Origin: a virus
IMG/VR virus record: IMGVR_UViG_3300043411_001314
Coordinates: 53,503 to 117,502 of that record
DNA length: 64,000 nucleotides
Reading direction: 5' to 3' (one strand)
Part shown: positions 1-64,000 of the stretch, one piece after another
Layout of the letters: each line of letters begins with the position of its first letter
Numbering within the stretch: position 1 is the stretch's first letter
The notes under the pieces: generated by a model
Database searches by the model: none
What the model was told of the DNA's origin: nothing
The model's input: only the letters and a program-made list of their open reading frames with translations
Translations under genes and position numbers: made by a program

Positions 1-2
1 CG

Positions 3-365
3 GTGACGGTCGTCGGCCGTGGCACCATGGTCGACCAGATCGTGAACGAACTCCAAGACCTGAACGGGTTCACCCCCGCCAGCAACGAGGAGATCCTTCG
101 CACCGGCCGGCTCGGTGAGTACCGGGGCACCAACATCGTCCGCCTGAAGAACCACAAGGATGCCGACGGCAACTCCTTCTTCCCGGACAACGAGATGTTC
201 GTGCTCGGGGCCGACGCCTCGAAGACGGGCTTCTGGGGTGGCATGCACTCCGCCGAGTGGACCACCCCCGAGGGCTTCTACACCAACATCCTCGGCGTGC
301 GCACCTTCGGGTGTGCGGTCCACCACCCGGAGCGTGCTCGCCGGATCGTGGACACCTCGCTCTGA
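3..365 (+). CDS. major capsid protein, C-terminal part (truncated by window start)
   Basis: C-terminus resembles HK97-fold capsids (G-x-Y-x-G-x-x-I-V, ...RTFGCAVHHPE); followed by a terminator and head-tail genes. Confidence 0.7.
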   Translation: MTVVGRGTMVDQIVNELQDLNGFTPASNEEILRTGRLGEYRGTNIVRLKNHKDADGNSFFPDNEMFVLGADASKTGFWGGMHSAEWTTPEGFYTNILGVRTFGCAVHHPERARRIVDTSL

Positions 366-388
366 TCCCTCCCGGTCACGAGTGATGC

Positions 389-419
389 AGAGGCCGGGCC
401 TTCGGGGCCCGGCCTCTTC
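389..419 (+). terminator. intrinsic terminator-like hairpin
   Basis: AGAGGCCGGGCC-TTCGG-GGCCCGGCCTCT, 12-bp stem just after the capsid stop. Confidence 0.75.
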
Positions 420-500
420 GCGTTGCGAATGACTGGATCGGATGGGCCGATAACAGTTCGTAGACGCCGCGCCCCAGCGGCGTGATGGAAGGATGGAATC

Positions 501-1052
501 ATGACTGTGGAACTGGAAACCTGGGTGAACGAGACCCGAGCGACGTGGCTGGTCAATCGGCTGAACCCCGATGGCACCACCCGCCAGGAGATGGTGCGTG
601 GCAACGCCACGGTGATGCTCACCCCCCAGGAGCGTGAGCTCAACCAGTCGAACGCCAAGCCGGCGCTGGACCCGTTCCTGAACGGCACGTTCACCTGCCT
701 CGCCGGCGACTCGGCACCGGAGAGCTCCAACCGCCTCACCGACGACGACATCGAGGAGCTCCTCTCGGGACACTGGAAGCGTGCGGCCAAGCGCCTCGAG
801 GAGATCACCTCCGAGGCCGCCCTCACCCGTGTGCTCAACGTCGCCCTGGAGTCCGGCGCCGGCGCCAAGCGCATCGAGATGGTCCGCGACCGGATCCTGG
901 AGATCAACCCCCGACGGGTGTTCCCCACCCAGTCCCGCTCGATCTCGCCGCAGTCTGAGCTGCAGGGCGTGGCCAAGCCGACCGACCTGATCCCCGAGCC
1001 CCCGAAGACGAACTTCCAGGAGCTCGCCGGCAACCTGATGGCGAACCTGTGA
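501..1052 (+). CDS. hypothetical virion-module protein
   Basis: 183-aa ORF, purine-rich RBS, GC3-biased codons. Confidence 0.8.
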   Translation: MTVELETWVNETRATWLVNRLNPDGTTRQEMVRGNATVMLTPQERELNQSNAKPALDPFLNGTFTCLAGDSAPESSNRLTDDDIEELLSGHWKRAAKRLEEITSEAALTRVLNVALESGAGAKRIEMVRDRILEINPRRVFPTQSRSISPQSELQGVAKPTDLIPEPPKTNFQELAGNLMANL

Positions 1053-1055
1053 TGA

Positions 1056-1577
1056 GTGTCCCAGGGTTTGGAACGGAGATGTCCAGTGGAGATTGAGCTC
1101 CTCGTACCCAATCTGAAGAACTCCCTGAACGCCCCAGGCGAGGCGCTCTTCCAGGCGTCCGACAGTGAGTGGGTCGGGGCTCTGTCCAACGCGTTCTGGT
1201 GGGGCCGCATGAAGGGCTTCTTCACCGACTGGCGCACCGACACCGACGGCGAGAACATCGTCCCGGTGGTCGACGGCGGTGAAGAGATCCCGATGGAGCT
1301 CGCCCAGATCGTGGTGGCCATCGCCTCCCTCAACGCGCTCGAGGCCAAGCTCCTGTCCATGGAGACCAAGACCGTGGCCAAGGCCGGCCCCGTCGAGTAC
1401 GAGACCGGTCGGTCGGCCCAGGTGCTCACCGAGCTCCTCAAGCAGAAGCGCCGCGAGTTCGACGAGCTCAAGGCCGAGCTCGTCGGCTCCCGCTTCGCCA
1501 TCTACGGCGGCATCATCGACATGGTGCTGAGCCGTGAAGGTGCCTACATGTCCGGCTACGCCTCCTTCGTGAACTGA
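1056..1577 (+). CDS. putative head-tail adaptor
   Basis: Position after capsid; helical with KAGPVEYE beta-hairpin-like motif; start may be GTG 1086. Confidence 0.55.
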   Translation: MSQGLERRCPVEIELLVPNLKNSLNAPGEALFQASDSEWVGALSNAFWWGRMKGFFTDWRTDTDGENIVPVVDGGEEIPMELAQIVVAIASLNALEAKLLSMETKTVAKAGPVEYETGRSAQVLTELLKQKRREFDELKAELVGSRFAIYGGIIDMVLSREGAYMSGYASFVN

Positions 1578-2038
1578 TGGCCGGCGCCGACCCGAGGGGG
1601 TCCTTCAGCGGCGACGTGTTCAGGACGGCGATCCGTGCCGCCATGTCCATGGGGTCCCCGACGGTCGTCGAGGACCGAGCCACCTTCCACTTCGCCGACG
1701 GCCGCACCTTCACCGTCGCCGATGACGCCGGCGACCCCTACGACTGGACTCTGGCCCCGGACGGCGGCCTGGCCGCCCGCGCCTCAGTGCAGGTGCTGTG
1801 CGCCATCGACACCAAGTCGGCCGTAGGTGCTCGAGGTCAGCCCCGTACGCCGGTCGGCGAGTTCGACGAGGACACAGCCACCCTCTACCTGTTCGAGGAC
1901 GAGTGGGCCCTAGTCTCCGACTTCACGTCAGTGGACCTGGGCGGCTCGACCTACGTCCGCATCAAGCGGCTCATCCCGCTTGGGCTCTTCGATGTTCAGG
2001 TGGAGCAGGTGCACGTCCGGGCGGTGGACGAGTCGTGA
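1577..2038 (+). CDS. putative head closure/stopper protein
   Basis: TGATG coupling, beta-rich 153 aa, synteny. Confidence 0.5.
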   Translation: MAGADPRGSFSGDVFRTAIRAAMSMGSPTVVEDRATFHFADGRTFTVADDAGDPYDWTLAPDGGLAARASVQVLCAIDTKSAVGARGQPRTPVGEFDEDTATLYLFEDEWALVSDFTSVDLGGSTYVRIKRLIPLGLFDVQVEQVHVRAVDES

Positions 2039-2553
2039 GCACCTTCGAAGGTGGCCTCCTCGACCGGGTGGTGTTCGACTCGTTCGTGCACATGATCCGT
2101 GACTCCCTCAACCAGCTCGGCTGGTTCGACGTCGTGGACTCGGGGCGGACGCCCATCACCCTGATCACCACACCCGTGTCGCTCCATGACGAGATCCAGC
2201 CGAACACCATCGCCATCCAGTTCGAGGACCAGTTCGACGAGCCGGCCGAGATCGGCTCCAACCTGACGTTCGACAACACCATGGCCTGGGTGGAGATCTA
2301 CCCGGAGTCCATGGCCATCGGGCGCCACATCGCCGGCGACGTGCGGGACATCCTGCGAGGCAAGATGCCGTCGATCGACCGGACGGACCCGAGCTTCGAG
2401 GTCCTCGACTTCCCTAGCGGCGTCGATCCGCCGGCAGTGCTCTTCCTGGCCGACATCTCCAAGGTGGAGGTCCATCGCGACCGGGAGCCCACCACCACGG
2501 CAGGCCGGTTCTGGTTCGCTGTATCAGCGATTCTTGAGGAGGAGAGACCATGA
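2035..2553 (+). CDS. putative tail terminator
   Basis: GTGA coupling (MSTFEGG...), 172 aa, synteny. Confidence 0.5.
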   Translation: MSTFEGGLLDRVVFDSFVHMIRDSLNQLGWFDVVDSGRTPITLITTPVSLHDEIQPNTIAIQFEDQFDEPAEIGSNLTFDNTMAWVEIYPESMAIGRHIAGDVRDILRGKMPSIDRTDPSFEVLDFPSGVDPPAVLFLADISKVEVHRDREPTTTAGRFWFAVSAILEEERP

Positions 2554-2807
2554 CGGCGTTGGAGGATGTGACCGAGCTGGTTCGCCGACACCAGAAGCGG
2601 TGCGCCCGCACCATCCTGGAGGCCAAGGACGCCGGCGCCACCGACGACGTCCTGCGCAAGGTGGTGCTCGACGCCATCGGCGACTTCGCCGACCTCGTGG
2701 TGTCCGTGTTGCCATCAGTCACCCGCGAGGACATCATGCTGAACGGGTACGCACTGGAACTGCTCGAGCAGATCCACACCTCAGTGGGCGCGGCAGCGGA
2801 GTCCTGA
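2550..2807 (+). CDS. hypothetical protein
   Basis: ATGA coupling, GGAGGAG RBS. Confidence 0.75.
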   Translation: MTALEDVTELVRRHQKRCARTILEAKDAGATDDVLRKVVLDAIGDFADLVVSVLPSVTREDIMLNGYALELLEQIHTSVGAAAES

Positions 2808-3748
2808 TGGCGAAGAAGGTGGCCCTCTCCAAGGGTCAGTTTCACGATCTCGTCCCCTTCGCGTCCGCCGCCCTCAACGACATAGCGGTACAGGGGTCCG
2901 GGTTCGCCGGATCACTCATCGCCACAGCGGTAGCGGAGACGGTCGACCAGTCGACCAGGGCGGTGGCCAAGCAGCTGGCCGAGGTGGCTCGCGTCATCAG
3001 TGAGGGCCTGGAGCCGGAGGAGTTCCGTAAGGCCCACCAACGGATCGGCGAGGCCGCCCAGAGGTCCGTGGTCGCCTCCTACAACGCCTCGAGGAACGGC
3101 CAGACGCGAGGCGCTTCCGGCTACCGCTCCGATGAGCGCTACTCCGGTGGCAAGCTGCTCGGCGCCTTGAACAGCCCGGACTTCTTCCGCGCCACAGCGG
3201 CGGGCCTGGAGTTCATCAACGTCGGCATGCTCAACGACCAGGCCGCCCAGTGGGCGCGCCTCAACTTCGGCGCCCAGCCCCGGGGCCGCGGTTCACGACG
3301 TCAGTTCAGCGTGCAGGTCGGCCAGATGATCCTGGCGACCATCGGGTTCAACGAACCAGCGCGGCCCGGGTTCCTGCTGCCGAAGGGCTACTTCTGGAAG
3401 GACGGTCAGCCCGTCCGCCCAGGCCCCCCCACACCTGGGACGGAGTTCTACCTCGCCGGTACTGGTCCCCGGAAGGGGAAGGACCGGGTTCGGGGTGCCG
3501 CCGACGGCGAACGTGGCAGCTTCAACGCCATGGTCGGCCCGAAGCGTTCCCTCGGCATCGAGGCCCGGAACTTCCTGGATGCCGGCCTCTATACCATCGC
3601 TCATGAGATCGGCCCTGCCTACATCAAGATCGTCAACGACATGTACCGTCGCGGCGAGTCGACTGTTCGTCCGGCGCCCATCACCTTCAAGGTGCACACG
3701 AATGCGACGTTCCGACGTTCGTCGACTTCAGGCTTGAAGTGGGACTGA
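2807..3748 (+). CDS. putative tail completion (HK97 gp10-like) protein
   Basis: TGATG coupling (MAKKVALSK...); WARLNFG...GIEARNFL motifs resemble gp10-like proteins. Confidence 0.5.
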   Translation: MAKKVALSKGQFHDLVPFASAALNDIAVQGSGFAGSLIATAVAETVDQSTRAVAKQLAEVARVISEGLEPEEFRKAHQRIGEAAQRSVVASYNASRNGQTRGASGYRSDERYSGGKLLGALNSPDFFRATAAGLEFINVGMLNDQAAQWARLNFGAQPRGRGSRRQFSVQVGQMILATIGFNEPARPGFLLPKGYFWKDGQPVRPGPPTPGTEFYLAGTGPRKGKDRVRGAADGERGSFNAMVGPKRSLGIEARNFLDAGLYTIAHEIGPAYIKIVNDMYRRGESTVRPAPITFKVHTNATFRRSSTSGLKWD

Positions 3749-3751
3749 TCC

Positions 3752-3780
3752 TTGACTCACCACTGGGTGGTCTGTAGGAT
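3752..3780 (+). promoter_or_regulatory. SigA-type promoter
   Basis: TTGACT-N17-TAGGAT upstream of tRNA pair and major tail gene. Confidence 0.7.
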
Positions 3781-3868
3781 TTCAACCGTGCGCACCACCC
3801 TGCTCCCACCCGTCCCGCGATGGCGGGGCTGACGGCCTGATTGGTCGGTCACACCCCGCGCGAGTCTC

Positions 3869-3942
3869 CGGGGTGTGGTGTAGTGGTAGCACGGGTAGTT
3901 TGGGACTATCTGGTGGGGGTTCGATTCCCTCCACCCCGACCA
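3869..3942 (+). tRNA. tRNA-Pro(UGG)
   Basis: Acceptor CGGGGTG/CACCCCG, anticodon arm GGTAG-TTTGGGA-CTATC, T-loop TTCGATT, A73, encoded CCA. Confidence 0.93.
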
Positions 3943-3961
3943 GCAGGCTTCATCCATTCCT

Positions 3962-4035
3962 ACGGGTGTAGCTCAGTGGTAGAGCAGCGGCTTCCAATCC
4001 CGCCGGCGAGGGTTCGACTCCTTCCACCCGTGCCA
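3962..4035 (+). tRNA. tRNA-Trp(CCA), C31-C39 mismatch
   Basis: Acceptor ACGGGTG/CACCCGT, G73, CCA end; anticodon arm GCGGC-TTCCAAT-CCCGC. Confidence 0.85.
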
Positions 4036-4114
4036 CGCAGGCGCTGAATGAACCCCCCTCCAGGGGCCGATGAACGTTCGTAACCAAGTTCGTTCACCAA
4101 CCCTGGAGTGATCT

Positions 4115-5512
4115 GTGAGCGTCAAAGCAGGCAAGGTTCTTACTGTCGGCAACGGCTTCCTCGTGGATCGCCTCCAGTCGACCGGTGGGTCCGGCGTCAA
4201 CTTCCCCGAGGAGAGAATCCTCGAAACCGGCAACGAGCTGGCGGTCGACACCGTCTCGGACACCCCGCAGGTGTCGATCGAGCTCGAGTCGCTGGACACC
4301 ACGGTCGAGACCGAGGCGATCCTGATCAACGTCGACGAGACCACGCTGTCCGACGGCGACATCATCGACCTCCGTGACGCCAAGCCGCTGGACATCGTGT
4401 CCCCGGTGAAGGGCGCCGGTACGTCGAAGGACACCGTGGCCGGCGTGATCTGGGGTCAGTGCCAGCTGGAGTCCGCCACCTGGCGGTACGGTGTTCGCCA
4501 GAACGCCACCCAGTCGTTCTCGCTGACCTCCGACTCCCAGTACATCGGCGTCTACACGCCGTACCGTCAGGAGTGGGCTGCGGCCGGCACCGGCCCGTAC
4601 GCCTTCACCAACACCGCCATCAAGACGGTGGAGAAGGGCTCGGACCTGTACGCCCTGGCCGTGTGCATCCATGAGTCGGACGGCACCTACACCCCGCTGT
4701 TCCATGGTGCGGACTACACCAACACCAACGCCGGGTTCACCCTCGTCTCCGCTGCACCCGGTGGCTCGACCGTGACCGCCTGCTACTTCTCGGCGACGGA
4801 CACCACGTTCGCTCAGACCGTGCACCCGACCCCGTCGGTGAAGCCGGCGGCTGTGCGCGGCAAGGACATCGAGTTCTACCTCGGCGTTGGCCCGACCCGC
4901 GTCTTCACTGGGTCCACCACGAACGCTGACGCCACGCTGACGGCTGCTGGCGGTGCGTTCACCTCGGCTGACGTCGGGGCTCTCATCGAAGCGACTGGCG
5001 TCACCGCCGGCACCACCATCGCGTCGGTGACCAACTCGACCACCGTGGAGCTCTCAGCCAACGCCACCGCCACCGGCAGCGTCGATGTCACCCTTCGGCC
5101 ACCGCTGGTGTGGTGGAGAGGCGTCCAGTCGGTGGACGTCTCCTGGCGTGTCCAGATGGAGCGTGAAGAGGAGCTCGGCAACCCACACAACGTGGCGTCG
5201 GACTACGACGTGCCTGAGGTCGGTGGCTCGATCACCATGCGCCCGTCCACCATCGACTACCTGGTGGAGAAGGCAGCGCAGATCGCCGGCGTGCCCACCA
5301 CGCAGATCTCGAACCTCCTCCAGTCTGCGCTCCTCGAGCTGCAGATCCGGATCAACCACCCGTCGACGGGCTCTCGCCTGAAGACCTTCCGCTGCCGTGA
5401 CGCCCGTGTGCGTCCGCCGGCGTTCGGTGCCCGGGTGAACCAGAAGGTGGAGCCGCAGTTCCAGTGGACCTCGGCTTCCGGCGACCTGGAGATCATCAAG
5501 GGCGCCCCGTAA
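4115..5512 (+). CDS. major tail protein with extra beta-rich domains
   Basis: 465 aa, Thr/Gly/Ala-rich, directly upstream of chaperone and tape measure. Confidence 0.8.
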   Translation: MSVKAGKVLTVGNGFLVDRLQSTGGSGVNFPEERILETGNELAVDTVSDTPQVSIELESLDTTVETEAILINVDETTLSDGDIIDLRDAKPLDIVSPVKGAGTSKDTVAGVIWGQCQLESATWRYGVRQNATQSFSLTSDSQYIGVYTPYRQEWAAAGTGPYAFTNTAIKTVEKGSDLYALAVCIHESDGTYTPLFHGADYTNTNAGFTLVSAAPGGSTVTACYFSATDTTFAQTVHPTPSVKPAAVRGKDIEFYLGVGPTRVFTGSTTNADATLTAAGGAFTSADVGALIEATGVTAGTTIASVTNSTTVELSANATATGSVDVTLRPPLVWWRGVQSVDVSWRVQMEREEELGNPHNVASDYDVPEVGGSITMRPSTIDYLVEKAAQIAGVPTTQISNLLQSALLELQIRINHPSTGSRLKTFRCRDARVRPPAFGARVNQKVEPQFQWTSASGDLEIIKGAP

Positions 5513-5518
5513 TCGAGG

Positions 5519-5559
5519 CGGGGGCGATGCCGTAGGCAGGGGACACGGCATCGCCCCCG
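5519..5559 (+). terminator. stable hairpin after major tail gene
   Basis: CGGGGGCGATGCCG...CGGCATCGCCCCCG, 14-bp stem, no U tract. Confidence 0.65.
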
Positions 5560-5605
5560 ACGGTGGCCAGCATTTCGAAGGAACAACGGAAGGACAAGGA
5601 TCAAC

Positions 5606-6469
5606 ATGCGCCTCAGCGACATGTACAAGACCAGTGAGGAAGTCACGTTCATGCAGGGGTCCGACGCCGAAGAGACGGTGGCGGTCGTCAAGCTGAACGA
5701 GCCGGAGCAGGCCACCTTGGCCCGCAAAGCCGGTGCCGCCCGAGCCCGGGCCATCGCCGAGCTCCGAGACCCGGAGTCGGATCTCTCACTGGAGCTTCGG
5801 ATGGTCCTCGTCGGCATGACCGAGGACGAGTTGATCTCCCAGATCATCGACGAGGATCTCGAGCAGAAGCTCCTGTCGGTCCACGAGGAGCTCGCCGCAT
5901 CGGATGAGTGGTCGACTGACGACTACCTCCACGGCCTCGAGGAGGCGTGGAACGGCTCGGCCGACGAGCCTGGCCTCAAGGTCACCGGCGCCGACACCGA
6001 AGAGGGCCAGCGGGTCCTCAACGAGTTGTCCCGCTTCCACACCAAGGTAGGGGAGCTCATCGCTGCTGAGCGGGCGGATCTCCGCGCTGGGTTCGAGGGG
6101 CTCGACATGGAGTTCCTCCTCGACAAGGCGTACGCAGCCTGCGTGAAGCGCAAGGCCGACCAGGTGTTCATGGACGAGTACGTCCGCCGGCGCACCTACA
6201 TGTCGACCCGTGTCGGATCCGCCCCCGAGGATCGCCGCAAGTACTACTTCGACTCGATCGAGGACTACGACGACTGCGATGAGCTGATGATCAAGCAGCG
6301 GTTGATGAAGGCGTACGCCGAGATGGCCGTGGAGGGTGTGGAGGGAAAAGAATCGCCGGGTCACCCCGGTTCCTCGCCCTCGTCCGAAGCTCCCGCCACG
6401 GAGCCGGTGTCGGCTCGCTCCGCCCGTCCGGCTGCGAAGCGTTCGAAGACGTCCCGAGCGAGTGGGTAA
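5606..6469 (+). CDS. tail assembly chaperone (gpG-like)
   Basis: Acidic helical ORF between tail tube and tape measure, with slippery site. Confidence 0.85.
   Translation: MRLSDMYKTSEEVTFMQGSDAEETVAVVKLNEPEQATLARKAGAARARAIAELRDPESDLSLELRMVLVGMTEDELISQIIDEDLEQKLLSVHEELAASDEWSTDDYLHGLEEAWNGSADEPGLKVTGADTEEGQRVLNELSRFHTKVGELIAAERADLRAGFEGLDMEFLLDKAYAACVKRKADQVFMDEYVRRRTYMSTRVGSAPEDRRKYYFDSIEDYDDCDELMIKQRLMKAYAEMAVEGVEGKESPGHPGSSPSSEAPATEPVSARSARPAAKRSKTSRASG
6343..6349 (+). other. -1 programmed frameshift site G GGA AAA
   Basis: In-frame X XXY YYZ heptamer; -1 frame is open (GKRIAGSPRFLALV...) to stop at 6693. Confidence 0.85.
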
Positions 6470-6693
6470 TGGCCGTCGCCCACGCTGACCACATCCTGGA
6501 GCTCCAGGCGAACCTCGACGGCAAAGAGATGCCGCCGGAGTGGATGTGGACTCTGCCGTGGGAGATGGAGCGCCACATGAAGAAGGTGGTTGCCGCCCGC
6601 AAGGAGAAGTACGGGAAGGACGACGACGACGAGGACATGGAGGGGGAAGGCTGGACCCGCAATGAGATGATCCCTGACGCGTGGCGCGACTGA
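6343..6693 (+). CDS. tail assembly chaperone, frameshifted C-terminal part (gpT-like)
   Basis: Continues into ORF 6469-6693 (PPEWMW...). Confidence 0.8.
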   Translation, partial: GKRIAGSPRFLALVRSSRHGAGVGSLRPSGCEAFEDVPSEWVMAVAHADHILELQANLDGKEMPPEWMWTLPWEMERHMKKVVAARKEKYGKDDDDEDMEGEGWTRNEMIPDAWRD

Positions 6694-6705
6694 GAGGTGT
6701 GAGCA

Positions 6706-9700
6706 GTGGAGACTTACAAGCTGAACTTCAAGGTCGGGATCGACAAGACCGACGTCACCGCGTTCATCAGGGACATGAATCGTGCCGCCGCCGAGGCGTC
6801 ATCTTCCATCGCCAAGGCTGCTTCCGGCGCCCAGGCGAAGGTGGGCGCCGGAGCTCCTGGCGCTGTAGCCACCCGGGGTATTGCCGACATCGAAGGTCAG
6901 CTGCGCGGCAGGGTTGGCTTGGCCGAGCGGTCCGGCCTGTTCTCCACCGGCCAAATACGGGACCTTCAGGGTGCCGTCAACGAGATCGTCCGACTTGCCA
7001 GGTCGGGGGTCCGCAAGGACGTCACCGCCGCTGGGCGCAACCTCACGTCCGACCTCGGTGCGTCGGGCGGTAAGGCGTACCGGTCGCGTGTCGGCGGCGT
7101 CGAGCAGTCGGTCTACCGTCGCGCCGAGGCCGAGGCCCAGGCCGCCGAGGCCGCCACTCAGGCCGCCGCCGAAGAGGGGCGACTGAACGCTTGGCGTAAG
7201 AACGCCCGGGCCCGCCTTCAGGGGTCCATCTCCACCGAGAACGCCGCCCGCGCCGAGTCGGCCAAGGCCGCCGAGCTCGAGGCCGCTGCCCGACTGAAGG
7301 AGGCCAATGAGGCGGAGAAGCAGGCCGCAGCGGCCAAGGCCAGGGCTGACAAGGCCCGCCCCATCTACGGCCCCCCGAAGCCGCCGAAAAGCGGGGTCGC
7401 CCCAGGTGTCGCCGCGGCCGAACGGCAGGCCAAGGAGCTCGCCGCTGCCCAGGCCAAGCTCGACAGGGAGCAGGCCAGGGCCCAGGCCAAGGCCGCCGCC
7501 GCCGCCTCTGAGCCGGAAGATGCCGTCCTGAAGAGGTTTGGTCTCCTCCCAGAGGGGGGGCTGGACTATTACTCCAAGGTGATGGGTGGCCCTGGCCCTG
7601 GCCTTGGTTGGGCTCGCCTCAACGCCGGACCCACGTCGGCGCTCGATCGCTACCGCGACCTGAACACCGGCATCGGCCGTAACGAGTTCGCGAACAACAC
7701 CGTCCTCGATGGGGATGACAAGACCCTCGCCGAGATGTCGGCCGAGGCCCGCGCCAACCTGACCTCGCTTGAGCGGATGCGTCAGGCCACCGAGGAGCTG
7801 GCCAAGGCCGAGCAGTACCTGGCAGACCTCATGGGCCTGTCAAGCCGCGACATGTCCGGCAAGCTCCGCGCCGCCGCCGGGCCCGGTCGTCTGGCCGAAC
7901 TCCTGGAGCTCCGTGCGAAAAGGGAGGGGACCGCCGGGCTTCAAGACCTTGAGGGGTTTGAGGCCGCCGCCGACCAACGCCGGGCCAACGAGGTCAAGGA
8001 AGCCAAGAACAGGTACATCACCGACGACGACCTCGACGCCGCCGTCGGCGTGAAGGTGGAATCGGAGAGGCACACCAACGTCATCCGCGGCCGTGCCGCC
8101 GACGAGAAGCGCAGCAACCAGCGGCTGATCGAGGCCGACGCGGAACGAATCGTCGCGACCAACTTGGCATCCTCGGCTTCGAAGCGCATGGCTGCCGACA
8201 TGATGCGTGCGGCGGGGGTGGGACGCGAACGTGAGGCGACGCCGACGCAGCGTTTCCAGGCGTGGATCGCCAACCGCGGGGGCGGCGACAACCTGCCCCG
8301 CCCAGCCACCGACTTCATGCAGGGCAAGCAGCTGGCTGCTTCCCGCATCATGACCACCGCCTCCTTCGCCGCCTCTGGTGGCCTGCTGTACGGCGCCATG
8401 AGCCTCGGGTCCGACATCATGCGGGAGTCGACCGAGCTCCAGGTCGAGCTCGGGATCATCGAGTCCCAGATCAACTCCCTGGACGCCACCGCCAACAAGG
8501 TGTCGCTCGAGAAGCTCCGCGACGAGCTCCACAAGACGTCCGTGGCGTCGGGTGTGGAGATGAACGAGGTTGCCAACGTCACCCGCCAGCTCGCCGGGGC
8601 ATTCGCCGACCCGGAGACCGGGAACGCCAACTTCGCCCTCGCCCAGAAGGAGGCGGACGTCGCCCTGCGGTACTCGAAGATCTCTGGGATCCCCCAGCAG
8701 GAGATCACCGACTCCATGTCGGCCATCTCCCTGGCCTTCCGGGATGTCGACACCGACGTACCGCTTGGGTTCGAGCGGATTCTCGACACGGTCCTGGCGC
8801 TGGAGAACCGCTTCGGCGTTCTCAGCCCGGAGATCGTCAAGTTCACCGCCGATCTTGCCCCCCTCGGCAAGGAGCTCGGCTTCACCCAGGAGCAGCTGTC
8901 CGGCCTCGGCGCCGTCGCCCAGTCGCGGTCCGGGCGCTCCGGCACGGTGCTGTCCGAGCAGCTCGGCCGGATCCTGCCGTCCCTCCAGGACCAACAGAAG
9001 AAGCTGTATGAGCTGTTCAGCTTGAACGCAAACACCGAGGGTGCCGTTGGCGATCTGATGAAGGGGTTCTCGGAGGGTGACACCCCCGAGGTCCTGCGGA
9101 CCCTGGTGAAGAACTACGACAAGTTGACGAAGGAGCAGCAGAACGAGATGGCGTCTCTCGTCGGCTCCCGCCGCGAGGCCGCCACCTTCTACGCCCTGTT
9201 GGATTCGCCGAAGCTGACCGAGGATGTCCTCAACGGGGACTTCGTCGCCGGCGGTGAGTTCGAGAATCGCTGGGACAGCTACGAGCAGACCGTCACCCTG
9301 TCAACCCAGCGGATGCGTCGGGCGGTAGAGGAGTTCGGCCAGAAGCTGTTCGACGCTGGCATCGACGACCTGTTGATCAAGGGTGCTCAGTTCGGCACCG
9401 TCATAGCCGCCGCCCTGTCTGGCGCTGTCAGCTGGATGACCAAGCTGAACGACCTGATGGGTGGTCACCTGACCACGGTACTGCTCGCCGTGGGGGCGTG
9501 GAGAACCTTCGGGCCCTACGTCGCCAAGGCGGTGGCGGCGATGAAGGGATCAGCGGCCTTCGGCGGCCTCATGGGGCGGAGCGGAGCGGTTCCCGGGGCG
9601 GCCGGCCCCATGGTCGGAGCGGGGCCGTTCGGTGGCATGCTGTACGCCGCCCCCCCCGTCCAGGGCCCCCCCGCCCCGGGCACTCCTGGCGCCCCCCGCC

Positions 9701-12165
9701 AGCCCCTTCGTTCGAGAATCGGTGGCTCGGCCGTCCTGGGTCAACTGTCGACGGCCGTCGCCGGATATGCAGTCCTCGAGCTCGGCGCCGAGATCGACGA
9801 GGTCAAGAAGCAAATCGACGTCGCCCGGACGGATCTTCGGTCCAAGATCGCCGAGGCGCTTGACAGCGGGGTGACCGAGGAGGAGCTGCGCCGGCGCATC
9901 GACTCGGCACCCCAGTACGACTCCGGCCTCTTCACGGAGTGGAGCGGCATCTCGGGGATCAGCTCCGGGATCCCCCTGCCAAACGTCAAGAACATCATCG
10001 GCAAGATCTTCGGCGTGAACACGGACGCCAAGGCACCTGGACTCGAGGAGTTGGAGGGGGAGCTGACGGCTCGGGCGGCCGAGCGGCAGGTTGCGGAAGG
10101 CCAGGCCCTCATCGACGCATTCAATGAGGCATTCTCCAGTTCCGGAGAGAATGGCCTCATCGCTTCATGGGAAAACCTTGGGTTCAAGATTGACCGGGAT
10201 AAGGATCGGCTCCCCCCGGAAGTGAAAGCTGCCCTAGCTCTCCCGGGGATGGACAAGGTCGGCATCGACAGCGGTTTCTCAATGGACAACCTTGTCCAGC
10301 TGCTACTGCTCAGGCAGCAGAATCCGGACCAGAAGATCTACCAGCAGCTTCTGGACTTCATCATCAACCAGGCAAGCATGGACCCAGAGCTGTTGAAGTT
10401 GATCAACGCGGCGACGTCGGCGTTCGATGACAAGACGGCCAAGGACGCGGCCTCAGCTGAGCTCGAGACCGAGGTTAGCGAAGCTCGTACGGCGTTCGAA
10501 ACCGCCATGGGATCACTGGAGGCGGCGAACGAGGCCGGACGGGTGTCCGTGAAGCCACTGATGGACAGGATCGCTGAAGAGCGGGCGTTCTACGTGGAAA
10601 TGATCAACCGAGCCCGCGACGCCGGCAATGAGGATTTGGTCAAAGAGTACGAGCAGATGATCTACGAGCTCGACTCCAAGGCCACGGACATCTTCACCTC
10701 GGACACCGACACCGGGTCCGACATCCGCTCGCGCCTCCTCGAGCTCTCCGGCGTAGGAAACTCGGATCCGGGTGGTACGAGAGTCGAGCAAGCGCAAGGT
10801 GCCTATGACCGGATTGCTGAGGCCCAGGGGATCCTTGTTAGCGCCAAGGCCGAGAAGGCCATGGAGGTCCTGGAGGCCCAGCAGGAAGATCTTGACCAGC
10901 AGATCGCCGACGCCACCGACCCGGCGGAACGAGACCGACTCCTGGCTGAGAAGATTCAGGTGTCGGATGCGATGCGTACCGATCTGGTGAGGTCTCAGCT
11001 CCAGTCGGATCGGCCGGCAGAGATCCGCGACATGGTCGTGGACGCGCTCCAGATCAAGGTGGAGGAGGCGGAGGCTCTGATTGCCCAGGCCATCATCGCC
11101 ACCGACGAAATCAATGAGTCAATCCTGATGGCCGGCCTCGAAGCTCAGCGTCGTCAGCTCCAGGCGGCGATCAAGGCCCTGGGTCCTGCTGGGATCATGC
11201 CGTGGAACAAGAAGGGCAGCAAGCTGAGGGCCAGACTGGAGGAGGTGTTGGCGGCGATCGAGGCCCTCGGGGAGCTCGACAACCCCAACGTCATCAGCGA
11301 TCTCTCCGAACTCGGCGCCAAGGGTGGGGGTAAGAACGGCAAGGACACCGCGTCGGACGCCAACGCCAACGCCGAAGCCTACGGGGCCCTCCTGTCCGCT
11401 CAGCTGGCCCGGGATCCCGTGGCCCAGGCCCGTCAGAACCTGGCCAACGCCAACGCTGCCGTCGGCCGCGCCGACACCGAGGCCGCACGTCTCCAGGCCC
11501 TCGCCGGCCAGGTGTCGGCCCAGCACGCGCTCGAGGACGCGATGCAGGCCATGTGGGAGGCTCAGATCGACGTGGCCAACGCCATGTCCGAGTCGGTGGG
11601 TGATGTGGTGGCCGTGGCCAACCGCAACGCAGCAGTCGCCCAGGAGCGGCTGCGCATCGCCCAGTCGAACGGGACTGGCGGCGCCGAGATCTACGCGCTC
11701 CAGGCGGCGGCGATCCGGGCCCAGACGGAAGCGGTGGAGACGGCTCGCGGCGATCGCGTCGGGGACCTCGAGTACCTCTACGAGTTCGACAAGATCACCG
11801 CCGAGCAGTTCATCAAGTCGCTCCAGGCGGAGCTCCTCCTCATTCCCGAGGCCAACAAGAACGCCCGCCGGGAGATCGAGCGGCGGATCAAGGCTCTGCG
11901 CGACGAGATGTCGTCGAACATGAGCATGAACATCCCGTCGGAGATCACCCTGCCGACGCTGTACGAGGCGCGCCGGCTCAACTCGAACCGCGGTTCGGGT
12001 GGCCCGGCCTGGGGCACCTACAGCCAGCTGCAGTCGATCGACAACAGGATCGTCACGATCAACGTGTTCGAGTCCGGGGACACCCGCCGCACCACCAGGG
12101 CGGTGTCCGAGGCCATGGACGCCTCGCCGAGGTCCGGGTCGTTTGCTACAGGGGAGTGGGTCTGA
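6706..12165 (+). CDS. tape measure protein
   Basis: 1819 aa, Ala-rich helical, follows frameshifted chaperone. Confidence 0.93.
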   Translation: METYKLNFKVGIDKTDVTAFIRDMNRAAAEASSSIAKAASGAQAKVGAGAPGAVATRGIADIEGQLRGRVGLAERSGLFSTGQIRDLQGAVNEIVRLARSGVRKDVTAAGRNLTSDLGASGGKAYRSRVGGVEQSVYRRAEAEAQAAEAATQAAAEEGRLNAWRKNARARLQGSISTENAARAESAKAAELEAAARLKEANEAEKQAAAAKARADKARPIYGPPKPPKSGVAPGVAAAERQAKELAAAQAKLDREQARAQAKAAAAASEPEDAVLKRFGLLPEGGLDYYSKVMGGPGPGLGWARLNAGPTSALDRYRDLNTGIGRNEFANNTVLDGDDKTLAEMSAEARANLTSLERMRQATEELAKAEQYLADLMGLSSRDMSGKLRAAAGPGRLAELLELRAKREGTAGLQDLEGFEAAADQRRANEVKEAKNRYITDDDLDAAVGVKVESERHTNVIRGRAADEKRSNQRLIEADAERIVATNLASSASKRMAADMMRAAGVGREREATPTQRFQAWIANRGGGDNLPRPATDFMQGKQLAASRIMTTASFAASGGLLYGAMSLGSDIMRESTELQVELGIIESQINSLDATANKVSLEKLRDELHKTSVASGVEMNEVANVTRQLAGAFADPETGNANFALAQKEADVALRYSKISGIPQQEITDSMSAISLAFRDVDTDVPLGFERILDTVLALENRFGVLSPEIVKFTADLAPLGKELGFTQEQLSGLGAVAQSRSGRSGTVLSEQLGRILPSLQDQQKKLYELFSLNANTEGAVGDLMKGFSEGDTPEVLRTLVKNYDKLTKEQQNEMASLVGSRREAATFYALLDSPKLTEDVLNGDFVAGGEFENRWDSYEQTVTLSTQRMRRAVEEFGQKLFDAGIDDLLIKGAQFGTVIAAALSGAVSWMTKLNDLMGGHLTTVLLAVGAWRTFGPYVAKAVAAMKGSAAFGGLMGRSGAVPGAAGPMVGAGPFGGMLYAAPPVQGPPAPGTPGAPRQPLRSRIGGSAVLGQLSTAVAGYAVLELGAEIDEVKKQIDVARTDLRSKIAEALDSGVTEEELRRRIDSAPQYDSGLFTEWSGISGISSGIPLPNVKNIIGKIFGVNTDAKAPGLEELEGELTARAAERQVAEGQALIDAFNEAFSSSGENGLIASWENLGFKIDRDKDRLPPEVKAALALPGMDKVGIDSGFSMDNLVQLLLLRQQNPDQKIYQQLLDFIINQASMDPELLKLINAATSAFDDKTAKDAASAELETEVSEARTAFETAMGSLEAANEAGRVSVKPLMDRIAEERAFYVEMINRARDAGNEDLVKEYEQMIYELDSKATDIFTSDTDTGSDIRSRLLELSGVGNSDPGGTRVEQAQGAYDRIAEAQGILVSAKAEKAMEVLEAQQEDLDQQIADATDPAERDRLLAEKIQVSDAMRTDLVRSQLQSDRPAEIRDMVVDALQIKVEEAEALIAQAIIATDEINESILMAGLEAQRRQLQAAIKALGPAGIMPWNKKGSKLRARLEEVLAAIEALGELDNPNVISDLSELGAKGGGKNGKDTASDANANAEAYGALLSAQLARDPVAQARQNLANANAAVGRADTEAARLQALAGQVSAQHALEDAMQAMWEAQIDVANAMSESVGDVVAVANRNAAVAQERLRIAQSNGTGGAEIYALQAAAIRAQTEAVETARGDRVGDLEYLYEFDKITAEQFIKSLQAELLLIPEANKNARREIERRIKALRDEMSSNMSMNIPSEITLPTLYEARRLNSNRGSGGPAWGTYSQLQSIDNRIVTINVFESGDTRRTTRAVSEAMDASPRSGSFATGEWV

Positions 12166-12536
12166 TGGTTGTCAGGTGGACGTTCAGCGGGTCGTTCGGA
12201 TCGGGGCAGTTCCCGATCAACCCCAAGAGGGGCGCCCTCCCGCAGCGGGAGAAGAACGTCAACGTCTCGTCGCAGGCGACGTCGCCCTACGCGAACCCGA
12301 TCATCTTCGAGGGTCGTGAGAACCCGTCGATGTTCCCGTTCGAGGGCTCGATCATCAGCGAGTACCACTACAACTTCATGGTGGCCTGGTTCGAGTCCAC
12401 GCAGACCTGCTCGGTCACCGACGACCTCGGCAACTCGTTCGACCTGTACCTGACCAGCTTCAAACCGACGCGCAAGAACAGACACAACCACGACTGGGCC
12501 ATGGACTACACCGCCGAGGCGGTGATCGTCGGATGA
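12165..12536 (+). CDS. minor tail protein (distal-tail-like)
   Basis: TGATG coupling to tape measure, beta-rich. Confidence 0.6.
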   Translation: MVVRWTFSGSFGSGQFPINPKRGALPQREKNVNVSSQATSPYANPIIFEGRENPSMFPFEGSIISEYHYNFMVAWFESTQTCSVTDDLGNSFDLYLTSFKPTRKNRHNHDWAMDYTAEAVIVG

Positions 12537-14044
12537 GGCGGTCAGGGGCACTCGAGTCGATCTGGGCGTCCGGTCTCTACCTTGGCGACAACCGGGCCAA
12601 CGCCTACGTCACCGTCAACCCGACCTGGCACCTCGAGGAGGACTCGTCGTCGTCCGCCGCCGTCTACGAGCCCGAGCGCATGCCCTTCCGCCGCTGGGCC
12701 GACACGGGGGGGGACATCGAGGTCCCTCGCTCGGTGCTGAAGTCCATCCAGATCAACCGGTCCATCACTGAGGACTGCGCGCAGCTGACCCTCGTCATCA
12801 AGAACGCTGCCCCCGGCGGCGGGCCCAACATCGACCAGCAGGGCTACTTCGCGCTACGCCAGGTGGTGGCCGACTCCAGCTGGGGAAAGGCGCCCACTAG
12901 CTGGGGCGCGCTCGCCTACCCCGGCACGTCAGCCTCCTACGGCTACCTCGCCCCGGGCAGCCTCATCAAGACCTACGAGGGGTACGGCGGTTACAACCTG
13001 TCGCGCCCGGCGGCTCTCGGTGCCGGCAACGTGGTGCCGACGGGCGTGTGGATCGTCGACGACACCAACCTCACCGCCAACGGCGACATCTCAGTGATCG
13101 CCCGCGACCTCGCCGCCCTGCTGGTCGATCAGACCCTGTACCCGCCCTTCATGCCCGACGACTGCTACCCGCTGCAGTTCTACAGCGCATCCTGGAACGA
13201 GGACATCAACGGCGACCCTGACGGGTTCGTGCCGACGGAGACGAACTACGAAGACCTGATCAACATCCCCGAGCTCATTGCCCTTTGGGCGGGGTTCCAC
13301 GCCCCCGATGGCTCGGGCGTTCTCGGGCACGTCGAGCAGACCGGCATCGACATGCCGGCACCCTTCAAGGCCGACTTCTTCGACAAGAAGCAGCCGATCG
13401 ACGTGATCAAGGAGATCCTCAAGATCGTTGGGTACCGCGCCTGGGTCGACCAGGAGGGCGGCCTGCGGATGACGTCGCAGAACATCTGGCAGGCCGGCAA
13501 CCGCCTCTACGGCGGTGGCGAGACCGGGGCGTGTTTCACCATCCATGAGCGCCAGATGCTCACCGCGTTCACCTCGTCGTGGACCCGACGGGCCGACCGG
13601 TCGCGGGTGATCGTATCGCAAGGCAACCCGGCCATCGAGGACGGCGTGAAGCACGCCACCTGGGACTCGACGCAGGACGCTCGGAAGAACCAGCTGCGCG
13701 GCGCGAACTACCCGGCGTTCTGGCAGTTGGACAAAGACATCCCCAAGGAGGACATGACGATCCTCGCCGAGCTCACCGCCATGCGCATGTGGTTCGCCCG
13801 GCATGGTGGCCAGATCACGGCATGGGCCAACCCGCTGATCGACCCGGACGACCAGGTGAAGGTGGTCGAGGCCACTACCTGGGACACGTTCCTACACCGC
13901 GTACAGTCGATGTCGACCACCAACGACATCGAGACCGGCAAGTACGAGATGACCCTCACCACGAACTGGATGGGCCCCGACAACTCCGGCTGGTACATCG
14001 AGATCAACGAGGATGGGCACGTGATCTACAACGGGGGCACGTGA
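12533..14044 (+). CDS. minor tail / baseplate hub-like protein
   Basis: 503 aa; RDLAALL, WVDQEGGL, NPLIDPDD motifs typical of hub proteins; synteny. Confidence 0.65.
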   Translation: MRRSGALESIWASGLYLGDNRANAYVTVNPTWHLEEDSSSSAAVYEPERMPFRRWADTGGDIEVPRSVLKSIQINRSITEDCAQLTLVIKNAAPGGGPNIDQQGYFALRQVVADSSWGKAPTSWGALAYPGTSASYGYLAPGSLIKTYEGYGGYNLSRPAALGAGNVVPTGVWIVDDTNLTANGDISVIARDLAALLVDQTLYPPFMPDDCYPLQFYSASWNEDINGDPDGFVPTETNYEDLINIPELIALWAGFHAPDGSGVLGHVEQTGIDMPAPFKADFFDKKQPIDVIKEILKIVGYRAWVDQEGGLRMTSQNIWQAGNRLYGGGETGACFTIHERQMLTAFTSSWTRRADRSRVIVSQGNPAIEDGVKHATWDSTQDARKNQLRGANYPAFWQLDKDIPKEDMTILAELTAMRMWFARHGGQITAWANPLIDPDDQVKVVEATTWDTFLHRVQSMSTTNDIETGKYEMTLTTNWMGPDNSGWYIEINEDGHVIYNGGT

Positions 14045-14553
14045 TGGGCGTAACCCAAGGTGACCTCGCCGCCGTCCAAGGCCGGGTGCTGTCCTACCAA
14101 GGGCAGCGTGAGTTCAGGTCGTCCCAGCAGGGGGCGATGCGCTGGGCCCAGTTCCGACTCCACGCCGTTGGGTACAGCGACGCCGAGTACGGGCCGTGGG
14201 ATGTCGTGGCTCCCGCCGAGGCCGTTCGGGAGTGCAGGTTCCCGATTGCGTTCGCCGAGGAGCCAATGATGGACGTGATGATCGCACTCGCCGATGGCGA
14301 GACGTGGTCCGGCTCCTATCCAGCCATCACCGCATGCGCTGTCGCCTGGCGACGAGTGAAGGAGAAGCAGATCTTCATCGGGGCGAACGTCGCCCTCTCG
14401 GCGAAGGGCATCGACACCGGGCAGAAGACCGTGGTCACGATCTCGTTCTACGGGCCGGCCTTCACCACGCCCATGAACACCACCCCGGAGATCGAGTTCT
14501 CGACGTCTGGACCGACGTGGGACATGGCCGAGTGGCTGGTGCCGCCGCCATGA
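14044..14553 (+). CDS. minor tail protein (paralog A)
   Basis: TGATG coupling (MGVTQGDL...); similar to next gene. Confidence 0.7.
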   Translation: MGVTQGDLAAVQGRVLSYQGQREFRSSQQGAMRWAQFRLHAVGYSDAEYGPWDVVAPAEAVRECRFPIAFAEEPMMDVMIALADGETWSGSYPAITACAVAWRRVKEKQIFIGANVALSAKGIDTGQKTVVTISFYGPAFTTPMNTTPEIEFSTSGPTWDMAEWLVPPP

Positions 14554-15089
14554 CGGTGATGGCATCTGACGATCTGTCTGCGGTCCAGGGGCGGCTCCTC
14601 GGCTGGCAGGGCGCGCGTGAAACTCGGACCGCCTCTCAAGGTGGTGAACGGTGGGAGGTGTTCTCGGTTCCCCTCACCGGCGCCTCCCTTCCCGGCGGAC
14701 CCACTCCAGTTCTGGCGGCAGTCCTGCGAGCCGAGGTCGACTGTTCGTTCGCCTATGCGTTCCACGATGAGCCCTTCCTGAAGACCAGCCTCTCCCTCAT
14801 GGATGCTGAAGAGTGGGGGATCATCGAAGCACCCACATGCATGTACGCGACGGCCTGCGTGATCAACTGGCGCCGGGTGAAGGAGCAGCAGTTGATCATC
14901 GGGGCGAAGGTCGCTCTCGGCGTCTACGATTACCCCATTCGCGACACCGATATGGGTATGGAGATGATGGTCAGGTTCGCCTTCCATGGCCCTGCCATCG
15001 CTACCCCACTGACGTCTGAAGCTCAGTACGAGAACTCAACAAGTGGTCCCACCTGGGACATGGCCGACTGGCTCGTGGTCGAGCCGTAG
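14550..15089 (+). CDS. minor tail protein (paralog B)
   Basis: ATGA coupling; shares AVQGR, WRRVKE, STSGPTWDMA-WLV with previous gene. Confidence 0.7.
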   Translation: MTVMASDDLSAVQGRLLGWQGARETRTASQGGERWEVFSVPLTGASLPGGPTPVLAAVLRAEVDCSFAYAFHDEPFLKTSLSLMDAEEWGIIEAPTCMYATACVINWRRVKEQQLIIGAKVALGVYDYPIRDTDMGMEMMVRFAFHGPAIATPLTSEAQYENSTSGPTWDMADWLVVEP

Positions 15090-15106
15090 AAGGAAGACGA
15101 AGGAAC

Positions 15107-16396
15107 ATGGCATCCACCACCCCGCTCGGGTTGACCGTCCTCGCCCATGGCGAGAACACCTCAGCCAACGGCCACGCGTTCACATCGAAGGATCCGCTCC
15201 TGGTTGACCGCCTCCTCCGCCAGCTGATGGATCACCGCCACACTGGCGGGACCCCGGCGGCTGAGGTCGCCCCGGACCCGCCGGACCTACTCGAGCTCGC
15301 CACCGAGGGATCCCTCCTACCCGGAACGACCTACTACTACCGGATCGCTGAGATGCGGGGTGGCCTCATCCCCTTCGAGTCGCCGGCTTCAGCCAGTGTG
15401 TGGGTCACCACCTCAGCCGGGTTGACTGCCCCCGAGATCACTACCGCCGACCTCACCGTGGTCACCACGGGGGGCGCCCTCGCTCCCGGGTTCTACCAGT
15501 ACGCCGCGACGGTGTACGACACCTTCTACACCTACGACACGAACTGCCCTTCTCCGGTGAGCGTGATGCTCAGCCCCGGCGATGGCGACGCCCAGCAGGT
15601 GGAGATCGACCTCCCCCTCCTCCCGTCCGGCGCCGACGGTTGGAACATCTACCGTCGCGCTCCGAATGGCCTGAACTTCCACTTGATCGACACGCTGGTT
15701 GGTGATCCTGTCGGCCCGTTCGTCGATGACGGGTCCCTGGTGGAGGGCTCGAGGACCCTTCCCACGCGGAACCTCTCGGCGTGGAAGCGCACGGTTTCCG
15801 TCACCCGCCCCGTCGCCGTCACCGGGGACTGGGTCGTGTACCGCTCGAGGGATGACGCAGACTGGAACGGGACGCTCATCGCCACAGTCGACTCCGCCAC
15901 CGACTCGATCGACGACACGGGCCTGCCTGCCGACTTCCTGGCTCCACATGAGTCGTTCTCGCCCTACTGGCAACCGCAGCGCGTGCGCGGTGATGAGGTC
16001 GTGGAGACGGCGCAGGTCGTCCAGTTCTCCGATCCCGGCACGGCGGCCACGGGCCCCATGACCGGCGAGTGGGTGTGCCCGTACACCGAAGCCCGGATGG
16101 TCAGCCTGACCGCCTCGCTGGCCGCCGGCACCTCCCCGGTAACCCAGGATCTGATCTTCGACGTGGAGAAGTGGGACGGGGTCTCCGCATGGGACGTCCT
16201 GTTCGCCGCCTCCATCGACGCTGCCGTCGACACCGAGACATCCGTGGTCTCCCCCGTCGAGGCCCTGGTGGCCGGCGACCGGCTGCGCGTCAACGTCACC
16301 CAGGTCGGCGACGGTACCGATCAGGACCTGACCGTGCAGTTCCACCTGTGGGCCCACCCGGGGTGGACGGCTGTGACCTGGGACGAGCCTGCCTGA
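15107..16396 (+). CDS. minor tail protein with FN3/Ig-like repeats
   Basis: TYYYRI, WNIYRR, WVVYRS motifs; GDRLRVNVTQVG C-terminal domain. Confidence 0.7.
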   Translation: MASTTPLGLTVLAHGENTSANGHAFTSKDPLLVDRLLRQLMDHRHTGGTPAAEVAPDPPDLLELATEGSLLPGTTYYYRIAEMRGGLIPFESPASASVWVTTSAGLTAPEITTADLTVVTTGGALAPGFYQYAATVYDTFYTYDTNCPSPVSVMLSPGDGDAQQVEIDLPLLPSGADGWNIYRRAPNGLNFHLIDTLVGDPVGPFVDDGSLVEGSRTLPTRNLSAWKRTVSVTRPVAVTGDWVVYRSRDDADWNGTLIATVDSATDSIDDTGLPADFLAPHESFSPYWQPQRVRGDEVVETAQVVQFSDPGTAATGPMTGEWVCPYTEARMVSLTASLAAGTSPVTQDLIFDVEKWDGVSAWDVLFAASIDAAVDTETSVVSPVEALVAGDRLRVNVTQVGDGTDQDLTVQFHLWAHPGWTAVTWDEPA

Positions 16397-17328
16397 TGAA
16401 GGTCCCAGAGAAGGACTGGGGATACTCCTTCAACCACCCCAAGCTCGTCCACCGCCACACCAACAAGTTCAGGGCGACCCCCCTCCCCGGGCAGCTTGAC
16501 TCGATTCCCACAGAGGGCGGCTGGCATGAGGAGTGGTTCTGGACGAACCCGGGTGAAGCGTTCGAGTATGAGTGGGTGGTCCCGGCCACCGTGGAATGGG
16601 TCTATGTGTTCGGCGCTGGCGGCGGATCCAACGACACACAATCGGTGGCCGGTGCAACGTTCGGGATGTTTGTGAAGCCTGTTACCCCCGGGTCGACTAT
16701 ATCTGTCGTCGTCGGATGCTCTGGCAACCTCGACGATGCCGGTCTACCCGACGGCGGCCCCCCTGGTTTCGGTGGGGATGCGCTCGCCTACGGGGGAGGG
16801 GGTTCGACGACTATGTCGGATGGTGGTGGAATCCTCTATGTGGCGCCTGGCGCTGGAGGTAACACCATCATCCCTGGTGGTGGCGGCTCCGTCAACTTGT
16901 CTTGGACCTGGTGGGATCCATCGCCTTTGTCATGGATTGGGTCCTCAATGGTGAACCCGAACCCGATAACCCCTTCCGTCCCGATCGAACAAACTTTGGA
17001 TTCCTACTCGAACGGTGCCCCCGGTTCGGGGGCGGTCGGCGGTGCCGGCGCCGACTGGGTTCTCAGCGGGGACGGCAACCACCTCGCCGGCGGCGGCGGA
17101 GGGGGAGGGTACGGCGGCGGCCCTGGCGGCCCAGTCTACAAGGGCCGACAGGGAGGCTTGTACTGGCATTATGCCAACGGCGGTCGGGCCGGCCGCCCCC
17201 ACGTGGGTGGCGACGCCACATATGCGGGCGCCCCATTCACTGAACTGGTCAACGGGACCCCCCTATACTTGCCGTACACGTCCTACAACGCTGGGTGCGG
17301 GTACCTTTACCTTCGATGGCTTGAGTGA
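16396..17328 (+). CDS. glycine-rich tail fibre / receptor-binding protein
   Basis: TGATG coupling (MKVPEKDW...); GAGGG and GGGGGGYGGG tracts. Confidence 0.7.
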   Translation: MKVPEKDWGYSFNHPKLVHRHTNKFRATPLPGQLDSIPTEGGWHEEWFWTNPGEAFEYEWVVPATVEWVYVFGAGGGSNDTQSVAGATFGMFVKPVTPGSTISVVVGCSGNLDDAGLPDGGPPGFGGDALAYGGGGSTTMSDGGGILYVAPGAGGNTIIPGGGGSVNLSWTWWDPSPLSWIGSSMVNPNPITPSVPIEQTLDSYSNGAPGSGAVGGAGADWVLSGDGNHLAGGGGGGGYGGGPGGPVYKGRQGGLYWHYANGGRAGRPHVGGDATYAGAPFTELVNGTPLYLPYTSYNAGCGYLYLRWLE

Positions 17329-17338
17329 GGAACGTCTG

Positions 17339-17836
17339 ATGGCCAATGATCCCGAAGCCGAGTTCCGCGAGTCCATGTACGGCCACGCCACGAACACGCC
17401 GACAGCAATCCACGAGTCCACCACCAAGTGGCTGGACACCGTGCACGCAGGTGGCATCGGCTTTCAGGCCCGGCCCCAGCAGCCCGTCGGCGTGGTGGAC
17501 CTGGAGCATCGAGCCAAGGATCTGGCCGCCGAGTTTGGCATCCCCACCCCGGGCCTCTCCGGCGTCCGGTGGGCGCGCCTACCGCGATCCTGGGGCCGGT
17601 GCGAAGAGGACAACACCATCCTGATCGCCGACCACGCCGCCAAGGTCCCGGCATGGGTGCTCGACTCGGTCATCATCCACGAGCTCGCCCACCTGTCCCA
17701 CCGCGACCACGGCCCCGAGTTCGAGGCCATCACCGCCCTGTACCCCTACACCGATCAAGCCCATGGCTACATCCTCTCCGTCCAGGACAGGGAGTGGTCG
17801 ATCAAGCGCCCGCCCAAAGGACCCCGCCATGTATGA
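17339..17836 (+). CDS. YgjP/M48-like zinc metallopeptidase
   Basis: WGRC...VIIHELAHLSHRDHGPEF (HExxH plus downstream His). Confidence 0.75.
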   Translation: MANDPEAEFRESMYGHATNTPTAIHESTTKWLDTVHAGGIGFQARPQQPVGVVDLEHRAKDLAAEFGIPTPGLSGVRWARLPRSWGRCEEDNTILIADHAAKVPAWVLDSVIIHELAHLSHRDHGPEFEAITALYPYTDQAHGYILSVQDREWSIKRPPKGPRHV

Positions 17837-18101
17837 CCCCATGATCAGCCTCCCCTACCACGTCGACGGCGTGCAGTTCGACGCGAACATGACCGGCATC
17901 ACCGTCCAGTACTCCATCCCCGAGGAGGTGTCGTCGAAGGGGTCCGAGTACCGCCAACGCAGCATCCCCCTGGGCGTGTCCGAGGAGATCGACCAGATCG
18001 TGGCCGACATGATGGACTCGCTCTGCCAGGTGCTCGACCTCCACACCGTCGTGCTCCGTGCGCCGGCGGACCGGGTGGCGTCTCGGCCGTTCACCAAGTG
18101 A
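17829..18101 (+). CDS. hypothetical protein
   Basis: Overlapping ATG (MYDPMI...), AAGGA RBS. Confidence 0.7.
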   Translation: MYDPMISLPYHVDGVQFDANMTGITVQYSIPEEVSSKGSEYRQRSIPLGVSEEIDQIVADMMDSLCQVLDLHTVVLRAPADRVASRPFTK

Positions 18102-18102
18102 G

Positions 18103-18585
18103 GTGTCCGCGGTCTGGGTGATACTGCTCAGCTTGTGGATCCTGGTGGCCCTGGCCGCCGCCGCCTTCGTCCTCGCCAGACGAGCTCGAGTGTTCAGCTC
18201 TATGCCGCGGACCGGGGACGTCACCTCAGACCGAGACCCCTTCACCCAGGGCCCCTGGGCCGGGACTGAGGGGGCCGTGCTGGTGGACCGGCGCATCCTT
18301 GTCGCCGTGGCCGAGCCCGAGGAGCTCCGCCTGGCCACCTCACACCGGGACCGGGTCAGACTGCTCGAGCGGCAGATCAAGGCCGAGGGCCTCCGGGTCC
18401 CGGTGCGCATCAACCTCGACCAGCGCGGCCAGCTGTGCGTAGCTGATGGGCACCACCGGCTGGCCGTGGCCACCCGCATGGGGGCCGAGCGGGTCCCGGT
18501 GGTTCTCGTTGGCGTGGAGCAGATCCGGGGGTGGTCCAGGCCCGCCGCCTCCTTCTTCATCAGCGCCCTTGTCACCTGTTCGTAA
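18103..18585 (+). CDS. ParB/Srx-like domain protein with N-terminal TM helix
   Basis: EGLRVPV...VADGHHRLAVA motif; hydrophobic N-terminus. Confidence 0.65.
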   Translation: MSAVWVILLSLWILVALAAAAFVLARRARVFSSMPRTGDVTSDRDPFTQGPWAGTEGAVLVDRRILVAVAEPEELRLATSHRDRVRLLERQIKAEGLRVPVRINLDQRGQLCVADGHHRLAVATRMGAERVPVVLVGVEQIRGWSRPAASFFISALVTCS

Positions 18586-18598
18586 TCTTTGATACGAT
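18569..18598 (+). promoter_or_regulatory. SigA-type promoter, leaderless start
   Basis: TTGTCA-N18-TACGAT with TGn extension; ATG 18605 is 7 nt downstream and has no RBS. Confidence 0.65.
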
Positions 18599-18604
18599 GT
18601 TCCG

Positions 18605-19135
18605 ATGAGAAAACTCATCATTGCATCCATCCTTCTACTCTCCGTCGTGGCCTGTCAGCCGGCGCCGGCGCTAGGAGCGCAGTACCACCACTGGTCTGAG
18701 ACACCAGCGGAAGTCAGGGCCGAACACGAGCCCGAAGTGATCCAAGCCTGGATCGACACCTACTGGGCCAACGAGTGGGTGCGTATCTACTGGGAGCGCA
18801 TCGCCGCCTTCGCCGCCGCCTACGAGCACGCCCAGCGGGTGGCTGCCGAACAGGCCGCCTACCCGTCCGGCCAGTGTGGTGGCGACCTGCCCCCGTGCTG
18901 GGTGATGCGCAAGGAGTCCAAGGGGGACATCCGGATCTGGAACGGTGGCTGTTACAACGGTCCGTGTGGTGGGCGCTCCTCGACTGCGTCCGGTAAGTGG
19001 CAGTTCATCCGGCGCACCTGGGCCGGCTTCGGCGGGTACGCCAATGCGGCCGACGCCCCCGAGCGCGTGCAGGACGACAAGGCTCGTCAGGTCTGGGCCG
19101 GCGGCGGTGGCTGTTCCCACTGGAGCGCCTGCTGA
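18605..19135 (+). CDS. lipoprotein with Rpf-like lytic transglycosylase domain
   Basis: Signal peptide with lipobox VVAC; C...RKES.G...ASGKWQF...TW...A..A....QD..A......G.SHWSAC. Confidence 0.8.
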   Translation: MRKLIIASILLLSVVACQPAPALGAQYHHWSETPAEVRAEHEPEVIQAWIDTYWANEWVRIYWERIAAFAAAYEHAQRVAAEQAAYPSGQCGGDLPPCWVMRKESKGDIRIWNGGCYNGPCGGRSSTASGKWQFIRRTWAGFGGYANAADAPERVQDDKARQVWAGGGGCSHWSAC

Positions 19136-19371
19136 TGCCGACTATCGACGACGTCTTCCCGCCCGAGCAGTGCTCGCCAGAGCCCGAACGGGCAGCCGAC
19201 CCTGAGGTCCTCGGCACCCGCCTGGCGATGGAGCGGGCAATCCACCTCTGCCCCCTCGGGGACGACTCGAAGACCCGCTGCTGCGGCGTCCTGATGTTCG
19301 AGCTGCCGCTCGACGACCGCATCACCATGGACCCCCACCGGGTCCGGTGCATGGTAAGGTCGTTCCCGTGA
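19135..19371 (+). CDS. hypothetical protein
   Basis: TGATG coupling; Cys/His-rich. Confidence 0.6.
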   Translation: MPTIDDVFPPEQCSPEPERAADPEVLGTRLAMERAIHLCPLGDDSKTRCCGVLMFELPLDDRITMDPHRVRCMVRSFP

Positions 19372-19435
19372 CCACCACCCTGCTCCGATCTTCATCGAGT
19401 AGCAGCTAGCACCGCGGACCATTCCGCGGTGCCTT

Positions 19436-19518
19436 GGAGGGTGCCGCGGAATGGTCCGCAACCGGTCTCGAAAACCGGGGTGGTCGAAAGGCCAGGGGTT
19501 CGATCCCTCCACCTTCCG
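19436..19518 (+). tRNA. tRNA-Ser(CGA)
   Basis: GGAGGGT/ACCTTCC acceptor, CCGGT-CTCGAAA-ACCGG, long variable arm, G73; CCA not encoded. Confidence 0.9.
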
Positions 19519-19522
19519 CCCT

Positions 19523-19611
19523 GGAGCGTTGACCGAGTAGGTAAGGTGCCGGGTTGCTAACCCGAGGTCAGCCGTCAGGCTGGGCAGGTTCGAACCCTGC
19601 ACGCTCCGCCA
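19523..19611 (+). tRNA. tRNA-Ser(GCU)
   Basis: GGAGCGT/ACGCTCC acceptor, loop TTGCTAA, long variable arm, GCCA end. Confidence 0.92.
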
Positions 19612-19786
19612 TACAGAACGAGCAGTTCCCGGCGAAGATGTCGTTGCTTCCCACGTACTGGCCGTGGACGCAGTAGTTCCTGGAGTGCAGCGGATCCCGC
19701 TCGTCCATGAGCTTCTTCCACTGCCGGCCGACGGTCTCGCTCGGGCCTCGGGCGGGCCCTGTCATGACCCTGCCTCTCGCCGCCAT
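19568..19786 (-). CDS. hypothetical protein overlapping tRNA-Ser antisense
   Basis: CxH...CxxC; last gene of the leftward block. Confidence 0.4.
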   Translation of the reverse strand: MAARGRVMTGPARGPSETVGRQWKKLMDERDPLHSRNYCVHGQYVGSNDIFAGNCSFCMAERAGFEPAQPDG

Positions 19787-19796
19787 TCGCGCCAGC

Positions 19797-20336
19797 TCAT
19801 GGGTCTACCTGTCCGGTGTTGGCCACGAGGTCTTCGAGGCTGGGGTGGTGGGAGTACCAGTCGTCGGGTGAGTCCTCGCGGGCGTTGAGGCGGATCTCCA
19901 TCCACCCGAAGGCGAGGTGGAGGATGTCGGTCTCATCGGTCGGGTCGAGGGTGATCTCGGACTCGATCTGAAGCTCCTCGGCTAGCTCGGCCAGCCAGGC
20001 TGCCTCCCGGGAGTCCGGACATTCCGGGTCAGGGGCCCAGGCCCGGAGTGTCACTCTGACACGGTGGCGGTGGGCGGCCAGCACGAGGCGGGTCAGGTTC
20101 GCCGAGTCGTAGGTGCTCAGCTCGGAGCGGCACAAGAAGGCGAGCCCGGTCGGGGTGACCCATGGACGGGTGCCGGCATCGTGCAGGTTGTAGATCCGTG
20201 TCATGTCCCACATCGCCTGGGCGCAGCGCTGCTGGGGCTCGGAGAGCTCGAGGTTCAGCCGGCGGGCGAGCCAGTCGGCCCCGGGGTAGGTCGTGGTCGC
20301 GGTCATGGGGAACCATGCATCCTCAGGGGTGGCCAT
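19797..20336 (-). CDS. hypothetical protein
   Basis: TGATG coupling (MATPEDAW...); ELSTYDSANLTRLV...HRHRVRV. Confidence 0.7.
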   Translation of the reverse strand: MATPEDAWFPMTATTTYPGADWLARRLNLELSEPQQRCAQAMWDMTRIYNLHDAGTRPWVTPTGLAFLCRSELSTYDSANLTRLVLAAHRHRVRVTLRAWAPDPECPDSREAAWLAELAEELQIESEITLDPTDETDILHLAFGWMEIRLNAREDSPDDWYSHHPSLEDLVANTGQVDP

Positions 20337-21328
20337 CAGAAGTCCCCTTCCGCTACCTGCCAGCAGGGCAGGCCGAGTAGGCGCCACATGCGCACCACGC
20401 TGTTGCGGTCGTCGAACACGGCGGTCACGTGGAAGTGCGGCCGGATCCGCTCGGTGTAGATCTCGAGTTTGACCACCGAGTCCGGGCGCTGGTCGTCGCC
20501 GGCCCGCATCATCAGCTTGGCCCCCAGGAGCCGCTCCTCCTGGTCCCGGGTGAGGAGGCCGTCTTCCCGGGCCTTGGTCGTGGACTTCACGAACCAGTCG
20601 ACCGTCTGGCTCTCGTGCTTGTCGCTCCGACCGGAGCAGAGGATGACGTGCGGCTGGCCGGCCGCGGCTCGGGCCACCTGGACGTTGAACTTGTCCGTGT
20701 GGCAGTTGGCGGCGTCGTAGGGGTTGCGGCCCTGGTGGATGGCCAGGGTGCCGTCGAGGTCGACCAGGCAGGTCTCGGGGAGGGTCTCGTCCTGCCACAC
20801 CTGCAGCTTGGGCTTCGCCGGAGCGTCGGAGAGCAGGAGCTCGCAGGCTTCACGGGGGCTCAGCGTCTGCCAGCGGCGGAATCTCCCCCGGTTCTCAGCG
20901 GCCTCCTGGTAGATACGCCCGACGACATCGGGCCCGACGCTCTTGGGCCGGACCTTGTCTCGGTACAGGCAGTCCTGTAGGGGTACGTCGGTGAAGTCCA
21001 CGATGGCCACGTCCGCTTCGACGGCGATCATCCGTGAGATCCTCGCCGGCGTGGAGGGGTTGGCGTGCGTGTTGTGCACGATGACGTCACGGCCACGCGC
21101 CACGGCCTCGTACACGACCTGGTCGTGGACGCGCTTCACCAGCGTCTCGTCGATCTTGCCCATGCCGTCGACGAACGCCCTGCCGCGGTCGACCATCGAG
21201 CGGAGGTCGTCGAGCGACACCAGCTTCACCCGGCCGGCCGGCAGACCATCAGCGACTCCCTTGGCCCACGTCGACTTCCCGGACCCCGGCGCACCGCGGG
21301 TGAACAACACCACTGGGCGCCGACTCAT
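20336..21328 (-). CDS. pseT: polynucleotide 5'-kinase/3'-phosphatase (T4 PseT-like)
   Basis: P-loop GAPGSGKST, SLDDLR; HAD motifs DLDGT, SGR, FDDR; QVAEGDF end. Confidence 0.92.
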   Translation of the reverse strand: MSRRPVVLFTRGAPGSGKSTWAKGVADGLPAGRVKLVSLDDLRSMVDRGRAFVDGMGKIDETLVKRVHDQVVYEAVARGRDVIVHNTHANPSTPARISRMIAVEADVAIVDFTDVPLQDCLYRDKVRPKSVGPDVVGRIYQEAAENRGRFRRWQTLSPREACELLLSDAPAKPKLQVWQDETLPETCLVDLDGTLAIHQGRNPYDAANCHTDKFNVQVARAAAGQPHVILCSGRSDKHESQTVDWFVKSTTKAREDGLLTRDQEERLLGAKLMMRAGDDQRPDSVVKLEIYTERIRPHFHVTAVFDDRNSVVRMWRLLGLPCWQVAEGDF

Positions 21329-21792
21329 GACATCCCCATGTGCCGCGCCTGGAGGCTGCCAGAGTAGGCGGACCGATAGAGGGAGGCCAGGAACATCAGC
21401 ATGTCCCCGAAGGCCATGCCCTCCTCGACCGCCTCGTCGACGATGTCTAGGGCGGCGTCGATGTTGCCACCGGACAGCAACGTCAGGAGTCGGAGAACCC
21501 GCGCTTCGGCTGCCCGGGTGTGGTCGTCGAGCTCGATGATCTGCCCAGTGGTGGGGTGCTGGACCATCATGCCCTCCACCTCGATGGCTCCCCCTTCCGG
21601 GGAGCCGAGGGCGATCCGGATGTGGGGGAGGAGCAGCCGGGCCAGGGTGTCGATGGCGGCGATGCCGGTGATCACGTTCCCCAGGTTGGAGGCGGCTGCC
21701 ACGACTTCGTGCTCGTGGGGGCTGTCCTTGATGGTGGTGACGAGGGTGTGGACGGCCTTCATGTCCGGTTCGGGTTGGTCAGGGGGCATCAT
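21325..21792 (-). CDS. hypothetical protein
   Basis: Coupled at both ends (MMPPDQ...). Confidence 0.7.
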   Translation of the reverse strand: MMPPDQPEPDMKAVHTLVTTIKDSPHEHEVVAAASNLGNVITGIAAIDTLARLLLPHIRIALGSPEGGAIEVEGMMVQHPTTGQIIELDDHTRAAEARVLRLLTLLSGGNIDAALDIVDEAVEEGMAFGDMLMFLASLYRSAYSGSLQARHMGMS

Positions 21793-22925
21793 CAGGATCT
21801 CCAGTGAAAGGAAAGCTCGAGCTCGGGCCGGGCGGCTGCCCAGCATGCGGCTTTGAACTTGGTGGTGTTGCCGTCGAGCAACATGAACAGGAACGGTCGG
21901 TGCGGGCTGGCGGTTGCCAGCATGGCGAACTGCTTGCGCATGGCGCTGTCGTCTCGGATCTCGGGCGCTGGGGCGCCCATCTCCTGGAGGATGGCCCGGT
22001 ACGCCTTGAAGGCGCCACGCATCACCTCCCACTTCTTGTTGCGGATGGAACGGATCTGGTCGTTCAGCCAGCGCCGGAACTCGTCGGGGACCGTGTCGTA
22101 GAGCCGGTCCATGCCGGTGTCGGTCCGCAGGTAGTCCCAGACGGTCCGACTGGTGCAGCCGGTGAGGAGGGCGTAGAGGCGGACGTACTCGGCTTCCTTG
22201 GCTTTGGCCCGGGTCACGCCGTCGGCGGACACCAGCACGTACCCCTCGCTGTTCGGCCGTGACGGCAGGGACGGAAGGTCATGCGGTCCACCGAGGATGC
22301 CGAGCACCTCGACGCGGGCCCACGGCCACCAGTCGAACACCGGGTCGTGAGGGGAGGTGAAGTTCCCGGTGGCGATCTCGATCGCACCGAGCAGCCGGAG
22401 CTCGGCCAGCCGGCCGTAGTCCACCACGATCCGGTTCTCCGGGTAGATGATCTCGGCCAGGATGGTGTGCTCGGCCGGGTCGAGGTCGAACGGGAGCTGG
22501 TCACACAGTGGAACCCGCTCACTGAAGAGGTCGTTGGCGAACGCAGCCTGCTTGCCGGCGAAGGATCCCTTCGTGGCCCACCGGAAGCTCCCCTCAGCGT
22601 CGAGGTGGCCGACCCCAAGCGTTCCATCGGCTTTGTCGTAGGCGGTGACAGGTGGGGCCAGGTCGATCGGCCCGGCCGGCCCGTCGTCACCGTGCTCGCC
22701 CAGGTTGAAGAACTTGGGGAAGGGGCGAGCCACCACGGTCCCGTCGTCGGCCAGGATCAGCCCGCGACAGGTCCGCGTCACGTCGTCCCAGGCCCGGGTG
22801 AACTGGACCCGCTGGGTGTAGCAGTAGATGCTGAGCGGCTGCGTCGGGTGACGTTGGGCCCGGACCAGGCCCTGTTCGATGTGGCGCTCCAGCAGCTTGG
22901 GGTTGAAGAGCTCGTCGACCTTCAC
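21792..22925 (-). CDS. RNA ligase (T4 Rnl1 family)
   Basis: CRGLI...ARPFPKFFN, motif I KADG, EIIYPENRIVVDY, EGYV, KAK..EY. Confidence 0.92.
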   Translation of the reverse strand: MKVDELFNPKLLERHIEQGLVRAQRHPTQPLSIYCYTQRVQFTRAWDDVTRTCRGLILADDGTVVARPFPKFFNLGEHGDDGPAGPIDLAPPVTAYDKADGTLGVGHLDAEGSFRWATKGSFAGKQAAFANDLFSERVPLCDQLPFDLDPAEHTILAEIIYPENRIVVDYGRLAELRLLGAIEIATGNFTSPHDPVFDWWPWARVEVLGILGGPHDLPSLPSRPNSEGYVLVSADGVTRAKAKEAEYVRLYALLTGCTSRTVWDYLRTDTGMDRLYDTVPDEFRRWLNDQIRSIRNKKWEVMRGAFKAYRAILQEMGAPAPEIRDDSAMRKQFAMLATASPHRPFLFMLLDGNTTKFKAACWAAARPELELSFHWRS

Positions 22926-22947
22926 ACTTCCACCATCTTCGCTTCGG

Positions 22948-23085
22948 TCACTTCTTCGCCTTGCCCTTCTTCTTGGGCTCGACGGCCCGTGGGTGTGCTT
23001 TGTGGAACTCGTCGGCCAGCGTCACGAGATGATCGGCCATCGGTAGGTCGCACCCGGCTTGCGGGCACTTCCACTCCTCCTTCAT
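22948..23085 (-). CDS. small hypothetical protein
   Basis: ATGA coupling; 45 aa, C-x4-C...H-x3-H, Lys-rich tail. Confidence 0.55.
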   Translation of the reverse strand: MKEEWKCPQAGCDLPMADHLVTLADEFHKAHPRAVEPKKKGKAKK

Positions 23086-23339
23086 GCGGTCCTCGCGAAC
23101 GGTGGCGGCCGGCGCCGGCGTGGTGGCTCGGCCAGGTTCTCCACGACGGCTGTTCTGGTGGCCGGGGTGAAGGTCCGCTGCTCGAGGTACTCCTTGATCC
23201 CGTCCTCGGGGATGAGGATCCTGGTGGACACTCGGTGGGCTTGGAGCTCGCCGGTGCGGATCAGCTTGTCGATCGTCCTGATGTGGACGTTCAGCAGGGA
23301 AGCGGCCTCACGTCGGCTCAGCATGGGGCTGATGGTCAT
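23082..23339 (-). CDS. excisionase-like HTH DNA-binding protein
   Basis: MLSRREAASLLNVHIRTIDKLIRTGEL (HTH_17-like). Confidence 0.85.
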   Translation of the reverse strand: MTISPMLSRREAASLLNVHIRTIDKLIRTGELQAHRVSTRILIPEDGIKEYLEQRTFTPATRTAVVENLAEPPRRRRPPPFARTA

Positions 23340-23345
23340 CCTGCA

Positions 23346-23375
23346 ACCATACCGATCGCATATCAGCGGAGTCAA
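23346..23375 (-). promoter_or_regulatory. SigA-type promoter, leaderless start
   Basis: TTGACT-N18-TATGGT, ATG 7 nt downstream. Confidence 0.65.
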
Positions 23376-24592
23376 TACCCTGAGCGTCGCCTGCCTAGGC
23401 GGTGATCGACCAAGATCTGGTGAATGAGGTCGATGTTGGGCGTCGCCGGCAGCACCGACTCGACGGCGTTGAAGCGAGCAAAGGCGTCCTCGGCCTCCGT
23501 CACCATGGCCTCCAGCGGGAGCTCCCCGAACTCGAACAGTTCCTCACGGTTCGGGACCATCACTCGCAGCTCGCCCGTCTCCAGGAGGTGGGCTCCCTGC
23601 TGCAGTAGCCGGAGCATGTGGCGGGCGTGCTTGGCCGTCCGCTTCCTGGTGTCGGCGCTGAAGGATCCGTCACCGCGGTTCTTCAGCCGATTGAACTGCG
23701 CCATGGCGTAGCCGCCGAAGGTCGCTCGGCATCGGTCCGAGAGGAAGGCGTCGAGGTTCGCTCGCAGGTCGTCGGCCAGGGGAGATGAGACCTCCGGGTC
23801 GATGGCCAGCACCTCGAGAACCGTCGGGTTGGCGGCAAGCGCCAGGCTCACGAACTTGCCCACCTCGTGCAAGGTGATGTCTGGGTCGGTGCGCGTCCAG
23901 GAGTCCTTCGGGCGCTTGTCGTTCACGCCGACCAAGAGGTGCGCCGGCGCCTCGAAGAACCCTCGGTAGTCGGTGTCGCTGTCCGGCGTGTCGAGCCCGT
24001 AAGCCTTCGAGCCGGCCACCACGACGAGCCCGACATCCATGCCCTCAGGCGGCGACCAGGGGAGGGGCCATGTCCGCACCGTCCGCACCCGTGGTCGCCC
24101 AGGCCGCCCCCCGAGGCCAGCGGCGAATGCCTCCCCGCACTCGCGGTAGTACTGCTCGATGTCGGTGGGTCGATAGCGCCGTCGGATGGCAGCGAGCGGT
24201 AGGGGCGGCGGGAAGCATGGCCTGAGCGCGTGCTGTCGGACCCGCTCTCTGGTGATGCCGAGGACCTTGGAGATCTGCCGAAGAGTCACCCCGGGGAGCG
24301 GCGGCGGGGGAGGCTGGCGCCTACTCGGCTGGGGCTGATGCCACCGCCAGGTCTTCTGTGCCTTCACCTCACCAGGTTTCAACCAGTACCGCCCGCGGTA
24401 CCCGTCCGCTTGGGCATCTTGGGTGACGTTGATGTTGCCGCCACGTGCTCGGTTCCACGAATCCTGCAGCTCCCTCTGGTCGAACATCGCCGACTCGATC
24501 AGGAACCGCATTGTCCGCTGCCTCTGTTGCGTCGCGGCCCGTTGCTCCGGGGACCACCGCGAGATGCGCTCGGGTACTCCGACCTGACTCAA
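23372..24592 (-). CDS. Pol-beta nucleotidyltransferase (YcgL/RlaP-like) with N-terminal HTH extension
   Basis: GSKAYGLDTPDSDTDYRG, NPTVLE, KHARHMLRLL; TLRQISKVLGITRERVRQ HTH. Confidence 0.85.
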   Translation of the reverse strand: MSQVGVPERISRWSPEQRAATQQRQRTMRFLIESAMFDQRELQDSWNRARGGNINVTQDAQADGYRGRYWLKPGEVKAQKTWRWHQPQPSRRQPPPPPLPGVTLRQISKVLGITRERVRQHALRPCFPPPLPLAAIRRRYRPTDIEQYYRECGEAFAAGLGGRPGRPRVRTVRTWPLPWSPPEGMDVGLVVVAGSKAYGLDTPDSDTDYRGFFEAPAHLLVGVNDKRPKDSWTRTDPDITLHEVGKFVSLALAANPTVLEVLAIDPEVSSPLADDLRANLDAFLSDRCRATFGGYAMAQFNRLKNRGDGSFSADTRKRTAKHARHMLRLLQQGAHLLETGELRVMVPNREELFEFGELPLEAMVTEAEDAFARFNAVESVLPATPNIDLIHQILVDHRLGRRRSGY

Positions 24593-24611
24593 GACGTGAC
24601 CTCCTGCGGGC

Positions 24612-25025
24612 TCACTTCTTCTTCGCCTTGCCCTTCTTGGTCGCCTTGCGCCGGGCCCGGTCCTTGGCCTTGCGGGCCGCGGCCGGCGTCTTGGTGGCCC
24701 CGGGTGGATGCTTCTCCCACCGGCCGGCCGGGGGAGCCCAGGTGGGGGTGAGTATCTCCAGGAAGAAGAACAACGAGTCGCCGAGCCCGTCGAGTCCGTC
24801 GAGTCCGTCGAGCTCGTCGAACACGTCGTGCATGGCGTCGTTGCCGAACTCGTCCTCGAGCGCTTCGCACGCCGCGTCGTACTCGAACTCAGACAGGTGT
24901 TCCAGGGCGGCGGTGACCGCCCCGCACAGGTCGGTCCGGTGGGCGAACTCGACGATCCGCCTCCCGATGACCTCCCGGCAGGTGTCGTCGTCGAGGTCGT
25001 CCAGGCCGTCCCGCAGGGCGATCAT
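24612..25025 (-). CDS. hypothetical protein
   Basis: ATGA coupling; acidic core, Lys-rich tail. Confidence 0.7.
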   Translation of the reverse strand: MIALRDGLDDLDDDTCREVIGRRIVEFAHRTDLCGAVTAALEHLSEFEYDAACEALEDEFGNDAMHDVFDELDGLDGLDGLGDSLFFFLEILTPTWAPPAGRWEKHPPGATKTPAAARKAKDRARRKATKKGKAKKK

Positions 25026-25462
25026 TCGGTCACCGCTCGGCCGGCCTCGAGGATCGGCAGCCCAGCCTCGGTCGGCACGTAGATGATCTGGCCGTTGCCG
25101 CCGGCGAGGGCGTCGATGTAGAGGTACCGCAGGTACTCCTCGGTGAGCGTCGAAGCGATGATGTCCTGCGACTCAGCCAGGCCCCGGGCCCGGATCACCT
25201 CGGCGTCGGCCTTGGCCTGGGCCTGGGTGACCTGGGAGCGGGCCGCGTACTCGGCGGCCTCGGACTTGGCCTTCTGCTCGGCGATGACCGCCTGCTTCTC
25301 CGTGTTCGCCCGGTAGAGGTTCAGTCGTGGGCTGATGATGCCCCATGCCGCGCTGATCAGGAAGATGCCGACGACGAACCCGCCGGTCACCTTGCAGCCG
25401 AACACCACCCACTGCCGGGCCTCGGCGTTCTGCGCGGCCTTCTGCTCTTCGTAGCTTGCCAT
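25022..25462 (-). CDS. membrane-anchored SPFH/band-7-like protein
   Basis: TM helix, coiled coil, EEYLRYLYI...IIYVPTEAGLPILEAGR. Confidence 0.75.
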   Translation of the reverse strand: MASYEEQKAAQNAEARQWVVFGCKVTGGFVVGIFLISAAWGIISPRLNLYRANTEKQAVIAEQKAKSEAAEYAARSQVTQAQAKADAEVIRARGLAESQDIIASTLTEEYLRYLYIDALAGGNGQIIYVPTEAGLPILEAGRAVTE

Positions 25463-25502
25463 GACTTGCTCCTTCTTGTTGTTGTCCGCGCTGGTGCGCG
25501 AG

Positions 25503-25575
25503 CGCCTTGGGCTGGGTTCGAACCAGCGACCGACCGTTTAGAAGACGGGTGCTCTATCCACTGAGCTACCAAGGC
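25503..25575 (-). tRNA. tRNA-Arg(UCU)
   Basis: GCCTTGG/CCAAGGC acceptor, loop CTTCTAA, T-loop TTCGAAC; CCA not encoded. Confidence 0.92.
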
Positions 25576-25580
25576 TGAGG

Positions 25581-25653
25581 ATCCCGGGGACCGGATCGAA
25601 CGGTCAACCGCTGCATCCAAAGTGCAGTGTTCTGCCAGTTGAACTACCCGGGA
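25581..25653 (-). tRNA. tRNA-Gln(UUG)
   Basis: TCCCGGG/CCCGGGA acceptor, CTGCA-CTTTGGA-TGCAG; U73. Confidence 0.9.
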
Positions 25654-25657
25654 AGGG

Positions 25658-25726
25658 TGGGGGTGGGCGGGCCAGTCCCAGTCCAGCGCGAGATCAACAT
25701 CGCGCGTGACTGGGCGCCCACCCCCA
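25658..25726 (-). other. long hairpin preceding tRNA-Gln
   Basis: Nested 12-, 7- and 6-bp stems ending 4 nt before the tRNA. Confidence 0.65.
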
Positions 25727-25729
25727 GAC

Positions 25730-26035
25730 CTAGAGCGAGGTCAAGCTGGAGAGTTGTCGATCGAGCTCGTTGGCGGTCATCGACGAAACGTCGAGAGTGA
25801 CCGCCCCGGTCCTGCTCATGTGGTGCCAGGCAACCGTGAGGAGGGAGCCGGTCAGGTAGGCGACGTGGCGTCGGCCGTACCGACGTCCGCGCCGCCACAC
25901 CTGCGGCTGCACCTGCTTGAAGGAGTGCCGTGCGAGCACCGACTCGAGGGTCACGGCCTCCAGAGGAAAGCCCCCAAGGAGGGGCCCATCGCCACGTTCC
26001 GACGGGGTCGGCAGGGGTGGCGATGTATCGGTCAC
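25730..26035 (-). CDS. hypothetical protein
   Basis: GTGA coupling to HTH gene. Confidence 0.5.
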   Translation of the reverse strand: MTDTSPPLPTPSERGDGPLLGGFPLEAVTLESVLARHSFKQVQPQVWRRGRRYGRRHVAYLTGSLLTVAWHHMSRTGAVTLDVSSMTANELDRQLSSLTSL

Positions 26036-26268
26036 TGTGCCGTTTCGGCGTCGACCGCGGCGAGGAGCGCCGTGGGGTCGATGCCGAGGACCTTGGCGAC
26101 CGGGATCACCTGATGGATGCGCAGCCGCTGCTTGCCCGACTCCCACATGGAGACGGTCGACTGCTTCACGCTCACCTTGTCGGCGAGCTCGGTCTGGGTC
26201 AGGCCGGCGTCGATGCGAGCCGATCTGATCACGGAGCCTAGGACGGGGGCAACAACGGTGGCGCTCAT
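26032..26268 (-). CDS. XRE/Cro-like HTH regulator
   Basis: IRSARIDAGLTQTELADKVSVKQSTVSMWESG. Confidence 0.9.
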   Translation of the reverse strand: MSATVVAPVLGSVIRSARIDAGLTQTELADKVSVKQSTVSMWESGKQRLRIHQVIPVAKVLGIDPTALLAAVDAETAQ

Positions 26269-26276
26269 TGACCCCG

Positions 26277-26312
26277 ATGATACTTGATGCGTTCGCCTGA
26301 TACAAGCATCAG
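26277..26312 (-). promoter_or_regulatory. SigA promoter with overlapping operator-like palindrome
   Basis: TTGTAT-N17-TATCAT; CTGATGC-TT-GTATCAG imperfect palindrome over the -35. Confidence 0.65.
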
Positions 26313-26327
26313 ACATACATCTTCCTC

Positions 26328-26876
26328 CTATCGACCGCTGGGGCCGAGAGCTCGAAGCTGAATCTCGGATACCAGGGCCAGCGCTGCAGGGCACTGATCG
26401 TAGAGGTAGCCCTCTGCCCGGGCCCGGGCCGACAAACCGTCGGCTTCGAACAGCGCGAGCTCCTCAGTCAGGATCCGCCCGATCGCCTTGACGTAGTTGT
26501 CGGCGAACCACAGGGACGATATGGCCGCCGTCCGCTCGGCGTCGGCGTCGCTCCGGTCGACCTCCTGTTCCGACTTGGAGCGCCTGAACCGGGTCCGGTT
26601 GTCAGGCTGGAAGGGCATGGTGAGGGTCGCCTCGGCGATGATCTTCGGGCAGAAGCGGACGATCACGTCGCCGGCGTGGGCCCCGTCACGCGGGGCGATC
26701 GGAGAGGTCCACCCGTACCGCTTGTCCGGCTCAGGGATGTCCGCCGTCTGCCAGTTCGTCGGGTGGAACGGCAGCCAGTTGATCCCCCTCTCCGGCCTGA
26801 GCCCTGACAGGTACTCGTAGACCCACTTGGCCCGCTTTCGCACGTCCTCTGGTGTGATCGACGGATGAGCCGCCAT
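26328..26876 (-). CDS. hypothetical protein
   Basis: TGATG coupling, 182 aa. Confidence 0.7.
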   Translation of the reverse strand: MAAHPSITPEDVRKRAKWVYEYLSGLRPERGINWLPFHPTNWQTADIPEPDKRYGWTSPIAPRDGAHAGDVIVRFCPKIIAEATLTMPFQPDNRTRFRRSKSEQEVDRSDADAERTAAISSLWFADNYVKAIGRILTEELALFEADGLSARARAEGYLYDQCPAALALVSEIQLRALGPSGR

Positions 26877-27220
26877 CAGAAGGTGCGCACCCAGATCCGC
26901 CCGACCAGGTCACACCAGTCGTAGAACTCGTCCCAGACGGCGTCGAACTCGTCCGTCGCTTCGGTGAGATCCCCCTCAGCCTCGACCGACAAGGCGTCAA
27001 GCTGGAAGAGGATGTCCTCGAGGTCGGGGTCGTGCTCGTCGAACCACGCGGCCTTCCTGATGCGGTCGGTGATCACCCCAGCCTTCGCCCATACCTCAGT
27101 GCTGTCGTCGTGGAAGACGTCGGACACGTCGAGTTTGCCGGCCCACGTCGGCAGCCCAGCTGCTCGTCGTTCCCCCGCTCGTGCGTGGGCGGCGATCTTC
27201 GATTCGATGGATCGTCCCAT
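26876..27220 (-). CDS. hypothetical protein
   Basis: Coupled; EFDAVWDEFYDWCD motif. Confidence 0.75.
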   Translation of the reverse strand: MGRSIESKIAAHARAGERRAAGLPTWAGKLDVSDVFHDDSTEVWAKAGVITDRIRKAAWFDEHDPDLEDILFQLDALSVEAEGDLTEATDEFDAVWDEFYDWCDLVGRIWVRTF

Positions 27221-28044
27221 CAGTCAGTCCACCCTTCTGCCCAGGTGAGGGCGAGCGTCTTGTTGGTGCGGCACGCATCGAGCTGGTCGATGGTGCACTC
27301 GTCGGGTCGCTTGTCGGTGCGGATCTTCTTGACCACGGGCTGGTACAGCCGGTTGTCGTCGGTGGCGTAGAGGCACTGGACCTCGATCACGTCGCCGGGT
27401 TGGGCGATGGGCCCATCACCGACGGTGCGGCCGACCTCGAACTCGGTCAGCGACGGACCGTCGAACACGCCGACGATCATGTTCTGCTTCTCGACACCGA
27501 GCGAGATCACCACGCAGTCCACGGTGTGTTGGCGCTTCAGCTTGACCCAGTCTCGGGATCGCTTGCCCTCCTGGTACAGGGAGTCGCGACGCTTGGCCAC
27601 GATCCCTTCACCACCGAGTCGACGAACCCGCTCAGCCATGGCCAGCTTGTCGTCGGTGGTGCCGGCGGCGGCCACCAGGAGGATGTTGGGGCGGAGCTCG
27701 GGCGACCAGCGGTCGAACAGGCCGTCCAGGAACTTGCGTCGGTGGTCGTAGTCCATCTCGGGCAGGTCGGCGATCTGGATGATGTCGAACACCACCAGCG
27801 TCTCGCCGATCAGCTCGCCGTCGATGGTACAGGCCATGAGGCAGCAGGACAGCTGCTCGAGCACGGGCTTGGGGAGGTACGTCGGGTTGCCGTCTCGGCC
27901 GTAGGGCTTGATGGTGGGTGGGTCGCCGGCGGCGATGTCGATGATGACACGCCGGCCATCCATCTTCAGCTCGGTGACCCAGTTGTCGTCGTTGAACACG
28001 TCGGTTCGTGGTGTTGCCGGTGTGGCAAGCATCGGGGTAGTCAA
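27220..28044 (-). CDS. minimal ATP-dependent DNA ligase
   Basis: PMLA, ELKMDGRR, IDGELI, VFDI, EGIVAK, WVKLK, OB domain. Confidence 0.92.
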   Translation of the reverse strand: MTTPMLATPATPRTDVFNDDNWVTELKMDGRRVIIDIAAGDPPTIKPYGRDGNPTYLPKPVLEQLSCCLMACTIDGELIGETLVVFDIIQIADLPEMDYDHRRKFLDGLFDRWSPELRPNILLVAAAGTTDDKLAMAERVRRLGGEGIVAKRRDSLYQEGKRSRDWVKLKRQHTVDCVVISLGVEKQNMIVGVFDGPSLTEFEVGRTVGDGPIAQPGDVIEVQCLYATDDNRLYQPVVKKIRTDKRPDECTIDQLDACRTNKTLALTWAEGWTD

Positions 28045-28373
28045 GGGATCCTCCTTGGGGTCACTTGTGGATCATCCATGGGGCTCGTCACGTCATCCCA
28101 CAGCATCATCGCCAGCTCGGCCACCGCTTCGGAATCATCGTCGGAGTGGACGTGCTTCTTGCACCACTCGAACGCGTCGGGGCCCCCTTGTGGCACGAAG
28201 TCGACGGTGACACCCCGGGCCTCGGCCGCGGCAGTCAGCCGGGCCTCCCATTTGGCGACGATCGCCCACTTGGTGGTGTCGTCGTCGATCTCGCAGGCAT
28301 CCATCCACTCGGGGTCTTGCACCTCGTGTAGGTCGAATGCGACGTCGATGGTTGTGGTGTCCAGGTGGTTCAT
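28041..28373 (-). CDS. hypothetical protein
   Basis: Coupled ORF. Confidence 0.65.
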   Translation of the reverse strand: MNHLDTTTIDVAFDLHEVQDPEWMDACEIDDDTTKWAIVAKWEARLTAAAEARGVTVDFVPQGGPDAFEWCKKHVHSDDDSEAVAELAMMLWDDVTSPMDDPQVTPRRIP

Positions 28374-28879
28374 CAGAACTGCCGAGGATCGAGTGGTTCG
28401 CCGGCCAGGAAGGTGAGCGCCGAGTAGCCCTCGATCGCTTCACCCTCCGGGTCATCAGGCAGAGCCACCACGCTGATGTTGCGGTACCAGCCGTCGCAGT
28501 CGTCGAAGGCGACGTGGACGTCGTCGTTGATGCCCTCCATCAGCGAGCGCAGCACGCCCACCGTGAGGATGGGTCGGCCGTACTTGTCGTGGACCGCGAC
28601 CTCGTTGAGGTCCGGGTTGACGGCCCGGCTGGCTGTCTTCAGGGGGGAGGGTGCGGGGTTCATGGTTTCTCCTCGTTCCGGCTCCGGTTCGAAGTGGGGG
28701 TTGACTTTCAGGAAGTGGGGGTTGGGTTCGCCGTTCCACAGCGGCCGCCCGTCAGACTCGGGGCACCGTGGGTTTTGTTGCGACCCGGGGCACACCACCC
28801 GACAGGGCCGTGGGTAGTCGTGGGTGGGGATCAGCCCTGTCGTCGGCGTGAGCCATCCGCAATGCGGGCACATGTTCAT
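28373..28879 (-). CDS. hypothetical protein (possible internal start 28663)
   Basis: Coupled; N-terminal CxxC; internal GAGGAG RBS. Confidence 0.6.
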   Translation of the reverse strand: MNMCPHCGWLTPTTGLIPTHDYPRPCRVVCPGSQQNPRCPESDGRPLWNGEPNPHFLKVNPHFEPEPERGETMNPAPSPLKTASRAVNPDLNEVAVHDKYGRPILTVGVLRSLMEGINDDVHVAFDDCDGWYRNISVVALPDDPEGEAIEGYSALTFLAGEPLDPRQF

Positions 28880-29322
28880 CAGCTGAACTCTCTTGCAGTG
28901 AACGAGAATCCTTCGTCGGGGTCAGCCCAGGTGCACCCACGCGCCGGGCCACTGGAAACGTCATCCCGGTACCTGTTGTCGGATCGTCGCAGCATCCATT
29001 CGTGCATTCGCTCGACGCCCATCTCCCGGTCCTTGACGGCCTGGGCTTCGACGGCAGCGATGAAGTCCTCGACCTCCATCCACTTGCCGTACTCGTCGAC
29101 GACGGCGTGCCCCTCGGGCTGGGCCCGGAGATGTCTCTTCCACTCAGCCCACGAGGACGGGAAGACGGACCACCCAACGTGGCGCCAGGTGTTGCCATCG
29201 CGGACCGTGAGGGCCTTGGACGGGGCATGGAAGGACCGCAGCGACTTGCAGATGTGATCCCCCTGGTCGTAGCGGTTGCAGCAGTCGCACTGATTCGAAC
29301 CCATGTAGTAGTTGGTTCCCAT
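28879..29322 (-). CDS. hypothetical phage protein
   Basis: MGTNYY...VDEYG...EFS pattern. Confidence 0.75.
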   Translation of the reverse strand: MGTNYYMGSNQCDCCNRYDQGDHICKSLRSFHAPSKALTVRDGNTWRHVGWSVFPSSWAEWKRHLRAQPEGHAVVDEYGKWMEVEDFIAAVEAQAVKDREMGVERMHEWMLRRSDNRYRDDVSSGPARGCTWADPDEGFSFTAREFS

Positions 29323-29540
29323 CAGGCCCCCCGGTGGATGGCCACGAGGCCGAGGATCGAGTTGGCGAAACTCTCCAGGGAGTCGGTGGAGAGCGTCACG
29401 ATGCTGGTGATGCCGCGATCGGTGATGTAGACCTCCCAGTCCTCCTCGTCGGCGAGGGGACCGTTGACCACGATGGCGTCGGTTGGGACGATCTCGCAGT
29501 GCCTCACGAGGAGGGCGTTGCGTTCGGTCGGCTTAGGCAT
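29322..29540 (-). CDS. hypothetical protein
   Basis: AAGGAGG RBS, coupled. Confidence 0.7.
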   Translation of the reverse strand: MPKPTERNALLVRHCEIVPTDAIVVNGPLADEEDWEVYITDRGITSIVTLSTDSLESFANSILGLVAIHRGA

Positions 29541-29553
29541 TATGCCTCCTTGG

Positions 29554-30702
29554 TTATGCGGCGTGTCCGGCTACCCGGTTGCGCCCTTCCGGTGTGATCT
29601 GTCGACCCGTGCCGGTGAGGGCGATGAGCCGTCGTTCAACGAGCAGTCGTTCCGTCACCCGCACCTGGGCCGGAGCCATGTCGAGGATGGTGGCCAGTGC
29701 CTCCTTGCCGGCGGTGCCGCCCCGCTGAGAGGCGAGCAGGTCGAGGTAGCGGATGTGGTCGTCGGTGAGCCCGTCGGGCTGGATGTGACACAGTGACAGC
29801 ACCGCGGCACCGGTCACCTCTTCGCCGGCGTAGGCCAGGTCCCGGGCGGCCATCACGAGGGCCCGGGCTTGTCGGGGCACACCGGCGGATGCCTCAGCCA
29901 GGGTGACGGTGAGTTCGGCGGTCACATCCCCTTCCCGAAGGTCGGCCCGCTCGGCCATACCCCGGACGATCTGCACCATCTCGTGGCGGGTATAGGGCTG
30001 CCAGGCGGGTTTGCATTCGAACCTGGACAGCAACGGTCCGGTCAGTGCCGCCGGTTCGGTCGTGGCGGCGATGACAGTCAGGTTGGGGAAGTCGAGGGTC
30101 CAACGCCCCTGCAGCACGTGGGGCGGCTCGGTGAGGGACATCAGGTCGTGTTGGGCCCGCTTCGTGAAGAGGTGGACCTCGTCAAAAAAGACGACCCCCT
30201 CCCGGGCCATCCAAAGCTCGTCGATGAGGTCGTTCGTGTTGGCCGGCGGCTTCGTGAAGGTCACCAGCGGGCGGTCGAGCTCCTGGGCCACCAGGTTGGC
30301 CAGCGTCGTCTTGCCGGTACCGCCGGGCCCAACCAGGAGCACCGGGGGGACCGGGGCCCCGCGCTTGGCGGCGGAGATCGTGCGCACCCGGAGCTCCCGG
30401 AGAGCCGCCTGCTGCCCGATGAACCCGTCCCAGGTGAGGGAAGCGAGCCCGTGGGGGGTGGATGTGGCGGTGGGGGCCGGCCGGCTGTAGCGGTATGGCT
30501 CGGGGTCGGGGCCAGCCAACTCGTCGTGCCGGGCCATCATCTCTTCGGCGAGCTCGAAGGCCCCGCTCTTCAGCGCCCAAGTGATGAGCATGCTGTCCAT
30601 CGGGTCACCAGTGATGCGCTCGAGCTCAGTGAGGCGCACGTATGGGGTGTCTACCACGTAGTTGGTAGGTGTGTAGGGCGCTGGGGGGGCGTGATTGTTC
30701 AT
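29554..30702 (-). CDS. ruvB: RuvB-like Holliday junction AAA+ helicase
   Basis: FIGQ, GPGGTGKTTLA, FFDEVH, AATT, SRF, GVPR, C-terminal winged helix with TGRQIT. Confidence 0.85.
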   Translation of the reverse strand: MNNHAPPAPYTPTNYVVDTPYVRLTELERITGDPMDSMLITWALKSGAFELAEEMMARHDELAGPDPEPYRYSRPAPTATSTPHGLASLTWDGFIGQQAALRELRVRTISAAKRGAPVPPVLLVGPGGTGKTTLANLVAQELDRPLVTFTKPPANTNDLIDELWMAREGVVFFDEVHLFTKRAQHDLMSLTEPPHVLQGRWTLDFPNLTVIAATTEPAALTGPLLSRFECKPAWQPYTRHEMVQIVRGMAERADLREGDVTAELTVTLAEASAGVPRQARALVMAARDLAYAGEEVTGAAVLSLCHIQPDGLTDDHIRYLDLLASQRGGTAGKEALATILDMAPAQVRVTERLLVERRLIALTGTGRQITPEGRNRVAGHAA

Positions 30703-30812
30703 GGGCCGCTTTCCGGTATCTAGCAAGTTCAAGTCGTTACTGCGGTCCGCATGGCCGCCAGCATGCGCGGCCTAGCCCGGCCTGCGGACAGATCGGACCA
30801 GAGGCGGGCCCC

Positions 30813-31119
30813 GATCGGCGAGCCCCGCCTCGTGTTCGGCACGGCGCTCCCCGGCGACAAGGCCGGTGCGGTCGACGTGGTGACCGCGGCGCTCGACGCC
30901 GGCGCCATCTCGACGCTCACGGCGGTGCAACTGCTGATCGCGGCGGGGTTCCCGATCGTGGACGCCGCCGAGGAGGTGGCCCGGATCCGCTCGGAGCAGA
31001 CGGCGAAGGCCCGGGAGTTGGCCGACGCCACCGGGAGCGAAGCGCTCGCCGCCCAGTGGTTGGGGGTGGATCTGCCCGAGGTGGCCGCCACGCCGCCGAC
31101 CATCAACCTGGCGCCGTAG
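30813..31119 (+). pseudogene. fragment resembling the C-terminus of an actinobacterial prophage portal
   Basis: RLVFG..LP.D......AGAIS..TAV..L..AGFPI.DA.EE..RI; recognised from memory. Confidence 0.45.
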
Positions 31120-31197
31120 TCGCCGATTGCATCCCCGGGCGGGCGCCAGTCGTCGGGTACGGTCGGGGCATGGGAACACCCCGAAGGGAGGCCCGCC

Positions 31198-31503
31198 GTG
31201 GCCGTCCGCGTGCACATCAGCCCCGACGACATCCAGCGCATGTGGCGCACAGACCCCGACAAGGCGCGGGCGATGCGTGAGTGGATCGACGCCGCCGGGT
31301 GGGACGCCACCACCGTGCGGTCGTTGACGATCAGCCCCAACGGCGTCCTCGTTGAGCACATCTGCACGACGTGCGAGCACGCCAACGGCCAGCGCCACGG
31401 CGACCCCGAGCGCCCGAACATGGTGCACACCTACAAGGTGGTGCGCCAGGCGCCCCCCACGCCGCCGCCGTGGCTGCCTGACGCTGTGCTCACCCCGGCA
31501 TGA
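31198..31503 (+). CDS. hypothetical protein inside insertion
   Basis: GGGAGG RBS, intact 101 aa. Confidence 0.65.
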   Translation: MAVRVHISPDDIQRMWRTDPDKARAMREWIDAAGWDATTVRSLTISPNGVLVEHICTTCEHANGQRHGDPERPNMVHTYKVVRQAPPTPPPWLPDAVLTPA

Positions 31504-31558
31504 ACCCGGGCGCCGTGATCGTCGGCGTCGGCCGCTCCGGCACCGGCTACATAGCCGC

Positions 31559-31756
31559 AAGTACGACGCGATCGGCGTCGGCTGGGGCCTGGGGGCGGGC
31601 CTGCGGCGCACGTTCCCCGACGTCGACTTCGTGCCCGTGGTGGTGTCCGAGGCCGCACCGGGCGAGGACTCGGCGCGGTTCGCGAACCTGCGGTCGTGGA
31701 TCTGGTGGAAGGTCGGCCGCGAGCTCTCACAGGACCGGGCGTGGAACCTGGCCGGG
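31559..31756 (+). pseudogene. internal fragment resembling terminase large subunit nuclease domain
   Basis: YDAIGVGWG...FANLRSWIWW..GRE; no start codon. Confidence 0.55.
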
Positions 31757-31820
31757 CCCCCTCGGCCTCGGCGATTGGTTGGTGTCGACCAGGACGTAGC
31801 GGGTGATCTGCATGGTTCTC

Positions 31821-32066
31821 CTAACTGACCGGGAGATCGAGAGCCTCGACCCCGGCCTGGGTGATGGTGTACCTGTACTCAAGTCGTTGCCGGTCCCAGG
31901 CCGGCTCAAGGAGCCGGAGCTTGGCGAGGCGCTTGGCCACCCACCTGGACACCGATGGCGGCGATGCCAAGGTGACGTCACCGCCGTAGACCCCGACCCT
32001 GCCGACGTCTTCAGCGGCGACCAGGAGCACGGCCCGTTGGTAGGGGGTGAGGTGGGTCAGACCCAT
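31821..32066 (-). CDS. hypothetical winged-helix-like protein
   Basis: GGAGG RBS; YTITQAGVEAL wing motif. Confidence 0.6.
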   Translation of the reverse strand: MGLTHLTPYQRAVLLVAAEDVGRVGVYGGDVTLASPPSVSRWVAKRLAKLRLLEPAWDRQRLEYRYTITQAGVEALDLPVS

Positions 32067-33553
32067 ACCCCCTCCTTCTGCTTCATCACTTCGCCGAACA
32101 CGTCCTTCACGTCGGATCCGTCGGTGAGCTTGGACACGTCGGTCACGCTGTCGCACACCGAGGCAAGCGCCGGGGTGACGCCGTAGCCGATCGAGATGCC
32201 CCAGCACCGGAACCCGAGCCGCTGGCGGGCCTCAGCCCATGATGCGGCGAACTCGGAGGAGACCGGGGCGTCGCCGTCGGTGACGAACACGATGTCCCCA
32301 GTTGTCCGGCCGGTGGCCGCATGCTCTTCCTCCAGGGACTGCAGGCCAGTGGCGAGCGGCCCCTCGAACCAGGTGCCGCCATGGAAGACGAACTCGGCGA
32401 ACTCCAGCCGCTCCAACACCGTCGGCTCCGGGCCGAAGTCGAACACCCGCTCCTCACCCTTGGAGCCGAAGATGATGGCGGTGAAGCCCCGGTTTTGTCG
32501 GACCGCGACGTCGAGGAGCACCAGGCCGACGGCCCGGGCCCAGATCTCGGGATCCCCCATCATCGAGCCTGAGGAGTCTTCGATGTGGATGATCCGCCCC
32601 TTGGCCTCTCGGGCCCGGGACTGCATCTCGAAGGTGAGAAGCTGCTTGCGGGACCAGCGATCCAGGAAGTCGCCCTCGAGTTCAGGCACGGTGAGCGACA
32701 GCAGTTCGCTGCCGGTGAGGCGGTTGAGGTCGTCGGACAGGGTGATGTCGGCGATCTCGTCGGGCCCGTTGTCCCACCGGTTGGACTGGGCGGCCCACAT
32801 CTCGGAGCGGAGCCGGCCGAACATCTCGGTGATCTTCTTCATCCGGTCGGTGGACAGTCGCTGAGCCAGGGCGAGTCGCTCGCCGGCGGACATGCGAGAT
32901 GCCTCACCGGGCTCCAGACCCCACGCTGCAGCTGCAGCGGCAAGCTCCTCGATTTCGTCGGCGGCCTGGCCGGCGGCGGCTCGGGCAGCCTTGGCGATGG
33001 TGGGGCCGACCCGATCCAGTTCGTCGTCGGCGTTGCGGGCCGATCGCTGTGCCTCGGAGCGAAGATCCCGGAGCCCGGGCCGCTGATCCACGGCACCCTG
33101 GTCGGCGGGGTCGACGCCGGCCGCGGCGCAGGCGTCGGCGTACTCCTGAGCCTTCTCCTCGGCCTCGTCCTGCTTCTTCTGGGCCTCGGCGGATCGCTCC
33201 AGGATCTCCTTGAGGTGGTCGGCGATCTTGGTCACGGCGAGGCCGGCCAGGAACTGGTCGCCCACGGTGTACTGGCGGACGTCGGCCCAGGGTTGGGTGT
33301 CCATCAGCTCGCCCATGACCCTCCGGTTGACCCGGAACGGACGGTCGACGTCCTCGGCCTCGAGCACCTTCGGCGCCGCCTTGTGGAGCGATGTGAAGGT
33401 GTCGGACAGCAGGCGCCCCGCCGTCCACGACAGTTCCTTCAGGGACTCTTCGAGGTCGGGGATCTTGGACACGTCGGTCCGGGCCTTGTCGTAGTCCTGG
33501 ACGTCCCAGCGGTCTCGGACCACCACATGCTTCGACTGTTCGATGTCGTCCAT
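32057..33553 (-). CDS. VWA domain protein (ViaA/CoxE-like)
   Basis: MIDAS DSSGSM, GGTWF, FVTDG. Confidence 0.88.
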   Translation of the reverse strand: MDDIEQSKHVVVRDRWDVQDYDKARTDVSKIPDLEESLKELSWTAGRLLSDTFTSLHKAAPKVLEAEDVDRPFRVNRRVMGELMDTQPWADVRQYTVGDQFLAGLAVTKIADHLKEILERSAEAQKKQDEAEEKAQEYADACAAAGVDPADQGAVDQRPGLRDLRSEAQRSARNADDELDRVGPTIAKAARAAAGQAADEIEELAAAAAAWGLEPGEASRMSAGERLALAQRLSTDRMKKITEMFGRLRSEMWAAQSNRWDNGPDEIADITLSDDLNRLTGSELLSLTVPELEGDFLDRWSRKQLLTFEMQSRAREAKGRIIHIEDSSGSMMGDPEIWARAVGLVLLDVAVRQNRGFTAIIFGSKGEERVFDFGPEPTVLERLEFAEFVFHGGTWFEGPLATGLQSLEEEHAATGRTTGDIVFVTDGDAPVSSEFAASWAEARQRLGFRCWGISIGYGVTPALASVCDSVTDVSKLTDGSDVKDVFGEVMKQKEGVWV

Positions 33554-33750
33554 CAAGCCTCCATTCCGTAGTAGTATCGCCAAACCTTATGAGGCAACGC
33601 AAGCCTCCATGGCGCCGGCGGCGAGGTTGCGGATGTCGAGGAGCATGTCCACGTGCTCGTTGATGTCGACCAGGCTGCGGCCCGGGGGGATGGCGGCAAG
33701 GTGGACGTCCACCCGGTCCACCACGGCCAGGCAGGTCGTGCAGTCGTCAT
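33553..33750 (-). CDS. hypothetical protein
   Basis: Short ORF; true frame uncertain (alternative MPDDDC... ending 33587). Confidence 0.3.
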   Translation of the reverse strand: MTTARPAWPWWTGWTSTLPPSPRAAAWSTSTSTWTCSSTSATSPPAPWRLALPHKVWRYYYGMEA

Positions 33751-34646
33751 CAGGCATGGATGAGCTCCTTGGAATGTTGCGTCTGGGTGATACCAACCAA
33801 GTCCTCGGTCGGTTCGAAGAAGTCGAACGGGCGGACGAAGCCGCCGCGCTTGAGGGACTGGGCCCGGCCTTTCGGGTAGAGATGGACGATGACCCCCTCA
33901 CCGTCGTTGGGTCGGTTGTCGTCGAGGTCGCCGTCGACCACGGGATAGCCCTGCCAGGTCGTGGCGCACTCACCCTTGCGGCCGCCCTCGGAGCGGTCAG
34001 CGACCACAGCCACGTTGCGCCCCAGGTCGAGCCGGTCCGAGATGGCGACCGCTGTCGTGCGATGGGTGGCCGAGTAGGTGAGATGGTAGTTGGCCGGCAG
34101 GTCGAGCCGCCCCCAGTCCTTGGTGTAGTCGTAGACCTGGACGCCGGGGAACTCCTCGAACAGCCAGGGTAGTCCCTTCTCCCAGGGGATGTCGGAGAAG
34201 GTGTTCATCCGCACGGCGACAGGCCGGTCGTGGGCGATGCCGTAGCGCACGGCGTTGCGGAACTCGTTGCGAAGCAGGGCGGCGAACACCTCGGCGTACT
34301 CGGCGAGCAGCTTGGTGCGCACGACCCGGCCCAGGGTGACGCCGGGGTAGGCGCCCTTGCCGTTCTTGGCCACGCAGACCTTGATGCACTCCTTGGTGGC
34401 GTAGGTGCAGGCGTTCATCACGCCGCTGGTCCGATGCTGGGCGAGCGACAGCGTGTAGGTGATCGGTTCGTTCTTGGCCACCTTGGAGTTGTTCTCCTTG
34501 GCCATGAGGTTCGGCGTGGTGGGCGCGAACCCCTCTCGCTCCCGCAGGGCGGCCCAGGTCTCACGGGCGGCGTTCACGGGCGGCAGATCTTCGGGGTCCA
34601 GCCTCGAAAGGCGGGATACCACAGCGCTGGTCGTCAGCATGCTCAT
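33750..34646 (-). CDS. GP88-like (radical-SAM-like, Cys-cluster) phage protein
   Basis: C-x6-C-x3-C, RMNTFSDIPW, YDYTK, NYHLTYS, DGDLDDNR. Confidence 0.7.
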   Translation of the reverse strand: MSMLTTSAVVSRLSRLDPEDLPPVNAARETWAALREREGFAPTTPNLMAKENNSKVAKNEPITYTLSLAQHRTSGVMNACTYATKECIKVCVAKNGKGAYPGVTLGRVVRTKLLAEYAEVFAALLRNEFRNAVRYGIAHDRPVAVRMNTFSDIPWEKGLPWLFEEFPGVQVYDYTKDWGRLDLPANYHLTYSATHRTTAVAISDRLDLGRNVAVVADRSEGGRKGECATTWQGYPVVDGDLDDNRPNDGEGVIVHLYPKGRAQSLKRGGFVRPFDFFEPTEDLVGITQTQHSKELIHA

Positions 34647-34665
34647 CCCTTTCTTGGTGCGTGCG

Positions 34666-34702
34666 CGACACCGCCCGCCCCGGGTGAGGGCGGGCGGTGT
34701 CG
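34666..34702. terminator. 15-bp stem hairpin
   Basis: CGACACCGCCCGCCC...GGGCGGGCGGTGTCG, intergenic. Confidence 0.6.
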
Positions 34703-34723
34703 AGGTGGTCGTTTGATCGGTGG

Positions 34724-35149
34724 CTAGTAGTCATCCACCCCGTGCATGCCCCCAGTCTCCGACTTCCAATCCTCAGGCACGAGGCGCTCTTGGGTGGTCC
34801 GGGCGACCGCCTGTCGCGCCATCTCCTGGCGCACCCACTCCCGTCGGGCGTCGAACACCACCCGCCGGGCGTCGTTGCCGCGTCCCGACCAGGTGTCGTC
34901 CGGGCCCGAGGCGAGCAGGGCGTTGAGGGTCCCATCACCCACCACTCGCCGGGCCACGTCAGGCTCGAGCCCGGACTCCGTTGCCACGGCGACGGATGCC
35001 TCGATGGCCAGCACCGCCTCGGCGGCGAGTACTCCGTGCGTGGCGTCGGTTAGCTTGTGGGCCTCCCGGCCGGCGACGATGGCCCCCAGCGCCGCCCATG
35101 CGTCCTGCTTCGCCCGTGCTGCCGAGTCGTGGTAGGCGCTGTTGTTCAC
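34724..35149 (-). CDS. hypothetical protein
   Basis: GTG start; DDTWSGRGNDARR..FD motif. Confidence 0.65.
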   Translation of the reverse strand: MNNSAYHDSAARAKQDAWAALGAIVAGREAHKLTDATHGVLAAEAVLAIEASVAVATESGLEPDVARRVVGDGTLNALLASGPDDTWSGRGNDARRVVFDARREWVRQEMARQAVARTTQERLVPEDWKSETGGMHGVDDY

Positions 35150-35160
35150 GGGGAGCCTGC

Positions 35161-35466
35161 TCACTTCGCGACCTTCCGGCCGTTCCGGACCTTGGTGGTC
35201 TTGGGGCCGGTGATCTTGAGGTAGAGCGCCTTGTCGTCGGTGCGGGTGGCCATGTTGTACTCCGGGAGGTAGGACCGCCGGAGGGTTGTGGCCAACGAGT
35301 CGTTCTGCGTCTTCCGGCCAGCGTTCGGCACGATCACCCACTCGTCGGGGCCGGCGTTGCGGATGGCCTCGGCCAACTGGAGCCACTTCGTGGGCCCTCC
35401 AGTGCGGCCTCGGTGCCGCGTCTCCGGCGGGGTGGTGGTGGTCTTGTAGGTGATGGTCTTGCTCAT
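35161..35466 (-). CDS. hypothetical basic protein
   Basis: AAGGAG RBS, ATGA coupling. Confidence 0.7.
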   Translation of the reverse strand: MSKTITYKTTTTPPETRHRGRTGGPTKWLQLAEAIRNAGPDEWVIVPNAGRKTQNDSLATTLRRSYLPEYNMATRTDDKALYLKITGPKTTKVRNGRKVAK

Positions 35467-35777
35467 GTCCACTCTCCTTCACGGATGTGCTTGGTGATTG
35501 CTTCGAACTCGGGGGGGTTGTGGGCCGCGACGTACCGCAGGGCCCGCAGGTGGGTTTCGGATCCGGCGTAGGCACGCCTCACGACATGCAGCCAGACGTC
35601 GGTGTCGTCGTCCCAGTAGTGGACCTCGTCCACCTTCTGGATCTGCCAAGGCCCGTTCTCAGAGCCGGCCGAGTCGAACACGTTCCAGTGTTCTGACTCG
35701 GCGATGTCGGAGTCGACCAGCCGCCAGGCGGCGAACTCGGGGGTGGGCTCGGTCCCCCACACCAGCTCGCTCACCAT
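35463..35777 (-). CDS. hypothetical protein
   Basis: Overlapping start MVSELVW. Confidence 0.65.
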   Translation of the reverse strand: MVSELVWGTEPTPEFAAWRLVDSDIAESEHWNVFDSAGSENGPWQIQKVDEVHYWDDDTDVWLHVVRRAYAGSETHLRALRYVAAHNPPEFEAITKHIREGEWT

Positions 35778-35956
35778 GGCCCGGCCGACAGTCGCTGGAC
35801 GAGCTCGCAGTAGGAGTCGATGCGATCGAGGGCCTCCACCCGCTCCGCCCTGGACACGTCGTCGTTGACCTGCACGAGGGCGGCGTGATCTCGGTAGGCG
35901 CAAGCGTCGGTGAACATCTGGTCGAGGACCTTGCGGTCCAGCACTGAGAGGATCAT
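35771..35956 (-). CDS. hypothetical protein
   Basis: Coupled short ORF. Confidence 0.6.
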   Translation of the reverse strand: MILSVLDRKVLDQMFTDACAYRDHAALVQVNDDVSRAERVEALDRIDSYCELVQRLSAGPW

Positions 35957-36192
35957 GGGGGTCCTTCCTGGTAGTGGAGGTCCGTGGGTTCGTCGGAGCG
36001 GGCGTGCTCGGCGGCGAAGTGGGTGGAGTCGATGCCGTGGAGGTTGAGTAGTTCGACAACGGCGTCCGCCTCCTGGCAGGTAAAGCGGCCGGCCTCACAT
36101 GCCAGGGCGTCGGTGATCTCGGCGAGCAGGTGGCGGGTCGCGACCACCGTGGCATGCCACACGGCGCCGGCGACCTCGTCGCACACCCTCAC
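35953..36192 (-). CDS. hypothetical protein
   Basis: GTGA coupling; FTCQEADA...EHARSD. Confidence 0.6.
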   Translation of the reverse strand: MRVCDEVAGAVWHATVVATRHLLAEITDALACEAGRFTCQEADAVVELLNLHGIDSTHFAAEHARSDEPTDLHYQEGPP

Positions 36193-37142
36193 GCCGACCC
36201 CTCGGTACGCATCTTGAGCAGGCACGCCTGCACCTGCTGATCCAGGACGCTGAGCCGGTCGCCGGCGCCGGAGAGCTCCTCGCCGAGCAGGTCCTTGTAG
36301 GACGAGAGCCGGTCCCGGATCTGCTTGGACTGGGTGACGATGCGAGCCAGCTTCGACTCGGACACCGCCTCACCAGCCTTCAACATGGCGGCCAGGTCCT
36401 TCATCATCTCGTCGGCGGCCCGGGTCGATGCCGAGGACACGCCCTCGGACACCATCTGCACCTGGTCAGGGGTGTCGACCAAGGGCAGGGTGTGGAGCGA
36501 CACCTGCTCGAGGACCGAAGCGAACGCCGATGCCTTGTGCAGGGCGTCGTCGTTGGTGCGGGGCATGAAGTAGACGCCGCCGGTGGGGCGGACCAGCACG
36601 CCGTGGTTCTCCTCCAGGGCCCGCTTCAGCACGGTGCGCAGCGACTCGGAGCCGTGCATCCCGACAGCGATCCAGTGGGAGAACTTGCGCTGCATCTCGG
36701 CCACGGCGTCATCGGCCGGCGTGTCCGCCCAGGTGAGGCGGGTGGTGACGAACCGCTTCTCCTTGCGCCGGTACTCGAGGTCGAACACCTCGGCGTAGTC
36801 GAGGCGAGCGTCGTTCTCGTCGACGGTCTCGACCACCACCCGGCGCAGGATCCGCTCCTTGTCGGAGGCGACGTCACGGACCATGATCTTGGCCACAGTC
36901 CCGTCAGGCTGAGGGATGTTGGCCTCACCAGCCTTGGTGACCCGCCGGAAGATGTCGGTGTCGCCGGGCCGGCGGGGCGTGAACTCGGCCAGGCCGGCAG
37001 CGTCGAGCTCGTTCTTGATGGTGTCGTGGGGTACGGGGACGTCCCGCACCGAGTACCAGGCGATGCGCCCCAGGAAGGGGGTGTCGGCGTGGTCGGTGTT
37101 GTAGTCGTCGATGATCGACGTGTCGATGGTTGCAGCAGTCAT
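36189..37142 (-). CDS. DUF6744-like protein
   Basis: LGRIAWYSV...DIFRR...RPTGGVYFMP; lies between AAA+ and VWA genes. Confidence 0.6.
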   Translation of the reverse strand: MTAATIDTSIIDDYNTDHADTPFLGRIAWYSVRDVPVPHDTIKNELDAAGLAEFTPRRPGDTDIFRRVTKAGEANIPQPDGTVAKIMVRDVASDKERILRRVVVETVDENDARLDYAEVFDLEYRRKEKRFVTTRLTWADTPADDAVAEMQRKFSHWIAVGMHGSESLRTVLKRALEENHGVLVRPTGGVYFMPRTNDDALHKASAFASVLEQVSLHTLPLVDTPDQVQMVSEGVSSASTRAADEMMKDLAAMLKAGEAVSESKLARIVTQSKQIRDRLSSYKDLLGEELSGAGDRLSVLDQQVQACLLKMRTEGSA

Positions 37143-37358
37143 GGGGTGACCTTTCCTTCGAGTTCAGTGATGGTGTTCTCGAGTTCGACGATGGTCTTCA
37201 GGAGAGCGTCGATGTGCTCCTCGCGATGGAACACGCGCTGCTCGGAGTCTCGGAGTCGAGCTTCGACCCGGGTGAGGTCGTTCATCAGGGTGTCGATGTG
37301 GTCTCGCAGCAGCCACACCTCACTGGATACCCGGTCGGATGGTCCATCTTCGTGGTCA

Positions 37359-37538
37359 TCAGTCCTCCTTGCCGGTGTAGTAGCGGGGTTCCTGAGCCTC
37401 GTCGTAGATCGCCTGCAGGTCGTAGCTGGCGGTGACGAGGTCCTGCAGCATCTTCGGGTCATCGACCAGATGTCTGGCCACGGACTGAAGATCGGCGATC
37501 ACGTCCTGGATTCGTTGGATGATCTCGTCGGTGTCCAT
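37359..37538 (-). CDS. hypothetical protein
   Basis: TGATG coupling (MDTDEII...), 59 aa. Confidence 0.6.
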   Translation of the reverse strand: MDTDEIIQRIQDVIADLQSVARHLVDDPKMLQDLVTASYDLQAIYDEAQEPRYYTGKED

Positions 37539-38731
37539 CAGAGCTTCCCACTCCTTGCGAGATCGACGAGCGACGCGGGCCGGGGCAGCCCGTACGCCTC
37601 TCGCTGTACCTGGTCGTTCAGTTCGTCGATGCGCCGGAGGGTGTCCTCGACGGCACGCAGGTCCCGACCCGAGGCCCGCTTCTCCAAGTCGACGGCGCTG
37701 AGGGCCGCCTTCTTGAGCTTGCCCATGATGGCCACGGCCATCTGGTTGCGCTTCGGGTCAGCGTCGTCGAGAGCCAGGGCATCGGTCAGGTCGGTGAGCA
37801 GGCCGGCGGTGGCGTCGGCGAGCTCGTTTGCTTCCTTGCGGAGCGGGGCGCACGCCTCGTACACGATCCCGTTGACAGTGGACCGCTCCTCAGGGTTGTG
37901 CCACAGCATGTGGACCATGAAGTCCAGGTGACCCACCTCGACCTTGTCGTCGCCGGCGAGGAAGGCAGCGGCCTGGGCGATCCGCAGGGTCTTGACGAGC
38001 CGTCGTTCCGACACGTTGATCCCAGCCCGGGTGACACCGGTGACGATCCCGACGATCGCCTCCTCGGCGGCCGGGGTGATCGGGATGTCCCGCACCACGG
38101 CCTGCGCAGCCTTCACGTCGGCCCAGTCCAGGACCGGGGTGATGTTCGCCGGCGGCTTGGGGAGCCGCAGGAGCCGCAGCCGATCGGCCGGGTCGGTGAT
38201 CGGGGAGACCACCATCCGCAACTCGATGCGGTCGTAGATGGCCTCGAGCTCGGAGTGATCCTGCTGGGGGAGCTCGTTGGATGCGAGGATCGCCGTGCAG
38301 AGCGGGATCTTCTTGGTGAGGCCGTCGTCGGTGAAGGTCCGCTCGTTCGTCGCCTCCAGCAAGGCGTTGAGCAGCGACGATGTGCCTTTCCAAGCCTCGT
38401 CGAAGAAGGCGAAGTCAGCGTCCTGCAGGTACCGCCCCGAGACGGCCCGGATCCGCTGGTCGTTCTTCAGGCCGGCCAGCGACCAGGGCCCGAAGATGAG
38501 GGTGTCGTCGGCGAACTTGGTGAACAGTGCCCGGAACTGCTTGCTCCCGCCGATGAGGGCGTGGGCCAGGTTGGCCAGCATCGACTTGCCCGTACCGGGC
38601 TGGCCGAGCAGGAAGATGTGGGACTCCGACAGGAGCGCCAGGAACAGGGCGTCGATCTCGTCGTCGCGGTTGATGATGTACTTGTTGAGCTCCGTGCGCA
38701 GCGGCACGAAGATGGACGCGTCAACGGACAC
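37538..38731 (-). CDS. MoxR/RavA-like AAA+ ATPase
   Basis: HIFLLGQPGTGKS, FFDEAWK, LLNALL...NER, ASNELP, AIYDR, SERR. Confidence 0.9.
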   Translation of the reverse strand: MSVDASIFVPLRTELNKYIINRDDEIDALFLALLSESHIFLLGQPGTGKSMLANLAHALIGGSKQFRALFTKFADDTLIFGPWSLAGLKNDQRIRAVSGRYLQDADFAFFDEAWKGTSSLLNALLEATNERTFTDDGLTKKIPLCTAILASNELPQQDHSELEAIYDRIELRMVVSPITDPADRLRLLRLPKPPANITPVLDWADVKAAQAVVRDIPITPAAEEAIVGIVTGVTRAGINVSERRLVKTLRIAQAAAFLAGDDKVEVGHLDFMVHMLWHNPEERSTVNGIVYEACAPLRKEANELADATAGLLTDLTDALALDDADPKRNQMAVAIMGKLKKAALSAVDLEKRASGRDLRAVEDTLRRIDELNDQVQREAYGLPRPASLVDLARSGKL

Positions 38732-38796
38732 GGTTCCTCCAGTTGGGTTGGGGCAGGGCGCAGCGCCCGGTGGTCACCCACCGGGCGCTGCAGGTC

Positions 38797-39630
38797 TCAG
38801 GCAGCCGTGGCGGCCAGGGCCCTGTCGAGCAGGGCGTCGAGGTCGAGGCCGGCGCTGGCAGTAGCAGCGGGGGCGTCGGCCGGGGCGTCACCGGTGGCTT
38901 CGGCGGCCACCTGGTCGATGGCGGCAGCCACGTCGAACGACAGCACCCCGGGATCCCAGTCCTCGAGGTGGCCATCCACGAACTGCGCCAGCTTGCCGAC
39001 GGTGGACTCGGCCACGTCGACCTCGATGACGTCACGATCAGCCAGGTCGTCGGGGTGGGCAAGCTCCTCCAGCACGAGCTGGCCGCCCCACACGCCGAGC
39101 CGGTACAGGCTGGGCGTGCCACGCAGTAGCAGCCGGCCCATCAGGACGACGTCGTTGCGCTTCGAGATGAGCTCACGCCAGACGGCGTACATCTCGACGT
39201 CGCGATCGGACACCTTCGAGCGGGTCTTGGAGGGGCGGAGGCGGTACGTCTTACCGGACGGCAGGACCTCGTTGTCCACCTGGTCGGCGGGGTACACGCT
39301 CAGTTCGAGCCGGCCCGTCTCCTTGCCGCCGGCCTTGGCGGTGGCGACCTTCTCGGCGTCGACCTTCACCAGCGTGCCGTCGGGCATCTCGCGGGCCCGG
39401 GCCACGTCGGCCGGCAGGTACGGGCCGTGCTTCTCGTCGTCGGGGCAGATGTAGCGCTGCTCCACCCGGACCGGGGTGGCGTGATCCTCGGGGCACACCA
39501 TGCGGGTGGCCGAGTCCTCGACCTTCTTGGGGCGACCTGTGGGCACCAGGTCGAACTTCATCTCGATGATGCCGATCGAAATCGACACCCCGGAGCCACC
39601 GGACCGTTGGGCTGTTGGTTCGTAACGCAT
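38797..39630 (-). CDS. ku: Ku-like DNA end-binding protein
   Basis: ISIGII...RVEQRYICP...VARAREM..GTLVKV...YRLRP...LEELAHPDD pattern of prokaryotic Ku core. Confidence 0.72.
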   Translation of the reverse strand: MRYEPTAQRSGGSGVSISIGIIEMKFDLVPTGRPKKVEDSATRMVCPEDHATPVRVEQRYICPDDEKHGPYLPADVARAREMPDGTLVKVDAEKVATAKAGGKETGRLELSVYPADQVDNEVLPSGKTYRLRPSKTRSKVSDRDVEMYAVWRELISKRNDVVLMGRLLLRGTPSLYRLGVWGGQLVLEELAHPDDLADRDVIEVDVAESTVGKLAQFVDGHLEDWDPGVLSFDVAAAIDQVAAEATGDAPADAPAATASAGLDLDALLDRALAATAA

Positions 39631-39645
39631 GCTTTCTCCTTGGGG

Positions 39646-39930
39646 TCAGGAGTCCTGGTCGAACTCGATCCATGGAAGCGGGATCCTCGTGTAGACGGCT
39701 CCGATGACCAGCCGCTGCTGGTTCTCGTCGATCAGGTACTTGATGGTGAACGAGTCGACGTTGAGCGGTTCCAGGGCGTGGGAGCCCAGGTATTCAGCGA
39801 CGGACTGGAACAACACCGCTTCGGGTCGCTCGAACCCATCACACGGCACAGTGAACTCGATCATCGTCGGTCGATCCGAGATGATGGACACCATCACCTC
39901 GGGGTTGCTGAGATCAAACATGATCCTCAT
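39646..39930 (-). CDS. hypothetical protein
   Basis: Short ORF overlapping upstream stop. Confidence 0.6.
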   Translation of the reverse strand: MRIMFDLSNPEVMVSIISDRPTMIEFTVPCDGFERPEAVLFQSVAEYLGSHALEPLNVDSFTIKYLIDENQQRLVIGAVYTRIPLPWIEFDQDS

Positions 39931-40189
39931 CTTCCTGCGGCCAGCGGACCCAGAGCCCGTGGACGCCCTTGATTGTGCGGTTCTCGATATCGACGTTGCT
40001 GTCGGCGTACGCCTTTCGGGTGGAGTCGGCGGCGTACTTGGCTGCTCCGGAGCTCTTGTAGGAGAACACCAGACACCAGCTACCCGAGTGGCCCCGGGCT
40101 TCTTCGATGTTGCCCAGGACTGCTTCCGCCTCCTCCGTCTTCTTGCCCCACTTCGGTGGGAGTGTTTCACGCACTTCAAGGATGGCCAT
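39914..40189 (-). CDS. hypothetical protein
   Basis: GAAAGGAA RBS. Confidence 0.7.
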   Translation of the reverse strand: MAILEVRETLPPKWGKKTEEAEAVLGNIEEARGHSGSWCLVFSYKSSGAAKYAADSTRKAYADSNVDIENRTIKGVHGLWVRWPQEDEDHV

Positions 40190-40234
40190 GAAGTTTCCTT
40201 TCGTTCGTCGAGGACTGGGACCGTAGCACGGGAG

Positions 40235-41443
40235 TCACGCCGTCCGCACGGGCATCAGGAGCCGGCGGGACCGTTCCTGGTTGGCACCCTCGGTGCAGCC
40301 CAGGTGACGGTCGCTGACCACCGGCCTCAAGGCGTCGATGCCGTCGATGGCGACGATGCCGTTCGGGTCGGGGAGCGCCCCGTCGAGGACGTCCAGCAGG
40401 AAGTCGGGGTTGAACCCGATGACCACGCTGTCGTCGCGGAACTTCACACCGGGCAGCGGCACCCTCCCGCTGAGGCCGTTGATCCCGCCTCGGAGCTCGA
40501 CGGTCTTGTCGTCGAGCTCGCACACCACCACCGGGGTGTTCGCCTCGAGCCCGCCGGCCAGGGCCTTGACGCCGGCGACGAACGCATCACGAGGGCCCTC
40601 CAACCGCCACCGCATGTCCTCGGCGGGGGGCATCAGCTTCTCGAAGTTGGGGAACTCACCTTCGACGAGCCGGCAAGTCACATCCCAGCGGCCGTCGCTG
40701 GCGTCGGTCCACCGGAAGGAGCAGTGGTTGTCGCTCCGGTCGACCCACACCGACGGGGTCTTGCCGGCCAGCTTCACCATCACGGTGATGCCACCCACCG
40801 GCACCAGCATCCCGTCCTCGTCGGCGACCGGGCTGGTGAGCACGTTCTCGACGAGGTGGTACGAGTCGGTGGCCACCAGGCTGGTTCCCTTGAACAGGAC
40901 ACAGTTCAGGATGGGCCGGGCCGTGTCCGCCGAAGCGAACTTGGCCGTGTCGCAGAGCACGTCGACCGAGAGCGAGCCCTGGCCGGCGATCGGGGAGACG
41001 GGCAGGGCCGGGTACTCCTCGGCGGGGTGACGGTGGATCGGGATGGATGCCAGCCCGACGGTGACGGTGACGGCGTCCTCGTTCCACGACGTTTTGCCGC
41101 CGAGCTCGAAGGTGACCGGCCCGAACTTGGCTCCCCGCACCTGCTTCAGCGCGTCGGCGAGAGGCTTGCGGGCGATCACCACCGGGCCGGTTAGGTCGAG
41201 GAGGTCGGGGTCCGCCGCAGGCACCTCGACCCGGACCGTGGTCTCGAGGTCGGTGATGGTGAACAGCACCCGGCCCGGGTCGTCGGCGGGCTCGACCTTG
41301 ATCGAGTTAAGCACCGGCATGTAGGTGTTCCGGCTCAGCTTCGTGGTGGACGACAGCAGCTTCTTCAGCCAGGGCCCGTCCACGGCGAAGGTCTCACCGG
41401 TCCGGGGGTCGACGTCCGTGGGGTTGTCTTCGACGATGGTCAT
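40235..41443 (-). CDS. dnaN: DNA polymerase III beta sliding clamp-like
   Basis: PVLNSI, TDLE, EEYPALP, ARPILNCV, VATDSYHL, EGEFPNF, IGFNPDFLLDVL, LLMPVR. Confidence 0.92.
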   Translation of the reverse strand: MTIVEDNPTDVDPRTGETFAVDGPWLKKLLSSTTKLSRNTYMPVLNSIKVEPADDPGRVLFTITDLETTVRVEVPAADPDLLDLTGPVVIARKPLADALKQVRGAKFGPVTFELGGKTSWNEDAVTVTVGLASIPIHRHPAEEYPALPVSPIAGQGSLSVDVLCDTAKFASADTARPILNCVLFKGTSLVATDSYHLVENVLTSPVADEDGMLVPVGGITVMVKLAGKTPSVWVDRSDNHCSFRWTDASDGRWDVTCRLVEGEFPNFEKLMPPAEDMRWRLEGPRDAFVAGVKALAGGLEANTPVVVCELDDKTVELRGGINGLSGRVPLPGVKFRDDSVVIGFNPDFLLDVLDGALPDPNGIVAIDGIDALRPVVSDRHLGCTEGANQERSRRLLMPVRTA

Positions 41444-41452
41444 GTGTTCCTC

Positions 41453-41941
41453 CTAGATGTCCCCGCCCATTTGGGCGTAGTGCTCGGTTGCTTCGTTGAT
41501 GTTCATCAGTCGGGCGAAGCCCGGGTTCCTCAACCGCCGGCCGTCGAAGAAGTCCCAGTGGGCTACCTCGTAGAACGGCGGCTCGTCCATCAGCCGCATG
41601 ATGAGGTACTCGTCGCGGGCAGTGTCGTCGCAGTACACGCAGGAGGCGATGACGATGCCATCGTCCAGCGTCGCCCCCGGCCGGGTGAGCCTGCGGACCT
41701 CAGCCCACTCCTGTCGGTCAGCCAGGGCGGTCAGGCGCCCACTCTCGTAGGCGAAGCTGCGAGCTTGGGCCCGGAGCAGCTCCTTGGGCGCGGGCCCACT
41801 GCTGAGGCTGTCAGCGATCACTCGAGCGTTGTCGATGCAGTCCGTCAGCTCCTGATCGAAGTTGGACTGGTCTGCGTTGCAGGCGGCGTGTACGTCCTTG
41901 ATCGCCTTGGCCATCACGTCGGCGGGTGTGCTGTATCCCAT
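41453..41941 (-). CDS. hypothetical protein
   Basis: GAAAGGAA RBS before MGYST. Confidence 0.65.
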   Translation of the reverse strand: MGYSTPADVMAKAIKDVHAACNADQSNFDQELTDCIDNARVIADSLSSGPAPKELLRAQARSFAYESGRLTALADRQEWAEVRRLTRPGATLDDGIVIASCVYCDDTARDEYLIMRLMDEPPFYEVAHWDFFDGRRLRNPGFARLMNINEATEHYAQMGGDI

Positions 41942-41978
41942 TGTCCCGTTCCTTTCATTGGTCATGGGTGGTCTTCGA

Positions 41979-42155
41979 TCACGTCGGGTACCCGACCCAC
42001 TCGATGAGCATCGCTGCGAACTCCATGAAGTCGTTGGGGTTCCCCCACTGTGTGCCGAAGGAGGGATCCTCGTAGGAGTTCTCGATGATGAACTCCGACA
42101 TGAGCTTGATCGCCGCCTCGGGGTCCATCCGAACGTCACCCTCACCCACGGACAT
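41979..42155 (-). CDS. hypothetical protein
   Basis: TGATG coupling, 58 aa. Confidence 0.5.
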   Translation of the reverse strand: MSVGEGDVRMDPEAAIKLMSEFIIENSYEDPSFGTQWGNPNDFMEFAAMLIEWVGYPT

Positions 42156-42775
42156 CACACGCCCCCCACGGCCAGGAGGGCATCGGTGGCCAGGTTGATC
42201 TGCTCGGTGCCGTCCATCAGGTACTCGGCGGCGGTGTTGATCAGGTCAGCATCCATCATGGCCGTCCCGTCGATACAGAAGGCCGCGCCGGTGCTGTACA
42301 GGCGCAGCGCTTCCTGCCAGTGACCGTTGACGGTGTCCTCGGGGATGGGGGGCAGGGCCTTGGCCTCGTCGATCACGTTCCGGAAGTCTCGGCACGCCTC
42401 ACCCAGCAGCGTGGGTGACCCGATGCCGGCGGCAGTGGACACGTCCTCCATGCCACTGATGAGCTGATCGAAGATGACGCCGTTCTCGGCATGCCACACG
42501 CCGAGCTGGTCGGACGTGGACAGGGTGGTCGTGGTTCGCTCGGTGGTGGGTGGTGTCGTCGTCGAGGTGACGGCGACGGCTTCGGTGGTCGAGGTGACCG
42601 GGGCGGCGGCGCGGATGCTGGCCTCGTCACCGTCGTCACCGAGGGCGCCGGCGACGAAGACCACGATGACCACGGCGGCGACGACCCAGGGCCAGCGGCG
42701 CTTCTTCTTCTGGGCGAAGGATGCCGGCGGGGGCAGGAAGCCTGGCGGGAGGGGCGGGGGTGGGAAGTTGCTCAT
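42155..42775 (-). CDS. membrane-anchored protein
   Basis: Pro-rich N-terminus, KKKRRWPW plus TM helix, Thr-rich linker, helical domain with two Cys. Confidence 0.8.
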   Translation of the reverse strand: MSNFPPPPLPPGFLPPPASFAQKKKRRWPWVVAAVVIVVFVAGALGDDGDEASIRAAAPVTSTTEAVAVTSTTTPPTTERTTTTLSTSDQLGVWHAENGVIFDQLISGMEDVSTAAGIGSPTLLGEACRDFRNVIDEAKALPPIPEDTVNGHWQEALRLYSTGAAFCIDGTAMMDADLINTAAEYLMDGTEQINLATDALLAVGGV

Positions 42776-43164
42776 GGGTTGGTCCTCTCGGGGTTGATGT
42801 TTCCGTCAGTGATGTACAGATCCCTCACGTACTCGACGTGGGCGGTGTAGTCGTAGCGGTCGTCGTCGTCGCGATCCCAGCGGACCCAGACGAACCCGAA
42901 CGCAGGGGGGGTCGTTCCGTACGGCGTCGGGATCACGGTCCCGTAACGGCGCTCCCCGGCGGGGCCAGGACTCGTCCCGACTCGGGCGCCGATGACCGGC
43001 ACTCGAAGGGACCGGGGGGTGCGCATCTTACGATCGACGGCCGAGCGGAACGCCGCCGCCAGGTCAGGCCAGAGTTGCTCTTCGCGGGCCTCGAACCATG
43101 ACGTGACGACCTCGTCGATCCATCGCCTGTCTTGCGCCTTGTCTTCGGGGGTGAAGTTTTCCAT
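42772..43164 (-). CDS. hypothetical protein
   Basis: GAAAGGAA RBS; SH3-like C-terminus. Confidence 0.65.
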   Translation of the reverse strand: MENFTPEDKAQDRRWIDEVVTSWFEAREEQLWPDLAAAFRSAVDRKMRTPRSLRVPVIGARVGTSPGPAGERRYGTVIPTPYGTTPPAFGFVWVRWDRDDDDRYDYTAHVEYVRDLYITDGNINPERTNP

Positions 43165-43292
43165 GTGTTCCTTTCGGGACGCGTTCGTTCGTGACGGGAG
43201 GGTTTGGGGGCGGGGTCCTTGGGCAATACCATCATCGCCTTTGACGCTCCGTGGAGCGCAGGCACCCCTTCACCGGCAAAGGAGGAAACCGG

Positions 43293-43322
43293 CTAGCCCC
43301 CAGACTTGGGCCTGGGGGCCAG
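43293..43322 (-). terminator. terminator-like hairpin
   Basis: CTGGCCCCCAG...CTGGGGGCTAG directly after stop, pyrimidine-rich tail. Confidence 0.55.
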
Positions 43323-43324
43323 GC

Positions 43325-43717
43325 TTAGGTGTGCTCGACCACCACGGTCGGGTCGAGGTGGCCGATGTACCACTCGCTGCCGTCCTCGGCGATCACCCAG
43401 GTCGAGTTCTTCGCCACATGCTTGACCTCGGTGACCAGGAAGGAGATGCGGCCCTGCTGGTCGGGGGTGTCGATCTCGACGCGGCTGCCGCGGCGGATGC
43501 CATGAGGGTTGTCGTGGTCGACGAGCCAGGACTCATACGCCCCTTCGAGGGCGGCCTCGAGGTCGACGGGGCTTCCGCCGTGCCAGGTGGGCCGGTCCTC
43601 CCTCTGGTACCAGTCGCCCTCGAAGTACTCGTAGTCGGAGTCGGCCGCCCACTCCTCGATCGTCTCGTAGCCCTCGCTGAGCATCCAGTCGAGCGCCGTC
43701 ATCTCGTTGATGGTCAT
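43325..43717 (-). CDS. hypothetical protein
   Basis: ATGA coupling (MTINEM...). Confidence 0.7.
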   Translation of the reverse strand: MTINEMTALDWMLSEGYETIEEWAADSDYEYFEGDWYQREDRPTWHGGSPVDLEAALEGAYESWLVDHDNPHGIRRGSRVEIDTPDQQGRISFLVTEVKHVAKNSTWVIAEDGSEWYIGHLDPTVVVEHT

Positions 43718-44355
43718 GGTGTGTGTACCCCTTCTTCGCCGTTGTTGTTGTCGCAGCAGGCGTCGCCGCCAGTGTCGCCGATCCAGGCACCGTTCCGTTT
43801 GATGATCCGAGTCAAACACCGGGCGCATTTGCGCTGGTCGCCGCCCCGCCACCGGCCATAGAACAGGTCTTCGTCGACGAGAGCCAGCAGATCCGTCGGG
43901 GACAGCACGTCGAAGCCGAGGTAGGAGATGTCGAAGCTGTCGGCCAGAGCGTAGACCCGGAAGCCAACAGGGAGTCCCTCGACCCCAGCGATCATATAGA
44001 TGGAGTCGATGGGAAGGCGGGGCCCAGCATGGGCGGTCTCTTTGCCGCCGTAGCCGAGTGTGGCTTTGCCTGCATCCAGAAAGGTCGAGGGCCAACCGTC
44101 TTCGATCTCGTTGGCTACCTCCCAAGTCACCAACCGGGCCGGGATCCCGGTCATGCGGGTGAACTCTTTCTCGATGCGTTCCCAGCGTGTCTCGCCGCTT
44201 GTGCGGCGGATGAAGATGTTGCGGAACCGCGGACCGTTGCGTTGGGCCGGCAGGAGAGCCTGATCCTGGTCGTTGTCGGGAAGATCCCCGAAGAACCAGG
44301 ATTCCAGCCGCTCGTTCATGGCGGCCGCTTGGATGTGGGCTACTGCTAGATCCAT
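43714..44355 (-). CDS. hypothetical protein
   Basis: 213-aa coupled ORF. Confidence 0.6.
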   Translation of the reverse strand: MDLAVAHIQAAAMNERLESWFFGDLPDNDQDQALLPAQRNGPRFRNIFIRRTSGETRWERIEKEFTRMTGIPARLVTWEVANEIEDGWPSTFLDAGKATLGYGGKETAHAGPRLPIDSIYMIAGVEGLPVGFRVYALADSFDISYLGFDVLSPTDLLALVDEDLFYGRWRGGDQRKCARCLTRIIKRNGAWIGDTGGDACCDNNNGEEGVHTP

Positions 44356-44783
44356 AGCTCGCCGTCCTCCTCGTCGTCCTCATCCTCGTCGTCACCGGCG
44401 CCGGTCTCGATGATGGTCGGGCCCAGGTGGACGTCGCCGGTCTCGGTGTCGTGCCAGCACTCAGCCGGCTCCTGCAGGTCGATGAGCATGAGGTCGAGGC
44501 GCTCGCCCTCCACCAGGCCCACCGGGACGAGGCCGAGCAGGCCAGCGTCGACCGGGTACTTGTTGCCGAGTTGATCGGTGTACACGCCGTCGCCGTGGGC
44601 CGTAGCCACGCCGACCACCTGGTAGCCGTTGACTGTGCCGGCCAGGACGTGCTCTCGGGCGTCGTTGGTGTAGTCGGATGCTCCCAACCACTCCATCCAG
44701 AGATCCCGGGGGACCGCGTAGCACGGGTCCCCGATGTAGTACCGCCCGGCCGGGACGGTCACTCGCTTCACCACGTCACCCAT
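44346..44783 (-). CDS. hypothetical phage protein
   Basis: YYIGDPCY...TAHGDGVY...VDAGLLG motif. Confidence 0.8.
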   Translation of the reverse strand: MGDVVKRVTVPAGRYYIGDPCYAVPRDLWMEWLGASDYTNDAREHVLAGTVNGYQVVGVATAHGDGVYTDQLGNKYPVDAGLLGLVPVGLVEGERLDLMLIDLQEPAECWHDTETGDVHLGPTIIETGAGDDEDEDDEEDGELWI

Positions 44784-45282
44784 TGGATGCCTCCTGTTGT
44801 TCGGCCCGAAGTCGGGCGGACAGTTCGTTGATTGTGTCGCCCCACGGGATGCCGAGCAGGTAGTGGATGCGCCGCTCGAGTTCGACCTTGGACAGCTTGA
44901 TGAAGTTCAGGACCTCGTCACGGCTGTACACGGCGTTGCCGTTGTCGTCGCAGGACTGGCGCCAGAGGCCGAGGTTGGGGTGGTACTTCATCGCCTCGCC
45001 AAGCCACTCGTACCCGCCACCCTCGTAGCCATAGAACACGGCGTGGGGAGCCAAGTCGACCAACGGGACCAGGTACTCACCGACGAAGCCGCAGCTGACC
45101 TGGTCGTCGCCGTACTGGGCGTCGGGCCCGACCTGCAACACCTTGTGGGGATCGGCGTCGCAGGCACCGAGCCAGGCCAGGCCAGTGTCCTCGATCACGG
45201 CGAGGATGGCCGCGGCCTCCTCGGGGTACTTCTCGGTGTCCAGTTGCACCACGGTGAACTGGCCCCACGTTCGATCACCCAT
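44776..45282 (-). CDS. hypothetical protein
   Basis: AGGAGG RBS (MGDRTW...). Confidence 0.7.
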   Translation of the reverse strand: MGDRTWGQFTVVQLDTEKYPEEAAAILAVIEDTGLAWLGACDADPHKVLQVGPDAQYGDDQVSCGFVGEYLVPLVDLAPHAVFYGYEGGGYEWLGEAMKYHPNLGLWRQSCDDNGNAVYSRDEVLNFIKLSKVELERRIHYLLGIPWGDTINELSARLRAEQQEASNG

Positions 45283-45541
45283 TGTCTTCCTCCTTGGTCG
45301 GGCCGCTGACGAGCTCCCGAGCATCAGAGATGAGGCTGTGGAGCATGTCGTAGGCGTCGTCGTTCTCCATCTCCCATTCCTCGCCATCCTTGCGGCACGC
45401 GGCGACCTCGCGGGCGAAGGCTCGCAGCGGATCGGGGACATAGCGTTCGAGGACCTCACGGATCTCAGCGGCCATCTTGGAGTGGTCGAGGCCCTCGACG
45501 AGGAACATCCCTTCGATCTGTTCGATTGGGGTGGCGATCAT
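45275..45541 (-). CDS. hypothetical protein
   Basis: ATGA coupling. Confidence 0.65.
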   Translation of the reverse strand: MIATPIEQIEGMFLVEGLDHSKMAAEIREVLERYVPDPLRAFAREVAACRKDGEEWEMENDDAYDMLHSLISDARELVSGPTKEEDNG

Positions 45542-45999
45542 GCGTCCCCCTCGACCCGCTGCTGCATGGCGGCGTGGGCGTCGGCGGCCCAGCGACCCGT
45601 GTTGATGTACTCGGTGGCGTGGCCCTTGGCGATCACCATCCCCCCACCTCCGAAGGCGTCGATCCGAGGCTTCGAGCAGGTGTTCGCCCACTCGAACGAC
45701 ACCACGTCGGGGGAGCCGGGCTGTTCGAGCAGCCACCGGACGGCGGCCTCAGCAGCGTCGGGGCTCGTCTCGCCGGCGTCGTCGGTGATCCACACCTCGG
45801 AGCCATGCTCCTCGATCGTCACCCCGTAAGGCATGTAGTCCTCAGTGAACACGGCGTTGCCGTCGTTCTCGTTGGCGTCTTCGATGATTTCGTTGAGTTC
45901 GTCGACGATGCGCCGAACATGGCCCTCGTCCTGGGCTTCGGTGTTCCCGTCCACGCAGAACGGGACCAGGAAGGAGAAGTGGGTGTAGTAGTCAGCCAT
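45538..45999 (-). CDS. hypothetical phage protein
   Basis: MADYYTHFS...WANTCSKPRIDAFGGG. Confidence 0.8.
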   Translation of the reverse strand: MADYYTHFSFLVPFCVDGNTEAQDEGHVRRIVDELNEIIEDANENDGNAVFTEDYMPYGVTIEEHGSEVWITDDAGETSPDAAEAAVRWLLEQPGSPDVVSFEWANTCSKPRIDAFGGGGMVIAKGHATEYINTGRWAADAHAAMQQRVEGDA

Positions 46000-46225
46000 C
46001 GGTGGCCTCCTCAGGTTCATGGCTGCACGGGCAGCCGCAGATGTCGGGGTCTTCGGACTCGCATTCGCCGTACTCGATGAACCCGCAGTCCGCCCGACAG
46101 AAAGGCATCGTCAGGTGGGTGAAGGTGCGGGGATCGGCGCCGGCCAGGATCTCGATGAGGGCGTGTCGGAGCGCCCCGATCTTGTCCTCGGCGTACTGCA
46201 GATCGTCGACGGTGTCGCAGCTCAT
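45992..46225 (-). CDS. Cys-rich hypothetical protein
   Basis: ATGA coupling; CGCPCSH. Confidence 0.6.
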   Translation of the reverse strand: MSCDTVDDLQYAEDKIGALRHALIEILAGADPRTFTHLTMPFCRADCGFIEYGECESEDPDICGCPCSHEPEEATDG

Positions 46226-46560
46226 CGGAGGCCCCGCAGCCAGTCCACCACAGCGTCGGTAAGGGCTTCTCGCCAGATCGGCCGGGACCCGGTGTCGAGG
46301 GGGGAGGGCATCGGGCCGTGCTCGATGATGTGAGCGACGTACGCCTCGCGGACCACGGTCTCCACGCCGAACGGCGCCATCCCGTAGCCGAGGATGTCGC
46401 ACGTCACGGCGCACGCCGACCGGAACGCCGCGTCGTTGACGCCCCGCCGGACGTCCTTGCCGAACTTCTCGTCGATGCAGGTGAGGTAGAGCGTCCAGAG
46501 CCGGATGGCAAGCCGTCGCTCGGTCGCTTCGTTGTAGTCGATGGGGGTGAATGGGGTCAT
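46222..46560 (-). CDS. hypothetical protein
   Basis: GGAGG RBS, coupled. Confidence 0.65.
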   Translation of the reverse strand: MTPFTPIDYNEATERRLAIRLWTLYLTCIDEKFGKDVRRGVNDAAFRSACAVTCDILGYGMAPFGVETVVREAYVAHIIEHGPMPSPLDTGSRPIWREALTDAVVDWLRGLR

Positions 46561-46874
46561 GGGACCTCCGTGGGTTCCTGCGGGATGGTGATGAGCTCGG
46601 GCATGGCGTGGCATGGGCAGTCGCGGTCGCAGCCGCCGCCCATCTCGAAGCGGTCCGGGTACAGCTCGCCGCCGGCCTTGAGGGTGCCAGATGGCACGAA
46701 GATGCAGCCGCAGGTTTCGCAGCCGTAGAGGTGAGCAGGCTCGGACCACGCCGACAGCCGTTCACCGACGAGCCGGTCGGCGTAGGTGAGAAACGGGTCA
46801 TCGTAGTTGATGGGGATCATGGGGGCCTCGTTCCAGTGGGCGATCTCGTCGAAGACGGTGAGGATGGGGCGCAT
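46557..46874 (-). CDS. Cys-rich hypothetical protein
   Basis: CETC...CDRDCPCH. Confidence 0.6.
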   Translation of the reverse strand: MRPILTVFDEIAHWNEAPMIPINYDDPFLTYADRLVGERLSAWSEPAHLYGCETCGCIFVPSGTLKAGGELYPDRFEMGGGCDRDCPCHAMPELITIPQEPTEVP

Positions 46875-46888
46875 GCCCCGGCGGGGGA

Positions 46889-47395
46889 TCACCAGTGGGC
46901 ATCGACGACAGCGACCCAGTCGCAGCCGCCGAGCAGCTGGTAGGCGTGACTCACCTCGACGTCCCGGAACAGGACACCACCGCACACCACGGTGATCTGG
47001 TCCCAGTTGGGAAGCCGGCCCGGCAGGTCGGCCACCCGAAGGATGTCGTCGGGGTGCGGCGCCCACCTGGTGGGCCAGACCTGCATCCGCCCCGTGCCGT
47101 TGCAGCCGTTGCAGCCGTTGCAGCCGTCGAACCACGCCTGGCCGAACTGCTCGAGCCCGCCCGGGCGGACGCCCGTGCCCGAGCAGAGGTTGCAGGTGTC
47201 GAAGTGCTCGGGGTCTGTCTCTCGGTCGTAGCCGGGGGACAGCAGCCCCTTCCATCGACCGCCGAGCTTCCACCAGTCGAACTCACCGTTGCCGCAGTGC
47301 TCGCACATGGTGAGGGGCTTCATGGCGTCGTTGAGCAGGTCGATCAGGGCGTCGTCGTCATCGTTGGTCAGGCCAACGAGTAGGAGTTGATGCAT
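46889..47395 (-). CDS. hypothetical protein with DnaJ-type CxxCxGxG zinc finger
   Basis: FDWWKLGGRW, CNLCSGTG, CNGCNGTG, VVDAH. Confidence 0.75.
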   Translation of the reverse strand: MHQLLLVGLTNDDDDALIDLLNDAMKPLTMCEHCGNGEFDWWKLGGRWKGLLSPGYDRETDPEHFDTCNLCSGTGVRPGGLEQFGQAWFDGCNGCNGCNGTGRMQVWPTRWAPHPDDILRVADLPGRLPNWDQITVVCGGVLFRDVEVSHAYQLLGGCDWVAVVDAHW

Positions 47396-47397
47396 GG

Positions 47398-47685
47398 TCA
47401 GTTCGCGCTTTCGATGTTGGCGATCTCGCGATCGGCGGTTTGGCAGTCGAGGATCTCGTCGTGGATGTGCTGGACGGTGATCGTCGCGTCAAGCGATGCA
47501 CCCAGCGCGCCCAGGACCACGTCGTCCAACTCCTCGCTGGCGAGGTAGACGTCGGCGTCGGTGCCTTCGCATGCCAGGACCGTCATCTGGTTGGCCAGGA
47601 TGCGATGCCCGACCTCGTCGTCGACCTCGAACGTCCAGGTCTCGCGGATGATGGCGGGAACCGTCGTCTCGATGAGCAGCCTCAT
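47398..47685 (-). CDS. hypothetical protein
   Basis: AAGGAG RBS after tRNA-Thr. Confidence 0.7.
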   Translation of the reverse strand: MRLLIETTVPAIIRETWTFEVDDEVGHRILANQMTVLACEGTDADVYLASEELDDVVLGALGASLDATITVQHIHDEILDCQTADREIANIESAN

Positions 47686-47714
47686 GTTGTCTCCTTGGGT
47701 TCGGTGGTGGTCGG

Positions 47715-47789
47715 AGCCGCCGGTGGGATTCGAACCCACGACCAGCCGCTTACAAGGCGGCTGCTCTGGCCGGACTGAGCTACGGCGGC
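47715..47789 (-). tRNA. tRNA-Thr(UGU)
   Basis: GCCGCCG/CGGCGGC acceptor, GCCGC-CTTGTAA-GCGGC, TTCGAAT; CCA not encoded. Confidence 0.93.
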
Positions 47790-47825
47790 ATGACCCTCGA
47801 CCCGGAGGCCGAGGGGAGGGGGATA

Positions 47826-48323
47826 CTAGGCGGGCTCTCGCCCGGTAGTTCCCTCCGGGTCGTTGACGGTCGCGTCGGTGAACACCGTGGCCGATGCTCG
47901 ATCGACCCAGCCGTCATCGTTCGACCAGTAGAGGGTTTCTTCTTCGCACTCCATGAGGATGACGAACGGAGGCATCCCCTCGTTGATCGCGTAGAGGACC
48001 CCCAGGCTGCCCCACGGCAGGGGCTCGCCGTCGTTGTCCGCCGCTCGCTGGACATCGGCGAGGTACCTGATGGCCGGAGGCGTCAGCGGCCAGCCGTAGA
48101 CGTCGGCGGCCTCAATGGCCCCCATCGTGCACCCGGAGTCCGGCACCTCCCAGCCGTCCTCTCGGTCCGCCAACTCCCCTACGAGGCAGTGCAGGTCGGG
48201 CCACTCCTGGTCGGTGTAGAGGCACCCCTCCGTTTCTTCGTCGACGGGGTTCACCGACGTCGGCTTCTCGGCGACGATCGCCAGCAGCTTCGGCCTCAGG
48301 TCTTTGACGGTCAGCAGTTCCAC
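47826..48323 (-). CDS. hypothetical protein
   Basis: GGAGG RBS; CLY...HCLVG; LYWSNDDGWVD domain. Confidence 0.7.
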   Translation of the reverse strand: MELLTVKDLRPKLLAIVAEKPTSVNPVDEETEGCLYTDQEWPDLHCLVGELADREDGWEVPDSGCTMGAIEAADVYGWPLTPPAIRYLADVQRAADNDGEPLPWGSLGVLYAINEGMPPFVILMECEEETLYWSNDDGWVDRASATVFTDATVNDPEGTTGREPA

Positions 48324-48345
48324 AACGCCTCCGTTTCCGTCCGGC

Positions 48346-48531
48346 TCACTCACCGAACATCGGGTACAGGCTGCGAGGGGATGGGTGCTCCCACCCAAAC
48401 CCGCAGCCCTGGGGATCCGAGCAGCGACCGTTCCCGGTCGAGCTTCCACACTTCGGGCAAACCCCCGGGGTGGGGGCACAGTCAGGCGAGCAGCCCTCCT
48501 TGCCACAGTCGATGCAGTGGGTGTCCATCAT
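48346..48531 (-). CDS. small Cys-rich protein
   Basis: CxxC motifs, TGATG coupling. Confidence 0.55.
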   Translation of the reverse strand: MMDTHCIDCGKEGCSPDCAPTPGVCPKCGSSTGNGRCSDPQGCGFGWEHPSPRSLYPMFGE

Positions 48532-49304
48532 CACCACCGGCTCGTCCGGGTCACCGTTCCGTCGTCGTTGTCCTCGTAGGTGCCCTCGTTGCTGGCGACC
48601 ATCGCCTCTCGCACCGCCAGCGAGATGTCGGTGAAGTTCTCGCCGCCCACGGGCACGATGTGGGGCAGGATGCCGATGCGATCGCCGGCCCAACGTCCGG
48701 CGAACAGGTCACCAAGCGGGCCTCGGGCGTCGCCGCCACCTCGCCCGTTCGAGCAGGACAACAGCACCGCCAGGGCGGTCATCACCCCGCCGCCGTAGTC
48801 GGCGATGAACGAGTCCCACCGGGGATCGTCACCGAAGGTGCCTGGCGACAACGCCTCCTTCTTGTCGAGGTTGGCGATGAAGGCTTCCACGCCGGACGGC
48901 TCGCGGGGTGGGTCGGGTAGTGGGGCGGGGCGGTAGGCGCCGCTGGGCAGCGAGGCCCAGAACCCCTCCTTCACCATCAGGCCGCCGACCTCCTCACTGA
49001 TGTCGTCGGGGTACTCCGACGGGGAGAGGGGGTAGTCGTCCGGGTACTCGAGGGCGTCCGCCTTGCTGGCGTAGAGCCGGTCGACGTTGGGGATGCTGCG
49101 CACGTCGTCGGGCTCGGCGTAGTCACCGACGATGACGATGCGCTTGCCGGCCCAGCGTCCCTCACCCACCAACAGCAGGCCGAGCGCCGCCATCGTGCCG
49201 CTCCCCGAGCAGCCGAACTCCATGAGCTTCAGCCCGTCGCCGAACCAGTGGGGGTTGATCTGCTCCATCGTGTCGACGCAGACGGGCATGTGGTACTGAC
49301 CCAT
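48531..49304 (-). CDS. hypothetical protein with internal duplication
   Basis: MGQY...FGDGLKLMEF...GRWAG.RI repeated twice. Confidence 0.8.
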   Translation of the reverse strand: MGQYHMPVCVDTMEQINPHWFGDGLKLMEFGCSGSGTMAALGLLLVGEGRWAGKRIVIVGDYAEPDDVRSIPNVDRLYASKADALEYPDDYPLSPSEYPDDISEEVGGLMVKEGFWASLPSGAYRPAPLPDPPREPSGVEAFIANLDKKEALSPGTFGDDPRWDSFIADYGGGVMTALAVLLSCSNGRGGGDARGPLGDLFAGRWAGDRIGILPHIVPVGGENFTDISLAVREAMVASNEGTYEDNDDGTVTRTSRW

Positions 49305-49322
49305 GATGGGCCCTCCTTGTGG

Positions 49323-49490
49323 TTAGTGGGGGCGGCGGTGCTCGTCCTCGCCGATGCGAGGATCGAGCTCAGCCATTGCTTCGTAGTAGTCATCGAGGGA
49401 TTGCTCGTCGGGGTCGAGGCCGTTGTCCTCACACCAGGACTCGAAGGCGTCGCCCAGGGCGTAGGCCGGATCTTCGTCCAGGCGTCCCAT
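49323..49490 (-). CDS. hypothetical protein
   Basis: Coupled, acidic 55 aa. Confidence 0.55.
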   Translation of the reverse strand: MGRLDEDPAYALGDAFESWCEDNGLDPDEQSLDDYYEAMAELDPRIGEDEHRRPH

Positions 49491-49954
49491 CAGTTGTTCT
49501 CCGCCATCAGCCACACGAACTTGATGAGAACGATTCCCACCGAGATCGAGAAGGACAGGAGCAGGATCGTCCAGGCGGCGAGCAGCACGTTCCAGAAGTC
49601 CGCCTTGCGTGGCCAGGGCTCGGCCAGGATCCCAGCCTCGTCGAGGTCGGTGAGAGCATCGAGCGCCTCGGATGGCGAGTCGCCCCACGACGTACCGCCG
49701 GTGATCAGGATGGTGCGGCCGGCGACTTCGATGACGACGGCGTCCCGGGCGCCGACCTCGAAGATGAACTCGATGCGGTCGCGAAGGTGGATGCGCCAGG
49801 CGTCCAGCACCTCATCCGGGGCGCCCTCCTCGTCGAACCAGTCGGCCGGTTCGGTGACGGCGTCGATGCGCCGGTTCAGTTCGGCCCGTGCCCGGTCGGG
49901 GTCGTCCCACAGGTCGGTGACGTCCAGGTGGGCCAGGATCAGATCAGCTCCCAT
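49490..49954 (-). CDS. hypothetical protein with C-terminal TM helix
   Basis: MGADL...ITGGTSWGDSPSE. Confidence 0.7.
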   Translation of the reverse strand: MGADLILAHLDVTDLWDDPDRARAELNRRIDAVTEPADWFDEEGAPDEVLDAWRIHLRDRIEFIFEVGARDAVVIEVAGRTILITGGTSWGDSPSEALDALTDLDEAGILAEPWPRKADFWNVLLAAWTILLLSFSISVGIVLIKFVWLMAENN

Positions 49955-50274
49955 GTGTTCCCCTCCTTGGGTGCGGCGATAGTGAAGTCGGCGTTGTGCT
50001 TCGTCCGGAAGGACTTGATCGGGGTGAGCGCCTTCTTGTAGTCGGCGAGGTCGATGTCGACGGGCCGGAACCGGTCGACGCTGGTGATCAGGGCCATGAG
50101 CTTCTTCGCGGCCAGGGCGGGCTTGCGCCAGTAGGGCCAGCCGTCGCTGTTGGCGTTCGTCCAGCGGACCAGCTCGTCCATGGTGGTCGCTGCGGCGGCG
50201 AGGACGGGGAACTCGGCGGCCAGGGGGACCCACCGGCGGAAGGCTGTCTCGATCTCGTACTCGTTCATCCACAT
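49939..50274 (-). CDS. hypothetical phage protein
   Basis: MNEYEI...WTNANSDGWPYWRKP...ALTPIKSF. Confidence 0.75.
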   Translation of the reverse strand: MWMNEYEIETAFRRWVPLAAEFPVLAAAATTMDELVRWTNANSDGWPYWRKPALAAKKLMALITSVDRFRPVDIDLADYKKALTPIKSFRTKHNADFTIAAPKEGNTWELI

Positions 50275-50276
50275 GG

Positions 50277-51005
50277 TCAGGCCCCCAACGCTCGGGCGCC
50301 GCCACTGACACCGCGCTGGCCGATCGAGGCCCGCTCGGCGGCCTCCCGGCCGGCGCTGTGCCCCGCCCCCGAACTCGCCGTGGTCCGGCGGTTCGTGGTG
50401 CGGGGGTACAACTCCCGGAGGTGTCGGTCGACGGCGTCCTTCTTCGACGCCAGGACGATGGACACCCCGCCGTCGCCAGCCTCGGCCTCCTCGATCACCG
50501 AAGCCCGGGCATCCTGCAGCCGCACCCGGATCTTGCCGGAGAACCCCAGCAGGAAGGCGTGGCGGAACCGTCGCGGCTTCTCCCAGTAGGGGACCACCGC
50601 CCGGGCCATCGCCGTCGCTGCCTGGATGGACAGCGACCCGAACAGGGTGTTGACGGCGGCGATGTCCTCGGCGTACCCGATGAGCGAGATCTGGATCTTG
50701 CCACCGGCCGAGCCGACTCGGACACACTGGACGTCGTTGACCAGGGCGATGGAGGCCAGCAGCGTCACCTTCGCCGAAGCGTAGGGGGCGTGGACCACCA
50801 CCAGTTCACTCGTCGGTACGCCTCGATCGGCGTGGTTGGTGCCGAGCATCGCCAGGTCGATGGCGTGGCGGGTCATCAGTTCCTGCGCCTTCGCCATGAA
50901 GGCTTCGGCCTCGTCGGGGAACTCGGTGGACTCGGCCTTGGCGATCAACGCCTGGACCTTCGAGACCCAGGTCTCGGTGTTGTTGTCGGTGATGGTCACG
51001 GTCAC
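50277..51005 (-). CDS. DUF2786 domain protein
   Basis: KVQALIAKAESTEFPDEAEAFMAKAQELMTRHAID. Confidence 0.85.
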   Translation of the reverse strand: MTVTITDNNTETWVSKVQALIAKAESTEFPDEAEAFMAKAQELMTRHAIDLAMLGTNHADRGVPTSELVVVHAPYASAKVTLLASIALVNDVQCVRVGSAGGKIQISLIGYAEDIAAVNTLFGSLSIQAATAMARAVVPYWEKPRRFRHAFLLGFSGKIRVRLQDARASVIEEAEAGDGGVSIVLASKKDAVDRHLRELYPRTTNRRTTASSGAGHSAGREAAERASIGQRGVSGGARALGA

Positions 51006-51166
51006 TTCCCTTCACGATGCCGGACGAACCGGGCATCGACTAGCTGCTCCCTGTATGCCTTCTCGGTCCAGCCACACGAGCACACGATCACATGCTCGGT
51101 GCCGACCGTGTTTTTGCCGTCGGTGAAGCCGTACTTCTTGTACCGCCTGGCGATCTGGTGGGCCAT
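51002..51166 (-). CDS. small hypothetical protein
   Basis: 54 aa, CSCGW. Confidence 0.5.
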   Translation of the reverse strand: MAHQIARRYKKYGFTDGKNTVGTEHVIVCSCGWTEKAYREQLVDARFVRHREGK

Positions 51167-51382
51167 CTAGGCCGCCGAAGCCGCGTCGGCCACCTTGACC
51201 CTCGCGTTGGCGACGGCCAGGCTGAGGGCGGCCACGAACTGCTCGGGCTGGATGCCATCCGACAGGAAGAACGTGACAGGTCCGACGTCGATGGCGCCGA
51301 AGTTGGAGAAGAAGCTGCAGTCGATCTCGATCGAGTCGAGATCGCCGTGCAGGTGGACGCTGGTCTTGGTGTTGGCGGTCAT
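51167..51382 (-). CDS. hypothetical protein
   Basis: GGAGG RBS, ATGA coupling. Confidence 0.65.
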   Translation of the reverse strand: MTANTKTSVHLHGDLDSIEIDCSFFSNFGAIDVGPVTFFLSDGIQPEQFVAALSLAVANARVKVADAASAA

Positions 51383-52272
51383 GCTGCATCCTCCGGGGTT
51401 GCGTTGGCAGGAAGGTCGTCGCGCCACACGGTGATGGCGCAGAAGCGGGTCACGAACTCGTGGATGGTCTCGTACTCGGTGGGCCGGGCCCCGGTGGGCT
51501 CGATCCCGGTGAGCTCGTGCCACGGATGGTCGTCCTCGCCGGGGAAGTTCCAGTCGCCGTCGCTGGCGAGGTGCTCCCAGCCCAGCTGGACGGGGATGAA
51601 GTGCTCACAGCTCCCCTTGCCGAGCCGCTGCGGGTCGCGGGTCGGTGTGGAACGGGAGGACGGCACCGGTGTCGAGGTCGACGAGCTCGACGAGGTACCA
51701 GCCGCCGTCGGGGACGGGGGCCTGCACGGCGCTGTGGACGCTGGGCCACAGCTCGGCCCACCGGTCGACCGCCGGCCCGTCCGGGTCGTTGTCGTGGCGG
51801 CGTTCGATCGACATGATCCGGGCGTCGGGTTCGTCGCCGAGGTCGAGGTCGCCGCCGCAGAGTCCGTCGAGGTCCCAGCGCCACAGGGTAGCGTCGAGGA
51901 TCTGTTGGCGGTTCACGGCTTGGCCCGGGTGATGACCGGCCACCACAGGTCGAAGGTGCGGGCCGCGGTGGCCCCGTCCTGCCAGTTCTGGTGGTCGCCG
52001 TCCCACCACTGGTCGTCTGCGGTGACGTCGGCGGCGAGCTTCATGGTGGCGCCGGCGGTGAGCACGGCCCGGGTGGAGTCGAGTTCGCCGCGGTCGACGG
52101 TGCCTTCCTGGTACCCGTCCAAGTACGAGTCCACGTCGACGTTGCGGTAGCCGTCGAGGTGGGCGATGATCGCGTCCCGCTCGGCGGCGGTGATCTCTCC
52201 GGGGAACACCCGACGATCATGCAGCTTGTAGTTCGATGCATCTCGGTACATGTAGTCGATGGCGGTGTTCAT
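51379..52272 (-). pseudogene. hypothetical gene interrupted by a 540-bp insertion
   Basis: N-part MNTAIDYMYRDASNYK...HLDG and C-part CEHFIPVQLG...DDHPWHEL rejoin in frame when 51609-52148 is removed. Confidence 0.6.
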
Positions 52273-52463
52273 GCCGGCTCCACACTCAGGTCGGTGACGG
52301 TGAGGACGACCGCCCCCTCGAACTCGGAGGCCACCAGCCCGGCGTACTCCGGGTCCCGGTAGCAGTAGCACCCACTGAACGGGTTGTCGTCGGTCAACGG
52401 CTCAGCGAGCCCCCACCGTCCGACGTAGCCGTTCGGGGTGCGGATGACGTAGTGCTCTCTCAT
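52269..52463 (-). CDS. hypothetical protein
   Basis: Coupled. Confidence 0.6.
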   Translation of the reverse strand: MREHYVIRTPNGYVGRWGLAEPLTDDNPFSGCYCYRDPEYAGLVASEFEGAVVLTVTDLSVEPA

Positions 52464-52822
52464 GATTCCTCCAACAGGTAGGCGGTGATGTAGAAGTAGC
52501 CGGCCGATGACTGCGCCGACCCGACGACACGGATCTTGTCGTCGGCGTAGAGCTGGTACTCGCTGTCGCTGCGGGTGTCGACGTCGTAGCCCTGCAGGGC
52601 GGCGCTCAGCACACGCTGCAGGTTGAGGGGCGGGAAGTAGTCGTTCAGCCAGGCCAGCAAGTAGCCCCGATCCGAGTTACGGCCGATGCAGTCGGTGCGA
52701 TCCCAGGGGATGTCGACATGCCCGTCCTGGGTGACGATGGCTCGCGCCCCCCATGCGGCGGGCACCTCGGCCGGGACGGTGCCGTGGCGGTACCCGTACT
52801 CCAGTTCCTCGATGGGTGTCAT
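52460..52822 (-). CDS. hypothetical protein
   Basis: AWGARAI...SAGYFYITAY; GGAGG RBS. Confidence 0.75.
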   Translation of the reverse strand: MTPIEELEYGYRHGTVPAEVPAAWGARAIVTQDGHVDIPWDRTDCIGRNSDRGYLLAWLNDYFPPLNLQRVLSAALQGYDVDTRSDSEYQLYADDKIRVVGSAQSSAGYFYITAYLLEES

Positions 52823-53124
52823 GGTTCCTCCGGTTGGTTCGTGGCATCCGGCACGAGGCCGGTGCCCTTACAGGTCTGGCATGGCACGAAGTCCCAGTTG
52901 GACCCGTAGACGTGGCCCGGCATCCGCCCGCCGAACTGGTTGTGGCACTCGGGGCATTCCGTGCCGGGCTCCACCACCCCAGCGAAGATCCACCACTTGT
53001 CGTCGTCCGGGGAGTGCAGGACCACGCCGTCCGGCATGTGGCGATCCCGGTAGCTCTCGGCGTCATCGCGGTACTCGAAGCCGTCGGCTGCGAAGCCCGT
53101 CTGCCACCACCCGCCCTTCTTCAT
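52819..53124 (-). CDS. hypothetical protein with CxxC...CxxCxGxG
   Basis: Coupled. Confidence 0.65.
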   Translation of the reverse strand: MKKGGWWQTGFAADGFEYRDDAESYRDRHMPDGVVLHSPDDDKWWIFAGVVEPGTECPECHNQFGGRMPGHVYGSNWDFVPCQTCKGTGLVPDATNQPEEP

Positions 53125-53366
53125 GGCTCCACCCCCAGGATGACGAAGGCGTTGTACCCCGCAGCCCGAGCCGTCCGGTACGGCCCGTCGACCCGACCGC
53201 CCGAGAGGTCCCAGATCGGGGCATCGGTAGTTATGCCCCCGTAGAGGCGGGTCCCGCGGTAGGCCAGGTCCCGTTCGATCAGGTCGGCCGGCACCTTGAT
53301 GACCTCAACGGAGCCGTCGCCGTACAGGAACTGGACTCGTGCGCTCACCTTGTTGGTCACAGGCAT
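53121..53366 (-). CDS. hypothetical protein
   Basis: Coupled. Confidence 0.6.
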   Translation of the reverse strand: MPVTNKVSARVQFLYGDGSVEVIKVPADLIERDLAYRGTRLYGGITTDAPIWDLSGGRVDGPYRTARAAGYNAFVILGVEP

Positions 53367-53608
53367 CTGATGTCCTCGTCCTCCTCGGCGGAGACCCCGA
53401 CGTAGTGGACGGTCCCGGTCCCGGGGTTGTGCCAGAACCAGTACCCGCCCCGTTGGGAGCCGGTGTAGTCGAGCGTCCCGAACGGGAAGATGTCGTCGAG
53501 ATCCTCGTTGCGGATCACGTCACACTCGATCGGTGCCCAGAAGCCCGGGGCGGGCCGGCACCCGGCCAGGGTGACCAGCGTGCAGATCAGTAGTAGGGCT
53601 CGCTTCAT
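53357..53608 (-). CDS. small lipoprotein
   Basis: MKRALLLICTLVTLAGC lipobox. Confidence 0.65.
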   Translation of the reverse strand: MKRALLLICTLVTLAGCRPAPGFWAPIECDVIRNEDLDDIFPFGTLDYTGSQRGGYWFWHNPGTGTVHYVGVSAEEDEDIRCL

Positions 53609-53681
53609 GCTTCCTCCGTCAGTCCGGCATGGATGATCCAGCCCAGGGTGAAGCACACCCCGAGCAGCAGCGCCAGCCAGG

Positions 53682-54020
53682 TCATGACTTCACCAGCCGT
53701 TCCATCAGATCCGCCAGCTCCCCCTCGGGGGCCTCGTCGGTCTCGCGCTCGGTGCCGTCATCGAAGTGGAACTGGGTCGTCCACTTCGTGCCGTCGTAGG
53801 CCACCAGGATGTCCGCCCGCTGGGGGACCTCGTCGATGGTGACCGTCGCACTGGAGATCACCACCACCTCGTCAGGGCGGTAGTCGGCGATCTCGCTGGT
53901 AGCGATCGCCGCTTCGAGGGTGGCGTAGGGATCGCCCTCAGCGACCGCCCAGATGTCCTCGTCCTCGCCGGCGCACCGGAAGGCGACGAGTGCGAATGCC
54001 TCACTGTTGTCGTTGCTCAT
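53682..54020 (-). CDS. hypothetical protein
   Basis: Acidic 112 aa. Confidence 0.65.
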   Translation of the reverse strand: MSNDNSEAFALVAFRCAGEDEDIWAVAEGDPYATLEAAIATSEIADYRPDEVVVISSATVTIDEVPQRADILVAYDGTKWTTQFHFDDGTERETDEAPEGELADLMERLVKS

Positions 54021-54057
54021 GTCATGGGTGTCCTCTCGTCGATGTAGTTGTCTGCAC

Positions 54058-54372
54058 TCAACGGTTCCACTCCCTGGTGAGTTGGGTGTTGCGCCGGCGG
54101 CAGCGCCGGGCCTCGGCCTCGAGGCGGTACGCTTCCTCCCTGAGCTCGGCGGCGTTCTCCTCTAGGGTCGTCGCCGAGGCAAGCGCCCCCTCGGCGAACC
54201 GGCGAGCCTGCTCGACCGACTCGGGGATGGTCCACCCGTCCGGGTCGACCCGATAGGTCTCCCCGTTGGGTCGCACGACGGTCGTGATGCCGTCGCTGTC
54301 GGTGGTCTCCGTCATGCGAGTCCCAGCACGGACCTTCTTGGACATGGCGATCGGATCGGCGTCCCAGGTCAT
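54058..54372 (-). CDS. hypothetical protein
   Basis: GGAGG RBS, coupled. Confidence 0.65.
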   Translation of the reverse strand: MTWDADPIAMSKKVRAGTRMTETTDSDGITTVVRPNGETYRVDPDGWTIPESVEQARRFAEGALASATTLEENAAELREEAYRLEAEARRCRRRNTQLTREWNR

Positions 54373-54662
54373 GCGAGCGCCTCCTCGAGCTCGTCAAGCG
54401 AGTGGACGCAGCAGTCCCGGGGGTCGATCCGCCCGTCGATGCGGGGCCACACGACCCCGAACAGACGATGGTCGAGGAACATCCCCGTGGTGACCTCGAC
54501 GATGTCTCCATCACTGGTGAACACGAACCCGAGCAACTCGGGGGTCATGGGGTTGTCGCCTTCGGGGCGATGGGGCATGCGTTCGGAGAGCCGGCCAGCG
54601 AAGCGAGCCCGGAACTCGGGCTCGATCACCCGCCAGTCGGTGGGATGCAGGGTGTCGTTCAC
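54369..54662 (-). CDS. hypothetical protein
   Basis: GTGA coupling. Confidence 0.65.
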   Translation of the reverse strand: MNDTLHPTDWRVIEPEFRARFAGRLSERMPHRPEGDNPMTPELLGFVFTSDGDIVEVTTGMFLDHRLFGVVWPRIDGRIDPRDCCVHSLDELEEALA

Positions 54663-55090
54663 TTGTTCACGATCCTTCCGTGCTTCTCGATCTGGTCGAT
54701 CAGGGCCTCAACCTGGGTGGGGGTCAGCCAGCCGTGGACATCGCCGATCTCTCCACCCGGTTCCTCCCAGTAGGCCAGTTCCCATAGGCCCTTCGACCCG
54801 CCGTAGCTGTAGGGGTGGCAGATCACCGACACCGTGATGTCCGGCCGGGTTGACGACCCGGACAGCTTGTAGCGCCGGGCGTCACCCCCGAACACAGGCT
54901 TGTTGCTGTCGGGGATGCGCCAGAACCCGTCGGTCAGTGGTGGTGTCGCCATCAGGTCACCTTTCTCGCCGTTGCCGGCGCTGTTGGACGATGCTTGCAA
55001 GGCCCGGCGGGCCGCTGCCAGGCCACGCCGGCCCGCCTCCTGGAAGAACTCGGGGATGGGCTCGGTGACCTTCACTTCGGTGACGTTCAC
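54659..55090 (-). CDS. hypothetical phage protein
   Basis: SVI....SYGG..GLWELA...DVHGWLT motif. Confidence 0.7.
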   Translation of the reverse strand: MNVTEVKVTEPIPEFFQEAGRRGLAAARRALQASSNSAGNGEKGDLMATPPLTDGFWRIPDSNKPVFGGDARRYKLSGSSTRPDITVSVICHPYSYGGSKGLWELAYWEEPGGEIGDVHGWLTPTQVEALIDQIEKHGRIVNK

Positions 55091-55629
55091 TCGGTCTGAC
55101 CGTGGTGATCCACGGCGTCGTAGGTACGGCAGGACATGATCTCGACGATCTCGTCCAGGTGGAAGGGGCGGAACTCGGGGTTGCAGTCGATGCCGACGTC
55201 CATCCGAGTGGTGATGGATGGGGCCAGGAACCCATGAGAGTGGCCGTGCAGCATCCACACTCCGTGATGGGCCCCGTTCCAGGTCAGGAGCGGGTAGTGG
55301 CAGAGCACCGCCTTGTTGGGCTTGGCCTTCCAGGTGTGGAGCTCACCAACCGACGTCCACGGCAGCCGCTTGGTGGCGTTGTTGTCGTGGTTCCCGACGA
55401 TCAGGTGCTTGCGGCCATGCAGGCGATGGAAGGTGCGGGCCTTGTCCTCGGGAGTCTCGAAGGAGAAGTCACCGAGCAGCCACACCTCGTCGCCCCGGCC
55501 CACCGTCGCGTTCCACCGCTCGATGATCGCCTCGGCCATCGCCTCGACGTCATCGCCGGGCCGGCTCGGATGGTGGCGCAGGATGTTGGCGTGACCGAAG
55601 TGCAGGTCAGCCGTGAAGAAGGTCTCCAC
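55087..55629 (-). CDS. calcineurin-like metallophosphoesterase
   Basis: ADLHFGH, LGDF, GNHD, CHYP, LHGHSH, DVGID. Confidence 0.92.
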   Translation of the reverse strand: METFFTADLHFGHANILRHHPSRPGDDVEAMAEAIIERWNATVGRGDEVWLLGDFSFETPEDKARTFHRLHGRKHLIVGNHDNNATKRLPWTSVGELHTWKAKPNKAVLCHYPLLTWNGAHHGVWMLHGHSHGFLAPSITTRMDVGIDCNPEFRPFHLDEIVEIMSCRTYDAVDHHGQTE

Positions 55630-55630
55630 G

Positions 55631-56119
55631 TCAGTCGTCCACCACGTTGACCCACTGGGACTCGGGGTCGTCGGCGTCCCCTTCGGCGTCCCACCAGCTC
55701 CCGGCGGCGGTGAAGACCCGCCACCCGCCATCGCCGAGCATGACCCGAGTGATGGGGCCCGCCGTCCGGGCCAACGCCCCGGGCCTCACCAGCACCTTGC
55801 CCCGGGCCTCGGTCGGGTGGCACCGGCGTGATGCCGGCGTCTGCAGCGCCGTCCGTACCGCTTCGGCGATGAACCGGAAGATGTCACCCGAGTCCTGGTA
55901 GTACTCGCCAGCCCTGCCTCGGTACCTGCAGAAGCAGTCGGCTTCGTGGCTCGGGAAGCCGGTCACACCTGAGCGGGCGATCACCGACTTCAGGATGCAG
56001 AGCATGTCGATCAGATCCTGCGGGTTCTCAGGTCTCCACGTCGACACCATCGCCGCCTGGAGCGCGCCGGCGTCGGAGTCCCGGAGTTCCCGGGTGCCCC
56101 TTTCCCATGCTGTGGTCAT
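55631..56119 (-). CDS. hypothetical protein
   Basis: GGAGA RBS, 162 aa. Confidence 0.65.
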   Translation of the reverse strand: MTTAWERGTRELRDSDAGALQAAMVSTWRPENPQDLIDMLCILKSVIARSGVTGFPSHEADCFCRYRGRAGEYYQDSGDIFRFIAEAVRTALQTPASRRCHPTEARGKVLVRPGALARTAGPITRVMLGDGGWRVFTAAGSWWDAEGDADDPESQWVNVVDD

Positions 56120-56635
56120 TCAGCTCTCCTTCTCGACGCCGATGAGCTGTGCCGCCAGGTTGGTGACCTCGGCGACGACGTAGGGCAGGTCCCGGTAGGT
56201 CCCGTACCCAGTGAAGCTGTCGAACCCGTAGCCGGGCATCATGTCGCCGGAGTGACCGCAGTCGAACCCGAACCACCAGACCGGGCGGCCGTCGTCAGCC
56301 AGGTGGCAGATGGAGTCCTCGCGGTCGCCGTCCTCGTCGCACCCGGCGGCGAAGGTGATGCCACCGTGGACGTCCAGGCGGTGGTCGGGGCTGTGGTCAC
56401 ACCAGGTCTCGGCGCACTGGATGTGCCTGGTGCAGTCGGAGTAGCCCTTGCCGTGCCACGGATGCCCCTCGGGGACGCCGACGTAGCCGCAGAGCGCCCC
56501 ACCGCCACCTCGGCGGATCATGGCGTCCAGGCCGGTGGCCTCGTCGACCCACACGGCCTTGTCGGGCTCGGCATCCCAGGGCCCGGCCGGCCAGCCGGTA
56601 CGGTCCACGGTGCGGTACTCCTCAGTGAAGTTCAC
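56120..56635 (-). CDS. hypothetical phage protein
   Basis: CGYVGVPEGHP...VHGGITF...WWFGFDCGH. Confidence 0.8.
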   Translation of the reverse strand: MNFTEEYRTVDRTGWPAGPWDAEPDKAVWVDEATGLDAMIRRGGGGALCGYVGVPEGHPWHGKGYSDCTRHIQCAETWCDHSPDHRLDVHGGITFAAGCDEDGDREDSICHLADDGRPVWWFGFDCGHSGDMMPGYGFDSFTGYGTYRDLPYVVAEVTNLAAQLIGVEKES

Positions 56636-56910
56636 AGCCACTCCTTCGGGGTGGGGCGGGCCACGATGACCAGCGCCGATGGTGCTTCCGCCAGGTTCGC
56701 CCACTTGTCGCTCGCCGGCAGGAACTTCTCGGCCGGGGCCCAAGGCCCGTAGCGGGGCGTCACCGAGTTGGAGCCACCGTCACCGAGCCAGATGTCCCAG
56801 TGCTCACCCTGCATGGACCGTTCGTACAGGAACCCGACGGTGACGAGCACCGCGTCCTTCGCCGGGAGGGACCGGCGGGTCTGATGGGGTGCGATCAGGG
56901 TCGTCATCAT
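56632..56910 (-). CDS. hypothetical protein
   Basis: Coupled. Confidence 0.6.
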   Translation of the reverse strand: MMTTLIAPHQTRRSLPAKDAVLVTVGFLYERSMQGEHWDIWLGDGGSNSVTPRYGPWAPAEKFLPASDKWANLAEAPSALVIVARPTPKEWL

Positions 56911-57242
56911 GCCCGGGCCGCCTTCTCGGTCTCACGGATGAACGTGACGTCCACCGTGGGATCGACGTGGAGCTCCCGGTCGATGGGGGTGTGGAACCCG
57001 GCCCGCTCGAGCTTGATGGCCCGCCGGCCGGCCTCGGCGTGGGCGTCGTACCCGTTCGGGTCCCGGTTGGCGGCCTTCTCGTGGGTGTAGCGCAGCGACA
57101 CCTGGGTGATGTAGCTGACCTCGTTGCCCTCGTCGTCGAACAGACCGGGCTTGTGGATGGTGACCTCGTAGATGCGGACGATCTCGGTGCGAGTCTCGTC
57201 GAGGTTGAGCGGACGCTCGTTGAGTAGGACGGATGCGGACAT
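56907..57242 (-). CDS. hypothetical protein
   Basis: AGAGGA RBS. Confidence 0.7.
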   Translation of the reverse strand: MSASVLLNERPLNLDETRTEIVRIYEVTIHKPGLFDDEGNEVSYITQVSLRYTHEKAANRDPNGYDAHAEAGRRAIKLERAGFHTPIDRELHVDPTVDVTFIRETEKAARA

Positions 57243-57288
57243 GATTGGTTCCTCTTTCGTTGGGATGGGGATGGATTGGCGGGTTAGA

Positions 57289-57564
57289 TCATGACGGAAC
57301 CGGCCCGTCGTAGGGGAGACCGGCGAGCACTCGACGGGCCTCCCGGCGGTACGCCTTGCGGGCGTCGGTCAGGTTGTCGAACGTCTGCCAGGACTCACGG
57401 ATGTAGCCGAACCGGGTGCCGGACGTGTGGTGCCGGCGAACATGCCAGCATCCTTCGAGCCAGAGCCGGACGCCCTCGACGGGGCCATCGGTCTCCTCGA
57501 TGTAGCCGCAGGCGAAGCCGTAGACCGTGACGGTGCCCGATGGGTTGGTGATGGCGGTGTTCAT
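57289..57564 (-). CDS. hypothetical protein
   Basis: T.YGFACGYIE motif, coupled. Confidence 0.7.
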   Translation of the reverse strand: MNTAITNPSGTVTVYGFACGYIEETDGPVEGVRLWLEGCWHVRRHHTSGTRFGYIRESWQTFDNLTDARKAYRREARRVLAGLPYDGPVPS

Positions 57565-58268
57565 GCGAGCCTCCCGGCGTGCAGGTACTGGTCGTGCATG
57601 AGCGGGGCGAACTCGGAGAGGTCGAGCAGCTCACAGATGAAGTCCAGGTCGTCGGCGATGTCGCAGACGGGGCCCGACCAGTCGATGGCCCGCCAGGTGC
57701 GGGTCACGTCGTCGATGAACTCCTGCTCGATGCCAGCCTTGCGGGCGATGTCGACGGCCCGCTCGTAGGTCAGGGCGGGGCACACCCCGAGCCGGCGAGC
57801 CTGCTCGGGATCGAGCTCGAGCTCGTCGGCGATCTCCTCGTTGACGGTCCGTCGCTCGCTCCGCGCCTGGTCGAGCATGGCGGCGATCCTCTCGGCCTCG
57901 ATGGCGGCCCAGTGGATGCGGGCCAGGTAGTTGTCGTCGTCGAGCCCGTCGCACCGCTCGGCGATCCAGTCACGCTCTCGCACCGCGTCGCTGAGGGAGC
58001 CGTTGCCGATCTCGTCGAACCATGCCTCGAAGGTCTCGTCGGCGGAGATGGCGTCGATCGCCACCAGCTTGTCCCACTTCTCCCAGTACCGCCGGGCCAG
58101 CCGATCCACCCGTGCGATGGCTTCTCGCAGGGTCATGTCGGGCCCGCCGTCCTCGCACGCTCCACACATGAAGTCGTAGCCGCAGCCGCCGACGTACCGC
58201 CCGTGCTTGCAGTGGTCGGCGGCTCCGTTGGCGTGGTAGGTGCCGTCGATGTTGGTGACGATGGTCAT
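57561..58268 (-). CDS. hypothetical protein
   Basis: CKHGRYVGGCG.DFMCGACE; GAGGAGG RBS. Confidence 0.75.
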   Translation of the reverse strand: MTIVTNIDGTYHANGAADHCKHGRYVGGCGYDFMCGACEDGGPDMTLREAIARVDRLARRYWEKWDKLVAIDAISADETFEAWFDEIGNGSLSDAVRERDWIAERCDGLDDDNYLARIHWAAIEAERIAAMLDQARSERRTVNEEIADELELDPEQARRLGVCPALTYERAVDIARKAGIEQEFIDDVTRTWRAIDWSGPVCDIADDLDFICELLDLSEFAPLMHDQYLHAGRLA

Positions 58269-58280
58269 GTCGGTGCCTCC

Positions 58281-58496
58281 TCAGGCGTTGGTGGGGATGG
58301 GGGCGTCCATGCCATCCGGCAGGATCGAGTTGGGGGTGGCGGCCGGGTGGATGTGGCCGCCGGTGATGTTGTGACGGGGGCAGACGTCGTAGCGTCCCAT
58401 GAAGCCGGCCCGTGAGTACTCGGCGTTCTCCATGCATGGCGTGTAGTCGCCGTTCAGCATCGAACAGCGGGGATGAGCGGTCTCTGGCGTGGTCAA
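58281..58496 (-). CDS. small hypothetical protein
   Basis: GGAGAGG RBS, TTG start. Confidence 0.5.
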   Translation of the reverse strand: MTTPETAHPRCSMLNGDYTPCMENAEYSRAGFMGRYDVCPRHNITGGHIHPAATPNSILPDGMDAPIPTNA

Positions 58497-58600
58497 CGGT
58501 TCCTCTCCTTCCCGATCCCGAGGATCAGATAGGCGATGGACATGGACAGCAGGATGATGGCGGGAGCGGCGTCCCACCCGGTGACGATGGCGTACATGGG

Positions 58601-58867
58601 TTATCCCTCCCCGCAGATCATGGCGATGGCCCCGTCAGCGGTCTCGTCGGTGTCCCCGACGCAGACCCAACGGTTCGGGTCGTTGACGGCCGTGTCCGGG
58701 TTGAGCTTGGTGATGTAGTTGCCGAACGTGTTGTCGAACACGGACAACCCGAGCGTGGCGTGCCCTTGCGGGAGCGCCAGGTGGACGTGGATGCCTCGCA
58801 GGTCACCCCAGCCGGAGTCGTCGTCGATCGGCTCGATCCAGGTGCCGAAGTGGTCAGCCCAGCTCAT
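58601..58867 (-). CDS. hypothetical protein
   Basis: 88-aa ORF in gene train. Confidence 0.6.
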   Translation of the reverse strand: MSWADHFGTWIEPIDDDSGWGDLRGIHVHLALPQGHATLGLSVFDNTFGNYITKLNPDTAVNDPNRWVCVGDTDETADGAIAMICGEG

Positions 58868-58868
58868 G

Positions 58869-59144
58869 TCAGCGACCCCCCGCCCGGACCCAGCCGGTCT
58901 CGGTCTCGACCCACTCGTCTCGGTACTCGTAGGCGTCCCAGTCGCCGAGCATCACGAGGAACGATGCCAGGTCGGTGATGTCACCCATCTCGACGTCGGC
59001 CCGCTCCTCGCACAGGACCCGGATGGCCCCGATGCTGGTGGGCAGGTACTTCTCGATGGTGCGCTGCAACACGTAGCCGCTGCAGCGGTACACCCCGTGG
59101 CCGGGGATGTTGGCGGAGATGATGGTCTCGGTGGGGTTGGTCAT
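58869..59144 (-). CDS. hypothetical protein
   Basis: GAGGAGG RBS. Confidence 0.7.
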   Translation of the reverse strand: MTNPTETIISANIPGHGVYRCSGYVLQRTIEKYLPTSIGAIRVLCEERADVEMGDITDLASFLVMLGDWDAYEYRDEWVETETGWVRAGGR

Positions 59145-59156
59145 GTCGGTGCCTCC

Positions 59157-59363
59157 TCAGGCGGTGATGGTGATGGTCCTCAGGTGGGCCTCGATGGCCT
59201 CCCAGTGGCGGACCATGGAGCGGGCGGTGTCCTCGTCCCCTCCCGGTTCGTCCATCGCCCGTTCCCATGACGATTGGATGGCGATGGCAGCCTCGATGGC
59301 GGCTGCGACGGACCCCTCGGTCAAGGCGAGCCGCATGGCTTCTTCAGAGATGCTCTTGGGCAT
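59157..59363 (-). CDS. hypothetical protein
   Basis: AAGGAGG RBS (MPKSIS...). Confidence 0.65.
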   Translation of the reverse strand: MPKSISEEAMRLALTEGSVAAAIEAAIAIQSSWERAMDEPGGDEDTARSMVRHWEAIEAHLRTITITA

Positions 59364-59491
59364 GACGTGCCCTCCTTCCGGGCGTTGGGTGATGCGGTTG
59401 ATGCGGGCCCCACCACTGAGGGTGGGGCGATGGGGACCCGCAGACGGGAACCGAAGGCTGCTCACTCACCTCGGCCCCGTGTTGATGGAAG

Positions 59492-59728
59492 CTAGAGCCG
59501 AAGCTCCTCCTCCTCGATCTCTCCGATGAGCTCACTAACGATGGCGGTGAGCAGCCCTCCAGGTCTGGCCGCGAGGCTGCTCACCTTGGCGAGGTGAGCA
59601 GCACCGCAGGATCCCCTGGTGCACTCGATCATCACCTTCCCGAACTCAGCTTCCTCGATGGTCAGCAGTACCCCGAAGGCTGTTGCCTCCGCACGGGCCT
59701 GCTCGATCTGTACCTGGGGCACGAACAT
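59492..59728 (-). CDS. hypothetical protein
   Basis: AAAGGAGG RBS (MFVPQV...). Confidence 0.65.
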   Translation of the reverse strand: MFVPQVQIEQARAEATAFGVLLTIEEAEFGKVMIECTRGSCGAAHLAKVSSLAARPGGLLTAIVSELIGEIEEEELRL

Positions 59729-59751
59729 GGCCCCTCCTTTCGATGTGATAG

Positions 59752-59822
59752 TGGTCCTGGAGAGAATCGAACTCCCACTGAGCGGTTGCCCGCTCGCCCC
59801 CACCGACTGGGGATTCAGGACC
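59752..59822 (-). ncRNA. tRNA-like RNA lacking an anticodon loop
   Basis: GGUCCUG/CAGGACC acceptor, D arm, GAGCGG-GCAA-CCGCUC, GGGAG-UUCGAUU-CUCUC T arm. Confidence 0.75.
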
Positions 59823-59831
59823 CAGTTCCCA

Positions 59832-60116
59832 TTAGGCGACGACTGCCGCCGATGGGAAGGCTTGTAGGACGAGGGCGATGATCTCCGCCACATCCTCGTC
59901 CGTCGCGTCGTCGTAGGTGGTGACGCTCGTGATGCCGTTGCAGCACGAGTAGTACCACTCGATGCGGTGGACGAGGACGTCGATGCGGTACGCACCGTTG
60001 CAGACCTCGCACGGGCAGGGCAACGATTCGAGGGCGGCGTCGAAGGCGTCGTCCTCCCAGTCGATGCCGGTGAACTTGACCTCTCGGGTCGGTTCGTCGT
60101 CGTCGATGTCTGTCAT
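59832..60116 (-). CDS. hypothetical protein
   Basis: CxCxxC...CC, 94 aa. Confidence 0.6.
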   Translation of the reverse strand: MTDIDDDEPTREVKFTGIDWEDDAFDAALESLPCPCEVCNGAYRIDVLVHRIEWYYSCCNGITSVTTYDDATDEDVAEIIALVLQAFPSAAVVA

Positions 60117-60120
60117 GGGC

Positions 60121-60495
60121 TTACCTGTCTTTCTTCATGGTGCCGATGAGCCAGCACCGGAACCGTTCGGCACGCTTCCGGTCAGGGTCGAGATCCTGGG
60201 CTGCGGTCATCAGAACGATGGCCTGCTCACGGAGATCCTCCGCCAGTGAACGATCTCGCTGGCGCTTGGTGCCCCAGTACTCCTTGGTGATGGTGACGTC
60301 GAAGGTGGCGACGCTCCGGGGATAGGTGAACCCGAAGGCGTCCTCGTCCTCCCACTCCTGCCTCACTTGCCCCACCCCGACTCCACTCGCCGGGTCTGGT
60401 TCATCCGGTCCCGGTAGTTCCAGTCGATGGCGATGCCGTGGATCGGCATGGCCGCCGTCCGGGGATGCTTGGGCTTCATCTGCTCTCGCAGCCAT
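60121..60495 (-). CDS. hypothetical protein (start uncertain)
   Basis: C-terminal half protein-like. Confidence 0.45.
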   Translation of the reverse strand: MAARADEAQASPDGGHADPRHRHRLELPGPDEPDPASGVGVGQVRQEWEDEDAFGFTYPRSVATFDVTITKEYWGTKRQRDRSLAEDLREQAIVLMTAAQDLDPDRKRAERFRCWLIGTMKKDR

Positions 60496-60515
60496 TCATA
60501 CATGGCGATGCCTCC

Positions 60516-60782
60516 TCAGGCGATGTTGCGGATGGTGAGACCGTTCGGCCGGCTCATGGCGGCCTTCGCCCGGTGCCGCGCCTTGTAGGGCTGCGATGCC
60601 ACGAACGATGCGATGCCGGCCAGCCAGCCCAGCTCGGGCGGTGTCACCGGATCGCGGTAGACGATGGGGAGGCTGTAGACGTCAGCCTCCCAGTCCAGGT
60701 AGTCAAGCTCGCTGTCCTCCAGCGATACGCCGATGGTGTCGGCGATGCTCACAGCACGCCGCAGTTCCTCGATGGTGTCCAT
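60516..60782 (-). CDS. hypothetical protein
   Basis: AAAGGAGG RBS. Confidence 0.7.
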   Translation of the reverse strand: MDTIEELRRAVSIADTIGVSLEDSELDYLDWEADVYSLPIVYRDPVTPPELGWLAGIASFVASQPYKARHRAKAAMSRPNGLTIRNIA

Positions 60783-60843
60783 CGTGGCCTCCTTTGGGTG
60801 ATGGGATCATTCCCCGGCCGGAGCCGGAGAAAGGTCACATCCG

Positions 60844-61116
60844 CCAAACGATACGAGCCTTCACCAAACGATATGAGCCGACACGTTCGGCGGTCCGCCC
60901 TGCTGACCAGGTGAACGGGGTGCGATGGGTCACCTTGCGCCACCTGAAGTGGCATGAACGATACGAGCCACGGTCACTCCGCACCCGGCCATCCCGGATA
61001 TGAGGGGATGGGCGTGATGCCTGTTGTGGTAACCGTGTTGGCCCGCTCGAAAGCTAGGGGTGATACCGCAAGAACCGAGTCCGGCCAAACGATAGGACGG
61101 ACCGCCAAACGATATG
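60844..61116. repeat. five direct CCAAACGATA(YGAGCC)-type boxes
   Basis: Copies at 60844, 60864, ~60954 (degenerate), 61085, 61105. Confidence 0.8.
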
Positions 61117-61123
61117 TCGTTGT

Positions 61124-61666
61124 GGTCCCAACCGCCCTGGGGCACCCCCAACCTTACGGATGGGGATAACCCGACGAGCTACTACAGGTCGTTCTTGCTG
61201 AGGATGCGGGGGCCGGAGGACGACGCACCACGGATGCAGCCGTCGATGTTGTACGTCGACGGCCCCATCTCGGTGAACCGCACCTGCAGGACCTTCTCGC
61301 CGTAGCCGTCGATGGTGACCTTGCCGGAGCCGCGGACTCGCCGCTGCCCCTTCTCCGTCACGTCCAGCTTCAGCGGGATGGTGACCCCACCGACCGAGAC
61401 GGCCTTCGGGAGCTCCGAGATGACCTCGGAGCTCACGTTCACGCCGTACTTGTTGTAGTACCGCGTGCCGTCGGCCTTCCGGTTGGTGATGCCCCAGTAG
61501 GTGTTGCCGTTGCGAGCCGTCAGCTGACGGAGCGGAAGGACGTCACCCGTGTTGGTCGTCACCTCGATGACCTCGGTGTTGTTGCTCATTGGACTGCTCC
61601 TTTTGGCACCTCCAGGGGCCCTGTATTGGGCCTGGTGGCTGGTGATGCCCCAGAGCGGTCGGGACC
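61124..61666 (-). repeat. 30-bp imperfect inverted repeat enclosing ORF 61182-61589
   Basis: 61124-61153 vs 61637-61666, 25/30 identical; 4 of 5 differences are G-U pairs on the minus-strand RNA. Confidence 0.85.
61182..61589 (-). CDS. hypothetical beta-rich basic protein
   Basis: AAAAGGAG RBS, strongly biased codons, 135 aa. Confidence 0.85.
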   Translation of the reverse strand: MSNNTEVIEVTTNTGDVLPLRQLTARNGNTYWGITNRKADGTRYYNKYGVNVSSEVISELPKAVSVGGVTIPLKLDVTEKGQRRVRGSGKVTIDGYGEKVLQVRFTEMGPSTYNIDGCIRGASSSGPRILSKNDL

Positions 61667-61670
61667 GTTC

Positions 61671-62240
61671 GTGAAGTCCGGGTGGCTTGCCATCTGACCG
61701 ACTCCGCCCCTTCCAAGCCCGGGTAGGTTCTCTTCCCTAAGCGAGGGGGTGCGTGAGCCAAGGGGTCGGCAAGCGGCCCTTTCTCCACTCCTGGTACTTC
61801 ACACTTCCCGTCTCCTCCCGATGTCTCCAAGGTTTCCCGATGCCAGGGGTGGCAGCTGAAGGTAAGGACCCTTCGTCAACTTGCCCCGTAGGGCGCGTAA
61901 ACACACTGCCCCTGACGCCTCGACCCATTCCGAGCCGGGTTGGTAGGTAGTTTCGTACCAGGTCGATTGCTCGGCCCCAGGTAGCTTCCGGGTTAGCTCT
62001 CAAGCAATCTTTCGGATCGGCGTAGTGTCCTCGCCGTCCTCAAACCCTGCGATGATCGAGACCTCAGGTATGGCACACCTGTTCTCCTCGAGGTGCCCGG
62101 TGTCCGTTGCCGGAGATGGGTTGACCTCAAAGCGGGTGGATCTCGCTTCGCACGACCGGGCTTGTCTCTGCCTCGGTGTAAAGGGGATTCGCCCTTGCCT
62201 GGCACGGACCCAGGTTTAGGGCTAGCTGGTCTCTTGCTAC
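61671..62240 (-). ncRNA. candidate large structured non-coding RNA (~570 nt)
   Basis: No credible ORF; more than 15 nested helices with G-U pairs, GNRA and UACG tetraloops and A-rich linkers on the minus strand. Confidence 0.65.
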
Positions 62241-62408
62241 CGCTCGACGTCGAGCGTCGAACGGACCAGCACGGCACCGGCACCACTCGACGTCGAGCGT
62301 CGAGCGGCTGGCACCGGCACCGGAGCCGCCGGAGCGGCACCGGCACCAGCACCAGCCAGCAACCACACAATCCGGCAAGCGAGCGACCGGCTCGACCGTG
62401 CCGTAACA

Positions 62409-62500
62409 ATCGGGACCCGATCCACCATGAAACACCATGAAAGTTTGTGAGTTTCGTAATGGTTTCGTAACGTAAACGTGAGGTTTCGTCACAGTTCGCG
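62409..62500. promoter_or_regulatory. AT-rich divergence point with short phased repeats
   Basis: CACCATGAAA x2; GTTTCGT at 62451, 62462, 62483; strand switch. Confidence 0.5.
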
Positions 62501-62549
62501 GACTAGAGTGGCGCTTGCAAGTCACCCACCAGCCAGGAAGGCACCAGCC

Positions 62550-63932
62550 ATGACAACCACCAGCACCAGGACCACCAGCAAGCGAGGCTCCGGCAAGGCT
62601 CGACCGGAGCGGCTCCGGCTCGACGTCGAGCCGGTGCCGGAGCACTGGCCAGCCGCCAGCAAGTCGAGCACCCTCGGGGAGCACGTCGCTTGGGTGCCGA
62701 GCACTGGCCAGCGCTGGCACGGCACCGACTCGACGACCCCGGACGGCGCGGCCATCGTCGGGTGTCACTTGCCGTGGCCACTGGACATGACGGGGAGCAA
62801 GCGAGTCTCGACGGCACTGGCTCGGAAGTTCGTCGGTGTCCTCTCGACGGACGTCCGACCGGAGCGACTGGAACAACTCGGCACACTGGCTCAATGGCAG
62901 CTTGCCGGAATCGGTGCCGTCACCGTGATCCGAGCACGTCGAGCCGGAGCGAGCGACCAGGACATCGCGCTTGCCGTGGCGAAGGCATGGCCAGAGGTGG
63001 CGCGAGCGCTCACCACGGCGCGCCAGCGCTCGGATGCTCGGAAGAACACAACGGCACGCGGCGAGCGCGGTCGAGCGGCTCGCGCCGTCGTGACGGCGAC
63101 CGCTTGCCGGTGCCGTCCCGACTCGGACGGCACCGTCCGGCGGCACCGTTGCATCCTGGCCATGCTCCGGCGCCCACTGGCCAGCACGTCGACCGCTCGA
63201 CGCTCGACCGCTCCGGTCGCCATCGTGCCGGTCGAGCACCGGAGCCAGTGGCAAGCGCTCCGGCTCGACGTCGAGCGGCTCCGGCTCGACGTCGAGTCGG
63301 CACGGTCGAGCGTCGAGCGCTGGCACGGTCGAGCCGGAGCGGCTCGCTCGCTGCTGGTCGACGTCGAGCACCAGGACTCGACCGCTCCGGCTGGCACGGT
63401 CGAGCACGTCGAGCGGCTCCGGCTCGACGTCGAGCGGCTCCGGCTCGACGTGCTCGCGACGGACCAGGACGTCGAGCGGCTCCGGCAAGCGGTCGAGTCG
63501 AGCGAGCCGGTCGAGCGCTCGACGTCGACGCTCCGGCTCGACTCGCTCGACTCGCTCGACTCGCTCGACGTCGAGCGTCGAGCGGTCGACGTCGAGCGGC
63601 TCCGGCTCGACGGCATCCGGCTCCGCTACCGGAGCAAGCGGCTCGGCAAGCTTGCCGACTCGCTCGACGTCGAGCGGCTCCGGCTCGCTGGCACGGTCGA
63701 GCCGGAGCGGCTGGCTCCGGTCGACGTCGAGCACCAGGACGTCGAGCGGCTCCGGCTCGACGTGCTGGCCAGTGAGCGAGCCGAGCGGCTGGCTCGGCTC
63801 CGGCTCGGCTCGCTGGCCGGTCGCTCCGGTGCTCGACGTCGAGCGCTCGACGCTCGACGTCGAGCGCTCCGGCTCGACGTGCTGGCCAGCGGCTCCGGCA
63901 CCGGCTCGACCGTGCTCGACTCGCTCGACTGA
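62550..63932 (+). CDS. hypothetical protein with VERLRLD repeats
   Basis: AGGAAGG RBS, ATG, terminator after stop; N-terminal half protein-like. Confidence 0.55.
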   Translation: MTTTSTRTTSKRGSGKARPERLRLDVEPVPEHWPAASKSSTLGEHVAWVPSTGQRWHGTDSTTPDGAAIVGCHLPWPLDMTGSKRVSTALARKFVGVLSTDVRPERLEQLGTLAQWQLAGIGAVTVIRARRAGASDQDIALAVAKAWPEVARALTTARQRSDARKNTTARGERGRAARAVVTATACRCRPDSDGTVRRHRCILAMLRRPLASTSTARRSTAPVAIVPVEHRSQWQALRLDVERLRLDVESARSSVERWHGRAGAARSLLVDVEHQDSTAPAGTVEHVERLRLDVERLRLDVLATDQDVERLRQAVESSEPVERSTSTLRLDSLDSLDSLDVERRAVDVERLRLDGIRLRYRSKRLGKLADSLDVERLRLAGTVEPERLAPVDVEHQDVERLRLDVLASERAERLARLRLGSLAGRSGARRRALDARRRALRLDVLASGSGTGSTVLDSLD

Positions 63933-63956
63933 CTCGACTCGACGTCGAGCCGGAGC

Positions 63957-63987
63957 GGCCCCCGGGGGTTTCCCCCGGGGGCCTTTT
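63957..63987 (+). terminator. intrinsic terminator
   Basis: GGCCCCCGGGGG-TTT-CCCCCGGGGGCC-TTTT. Confidence 0.8.
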
Positions 63988-64000
63988 CCGGTCTAGTTTG

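What the first reader, a model, noticed from the sequence alone, without database searches (positions are those of the whole stretch)
61124..62240. Candidate new RNA-protein system: ~570-nt structured RNA followed by a 135-aa ORF
Seen: 61671-62240 has no credible CDS in an otherwise gapless genome, and its minus strand folds by eye into many nested helices. Examples are GUGAAGU/ACUUCAC (61796-802 with 61671-77), GCUUGCC/GGCAAGC (61768-74 with 61685-91), CCCCUU/AAGGGG, GUCAGGGG/CCCCUGGC (61909-16 with 61842-49), GAUUGCUUG/CGAGCAAUC (62001-09 with 61965-73), GCCCGGU/ACCGGGC (62155-61 with 62095-101), CGGCG/CGCCG and GAAGG/CCUUC. Loops include UCCG-GCAA-CGGA, GCCC-UACG-GGGC and GG-GAAA-CC, with A-rich linkers and a possible pseudoknot CUGGUAC/GUACCAG. 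It runs directly into a beta-rich, basic ORF with a strong RBS. Known: phages carry large ornate RNAs of unknown function (ROOL, GOLLD); I see no tmRNA, RNase P or group I/II core motifs. Inference: an undescribed large ncRNA co-transcribed with a partner protein at the head of the leftward operon.
Basis: partly seen in the sequence, partly recalled or inferred. Interest (0 to 1): 0.85.

Follow-up and report, generated by a model that had tools for sequence, protein, structure and literature searches.

The report
Long untranslated leader before phage gene
The flagged stretch is a real gene-free region in front of the first gene of a phage operon, probably transcribed as a long leader RNA, but nothing yet shows it is a new ornate RNA working with the neighbouring protein.

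Summary
The window is the last 64 kb of a 117.5-kb uncultured phage contig. Its DnaB resembles that of Acidimicrobiales, so that is the likely host group.

Confirmed:
- 61590-62549 is non-coding and lies in the longest stretch of the contig without codon periodicity.
- ORF 61182-61589 is a real, basic, all-beta gene with an AAGGAG ribosome-binding site.
- No Rfam family matches.

Not confirmed:
- The 570-nt body does not fold better than neighbouring coding RNA.
- Host RNase P and tmRNA score no better on the same test, so the test is uninformative.
- No homologous locus could be fetched, so covariation and the RNA-protein link remain untested.

Clear RNA-level signals lie at the edges:
- A 29-pair helix (dG -61.8 kcal/mol, 4 G-U pairs) brackets ORF135.
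- A hairpin cluster sits at 62150-62450.

Best reading: this is a long untranslated leader of the leftward operon, with leader-trailer clamping or processing of the ORF135 mRNA. The closest analogue is the ~500-nt Pleft non-coding RNA of mycobacteriophages L5 and D29 (PMC5712189). The scan has noted structured phage early leaders before, on other DNA. Interest is moderate to low.

The parts
62421..62549 (.). Low-G+C divergent control region. It holds three ACGAAAC copies (about 62451-62489) and two tandem TTTCATGGTG copies (62423-62442), read on the minus strand. I take it as the seat of the leftward and rightward promoters; this is an inference and neither is mapped.
   Evidence: G+C per codon position is 0.46-0.58 at 62409-62558. 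One search gives the sequence; these motifs occur nowhere else in the contig; no sigma-70 consensus promoter by the tool's criteria.
62240..62420 (-). Promoter-proximal hairpin cluster of the presumed leftward transcript. It includes two TCGACGTCGA palindromes of the array to the right, and GGUGCC/GGUGCC hairpins that use G-U pairs.
   Evidence: four 150-nt windows at 62150-62449 give mean z of -4.90 on the minus strand and -2.89 on the plus strand; extending 61590-62240 to 62420 moves the minus-strand z from -3.77 to -5.57; repeat family D4.
61667..62239 (-). Unique-sequence, non-coding body of the leader.
   Evidence: no codon periodicity; no Rfam family; no internal repeats; folding is not distinguishable from coding controls, and the test has little power; no match of this body in 301 Acidimicrobiales genomes beyond a few weak short hits.
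61637..61666 (-). 5' arm of the leader-trailer helix. It ends 47 nt upstream of the ORF135 start codon.
   Evidence: 29 pairs, 4 of them G-U, with 61153-61124. This is the best long-range helix on the minus strand outside the palindrome array; duplex dG is -61.8 kcal/mol, against -44.4 for the same place read on the plus strand.
61182..61602 (-). Ribosome-binding site AAGGAG (61602-61597) and ORF135 (ATG at 61589, stop at 61184-61182). It encodes a 135-aa basic all-beta protein with a Gly-rich C-terminal tail ending in Leu.
   Evidence: GC3 is 0.94; 59 representative clusters at E<=0.001, nearly all 117-170 aa; alignment; pLDDT 90.6; no Pfam or PHROG family; no convincing fold match.
61124..61153 (-). 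3' arm of the leader-trailer helix. It starts 29 nt downstream of the ORF135 stop codon.
60800..61123 (-). Second non-coding stretch, downstream of ORF135, with CCAAACGATA boxes. It is the subject of another note and forms the other flank of the ORF135 island.
   Evidence: flat codon-position G+C at 60879-61118; repeat family D11. table 4: the relative in run X2 has one extra 14-nt box-containing insert behind 60842.
62550..63932 (+). Rightward reading frame (ATG 62550, GGAAGG 8 nt upstream) that runs into the TCGACGTCGA palindrome array. It defines the right border of the divergent intergenic region. Whether its repeat-filled part is translated is open.
   Evidence: ORF 62478-63932. CCAGGAAGG at 62533; repeat families D1-D10; no Pfam family.

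Best explanation
The stretch 61590-62549 is the divergent control region between a rightward frame (ATG 62550) and the leftward gene block. Its leftward transcript would be an untranslated leader of roughly 0.65-0.85 kb for the first gene, ORF135.

Shown:
- The region is non-coding.
- It has a strongly folding hairpin cluster at its promoter-proximal end, favoured on the minus strand.
- A 29-pair helix joins 61666-61637 (leader) to 61153-61124 (trailer), so the ORF135 message is enclosed in a long double-stranded stem.

Inferred:
- Transcription starts in the low-G+C part, around 62420-62500.
- The leader-trailer stem is cut or clamped by a double-strand-specific RNase (RNase III type). This would release a compact ORF135 mRNA with protected ends and a separate 0.6-0.8-kb leader RNA.
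- The 570-nt body is either a stable by-product or an early non-coding RNA. The closest case is the Pleft RNA of mycobacteriophages L5 and D29. Its folding would mainly keep a long untranslated RNA from being terminated or degraded.
For: - Non-coding status.
- Position at the head of the leftward block, with a strong ribosome-binding site and no U-tract terminator before the ORF.
- Leader-trailer helix: 29 pairs with 4 G-U. It is the top non-repeat long-range helix on the minus strand of the 117.5-kb contig. Duplex dG is -61.8 kcal/mol, against -55.1 and -50.4 for the next best and -44.4 for the plus-strand reading.
- Hairpin cluster: z of -4 to -6 on the minus strand against -2.3 to -3.9 on the plus strand.
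- Precedent: in L5, D29 and StarStuff a ~500-bp non-coding region between the early promoter Pleft and the first leftward gene gives the most abundant phage transcript. It is processed into 100-400-nt species and is toxic to the host (PMC5712189; passages, section 11).
- In run X2 a related strain differs at 4 of 369 and 6 of 262 positions in the leader, and at 14 of 878 across ORF135 and its trailer. Further downstream genes differ at 20 of 400, 25 of 350 and 25 of 316 (table 8).
Against: - No transcript ends, strand or abundance were measured. All four runs laid were contigs, and the RNA-library run X6 was itself picked because it holds this stretch, so its cover says nothing.
- The X2 comparison has the same selection bias, because runs were found by near-identity to 61100-62500. 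Phage mosaicism could also produce the pattern.
- No promoter was found by the consensus scan.
- The contig is about 80% complete. Its right end lies in a repeat array, so transcription could enter from further right.
- The helix is top-ranked but not far ahead of the next candidates.
- The body of the leader shows no folding signal above coding controls.
Confidence: 0.5

Rival explanations
1. 61671-62240 encodes a discrete, undescribed large structured RNA with its own conserved architecture, and it works together with the ORF135 protein as an RNA-protein system.
For: - Non-coding, unique sequence with no Rfam family.
- Full-length z of -2.13 on the sense strand against -0.03 antisense. This lies inside the range of genuine RNase P and tmRNA from the likely host clade, which give -1.65 to -3.11 sense and -1.73 to +0.47 antisense.
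- Low divergence in the X2 relative.
- The neighbouring protein is basic, conserved and of unknown fold.
Against: - The same z and asymmetry are reached by ordinary coding windows: 3 of 15 for z and 1 of 15 for asymmetry.
- Local windows in the middle of the region have positive z.
- Tetraloop hairpins are not enriched.
- No homologue was obtained, so there is no covariation and no test that ORF135 relatives carry such an RNA.
- The leader-trailer helix separates the upstream RNA from the ORF, which fits processing better than a joint particle.
Confidence: 0.12
2. The region works mainly at the DNA level. It would be part of a replication origin, partition site or repressor-binding hub continuous with the TCGACGTCGA palindrome array, with the 570 nt acting as spacer or unwinding/binding DNA.
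For: - It adjoins about 1.7 kb of palindrome-rich repeats. Two of these palindromes lie at 62244-62296, inside the presumed leader.
- A low-G+C stretch with local direct repeats lies at 62421-62549.
- The transcription direction switches here, and the cumulative GC skew levels off here.
Against: - The 570-nt body holds no iterons or repeats.
- The G-U-dependent strand bias of the bracketing helix (17 kcal/mol) and of the hairpin cluster points to RNA (or single-stranded DNA) on the minus strand rather than to duplex DNA sites.
- An origin and a leader are not mutually exclusive.
Confidence: 0.2
3. The 570 nt is functionless spacer, for example a mosaic junction or a fully decayed gene. Only the flanking elements matter.
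For: - No folding signal above controls.
- No family match.
- No homologue found anywhere searched.
Against: - Phage genomes of this density rarely keep about 0.6 kb of useless DNA (general knowledge).
- There is no residual codon periodicity of a decayed gene.
- Divergence from the X2 relative is low, at 1.1-2.3%, although that figure is biased by how the run was found.
Confidence: 0.15

Closest known systems
Pleft-proximal non-coding RNA of Cluster A mycobacteriophages (L5, D29, StarStuff; Dedrick et al. 2017, PMC5712189)
   Same: - A non-coding stretch of about 500 nt lies between the control region and the first gene of the leftward operon, near the right end of the sequence.
- There is no conserved ORF.
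- It belongs to an actinobacterial phage.
- In L5 it is transcribed early and processed into smaller stable RNAs.
   Different: - There is no sequence similarity: blastn of 61100-62450 found nothing in 50,697 phage records.
- Transcription, abundance and processing are unmeasured here.
- In L5 about 90% of transcripts end before the first gene. Here a leader-trailer helix encloses the first gene instead.
- The first gene here belongs to a different, orphan family.
- The right end of this contig is not shown to be the genome end.
Leader-trailer processing stems of bacterial rRNA operons, and RNase III sites of phage early mRNAs (T7, lambda). This is textbook knowledge that I recalled.
   Same: A long, nearly perfect double-stranded stem of 29 pairs is formed by sequences before and after one functional unit. 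It is long enough for a double-strand-specific RNase.
   Different: - The enclosed unit is a 135-codon mRNA, not an rRNA.
- The host-type boxA block found in 6 Acidimicrobiia rrn leaders is absent from the phage: the best score is 9.3, against 36-40 for the true sites.
- Cleavage is untested.
Large ornate phage-associated RNAs (ROOL, GOLLD) and other large Rfam families
   Same: The size class (hundreds of nt), phage location and unknown function.
   Different: There is no covariance-model match even at E<=10. There is no evidence yet of a conserved architecture or of any relatives.
HK022 put RNAs and other promoter-proximal antiterminator RNAs (recalled; also named in earlier scan notes found)
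   Same: A cluster of stable hairpins lies immediately downstream of the presumed early promoter (62240-62420).

Membership tests
Any Rfam 15 family (including tmRNA, RNase P, group I/II introns, ROOL, GOLLD, HEARO, OLE, riboswitches, ribozymes) | Covariance-model match at or near the family's gathering score | tested here: not met
   at gathering thresholds the window has only 6 tRNAs, none in this region; at E<=10 on 60800-62700 there are 7 hits. The best is E 0.33 (22.9 bits against a 47-bit cut-off), and all are miRNA or short-motif noise.
Cluster A mycobacteriophage Pleft non-coding RNA | Non-coding stretch of about 500 nt between the early leftward promoter and the first leftward gene | tested here: inconclusive
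   The non-coding stretch and its position ahead of the first leftward gene are shown. The promoter is not mapped, and the contig end is not shown to be the genome end.
Cluster A mycobacteriophage Pleft non-coding RNA | Sequence relatedness to the L5/D29 right-end region | tested here: not met
   blastn (word size 11) of 61100-62450 against 50,697 phage records gave no match.
Cluster A mycobacteriophage Pleft non-coding RNA | Very abundant, stable early transcript processed into 100-400-nt species | not testable with these tools
   Only contigs could be laid. No raw stranded reads were available.
rRNA-operon-style antitermination leader | boxA element of the host type in the leader | tested here: not met
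   a conserved 23-nt block is present in 6 rrn leaders from 5 Acidimicrobiia genomes; a weight matrix built from it scores at most 9.3 anywhere in the phage contig (true sites score 35.8-40.0), and none of the top 20 hits lies in 61590-62550.
rRNA-operon-style antitermination leader | Leader-trailer helix enclosing the transcribed unit | tested here: met
   29 pairs and dG of -61.8 kcal/mol, around ORF135.
RNase III-processed phage mRNA | Double-stranded RNA stem of about two helical turns or more flanking the message | tested here: met
RNase III-processed phage mRNA | Cleavage within the stem in vivo or in vitro | not testable with these tools
   No end-mapping data were available.
Single-stranded DNA-binding protein (OB fold with flexible C-terminal tail), considered for ORF135 | OB-fold core recognisable by structure comparison | tested here: inconclusive
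   the best VIA-align Z is 6.1 (5j0f_B, rmsd 3.6, 87 residues aligned), with 0 chains at Z>=8; 0 Foldseek matches at E<=0.001. No SSB appears among the rows shown; no PDB sequence match below E 0.1.

The most novel reading that the evidence does not exclude
ORF135-family proteins of uncultured actinobacterial phages are each preceded by a conserved structured RNA of about 0.6 kb. After excision by the leader-trailer stem, this RNA acts as an abundant early non-coding RNA, possibly bound by the basic all-beta protein. That would be a new phage RNA-protein module.
Probability: 0.1. Interest if true: 0.8.

Novelty: new member of a known kind. Interest (0 to 1): 0.35.

Why it matters
Long non-coding leaders at the head of phage early operons are turning up repeatedly, in L5 and D29 and in several earlier notes of this scan. 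Their function is still unknown.

This one belongs to a phage whose DnaB points to Acidimicrobiales, and nothing similar is present in the GenBank phage records searched. It also combines three features:
- a long leader;
- a rRNA-like leader-trailer stem around a single small gene;
- an orphan protein family (59 clusters) with a confident but unmatched fold.

If the stem is a processing site, it would be a simple, testable way for a phage to over-express its first gene. As it stands, the case for a new ornate RNA is not made.

Tried and rejected
**1. Fetching homologous loci.** Every route failed.
- The search for related loci with ORF135, or with alignments of it, found nothing in viral contigs, metagenome contigs or genome contigs.
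- P0009 in viral contigs found nothing.
- The neighbouring 235-aa gene and a 613-aa structural gene found nothing in viral contigs.
- tblastn of ORF135, P0032, P0018 and P0023 against GenBank phages gave no match.
- A 20-nt piece of the RNA found nothing in viral contigs.
- An ORF135-family profile matched 0 of 31 IMG/VR records that share a DnaB relative, 0 of 5 Acidimicrobiales genomes or MAGs, and 0 of 401 Acidimicrobiia genomes.
- Without a genome in which the query is known to match, these blanks show little.

**2. Host DNA.** blastn of 61100-62450 against 301 Acidimicrobiales genomes matched 153 of them. All hits were weak and short (best E 4e-8). Nearly all fell on the GGTGCC-type low-complexity part (query positions 90-210) or inside ORF135 (query positions 1020-1240). 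I rejected them as homologues.

**3. rRNA-style boxA.** The lead came from earlier scan notes. I rejected it.

**4. GNRA/UNCG tetraloop enrichment.** Not found.

**5. Folding z-scores.** They proved uninformative after negative controls and positive controls.
- The tool's own figure for 61590-62240 was z -2.29 with 20 shuffles. My script gave -3.77 with 60 shuffles.
- The gap reflects shuffle sampling and small energy differences.

**6. RNA-library run X6.**
- Exact-match contigs lie at 61045-61119, 61212-61469 and 61747-61924.
- I do not use this as evidence of expression. The run was chosen for holding this stretch, and DNA may be present in the library.
- Parts of the stretch without cover in X3, X4 and X6 mean nothing.

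**7. ORF135 function.**
- Pfam, PHROGs, PDB sequences, Foldseek (pdb and viral), VIA-align wide and the ESM Atlas gave nothing usable.
- P0040, a 613-aa hit with 5 stretches, is a repetitive sequence. I set it aside as spurious.

**8. A 35-codon frame, 61693-61586.** It has GGAG upstream and an ATGA overlap with the ORF135 start. I rejected it as a gene because its GC3 is about 0.63, by my count.

**9. Genome-wide promoter motif.** The repeats at 62421-62549 occur nowhere else in the contig.

**10. Literature.**
- Two searches found the L5/D29 paper and nothing on this RNA. No search by sequence is possible in the paper library.
I did not see the right-end alignment of PMC5712189 (its Fig. S1), which may bear on how conserved that RNA is.
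Full report
**Context.** The window is the last 64 kb of a 117,502-bp IMG/VR virus contig, classed as linear and about 80% complete. It has about 66% G+C.
- The phage's DnaB-like helicase is 74-79% identical to DnaB of Aquihabitans and other Acidimicrobiales. The host is therefore probably an Acidimicrobiia bacterium.
- Neither the region nor ORF135 matches any of 50,697 GenBank phage records.
- Near-identical DNA occurs in freshwater, wastewater, biogas and biofilm runs of several studies.

**What is at the coordinates.**
- ORF 61182-61589 on the minus strand is a genuine gene. G+C at the three codon positions is 0.54/0.45/0.94, and AAGGAG lies 7 nt before the ATG.
- From 61599 to 62558 no 150-nt window shows codon periodicity; the spread is 0.02-0.20, against 0.44-0.56 inside ORF135.
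- By a 180-nt measure, 61519-62688 is the longest non-periodic stretch of the whole contig, at 1170 nt. The next is 930 nt.
- ORFs that can be read there give no Pfam family.
- On the right, a plus-strand frame starts at ATG 62550 behind GGAAGG and runs into an array of TCGACGTCGA palindromes.
- The region is therefore a 960-nt divergent intergenic region, and ORF135 is the first gene of the leftward block.

**Is the folding more than chance?**
- Negative controls: fifteen 570-nt coding windows of the same strand average -1.19 (sd 0.81), and 3 of 15 are at or below -2.13. Their strand differences average -0.21 (sd 1.46), and 1 of 15 is at or below -2.1.
- With 150-nt windows the region averages -0.88 (n=10), against -0.95 for 54 coding windows. 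Its middle has positive z.
- GNRA/UNCG-capped hairpins are not enriched.
- Positive controls from three Aquihabitans genomes do no better. RNase P RNA gives -3.11, -1.70 and -1.95. tmRNA gives -1.65, -1.71 and -2.79. A 570-nt piece of 16S gives -0.98.
- At this G+C content the test cannot tell a real structured RNA from mRNA.

**Known families.** cmscan against Rfam 15 gives nothing in the region at gathering thresholds. At E<=10 it gives only chance-level hits.

**Relatives.**
- ORF135 has 3 close relatives (52-66% identity) and 59 representative clusters at E<=0.001 among 1.84 billion proteins. Nearly all are 117-170 aa.
- The 30 clusters I looked up come from metagenome assemblies only, and the only name given is 'hypothetical protein'.
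- Every other route to a homologous locus failed.
- Covariation, and the question of whether family members carry such an RNA, could therefore not be tested.
- One related strain, in run X2, differs at 4 of 369 and 6 of 262 positions in the leader and at 14 of 878 across ORF135 and its trailer. Downstream genes differ at 20 of 400, 25 of 350 and 25 of 316, and 62277-62477 differs at 10 of 201.
- This hints at constraint, but the run was selected for near-identity to this very stretch, and phage mosaicism could give the same pattern.
- The positions of the differences were cut from the output.

**RNA-level signals at the edges.**
- 61666-61637 pairs with 61153-61124 through 29 pairs, 4 of them G-U. 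This is the best such helix on the minus strand outside the palindrome array.
- Its duplex energy is -61.8 kcal/mol. The next best are -55.1 and -50.4, and the same place read on the plus strand gives -44.4.
- The arms lie 47 nt before the start codon and 29 nt after the stop codon, so the helix encloses exactly the ORF135 message.
- A hairpin cluster at 62150-62449 gives z of -4.9 on the minus strand and -2.9 on the plus strand.
- The low-G+C part, 62421-62549, holds local direct repeats found nowhere else in the contig. It is where I place both promoters, by inference. The consensus scan found none.

**The protein.**
- The AlphaFold2 model, built from a 41-sequence alignment, is confident (pLDDT 90.6, pTM 0.80). 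It has twelve strands and a flexible Gly-rich tail ending in a nearly invariant Leu.
- Foldseek finds no match at E<=0.001 in the PDB or BFVD.
- VIA-align against 48,161 chains peaks at Z 6.1, below the level the tool calls meaningful.
- The ESM Atlas gives nothing usable.
- Its function is unknown. Nothing shows that it binds RNA.

**Mechanism and comparison.**
- The best-supported picture is a long untranslated leader of the leftward operon.
- Its promoter-proximal hairpins and leader-trailer stem would serve transcript survival and processing. A double-strand-specific RNase cutting the stem would free a clamped ORF135 mRNA and a separate 0.6-0.8-kb leader RNA. These steps are inferred, not shown.
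- The closest described case is the ~500-nt non-coding RNA made from Pleft ahead of the first leftward gene in mycobacteriophages L5, D29 and StarStuff. It is the most abundant phage transcript, is processed to 100-400 nt, and is toxic to the host (PMC5712189; passages, section 11). There is no sequence similarity to it.
- Earlier scan notes on other phages suggested rRNA-style antitermination leaders. I extracted the conserved boxA-like block from six Acidimicrobiia rrn leaders and found no copy in the phage. That part of the analogy fails, while the leader-trailer helix holds.
- The boxA consensus sequences of E. coli and B. subtilis come from passages of PMC13753749. The statement that the mycobacterial CL2 motif is a putative boxA comes from passages of PMC10218544.

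**Verdict.** The stretch is most likely a new example of a known kind, a long non-coding leader or early RNA of a phage operon. I give about 10% to the reading that it is a discrete new RNA tied to the ORF135 family.

Noticed in passing
L002:6514-7839 (genome 40513-41838) and loci L048-L127: The phage DnaB-like helicase is 74-79% identical to DnaB of Aquihabitans and other Acidimicrobiales genomes and MAGs. This suggests an Acidimicrobiia host and a recently acquired host-type helicase.
   Followed up: partly
window 61406-61438: A perfect 10-bp inverted repeat with a 5-nt loop lies inside the ORF135 coding sequence. 150-nt windows over it give z of -4.7 on the minus strand and -8.7 on the plus strand, the strongest local fold outside the palindrome array. 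cmscan aligned it, at chance level, to the F6 sRNA hairpin.
   Followed up: no
window 60842 (run X2): The related strain in run X2 carries one extra 14-nt insert containing a CCAAACGATA box behind 60842 (table 4). The copy number of the box array therefore varies between strains.
   Followed up: no
window 16519-17448: This is the second-longest stretch of the contig without codon periodicity, at 930 nt. I did not examine it.
   Followed up: no
window 9445-9479 with 12165-12199, plus strand: A 31-pair long-range complement (7 G-U; dG -42.2 kcal/mol) has its 3' arm starting at the stop of the 1819-aa frame 6706-12165. It is weaker than the ORF135 bracket and may be chance.
   Followed up: no
window 61586-61693, minus strand: A 35-codon frame has GGAG 8 nt upstream, and its TGA overlaps the ORF135 ATG (ATGA). 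Its GC3 is about 0.63, so it is probably not a gene, but it could be a coupling or leader peptide.
   Followed up: partly
L002:311-2251 (genome 34310-36250); L002:2220-3893; L144:3701-4399: A 646-aa protein ends in a Rho_N domain (E 1.6e-5). Next to it is a 557-aa protein with RNA-ligase PHROG hits. There is also a PhageMetallopep protein. Most large structural proteins have no Pfam or PHROG family at all.
   Followed up: no
window 62240-64000: About 1.7 kb is built from TCGACGTCGA palindromes and 21-nt units, open in five reading frames. It runs to the contig end, so the assembly probably broke inside the array.
   Followed up: partly

What the first reader, a model, noticed from the sequence alone, without database searches (positions are those of the whole stretch)
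61124..61666. 30-bp long-range helix closes both ends of one mRNA, with an RNA-level G-U signature
Seen: the 5' flank GGUCCCGACCGCUCUGGGGCAUCACCAGCC pairs with the 3' flank GGUUGGGGGUGCCCCAGGGCGGUUGGGACC, giving 25 Watson-Crick pairs, 4 G-U pairs and 1 mismatch. On the plus strand the four would be A-C mismatches, so selection appears to act on the minus-strand RNA rather than on a DNA inverted repeat. Known analogues are RNase III stems flanking rRNA, 5'-3' pairing in type I toxin mRNAs and intron domain IV stems. Inference: the ORF is looped out for excision, stabilisation or circularisation (the phage encodes Rnl1 and Pnk).
Basis: partly seen in the sequence, partly recalled or inferred. 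Interest (0 to 1): 0.75.

Follow-up and report, generated by a model that had tools for sequence, protein, structure and literature searches.

The report
Paired-end phage mRNA beside second stalk
Two 30-base stretches just outside a small phage gene can pair in its messenger RNA and close the whole gene into a loop, and a second such stem sits right next to it, so this phage's first transcript probably matures somewhat as ribosomal RNA does.

Summary
On the minus strand, 61666-61637 pairs with 61153-61124 (25 Watson-Crick, 4 G-U, 1 A.G). The arms lie in the untranslated flanks of a real, conserved 135-aa gene (61589-61182).

The helix is the best gene-flank helix in the 117.5-kb contig: 25.5 against a maximum of 15.0 for 152 other candidate genes. 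No relative's DNA could be fetched, so evidence from relatives is thin. One ~97% strain (run X2) has two changes in the arms, and both turn G-U into Watson-Crick pairs.

New: 4 nt downstream lies a second long-range helix, H2 (61119-61075 with 60918-60879; 35 pairs, 5 G-U). It closes a ~155-nt ORF-less rod. Folding z is -6.3 on the minus strand and -2.7 on the plus strand. All 5 natural substitutions inside it hit unpaired bases.

Together the helices hold 9 G-U and no A.C on the minus strand, which favours RNA over a DNA repeat. The best reading is a pair of tandem double-stranded RNA stalks in a leftward transcript that process or stabilise it, probably through host RNase III. Circularisation, inversion and a mobile element have little support. 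I rate it a new variant of a known kind, of moderate interest.

The parts
61637..61666 (-). H1 5' arm, in the 5' UTR. It ends 47 nt upstream of the start codon.
61124..61153 (-). H1 3' arm, in the 3' UTR. It starts 28 nt after the stop codon. Strain X2 differs at 61130 and 61136, and both changes turn G-U into Watson-Crick pairs.
61182..61589 (-). ORF135, a 135-aa all-beta protein of an unnamed family. GC3 is 0.94. An AAGGAG ribosome-binding site lies at 61602-61597. The stop is a tandem TAG TAG.
61612..61635 (-). Local hairpin in the 5' UTR, directly inside the 5' arm. It appears in both the MFE and the centroid fold.
61075..61119 (-). H2 5' strand. It begins 4 nt after the H1 3' arm and carries two TATCGTTTGG copies.
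60879..60918 (-). H2 3' strand. H2 has 35 pairs in total: 30 WC and 5 G-U.
60919..61074 (-). ORF-less, rod-like structured interior closed by H2. All 5 natural substitution sites inside the element fall on unpaired bases.
60844..60873 (-). Second pair of TATCGTTTGG direct repeats, 20 nt apart, just after H2. Strain X2 carries one extra 14-nt unit here.

Best explanation
The two 30-nt arms are the two strands of an RNA helix (H1) in a leftward, minus-strand transcript. That transcript starts near the right end of the phage genome and opens a block of leftward genes running from 61589 down to about 44346. H1 closes the complete ORF135 cistron into a 483-nt loop, with its hairpin, ribosome-binding site and coding region inside.

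Four nucleotides further on, a second stem (H2, 35 pairs) closes a ~155-nt ORF-less rod. A near-perfect double-stranded RNA of 30-35 bp is a standard substrate for bacterial RNase III. The most likely mechanism is therefore that the host enzyme cuts both stalks. This would do three things:
- release ORF135 mRNA with its 5' and 3' ends still paired in a residual stem, and so shielded from exonucleases;
- detach the rod RNA;
- give the downstream polycistronic RNA a new 5' end.

That is a pre-rRNA-like or T7-early-like maturation scheme applied to a protein-coding gene.

Shown: the helices, their uniqueness in this genome, their strand asymmetry, and the way natural variants spare the pairing.

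Inferred: co-transcription of both arms, cleavage by RNase III, and the effect on stability.
For: - H1 geometry and statistics come (25.5 against a maximum of 15.0 for 152 other genes).
- H1 is predicted robustly, with mean pair probability 0.83-0.84 in six contexts.
- The arms lie in non-coding flanks and leave the ribosome-binding site free.
- Strand asymmetry of H1: -61.8 against -45.5 kcal/mol.
- H2: 35 pairs with mean pair probability 0.94. Folding z is -6.33 on the minus strand and -2.67 on the plus strand for the same 341 nt.
- H1 and H2 together hold 9 G-U pairs and no 1x1 A.C mismatch on the minus strand. By my own inference, (1/2)^9 = 0.002 if the strand were irrelevant.
- Natural variants. 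In the ~97% strain of run X2, the only 2 listed differences in the 60 arm positions are 61130 A>G and 61136 C>T. On the RNA these read G-U to G-C and U-G to U-A.
- In the 341-nt intergenic stretch, 6 of 7 substitution sites are unpaired in the MFE fold and the seventh is A-U to G-U. P = 0.004; inside H2 it is 5 of 5, P = 0.0017.
- Two variant contigs lose near-identity at 61119 (X15) and 61116 (X11), in or next to the 4-nt spacer between H1 and H2. The X15 variant still carries a recognisably homologous 3' arm (16 of the 23 visible positions identical, by my alignment of the loose end). Arm and gene therefore travel together.
- ORF135 is a real gene: 3 close homologues and 92 cluster representatives at E <= 1e-3.
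Against: - No homologous locus could be fetched, so there is no double-sided compensatory change and no test of whether the 92 family representatives also carry paired flanks.
- Both X2 changes make the repeat more perfect. That is also what gene conversion between DNA repeats would give.
- says one further difference is not shown, and X2 record 12 has 4 other letters of which 3 are listed. A hidden change in the 5' arm is not strictly excluded.
- Four G-U on the sense strand has a chance probability of 1/16. Excess C-to-T change on the coding strand would raise that.
- No promoter or terminator consensus was found in 59500-62500, so the transcript ends are unknown.
- RNA-library contigs of X15 cover only 61213-61560 and do not span the arms. 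DNA in that library cannot be excluded.
- The contig encodes no RNase III and the host is unknown.
- X2 has a 1-nt insertion after 60901, inside the H2 3' strand and opposite an existing 3-nt bulge.
- On genome-wide scoring alone H1 exceeds chance only moderately.
Confidence: 0.5

Rival explanations
1. The same RNA helix forms, but it works without cleavage. It would be a 5'/3'-UTR lock, like hbs of B. subtilis, that hides the transcript ends or nearby nuclease sites and tunes the half-life or translation of ORF135 mRNA.
For: All the structural evidence for H1 applies equally. A 14-bp 5'/3'-UTR interaction that modulates RNase Y cleavage is documented for hbs (PMC5737220, abstract read).
Against: A 30-bp stem with a single mismatch is much longer than protection needs, and it is long enough to be cut by RNase III (established knowledge of the enzyme's roughly two-turn substrate). 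The ribosome-binding site is not part of the helix, so there is no icaR-type control of translation.
Confidence: 0.2
2. The arms are DNA-level terminal inverted repeats of a small mobile or recombining gene cassette, an MPME- or MITE-like element of 543 bp carrying one ORF.
For: The repeat is 25/30 identical with sharp ends and brackets one small ORF of unknown function. Mycobacteriophage MPME1 is a 439-bp element with inverted repeats (PMC3029335, passages read). Variant contigs change from near-identity to divergence within 5-8 bp of the outer end of the 3' arm.
Against: - There is one copy only in the contig, and no other arm copy within 8 mismatches.
- There is no target duplication beyond 2 bp.
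- The ORF has no match in 50,697 phage records that include MPME-bearing phages. It has no Pfam or PHROG family and an all-beta model.
- No empty site was seen in 4 runs. The variants carry a diverged cassette instead.
- This reading does not explain the G-U bias (9:0) or the adjacent ORF-less H2 with its strand-specific folding signal.
Confidence: 0.12
3. Chance similarity, or a relic of a past duplication-inversion, with no present function.
For: The genome-wide excess over simulations is moderate: 25.5 against 22.5, and a coding-region pair on the plus strand reaches 23.5. My binomial expectation is 0.01-0.07.
Against: - It is an outlier of more than 9 sd among gene flanks.
- Both arms sit exactly in the UTRs.
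- 2 of 2 arm substitutions in X2 fall on G-U pairs and restore Watson-Crick pairing. I estimate the chance of that at roughly 0.002-0.008.
- A homologous arm is retained in a diverged variant.
- A second stalk lies next door.
Confidence: 0.07
4. An invertible DNA switch: site-specific recombination between the arms flips the gene relative to an outside promoter.
For: Inverted repeats of 26-34 bp flank invertible segments in phages Mu and P1 (recalled, not from a call). The size range fits.
Against: - The contig holds no serine or tyrosine recombinase (0 matches), though it is only about 80% complete.
- Contigs of run X2 cross each arm in the window's orientation, and no strand-changing joint was listed in 4 runs. 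Contigs drop rare forms, so this is weak evidence.
- Five mismatches in the repeats are unfavourable for crossover sites.
- This reading does not explain H2 or the G-U bias.
Confidence: 0.03
5. After excision at H1, the phage Pnkp and Rnl1 join the ends to make a circular ORF135 RNA.
For: Pnkp and an Rnl1-type ligase are encoded at 20336-21328 and 21792-22925. H1 would bring the two ends together.
Against: - RNase III leaves 5'-phosphate and 3'-OH ends on opposite strands of a helix end. It leaves no gap or loop of the kind that Rnl1 seals in tRNA (established enzymology).
- The ligase and kinase genes sit with RlaP beside tRNA genes, which is the tRNA-repair context.
- No back-splice joint was listed, though contigs cannot show one reliably.
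Confidence: 0.03

Closest known systems
rRNA operon processing stalks: leader-trailer helices around 16S and 23S rRNA, cut by RNase III
   Same: Sequences on the two sides of a long RNA pair into a helix of more than 20 bp that loops out the whole product. Two such stalks follow each other on one transcript, as H1 and H2 do here. The B. subtilis 16S and 23S stalks are described in PMC4838370 (passages read).
   Different: The looped-out cargo of H1 is a translated protein-coding cistron, not a structural RNA. Cleavage is not shown. No rRNA-type antitermination signal was tested.
RNase III processing of phage early polycistronic mRNAs (T7 is recalled; SP82 is cited in PMC4838370 as references 19 and 20, passage seen)
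   Same: Early genes near one genome end, with double-stranded RNA signals between cistrons. After cutting, stems remain at the mRNA ends.
   Different: The known sites are local hairpins between genes. Here the stem is formed by sequences 483 nt apart and encloses the gene.
hbs mRNA 5'/3'-UTR interaction, B. subtilis (PMC5737220, abstract read)
   Same: [quoted passage not shown]
   Different: The hbs interaction is 14 bp against 30 bp here. It overlaps an RNase Y site. It is cellular, not phage. It has no neighbouring second stalk.
icaR mRNA 5'/3'-UTR pairing, S. aureus (PMC3868564, abstract read)
   Same: The 3' UTR pairs with the 5' UTR and creates an RNase III substrate.
   Different: The icaR pairing covers the Shine-Dalgarno sequence and blocks translation. 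Here the AAGGAG site at 61602-61597 lies 34 nt outside the helix.
MPME1/2 ultra-small mobile elements of mycobacteriophages (PMC3029335, passages read)
   Same: About 0.4-0.5 kb, with inverted repeats at the ends and one small ORF of unknown function, in an actinophage-like genome.
   Different: There is no ORF similarity, a single copy, no insertion footprint, a G-U bias on the sense strand, and an adjacent ORF-less stalk.

Membership tests
RNase III processing stalk (rRNA-type leader-trailer helix) | Helix formed by sequences flanking the released RNA | tested here: met
   The arms bracket the whole cistron and are kept in the MFE and centroid folds. Pair probability is 0.84.
RNase III processing stalk (rRNA-type leader-trailer helix) | Double-stranded RNA of about two helical turns or more | tested here: met
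   30 positions and 29 pairs; duplex -61.8 kcal/mol.
RNase III processing stalk (rRNA-type leader-trailer helix) | Both strands lie on one transcript | not testable with these tools
   Only contigs were available, and the RNA-library contigs cover 61213-61560 only. No promoter or terminator consensus was found.
RNase III processing stalk (rRNA-type leader-trailer helix) | Staggered RNase III cuts in both strands | not testable with these tools
   This needs raw 5'/3'-end data or an in vitro assay.
RNase III processing stalk (rRNA-type leader-trailer helix) | Pairing conserved through covariation in relatives | tested here: inconclusive
   2 of 2 arm changes in X2 keep the pairing (G-U to WC), but there are no double-sided changes. 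No homologous locus could be fetched.
5'/3'-UTR interaction of the icaR type | The 3' UTR pairs with the Shine-Dalgarno region | tested here: not met
   The AAGGAG site at 61602-61597 is outside the 5' arm at 61666-61637.
MPME / MITE-like mobile element | Terminal inverted repeats | tested here: met
   25 of 30 positions are complementary as DNA.
MPME / MITE-like mobile element | Several copies, or presence/absence between close genomes | tested here: not met
   There is 1 copy in 117.5 kb. In 4 runs the variants show a diverged cassette, not an empty site.
MPME / MITE-like mobile element | Insertion footprint (target duplication or the MPME 6-bp addition) | tested here: not met
   Only the 2 bases AC are shared by the outer flanks.
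MPME / MITE-like mobile element | ORF related to MPME ORFs | tested here: not met
   tblastn of ORF135 against 50,697 phage records gave no match at E <= 0.01.
Invertible DNA segment (Gin/Hin/Cin type) | Recombinase gene in the element or genome | tested here: not met
   PF00239 and PF00589 gave 0 matches in the contig. The contig is about 80% complete.
Invertible DNA segment (Gin/Hin/Cin type) | Both orientations present in a population | tested here: inconclusive
   No strand-changing joint was listed in contigs of 4 runs, but contigs drop rare forms.
Type I toxin mRNA with 5'-3' fold-back (hok type) | Small hydrophobic toxic peptide | tested here: not met
   The product is a 135-aa protein with an all-beta model, pLDDT 77.6.
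Group I/II intron with ORF in a peripheral loop | Intron core RNA and flanking exons | tested here: not met
   No intron family matched at E <= 5-10 in 59500-64000 or 60700-61750. The flanks are non-coding.

The most novel reading that the evidence does not exclude
The phage's rightmost leftward transcript is built like a pre-rRNA. It carries consecutive long-range stalks, each closing one cargo: first a fast-evolving protein-coding mRNA, then a ~240-nt rod-shaped non-coding RNA. Host RNase III would cut these into separately stable molecules. Each stalk-plus-cargo would also be a unit of exchange between related phages, since the mosaic junctions fall in the 4-nt spacer between the stalks. 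This would be a general, portable way for phages to give single genes their own RNA fate inside an operon.
Probability: 0.3. Interest if true: 0.75.

Novelty: new variant of a known kind. Interest (0 to 1): 0.55.

Why it matters
Long-range stems that enclose whole genes are textbook for rRNA. For bacterial or phage mRNAs they are documented only a few times (icaR, hbs). My searches for phage examples returned no paper whose title or abstract start describes one (listings only).

If the two stalks are real processing signals, they show how a phage can uncouple the stability of one early gene, and of a non-coding RNA, from the rest of an operon. They would also explain why such flanks move together with the gene. 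The locus is small enough (about 0.9 kb) to test directly with RNase III and reporter constructs.

The gene itself belongs to an unnamed family with 92 cluster representatives. In the one close strain, all 5 of its differences change the protein. That would fit a host-interaction role.

Tried and rejected
Attempts to reach DNA of relatives all failed:
- Protein-seeded scans with ORF135, A1 and A3 in viral, metagenome and genome contigs found nothing.
- The neighbouring 124-aa protein found nothing.
- The repeat pattern TATCGTTTGG-N10-TATCGTTTGG gave 1 viral locus and 12 metagenome loci. None of the 13 resembled the window by blastn or tblastn. L002 and L013 were read and are unrelated.
- A degenerate arm motif gave 3 unrelated loci.
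- A 37-nt invariant stretch gave 0 hits in genome and viral contigs.
- blastn and tblastn against the phage records found nothing.
- The alignments were too diverse.

RNAduplex on 120-nt flanks was uninformative, because GC-rich flanks all give about -75 to -115 kcal/mol. I replaced it with ungapped helix scoring.

Z-scores from 12 shuffles are noisy. Window 41444-41597 scored -4.7 but only -2.3 with 200 shuffles. I therefore rely on the 100-shuffle values for H2.

The function of ORF135 remains unknown:
- No Pfam or PHROG family, for it or for 43 family members.
- Foldseek against PDB and BFVD found nothing at E <= 0.001.
- The best VIA-align Z was 6.5, within the noise range the tool states.
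- The protein atlas gave no usable hit.

Rfam has no family for H1 or H2.

RNA-library contigs of X15 cover the ORF but not the arms. I draw no conclusion from that gap.

Earlier-scan look-ups by place and by sequence returned nothing.

Full report
**Setting**

The window is the right-hand 64 kb of a 117,502-bp IMG/VR virus contig. The contig is classed as linear and about 80% complete. GC content is 63-70% and the window holds 8 tRNA genes. No record among 50,697 phage genomes resembles the region at the DNA level.

By a third-codon-position GC filter, minus-strand genes tile from 61589 down to about 44346. The gene in question is therefore the first gene of a long leftward block. To its right lie about 460 nt without a convincing ORF. 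Beyond that is a 1.8-kb array holding 11 copies of the 12-bp palindrome CTCGACGTCGAG (0.01 expected), which runs to the contig end.

**The observation**

On the minus strand they pair as 25 Watson-Crick, 4 G-U and 1 A.G. On the plus strand the four G-U positions become mismatches. The helix ends sharply on both sides.

- The helix survives in the MFE and centroid folds.
- Its mean pair probability is 0.83-0.84 in six transcript contexts from 543 to 1601 nt.
- With Watson-Crick-only scoring it is the best long-range inverted repeat of the contig outside the palindrome array.
- With G-U allowed it scores 25.5. None of 20 simulated genomes reached that (maximum 22.5), although a coding-region pair on the plus strand reaches 23.5.
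- The sharper test asks, for each of 153 candidate genes, how well its 150-nt flanks can pair. This gene scores 25.5. The other 152 have mean 10.0, sd 1.56 and maximum 15.0.

**The gene**

ORF 61589-61182 has GC3 of 0.94, an AAGGAG site 7 nt before the ATG, and a tandem TAG TAG stop. It has three homologues at 52-66% identity. A profile search found 92 cluster representatives at E <= 1e-3, nearly all 126-170 aa. They end in a Gly-rich tail with a conserved terminal Leu.

No function could be assigned:
- No member matches Pfam or PHROGs meaningfully.
- The AlphaFold model is all-beta, with pLDDT 77.6.
- It has no convincing structural neighbour.

The 5' arm ends 47 nt before the start codon and the 3' arm begins 28 nt after the stop. 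Both arms are therefore in untranslated flanks, and the ribosome-binding site is left free.

**Relatives**

No DNA of a homologous locus could be fetched by any route (see Tried and rejected). The only comparative data come from laying public-run contigs on 60400-62200.

*Run X2.* It holds a strain about 97% identical across the whole stretch. Within the 60 arm positions it shows two listed differences, 61130 A>G and 61136 C>T. On the RNA these are U>C at pair 7 (G-U becomes G-C) and G>A at pair 13 (U-G becomes U-A). The X2 duplex is slightly stronger, -64.8 against -61.8 kcal/mol. I estimate the chance that two random substitutions both do this at well under 1%. They are one-sided changes, however, and they are also what homogenisation of a DNA repeat would give.

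One caveat applies. states that one further difference is not shown, and one of the four differences in the X2 contig that covers the 5' arm is unlisted.

*Runs X15 and X11.* Two other variants stay near-identical up to 61119 (X15 record 7) and 61116 (X11 record 5), then diverge. The 30 visible letters of the X15 loose end align to the window's 3' arm at 16 of 23 positions (my alignment). The arm is therefore kept in a diverged allele, and the junction between conserved and diverged sequence lies at the outer foot of the helix.

**A second stalk**

Starting 4 nt after the 3' arm, 61119-61075 pairs with 60918-60879. There are 35 pairs (30 Watson-Crick, 5 G-U) with three small bulges or loops and no 1x1 A.C mismatch. 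This helix, H2, closes a rod-like, ORF-less interior of about 155 nt.

- The fold has z = -6.33 on the minus strand (0 of 100 shuffles as stable). The same DNA read as plus-strand RNA gives z = -2.67.
- Mean pair probability of H2 is 0.94.
- Rfam has no family for it.

Independent support comes from the natural variants. Of the 7 substitution sites in these 341 nt, 6 fall on bases unpaired in the MFE fold and the seventh changes A-U to G-U. With 31% of bases unpaired, P = 0.004. Inside H2 the count is 5 of 5, P = 0.0017.

Against this, X2 has a 1-nt insertion after 60901, within the 3' strand and opposite an existing 3-nt bulge. It also has a 14-nt extra repeat unit after 60842, outside H2.

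Four exact copies of TATCGTTTGG occur in two pairs spaced 20 nt apart: two in the 5' strand of H2 and two just after its 3' strand. Only 2 of 100 shuffles gave 4 or more copies. Their role is unexplained.

**RNA or DNA**

H1 and H2 together carry 9 G-U pairs and no A.C on the strand that carries the genes. If the strand did not matter, the probability would be about 0.002 (my inference). A coding-strand C-to-T bias would soften this but not remove it. The energy and z-score asymmetries point the same way.

DNA-level readings fare poorly:
- *Mobile element.* One copy only; no footprint beyond 2 bp; no relation to MPME ORFs (MPME features from PMC3029335); no empty site in 4 runs.
- *Invertible switch.* No serine or tyrosine recombinase in the contig, and no strand-changing joint in 4 runs. 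Contigs are weak evidence for that, however.

Neither DNA-level reading explains an adjacent ORF-less stalk with a strand-specific folding signal.

**Mechanism**

I read H1 and H2 as tandem double-stranded RNA stalks on one leftward transcript. A helix of 30-35 bp is a canonical RNase III substrate (established knowledge). The contig has no RNase III gene of its own, so the host enzyme would act.

Cutting would release ORF135 mRNA with paired ends, free the rod RNA, and reset the 5' end of the downstream operon. This follows the logic of rRNA processing stalks (PMC4838370) and of phage early-mRNA processing.

A non-cleaving 'lock' like hbs (PMC5737220) is the main rival. icaR-type translational control (PMC3868564) does not fit, because the Shine-Dalgarno site is outside the helix.

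Co-transcription, cleavage and the effect on stability are all inferred.

The Rnl1-type ligase, Pnkp and RlaP genes exist at 20336-24592. They sit beside tRNA genes, 38-41 kb away, in the usual tRNA-repair arrangement. Nothing links them to this RNA, so circularisation is kept only as a long shot.

**Context from this scan**

Earlier notes list eight other gene- or cargo-bracketing long-range stems, mostly in phages. Several are reported to show covariation, and one has a second helix next door. These are unchecked AI notes. I used them only to set expectations. They make the RNA reading less surprising, and they lower the novelty of this single case.

**Verdict**

I rate it a new variant of a known kind. 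Interest is moderate, limited by the lack of homologous loci and of transcript-end data.

Noticed in passing
window 62243-63949 (array spans about 62127-64000): There are 11 exact copies of the 12-bp palindrome CTCGACGTCGAG in a 1.8-kb ORF-poor, tandem-repeat-rich stretch that runs to the contig end (0.01 expected). Only one further copy exists in the other 115 kb. It may be a protein-binding array (origin, partition or packaging site), and it probably explains why the assembly stops here.
   Followed up: partly
window 61085-61114 and 60844-60873: There are four exact TATCGTTTGG copies in two pairs spaced 20 nt apart, plus a variant near 60965. Strain X2 has an extra 14-nt unit after 60842. 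The downstream copies could pair with the 3' strand of H2 as an alternative local hairpin. Their role is unknown: an operator, or alternative RNA pairing.
   Followed up: partly
window 61182-61589 (-), codons 92-96 and 125: In the ~97% strain of run X2, all 5 substitutions in ORF135 change the protein (T92I, D94 at two positions, Y96H, S125A) and none is synonymous. They cluster in a loop that also varies among the homologues. This hints at diversifying selection.
   Followed up: partly
window 59752-59822 (-): Rfam's tRNA model matches at 30.1 bits, just above the gathering score of 29 (E 0.0022). ARAGORN does not call it. It may be a degenerate or tRNA-like element inside the leftward block.
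   Followed up: no
window 20336-25653 (-): An RNA-repair module sits directly beside tRNA-Arg and tRNA-Gln genes. It comprises Pnkp (PF25109), an Rnl1-type RNA ligase (PF09511) and RlaP (PF10127, with a weak sigma-70 region 4 match).
   Followed up: partly
proteins P0001-P0095 (family of window 61182-61589): This is an unnamed protein family of about 130-145 aa, with 92 cluster representatives at E <= 1e-3. It is all-beta, with a Gly-rich tail and a conserved C-terminal Leu. A few long proteins (865-2286 aa) carry 4-8 repeats of the domain. It has no Pfam or PHROG family.
   Followed up: partly
window 60400-61119 versus 61120 onward, in runs X3, X11, X15: Many freshwater and wastewater runs hold about 28% of the sampled words of 60400-62200. 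Laying four of them shows the shared part is the left side (downstream genes and H2). The ORF135 cassette is replaced there by diverged alleles, a sharp mosaic boundary.
   Followed up: partly

Follow-up and report, generated by a model that had tools for sequence, protein, structure and literature searches.

The window analysed here is a stretch of 64 kb that closes a 117,502-bp IMG/VR virus record, classed as linear and estimated to be 80% complete. The end of the window is the end of a metagenomic contig and not a demonstrated genome terminus. According to GC3-based gene calls, most predicted genes from window position 20336 onward lie on the minus strand, including the nearest predicted gene upstream of the locus studied (61182-61589), whereas the open reading frame (ORF) that follows it at 62550-63932 lies on the plus strand, as expected from the strand switch reported in the initial annotation. 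This orphan ORF encodes 460 aa, and the source database holds an identical 460-aa product (P0001). A tract of repetitive DNA that overlaps the ORF adjoins the divergent intergenic region and ends within 70 nt of the contig end.

Several candidate expression signals accompany the ORF. Three direct repeats GTTTCGT[A/C]A[C/T] on the plus strand (62451-62492, starting at 62451, 62462, and 62483) are the only matches to this pattern in the 64-kb window, where 0.27 are expected, and may be operator or promoter elements of the ORF. A putative -10 hexamer, TAGAGT (62504-62509), and a putative ribosome-binding site, AGGAAGG (62535-62541), with its end 8 nt upstream of the ATG at 62550, were read from the sequence of the same strand; a scan with consensus promoters found no promoter. 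A plus-strand hairpin resembling an intrinsic terminator (63957-63987), with a 12-bp G+C stem and a TTT loop followed by TTTT, begins 25 nt past the stop codon, and the 46-nt single-stranded DNA that contains its stem (63950-63995) folds with -21.8 kcal/mol (z -5.2).

The palindrome TCGACGTCGA occurs 15 times in the window against 0.43 expected; in 100 dinucleotide-preserving shuffles of the window the mean was 0.43, the maximum was 3, and none reached 15. The exact matches are at 62244, 62287, 62620, 63265, 63286, 63358, 63424, 63519, 63565, 63586, 63664, 63721, 63833, 63854, and 63939, and every position given in the initial annotation proved to be correct. The successive spacings are 43, 333, 645, 21, 72, 66, 95, 46, 21, 78, 57, 112, 21, and 85 nt. 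The whole record contains 17 copies, 15 of them in the last 1.8 kb, and the remaining two are at genome positions 25229 and 25911. The palindrome is flanked by at least five different left and right contexts and is, as had been stated, often extended: the 14-mer GCTCGACGTCGAGC was found eight times in the tract and nine times in the genome. Among the 12 copies inside the ORF, nine are read as [L/V]DVE, one as STS (63519), and two as RRR (63833 and 63854), whereas three lie outside, two upstream (62244 and 62287) and one beginning 7 nt past the stop codon (63939); this agrees with the earlier description of copies in all three frames and on both sides of the ORF. The small vocabulary, described as unlike the rest of the window, was also confirmed: 600-nt windows at 63099-63399 have 0.30-0.40 distinct 6-mers per position, the genome minimum (genome median, 0.84), and the 20 commonest 4-mers make up 46% of the tract versus 22% genome-wide. 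The G+C content of the tract is 73.5%.

The same low-complexity vocabulary is found in an upstream block (62230-62400, no strand assigned), which is judged to be non-coding and has no frame with positive codon log-odds. A 43-nt tandem duplication in this block (62239-62323; period 43, 2.0 copies, and 86% matches according to TRF) carries the palindromes at 62244 and 62287, and the segment 62239-62310 folds as single-stranded DNA with -24.9 kcal/mol (z -3.6). The core repeat tract (63230-63958, likewise without strand) carries 12 of the 15 palindromes and extends beyond the stop codon. Units made of GCTCGAC and GTCGAGC form a mosaic here, in both direct and inverted orientation, with direct repeat families D1 to D19 and 97 inverted pairs; the main period is 21 nt, and the sub-periods are 5, 7, 9, 14, and 21 nt. 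The palindrome sits inside a degenerate 21-nt unit of seven codons that reads ERLRLDV. In the D1 family, which extends from 62602 to 63763, all 11 spacings are multiples of 3 (645, 21, 138, 21, 42, 78, 21, 21, 57, 72, and 21 nt).

Larger segments were duplicated as well, both directly and in inverted orientation. The inverted duplication I2 (36 nt, 97% complementary) has its arms at 63562-63597 and 63831-63866, the latter bearing both palindromes read as RRR; another one, I23, comprises 23 nt with 100% complementarity. A plus-strand block at 63318-63462, copied at 63686-63778 (alignment A1), contains indels of 5, 30, and 17 nt and a local frame change: over approximately the first 27 nt, the two copies differ in their reading frame, and the 5-nt indel, at which the start-to-start offset changes from 368 to 363 nt, restores the phase. 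Thus, inverted and frame-shifted block duplications account for the out-of-frame copies of TCGACGTCGA.

Predicted RNA and single-stranded DNA folds show this DNA to be strongly hairpin-prone. The palindrome pair at 63260-63300, with a distance of 21 nt, may form a 17-bp hairpin or cruciform arm, and similar pairs are found at 63560-63600 and 63828-63870; as single-stranded DNA the three segments fold with -20.8, -21.9, and -23.3 kcal/mol (z -5.5, -5.1, and -5.8), respectively, and the predicted stems of adjacent palindrome pairs are 13-17 bp long. The predicted RNA fold of the core tract has -551 kcal/mol versus -428 for shuffles (z -16).

The organization of the tract resembles that of coding minisatellites. 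The unit length is a multiple of 3, nine of the 12 palindromes inside the ORF share one frame and three are out of phase, and identical synonymous codons recur in the repeated peptides: ERLRL is encoded by GAG CGG CTC CGG CTC in seven of seven cases and DVE by GAC GTC GAG in 11 of 11, while genome-wide usage of CTC, GTC, and CGG is 0.45, 0.47, and 0.35, respectively. A CRISPR array does not match this organization, as the spacings vary between 21 and 645 nt and the would-be spacers are built of the same words. The same genome has another coding tandem repeat, of 12 nt in 18.9 copies. A unit-like copy of 29 nt (93% identity) is located at genome positions 25207-25255, where it reads EPLDVE on the minus strand within a gene of 991 aa; it could be the source of the repeat or a chance similarity.

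The initial annotation considered the palindromes to be selected at the DNA level and not to be explained by the protein. The second statement holds: when synonymous codons of the ORF were drawn from the genome's own usage (2000 draws), 1.66 copies of TCGACGTCGA were expected versus 12 observed, and the copies are read in three frames and lie outside the ORF as well. The first statement is not supported, since non-palindromic words from the flanks are at least as over-repeated as TCGACGTCGA. For the control 12-mers GAGCGGCTCCGG and CGGCTCCGGCTC, codon randomization gave 0.36 and 0.19 expected copies, respectively, versus eight observed for each; their reverse complements have no copies, so that each occurs on one strand only, and the 9-mer GAGCGGCTC has 10 copies and its reverse complement none. 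The identical codons and the one-strand control words together indicate recent duplication. Markov models trained on the tract itself (500 runs per order) yielded 3.5, 7.7, and 12.2 copies of TCGACGTCGA at orders 3, 4, and 5, with 15 copies reached in 0, 7, and 122 runs, respectively; thus, the excess belongs to a repeated unit longer than 6 nt and not to the 10-mer as such. The tract contains 29 copies of GTCGAGC, 25 of GCTCGAC, 20 of CGTCGAGC, and 17 of ACGTCGAGC, as compared with 15 of TCGACGTCGA, and GCTCGAC is directly followed by GTCGAGC in 8 of 25 cases. Selection on TCGACGTCGA is therefore not needed to explain the copies, which look like a by-product of repeat growth rather than a proven binding-site array; they may also function as DNA sites. 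The palindrome is more universal than any single flank, a pattern that selection on the core would equally produce.

We also considered a reading in which the palindromes are a functional array of DNA sites and the ORF is secondary. Such sites would be bound by a protein, methylated by one of the phage's DNA methyltransferases, or extruded as cruciforms, in packaging or terminus recognition, partition, replication, or as a decoy; the binding candidates are dimeric proteins of the phage or its host, such as a regulator, a small terminase, or a ParB-like protein. Consistent with this reading, 15 of the 17 genome copies are concentrated within 1.7 kb, copies occur in three frames and also beyond the ORF, stems of 13-17 bp are predicted for adjacent pairs (z of about -5 to -6), the tract abuts a divergent intergenic region, and the phage encodes C5 and N6/N4 DNA methyltransferases. 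It also encodes ligases and a protein with a weak Ku-like match (E 1.6e-4) that misses the Pfam cut-off, and a similar array is located at the end of an unrelated contig. A Ku-like protein and ligases would fit a linear genome with defined ends, by analogy with mycobacteriophages Omega and Corndog.

Other observations, nevertheless, make a site array quite improbable. The non-palindromic flank words are equally amplified, and on one strand only; at least one palindrome is lost in a relative, in which the tract diverges fastest (see below); and the spacings show no helical phasing beyond the 21-nt tandems. No cognate ParA/ParB, terminase, or initiator family was detected nearby: the 16 predicted genes at 53682-61589 have no match to ParA/ParB, terminase, or replication initiator families in Pfam (15 of them also in PHROGs), and the Pfam/PHROGs scans of 53/30 window proteins and 50/18 proteins of the left half contain no ParA/ParB, which leaves the proposed parS-like site without adjacent parA/parB-type genes among the proteins scanned. 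The proposed origin is at odds with the location of an initiator-like gene (genome 33085-34179) and a DnaB gene (40513-41841), both more than 70 kb away from the tract, and with the base composition of the tract, which is not AT-rich. A packaging or terminus region is not supported either, as the tract adjoins the end of a contig rather than a demonstrated terminus, the first and last 3 kb share no direct or inverted repeat longer than 13 nt, and the sole weak terminase-like match is at genome 22366-25341. Finally, a decoy array finds no support in word avoidance, because TCGACGTCGA and its sub-words show neither avoidance nor enrichment in the rest of the genome: CGACGTCG has 22 occurrences there versus 21.1 expected, GACGTC 96 versus 108.8, and GTCGAC 144 versus 160.3, TCGA is over-represented, and the truly avoided words are ATCGAT, AGGCCT, and AAGCTT. 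Among the papers listed in literature searches, none appeared, by title and abstract opening, to be related to the 10-mer, and none was relevant to repeats at actinophage genome ends. Overall, the array described in the initial annotation is real, unexplained by the protein, and hairpin-prone, whereas selection on the palindrome and a site-array function are not supported.

There is a further reading, for which we see only a slim chance: the tract would act at the DNA level as an array of hairpins or cruciforms, for instance in end protection or terminal recognition of a linear Ku-dependent phage genome or as a binding platform for the protein that it encodes, or else the ORF would be a gene born from a stop-free palindromic oligomer repeat. 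The two copies in non-coding DNA upstream of the promoter region and the paired stems of 13-17 bp are the anatomy expected of sites, and they stand against the by-product view. If this minority reading were true, the locus would reveal either a new type of structural DNA element or the birth of a gene de novo among uncultured actinophage-like viruses, and arrays based on GCTCGACGT would be a recurrent class of elements in high-GC phages.

Comparison with run X1 and with the relatives X2 (from another study) and X3, all analysed as run contigs or unitigs rather than reads, showed that, of the 3 kb compared, the tract diverges fastest. In X2, the divergence is 5-8% in the tract versus 1-2% in the neighbouring gene and intergenic DNA: to the left of 61982, there are 9 differences in 637 nt and 4 in 369 nt, whereas pieces within 62277-63891 have 21 in 322, 24 in 313, 9 in 152, 8 in 152, and 8 in 171 nt. 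X3 has 0-1 differences in 61000-61613 but 10 in 156 and 9 in 151 nt in the ORF. Among the 40 differences listed, out of 89 found, at least one covered TCGACGTCGA copy is lost in X2, where a change at 63838/63843 converts the palindrome at 63833 into a non-palindromic repeat of the GCTCGACGCTCGAC type. X2 also has a 1-nt insertion behind 62274, a 3-nt insertion at 63366, and a different hairpin after 63936. As in minisatellites, the tract thus varies among close relatives, both in length (63366) and in words (63838/63843). The indels inside the ORF are +3 nt (62555, 62572, and 63366) or a compensated +1/-1 pair, whereas 1-nt indels occur upstream of it at 61914, 62274, 62477, 62481, and 62522. 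The 3-nt indels are located in trinucleotide-like runs and would be expected there from slippage alone.

Runs X1 and X2 also bear on the possibility that the tract is an assembly artefact, that is, a mis-joined or collapsed repeat at a contig end. The tract lies within 70 nt of that end, the X1 unitigs break at 63286, 63445, and 63855, and identical stretches of at least 30 nt (at approximately 63254-63290 and 63413-63450) make one loop ambiguous in copy number. Nevertheless, the X1 unitigs match 61000-63855 with no differences except for one 33-nt fragment with three (X1 may be the source sample), eight palindromes are contained in one unitig of 434 nt (63422-63855), and X2 is collinear and 92-98% identical over 62277-62598, 62952-63570, and 63721-63891, which makes an artefact very improbable. 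The depth of the X1 unitigs declines toward the end from 34.5 to 7.9 to 2.2, with one figure per contig.

The ORF at 62550-63932 is probably coding, with modest support. Its N-terminal half (approximately 230 aa) is less repetitive, and the C-terminal half of the same size consists of degenerate heptads V-E-R-L-R-L-D. In four segments covering 62550-63800, the ORF frame has the best codon log-odds of all six frames (0.21, 0.06, 0.40, and 0.54), with other frames at -0.13 to -0.62 in the less repetitive half; its value of -0.01 in the last segment (63800-63932) is below that of a minus-strand frame (0.14). The G+C contents at the three codon positions are 0.76/0.56/0.84, and the third value compares with about 0.87-0.93 in the strongest genes. 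Contigs from the RNA run X6 cover 61000-61560 at 100% identity, and within the ORF only 24-35-nt pieces of other contigs were matched.

Alternatively, the ORF could be an accident of a stop-free vocabulary, with no protein product, so that the tract would be a non-coding repeat, perhaps a structured RNA between the promoter and the terminator, or junk. Indeed, the six frames of 63230-63929 contain only two stop codons altogether, as compared with a genome mean of 4 per 700-nt frame and 7.8% of the frames stop-free; the less repetitive half, too, has three of six frames without a stop codon, and an ORF of 535 aa is open on the minus strand as well. The reading frame differs between duplicated blocks, the stop codon differs from the 9-mer repeat by a point change and is followed by the same vocabulary, the product has no homolog, family, or confident fold, and the RNA folds with z of -16. 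We consider this alternative unlikely: the plus-strand frame has the best codon log-odds in the non-repetitive half too (0.21 and 0.06), a ribosome-binding site precedes the ATG by 8 nt, all 11 spacings of the D1 family are multiples of 3, a terminator-like hairpin follows the stop codon closely, and the relatives have no uncompensated frameshift in the ORF versus five 1-nt indels upstream.

The predicted product of the ORF would have a helical, heptad-like C-terminal half, where V and L occupy the a/d positions and R and D the e/g positions of the heptads. AlphaFold2 without an alignment places helices at residues 231-273, 282-317, 335-379, and 395-446, with pLDDT of 46-79 there by 10-residue block, in a single-sequence model that is poor overall (mean pLDDT, 48.7). 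No homologs were identified. An exhaustive phmmer search against 1.84 billion representatives returned only the self-match, megablast and tblastn against 50,697 phage records gave nothing or the query only, and a word-indexed search with the N-terminal 240 aa, in which 8000 candidates were scored, found only the ORF itself. Comparison with shorter proteins (30-252 aa) yielded no homolog, Pfam and PHROGs no family, PDB sequences no homolog beyond a possible self-match, and the ESM Atlas no usable feature match and only structure matches with TM of at most 0.35. The Rfam matches were sub-threshold and attributable to chance (best score, 27.7 bits versus a gathering score of 70). No relative of the locus was obtained as DNA when viral contigs were scanned for peptide patterns of the ORF and of two genes next to it, when metagenome contigs were scanned in the same way for the ORF, or when metagenome contigs were searched for a conserved 24-nt intergenic word. 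Pairs of TCGACGTCGA in viral contigs matched 117 stretches, and none of the 119 loci other than that of the window was comparably dense, the densest having eight copies in 8.6 kb and five in 3.8 kb.

Taken together, we interpret the locus, with a probability of roughly 60%, as a young, unstable, minisatellite-like repeat that overlaps an orphan gene, which evolves fast and has a promoter region and a terminator of its own. The repeat would be built on the 7-mer GCTCGAC together with its reverse complement GTCGAGC, and their head-to-head junction, GCTCGAC|GTCGAGC, would create TCGACGTCGA and, in frame, read L-D-V-E in the preferred codons CTC GAC GTC GAG. Since both strands of the palindrome read L-D-V-E, the ORF would tolerate inverted copies. 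Replication slippage, together with strand or template switching at the self-complementary core, may have driven growth at the DNA level, a mechanism suggested by the anatomy of the tract. Amplification of the 21-nt unit (ERLRLDV), of 7- and 9-nt sub-units, and of blocks of approximately 100 nt in both orientations would have multiplied the palindrome together with its non-palindromic neighbours. The resulting vocabulary is nearly devoid of TA and TGA, and therefore almost all six frames are open, one of which (62550-63932) is probably translated. Under this interpretation, this is a phage accessory locus in which slippage and inversion of short units make evolution several times faster than in the neighbouring DNA.

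In the internally repetitious coding sequences of Ohno, stop-free oligomer repeats reportedly give long ORFs in almost all frames; the phage tract is similar in that its DNA is read in different frames in different copies, but nothing in it indicates that another of its frames came to encode a functional protein. Arrays of binding repeats in phages include the P1 pac hexamers with GATC, parS, iteron arrays, the stoperators of cluster A, and the 17-bp palindromes of cluster O. Their words are conserved among relatives, are located near or spread relative to their cognate genes, and are not contained in a longer amplified unit. The tract shares with them many copies of a short, often symmetric word, whereas its flanks were amplified along with the word, a relative has lost one copy, and the scans of neighbouring genes revealed no cognate gene. 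A mechanistic parallel is provided by quasipalindrome and short-range template-switch mutagenesis (PMC7202029, PMC8794818), which likewise involves inverted copies of short segments beside a palindromic core, the creation and extension of hairpin stems, and clustered changes, whereas in the phage tract the mechanism is suggested by anatomy only.

Clusters of TCGACGTCGA are common in tandem repeats of high-GC bacterial genomes. A scan for three close copies revealed at least 120 loci; among the loci listed, 352 of the 424 within-cluster spacings are multiples of 3, and several are arrays with a 21-nt period read as ESAVDVD or GRLIDVD. The coding repeats L197, L141, and L213 (ESAVDVD-type) and L144 (GRLIDVD, Chondromyces apiculatus) resemble the phage tract in the 21-nt period and in deriving TCGACGTCGA from x-D-V-D/E encoded by GC-rich codons; like the tract, the bacterial repeats have several open frames and most spacings in multiples of 3. 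The phage tract differs in being much more degenerate, in mixing direct and inverted copies, in having several sub-periods, and in extending outside the ORF, and its ERLRLDV unit is absent from all seven translated bacterial array loci. Under the interpretation preferred here, the locus is mainly a cautionary case: in high-GC DNA, TCGACGTCGA is L/V-D-V-E in preferred codons, and thus amplified repeats that contain it mimic a site array, while a stop-free vocabulary mimics genes in six frames.

A comparable array belongs to the unrelated 48.8-kb IMG/VR phage contig G001 (loci L044 and L127-L129), which has no protein similarity to the present genome (BLASTP, E<=1e-5). It is low-complexity DNA composed of GCTCGACGT, ACGTCGAGCACG, and GTGCTGGCAC words, and 42 of the 43 copies of GCTCGACGT lie in the first 2.3 kb, again at a contig end. 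This shared position stands against the by-product view and could mean that such arrays do something. The G001 array looks mostly intergenic, judged by its stop codons and small ORFs, and is located 2-4 kb upstream of primase and helicase genes.

All 15 copies of the 10-mer palindrome TCGACGTCGA claimed by the initial annotation were found in place, in the low-complexity repeat tract that occupies the last ~1.7 kb of the window, versus 0.43 copies expected in the window from shuffles (0 of 100 shuffles got to 15). The whole record holds 17 copies, hence just two in the remaining 115.7 kb, and eight of the 15 extend to the 14-mer GCTCGACGTCGAGC, in agreement with the longer word described for them. 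The small vocabulary that sets this DNA apart from its surroundings was likewise confirmed: the tract has the lowest complexity in the genome, with 0.30-0.40 distinct 6-mers per position versus a genome median of 0.84, and its 20 top 4-mers cover 46% of it versus 22% genome-wide. The described three-frame and extragenic placement also held. Twelve copies lie in a 460-aa orphan ORF (62550-63932, plus strand), where nine are read as [L/V]DVE, one as STS, and two as RRR; three lie outside it. We interpret the region, with a probability of about 0.6, as a young repeat tract that is driven by slippage and inversion and overlaps an orphan gene that evolves fast and is probably translated. A 12-nt tandem repeat, CCCTGGCCGCAC (18.9 copies, genome 15629-15855, in the left-half stretch L124), ranks second lowest in the genome for complexity; it codes for (G/D)AA(R/W) tetrapeptides close to the C-terminal end of a protein of 431 aa that matches phrog_8332.

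The most repeated words of the tract are GTCGAGC (29 copies), GCTCGAC (25), CGTCGAGC (20), and ACGTCGAGC (17), compared with 15 for the palindrome. The 14-mer palindrome is the junction of GCTCGAC with its reverse complement, a configuration seen in 8 of the 25 GCTCGAC cases. The palindrome is surrounded by a 21-nt unit, GAG CGG CTC CGG CTC GAC GTC, encoding ERLRLDV, which was recovered both by TRF (period 21) and by repeat search (direct repeat family D1, 12 copies). Apart from its palindromic portion, this unit is found on one strand only, as judged by counts of words versus their complements (8 vs 0 for GAGCGGCTCCGG, 8 vs 0 for CGGCTCCGGCTC, and 10 vs 0 for GAGCGGCTC). Markov simulations trained on the tract gave 3.5, 7.7, and 12.2 palindromes at orders 3, 4, and 5, approaching the observed 15; thus, the excess is a property of the repeated unit and not of the 10-mer alone.

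The DNA-level character attributed to the repeats is supported by inverted, frame-shifted, and non-coding duplications: (i) 63562-63597 is duplicated in inverted orientation (36 nt, 97%; pair I2), with the RRR-frame copies at 63833 and 63854 making up the other arm, and a second inverted pair, I23, spans 23 nt (100%); (ii) the block 63318-63462 (~100-140 nt) recurs at 63686-63778, the two copies differing by 5-, 30-, and 17-nt indels, and its initial ~27 nt are in different frames between the copies until the 5-nt indel restores the phase; and (iii) the upstream palindromes are part of a 43-nt tandem duplication of non-coding DNA. The stop codon of the ORF is itself a variant of the 9-mer repeat GCTCGACTC, and the repeat vocabulary continues 26 nt past it, up to the terminator hairpin. 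As the initial annotation had claimed, the protein does not explain the copies, at least not by codon bias alone: with the amino-acid sequence of the ORF fixed and codons drawn from genome usage, 1.66 palindromes are expected versus 12 in the ORF. The same test gave a bigger excess for non-palindromic words (0.36 expected versus 8 observed and 0.19 versus 8), and codons are identical in all 7 ERLRL and all 11 DVE occurrences. Thus, the shared codons reflect recent duplication of the DNA and are not peculiar to the symmetric word.

A misassembled repeat is highly improbable, as the tract is reproduced by unitigs of the sequencing run X1 and by a collinear relative in run X2, from a separate study. 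The unitigs of X1, which may be the source sample, match 61000-63855 with no differences, save one 33-nt fragment with three; they end at 63286, 63445, and 63855, which is what repeated 31-mers would produce. In X2, the neighbouring gene and leader show 9 differences in 637 nt and 4 in 369 nt, whereas segments over 62277-63891 show 21/322, 24/313, 9/152, 8/152, and 8/171. The contrast is similar in run X3, with 0-1 differences on the left side against 10/156 and 9/151 within the ORF. Thus, the tract is real, and no other part of the 3 kb examined evolves as fast. In X2, differences at 63838 and 63843 turn the 63833 palindrome into the tandem word GCTCGACGCTCGAC, so that, in the differences listed (49 of the 89 are unlisted), at least one palindrome is not kept; beyond 63936, X2 carries a hairpin different from that of the window. 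Given this loss and the even larger excess of non-palindromic words, the proposed selection on the palindrome is not supported. To the left of the tract, 650 nt at 61590-62235 lack coding signal in any frame, diverge in X2 by just 1-2%, below the adjacent ORF, and have RNA fold z-scores of -3.7 on the minus strand (20 shuffles) and -1.1 on the plus strand; this segment could serve the leftward operon as a structured leader or ncRNA.

The evidence that the ORF is a gene is mixed and leans towards yes. The frame from ATG 62550 has the top codon log-odds of the six in four segments over 62550-63800, with 0.21 and 0.06 in its less repetitive half (predicted genes have a 25th percentile of 0.15); over the final segment (63800-63932), a minus-strand frame outscores it (0.14 vs -0.01). 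GC at the codon positions is 0.76/0.56/0.84, AGGAAGG lies 8 nt 5' of the ATG, a 12-bp G+C hairpin with TTTT lies 3' of the stop, all 11 D1 copy spacings are divisible by 3, and an identical 460-aa product is present in the source database. Indels of X2 and X3 within the ORF are +3 nt (62555, 62572, 63366) or a compensated +1/-1 pair, whereas the five found in relatives from 61914 to 62522 are each of one base, which favours the start at ATG 62550 over GTG 62478. Somewhat unlikely, by comparison, is an accidental ORF in non-coding repeat DNA, for which it counts that 63230-63929 has just two stops across six frames, that three of the six frames are open in 62550-63229 as well, and that the opposite strand is open for 535 aa. 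Searches of phage records, protein databases, and PDB sequences gave no homologs of the 460-aa protein, and Pfam and PHROGs no family match; its predicted fold is not confident (mean pLDDT 48.7), with long helices in the repeat half only. Three direct repeats GTTTCGT[A/C]A[C/T] at 62451-62492, with spacings of 11 and 21 nt, are unique within the window and sit directly upstream of TAGAGT, a -10-like hexamer, making them a candidate operator for the orphan gene.

A functional array of sites or hairpins is unlikely, even though the tract is extremely self-complementary (RNA fold z -16), neighbouring palindromes pair as 13-17-bp stems (z about -5 to -6), and the palindrome core is present in several different contexts. 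A genome-wide avoided-word check did not single out the palindrome, its sub-words being about as frequent as expected elsewhere in the genome (observed versus expected: GACGTC 96 vs 108.8, GTCGAC 144 vs 160.3, CGACGTCG 22 vs 21.1). Moreover, helical phasing is absent apart from the 21-nt tandems, and partition, terminase, and initiator genes were not detected nearby with Pfam and PHROGs; the suggested packaging, origin, parS, and decoy functions are therefore not supported. The words truly avoided outside the tract are ATCGAT (0 vs 40), AGGCCT (0 vs 38.7), and AAGCTT (0 vs 12.6); CTAG and CGCG are likewise depleted there, and the sole AAGCTT of the genome lies within the tract, at 63648. Judged from word counts, these absences suggest restriction avoidance.

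A scan of 2.9 million viral contigs found two palindromes within 34 nt in 117 stretches, and none of 119 fetched viral loci besides the window's own has a comparable array (at most 8 copies over 8.6 kb, or 5 over 3.8 kb). In 185,579 bacterial and archaeal species (one genome each), the three-copy pattern occurs at at least 120 loci, and those listed reach 16 palindromes per 1.8 kb. Among the matches listed, 352 of 424 spacings inside clusters are divisible by 3, and several arrays have a 21-nt period, heptads such as ESAVDVD and GRLIDVD, and several open frames. Thus, dense palindrome clusters are a common by-product of high-GC tandem repeats, mostly with multiple-of-3 spacing. Like the window, the unrelated 48.8-kb IMG/VR phage contig G001 has a low-complexity region at its own end, apparently mostly intergenic and based on GCTCGACGT, with 42 of 43 copies within the first 2.3 kb (L044 / L127:1-2400). 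This contig begins inside a (ACGTGCTCG)n tandem array; its low-complexity DNA, composed of the words ACGTCGAGCACG, GTGCTGGCAC, and GGCCCCGGCCCC, flanks small ORFs 2-4 kb 5' of primase and helicase genes, and its proteins showed no similarity to those of the window's genome. Its terminal position fits assemblies breaking at such repeats, and it keeps alive the idea of a recurrent element. On L027, a viral contig of 51% G+C, four ATTTCGACGTCGAAAT-like 16-mers in 170 nt (3930-4110, apparently intergenic) look like a genuine operator or iteron array with the same core as the window's palindrome.

The record spans 117,502 bp, of which the window covers 53503-117502, and is classified by IMG/VR as linear, with no end repeats found and a CheckV completeness estimate of 80%, and its first and last 3 kb share no direct or inverted repeats >13 nt; thus, the tract lies at the right contig end, not necessarily the genome end. 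The genome (~66% G+C) is not closely related to any of 50,697 deposited phages. It encodes DnaB helicase, RecT, YqaJ, SSB, an initiator-like protein, a clamp, MoxR and RuvB-like ATPases, tail proteins, one head-protein match, 8 tRNAs, and N6/N4 (E 1.2e-26; L124:2602-3798, plus strand) and C5 cytosine (E 3.9e-57; L124:6638-7774, minus strand) DNA methylases. On the minus strand of the window are PNKP (20336-21328), RNA ligase (21792-22925), ATP-dependent DNA ligase (27220-28044), and a Ku-like match (38797-39630) that is weak, at E 1.6e-4, and does not reach the Pfam cut-off; this set of genes for end joining and RNA repair brings to mind mycobacteriophages Omega and Corndog.

We infer that the tract would have arisen by DNA-level slippage of 5-, 7-, 9-, 21-, and 43-nt units, plus strand switching. 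Inversions centred on CTCGACGTCGAG would be tolerated in the ORF because this word reads LDVE on either strand. Such a mechanism agrees with quasipalindrome/template-switch mutagenesis as outlined in PMC7202029 and PMC8794818. A 991-aa protein elsewhere in the genome (22366-25341, L125:3366-6341, minus strand), with an intein splicing-domain match and weak matches to ribonucleotide reductase and terminase large subunit, carries EPLDVE at its N-terminus, encoded by a 29-nt stretch 93% identical to the repeat unit; the resemblance could mark a copy that seeded the repeat, or be due to chance.
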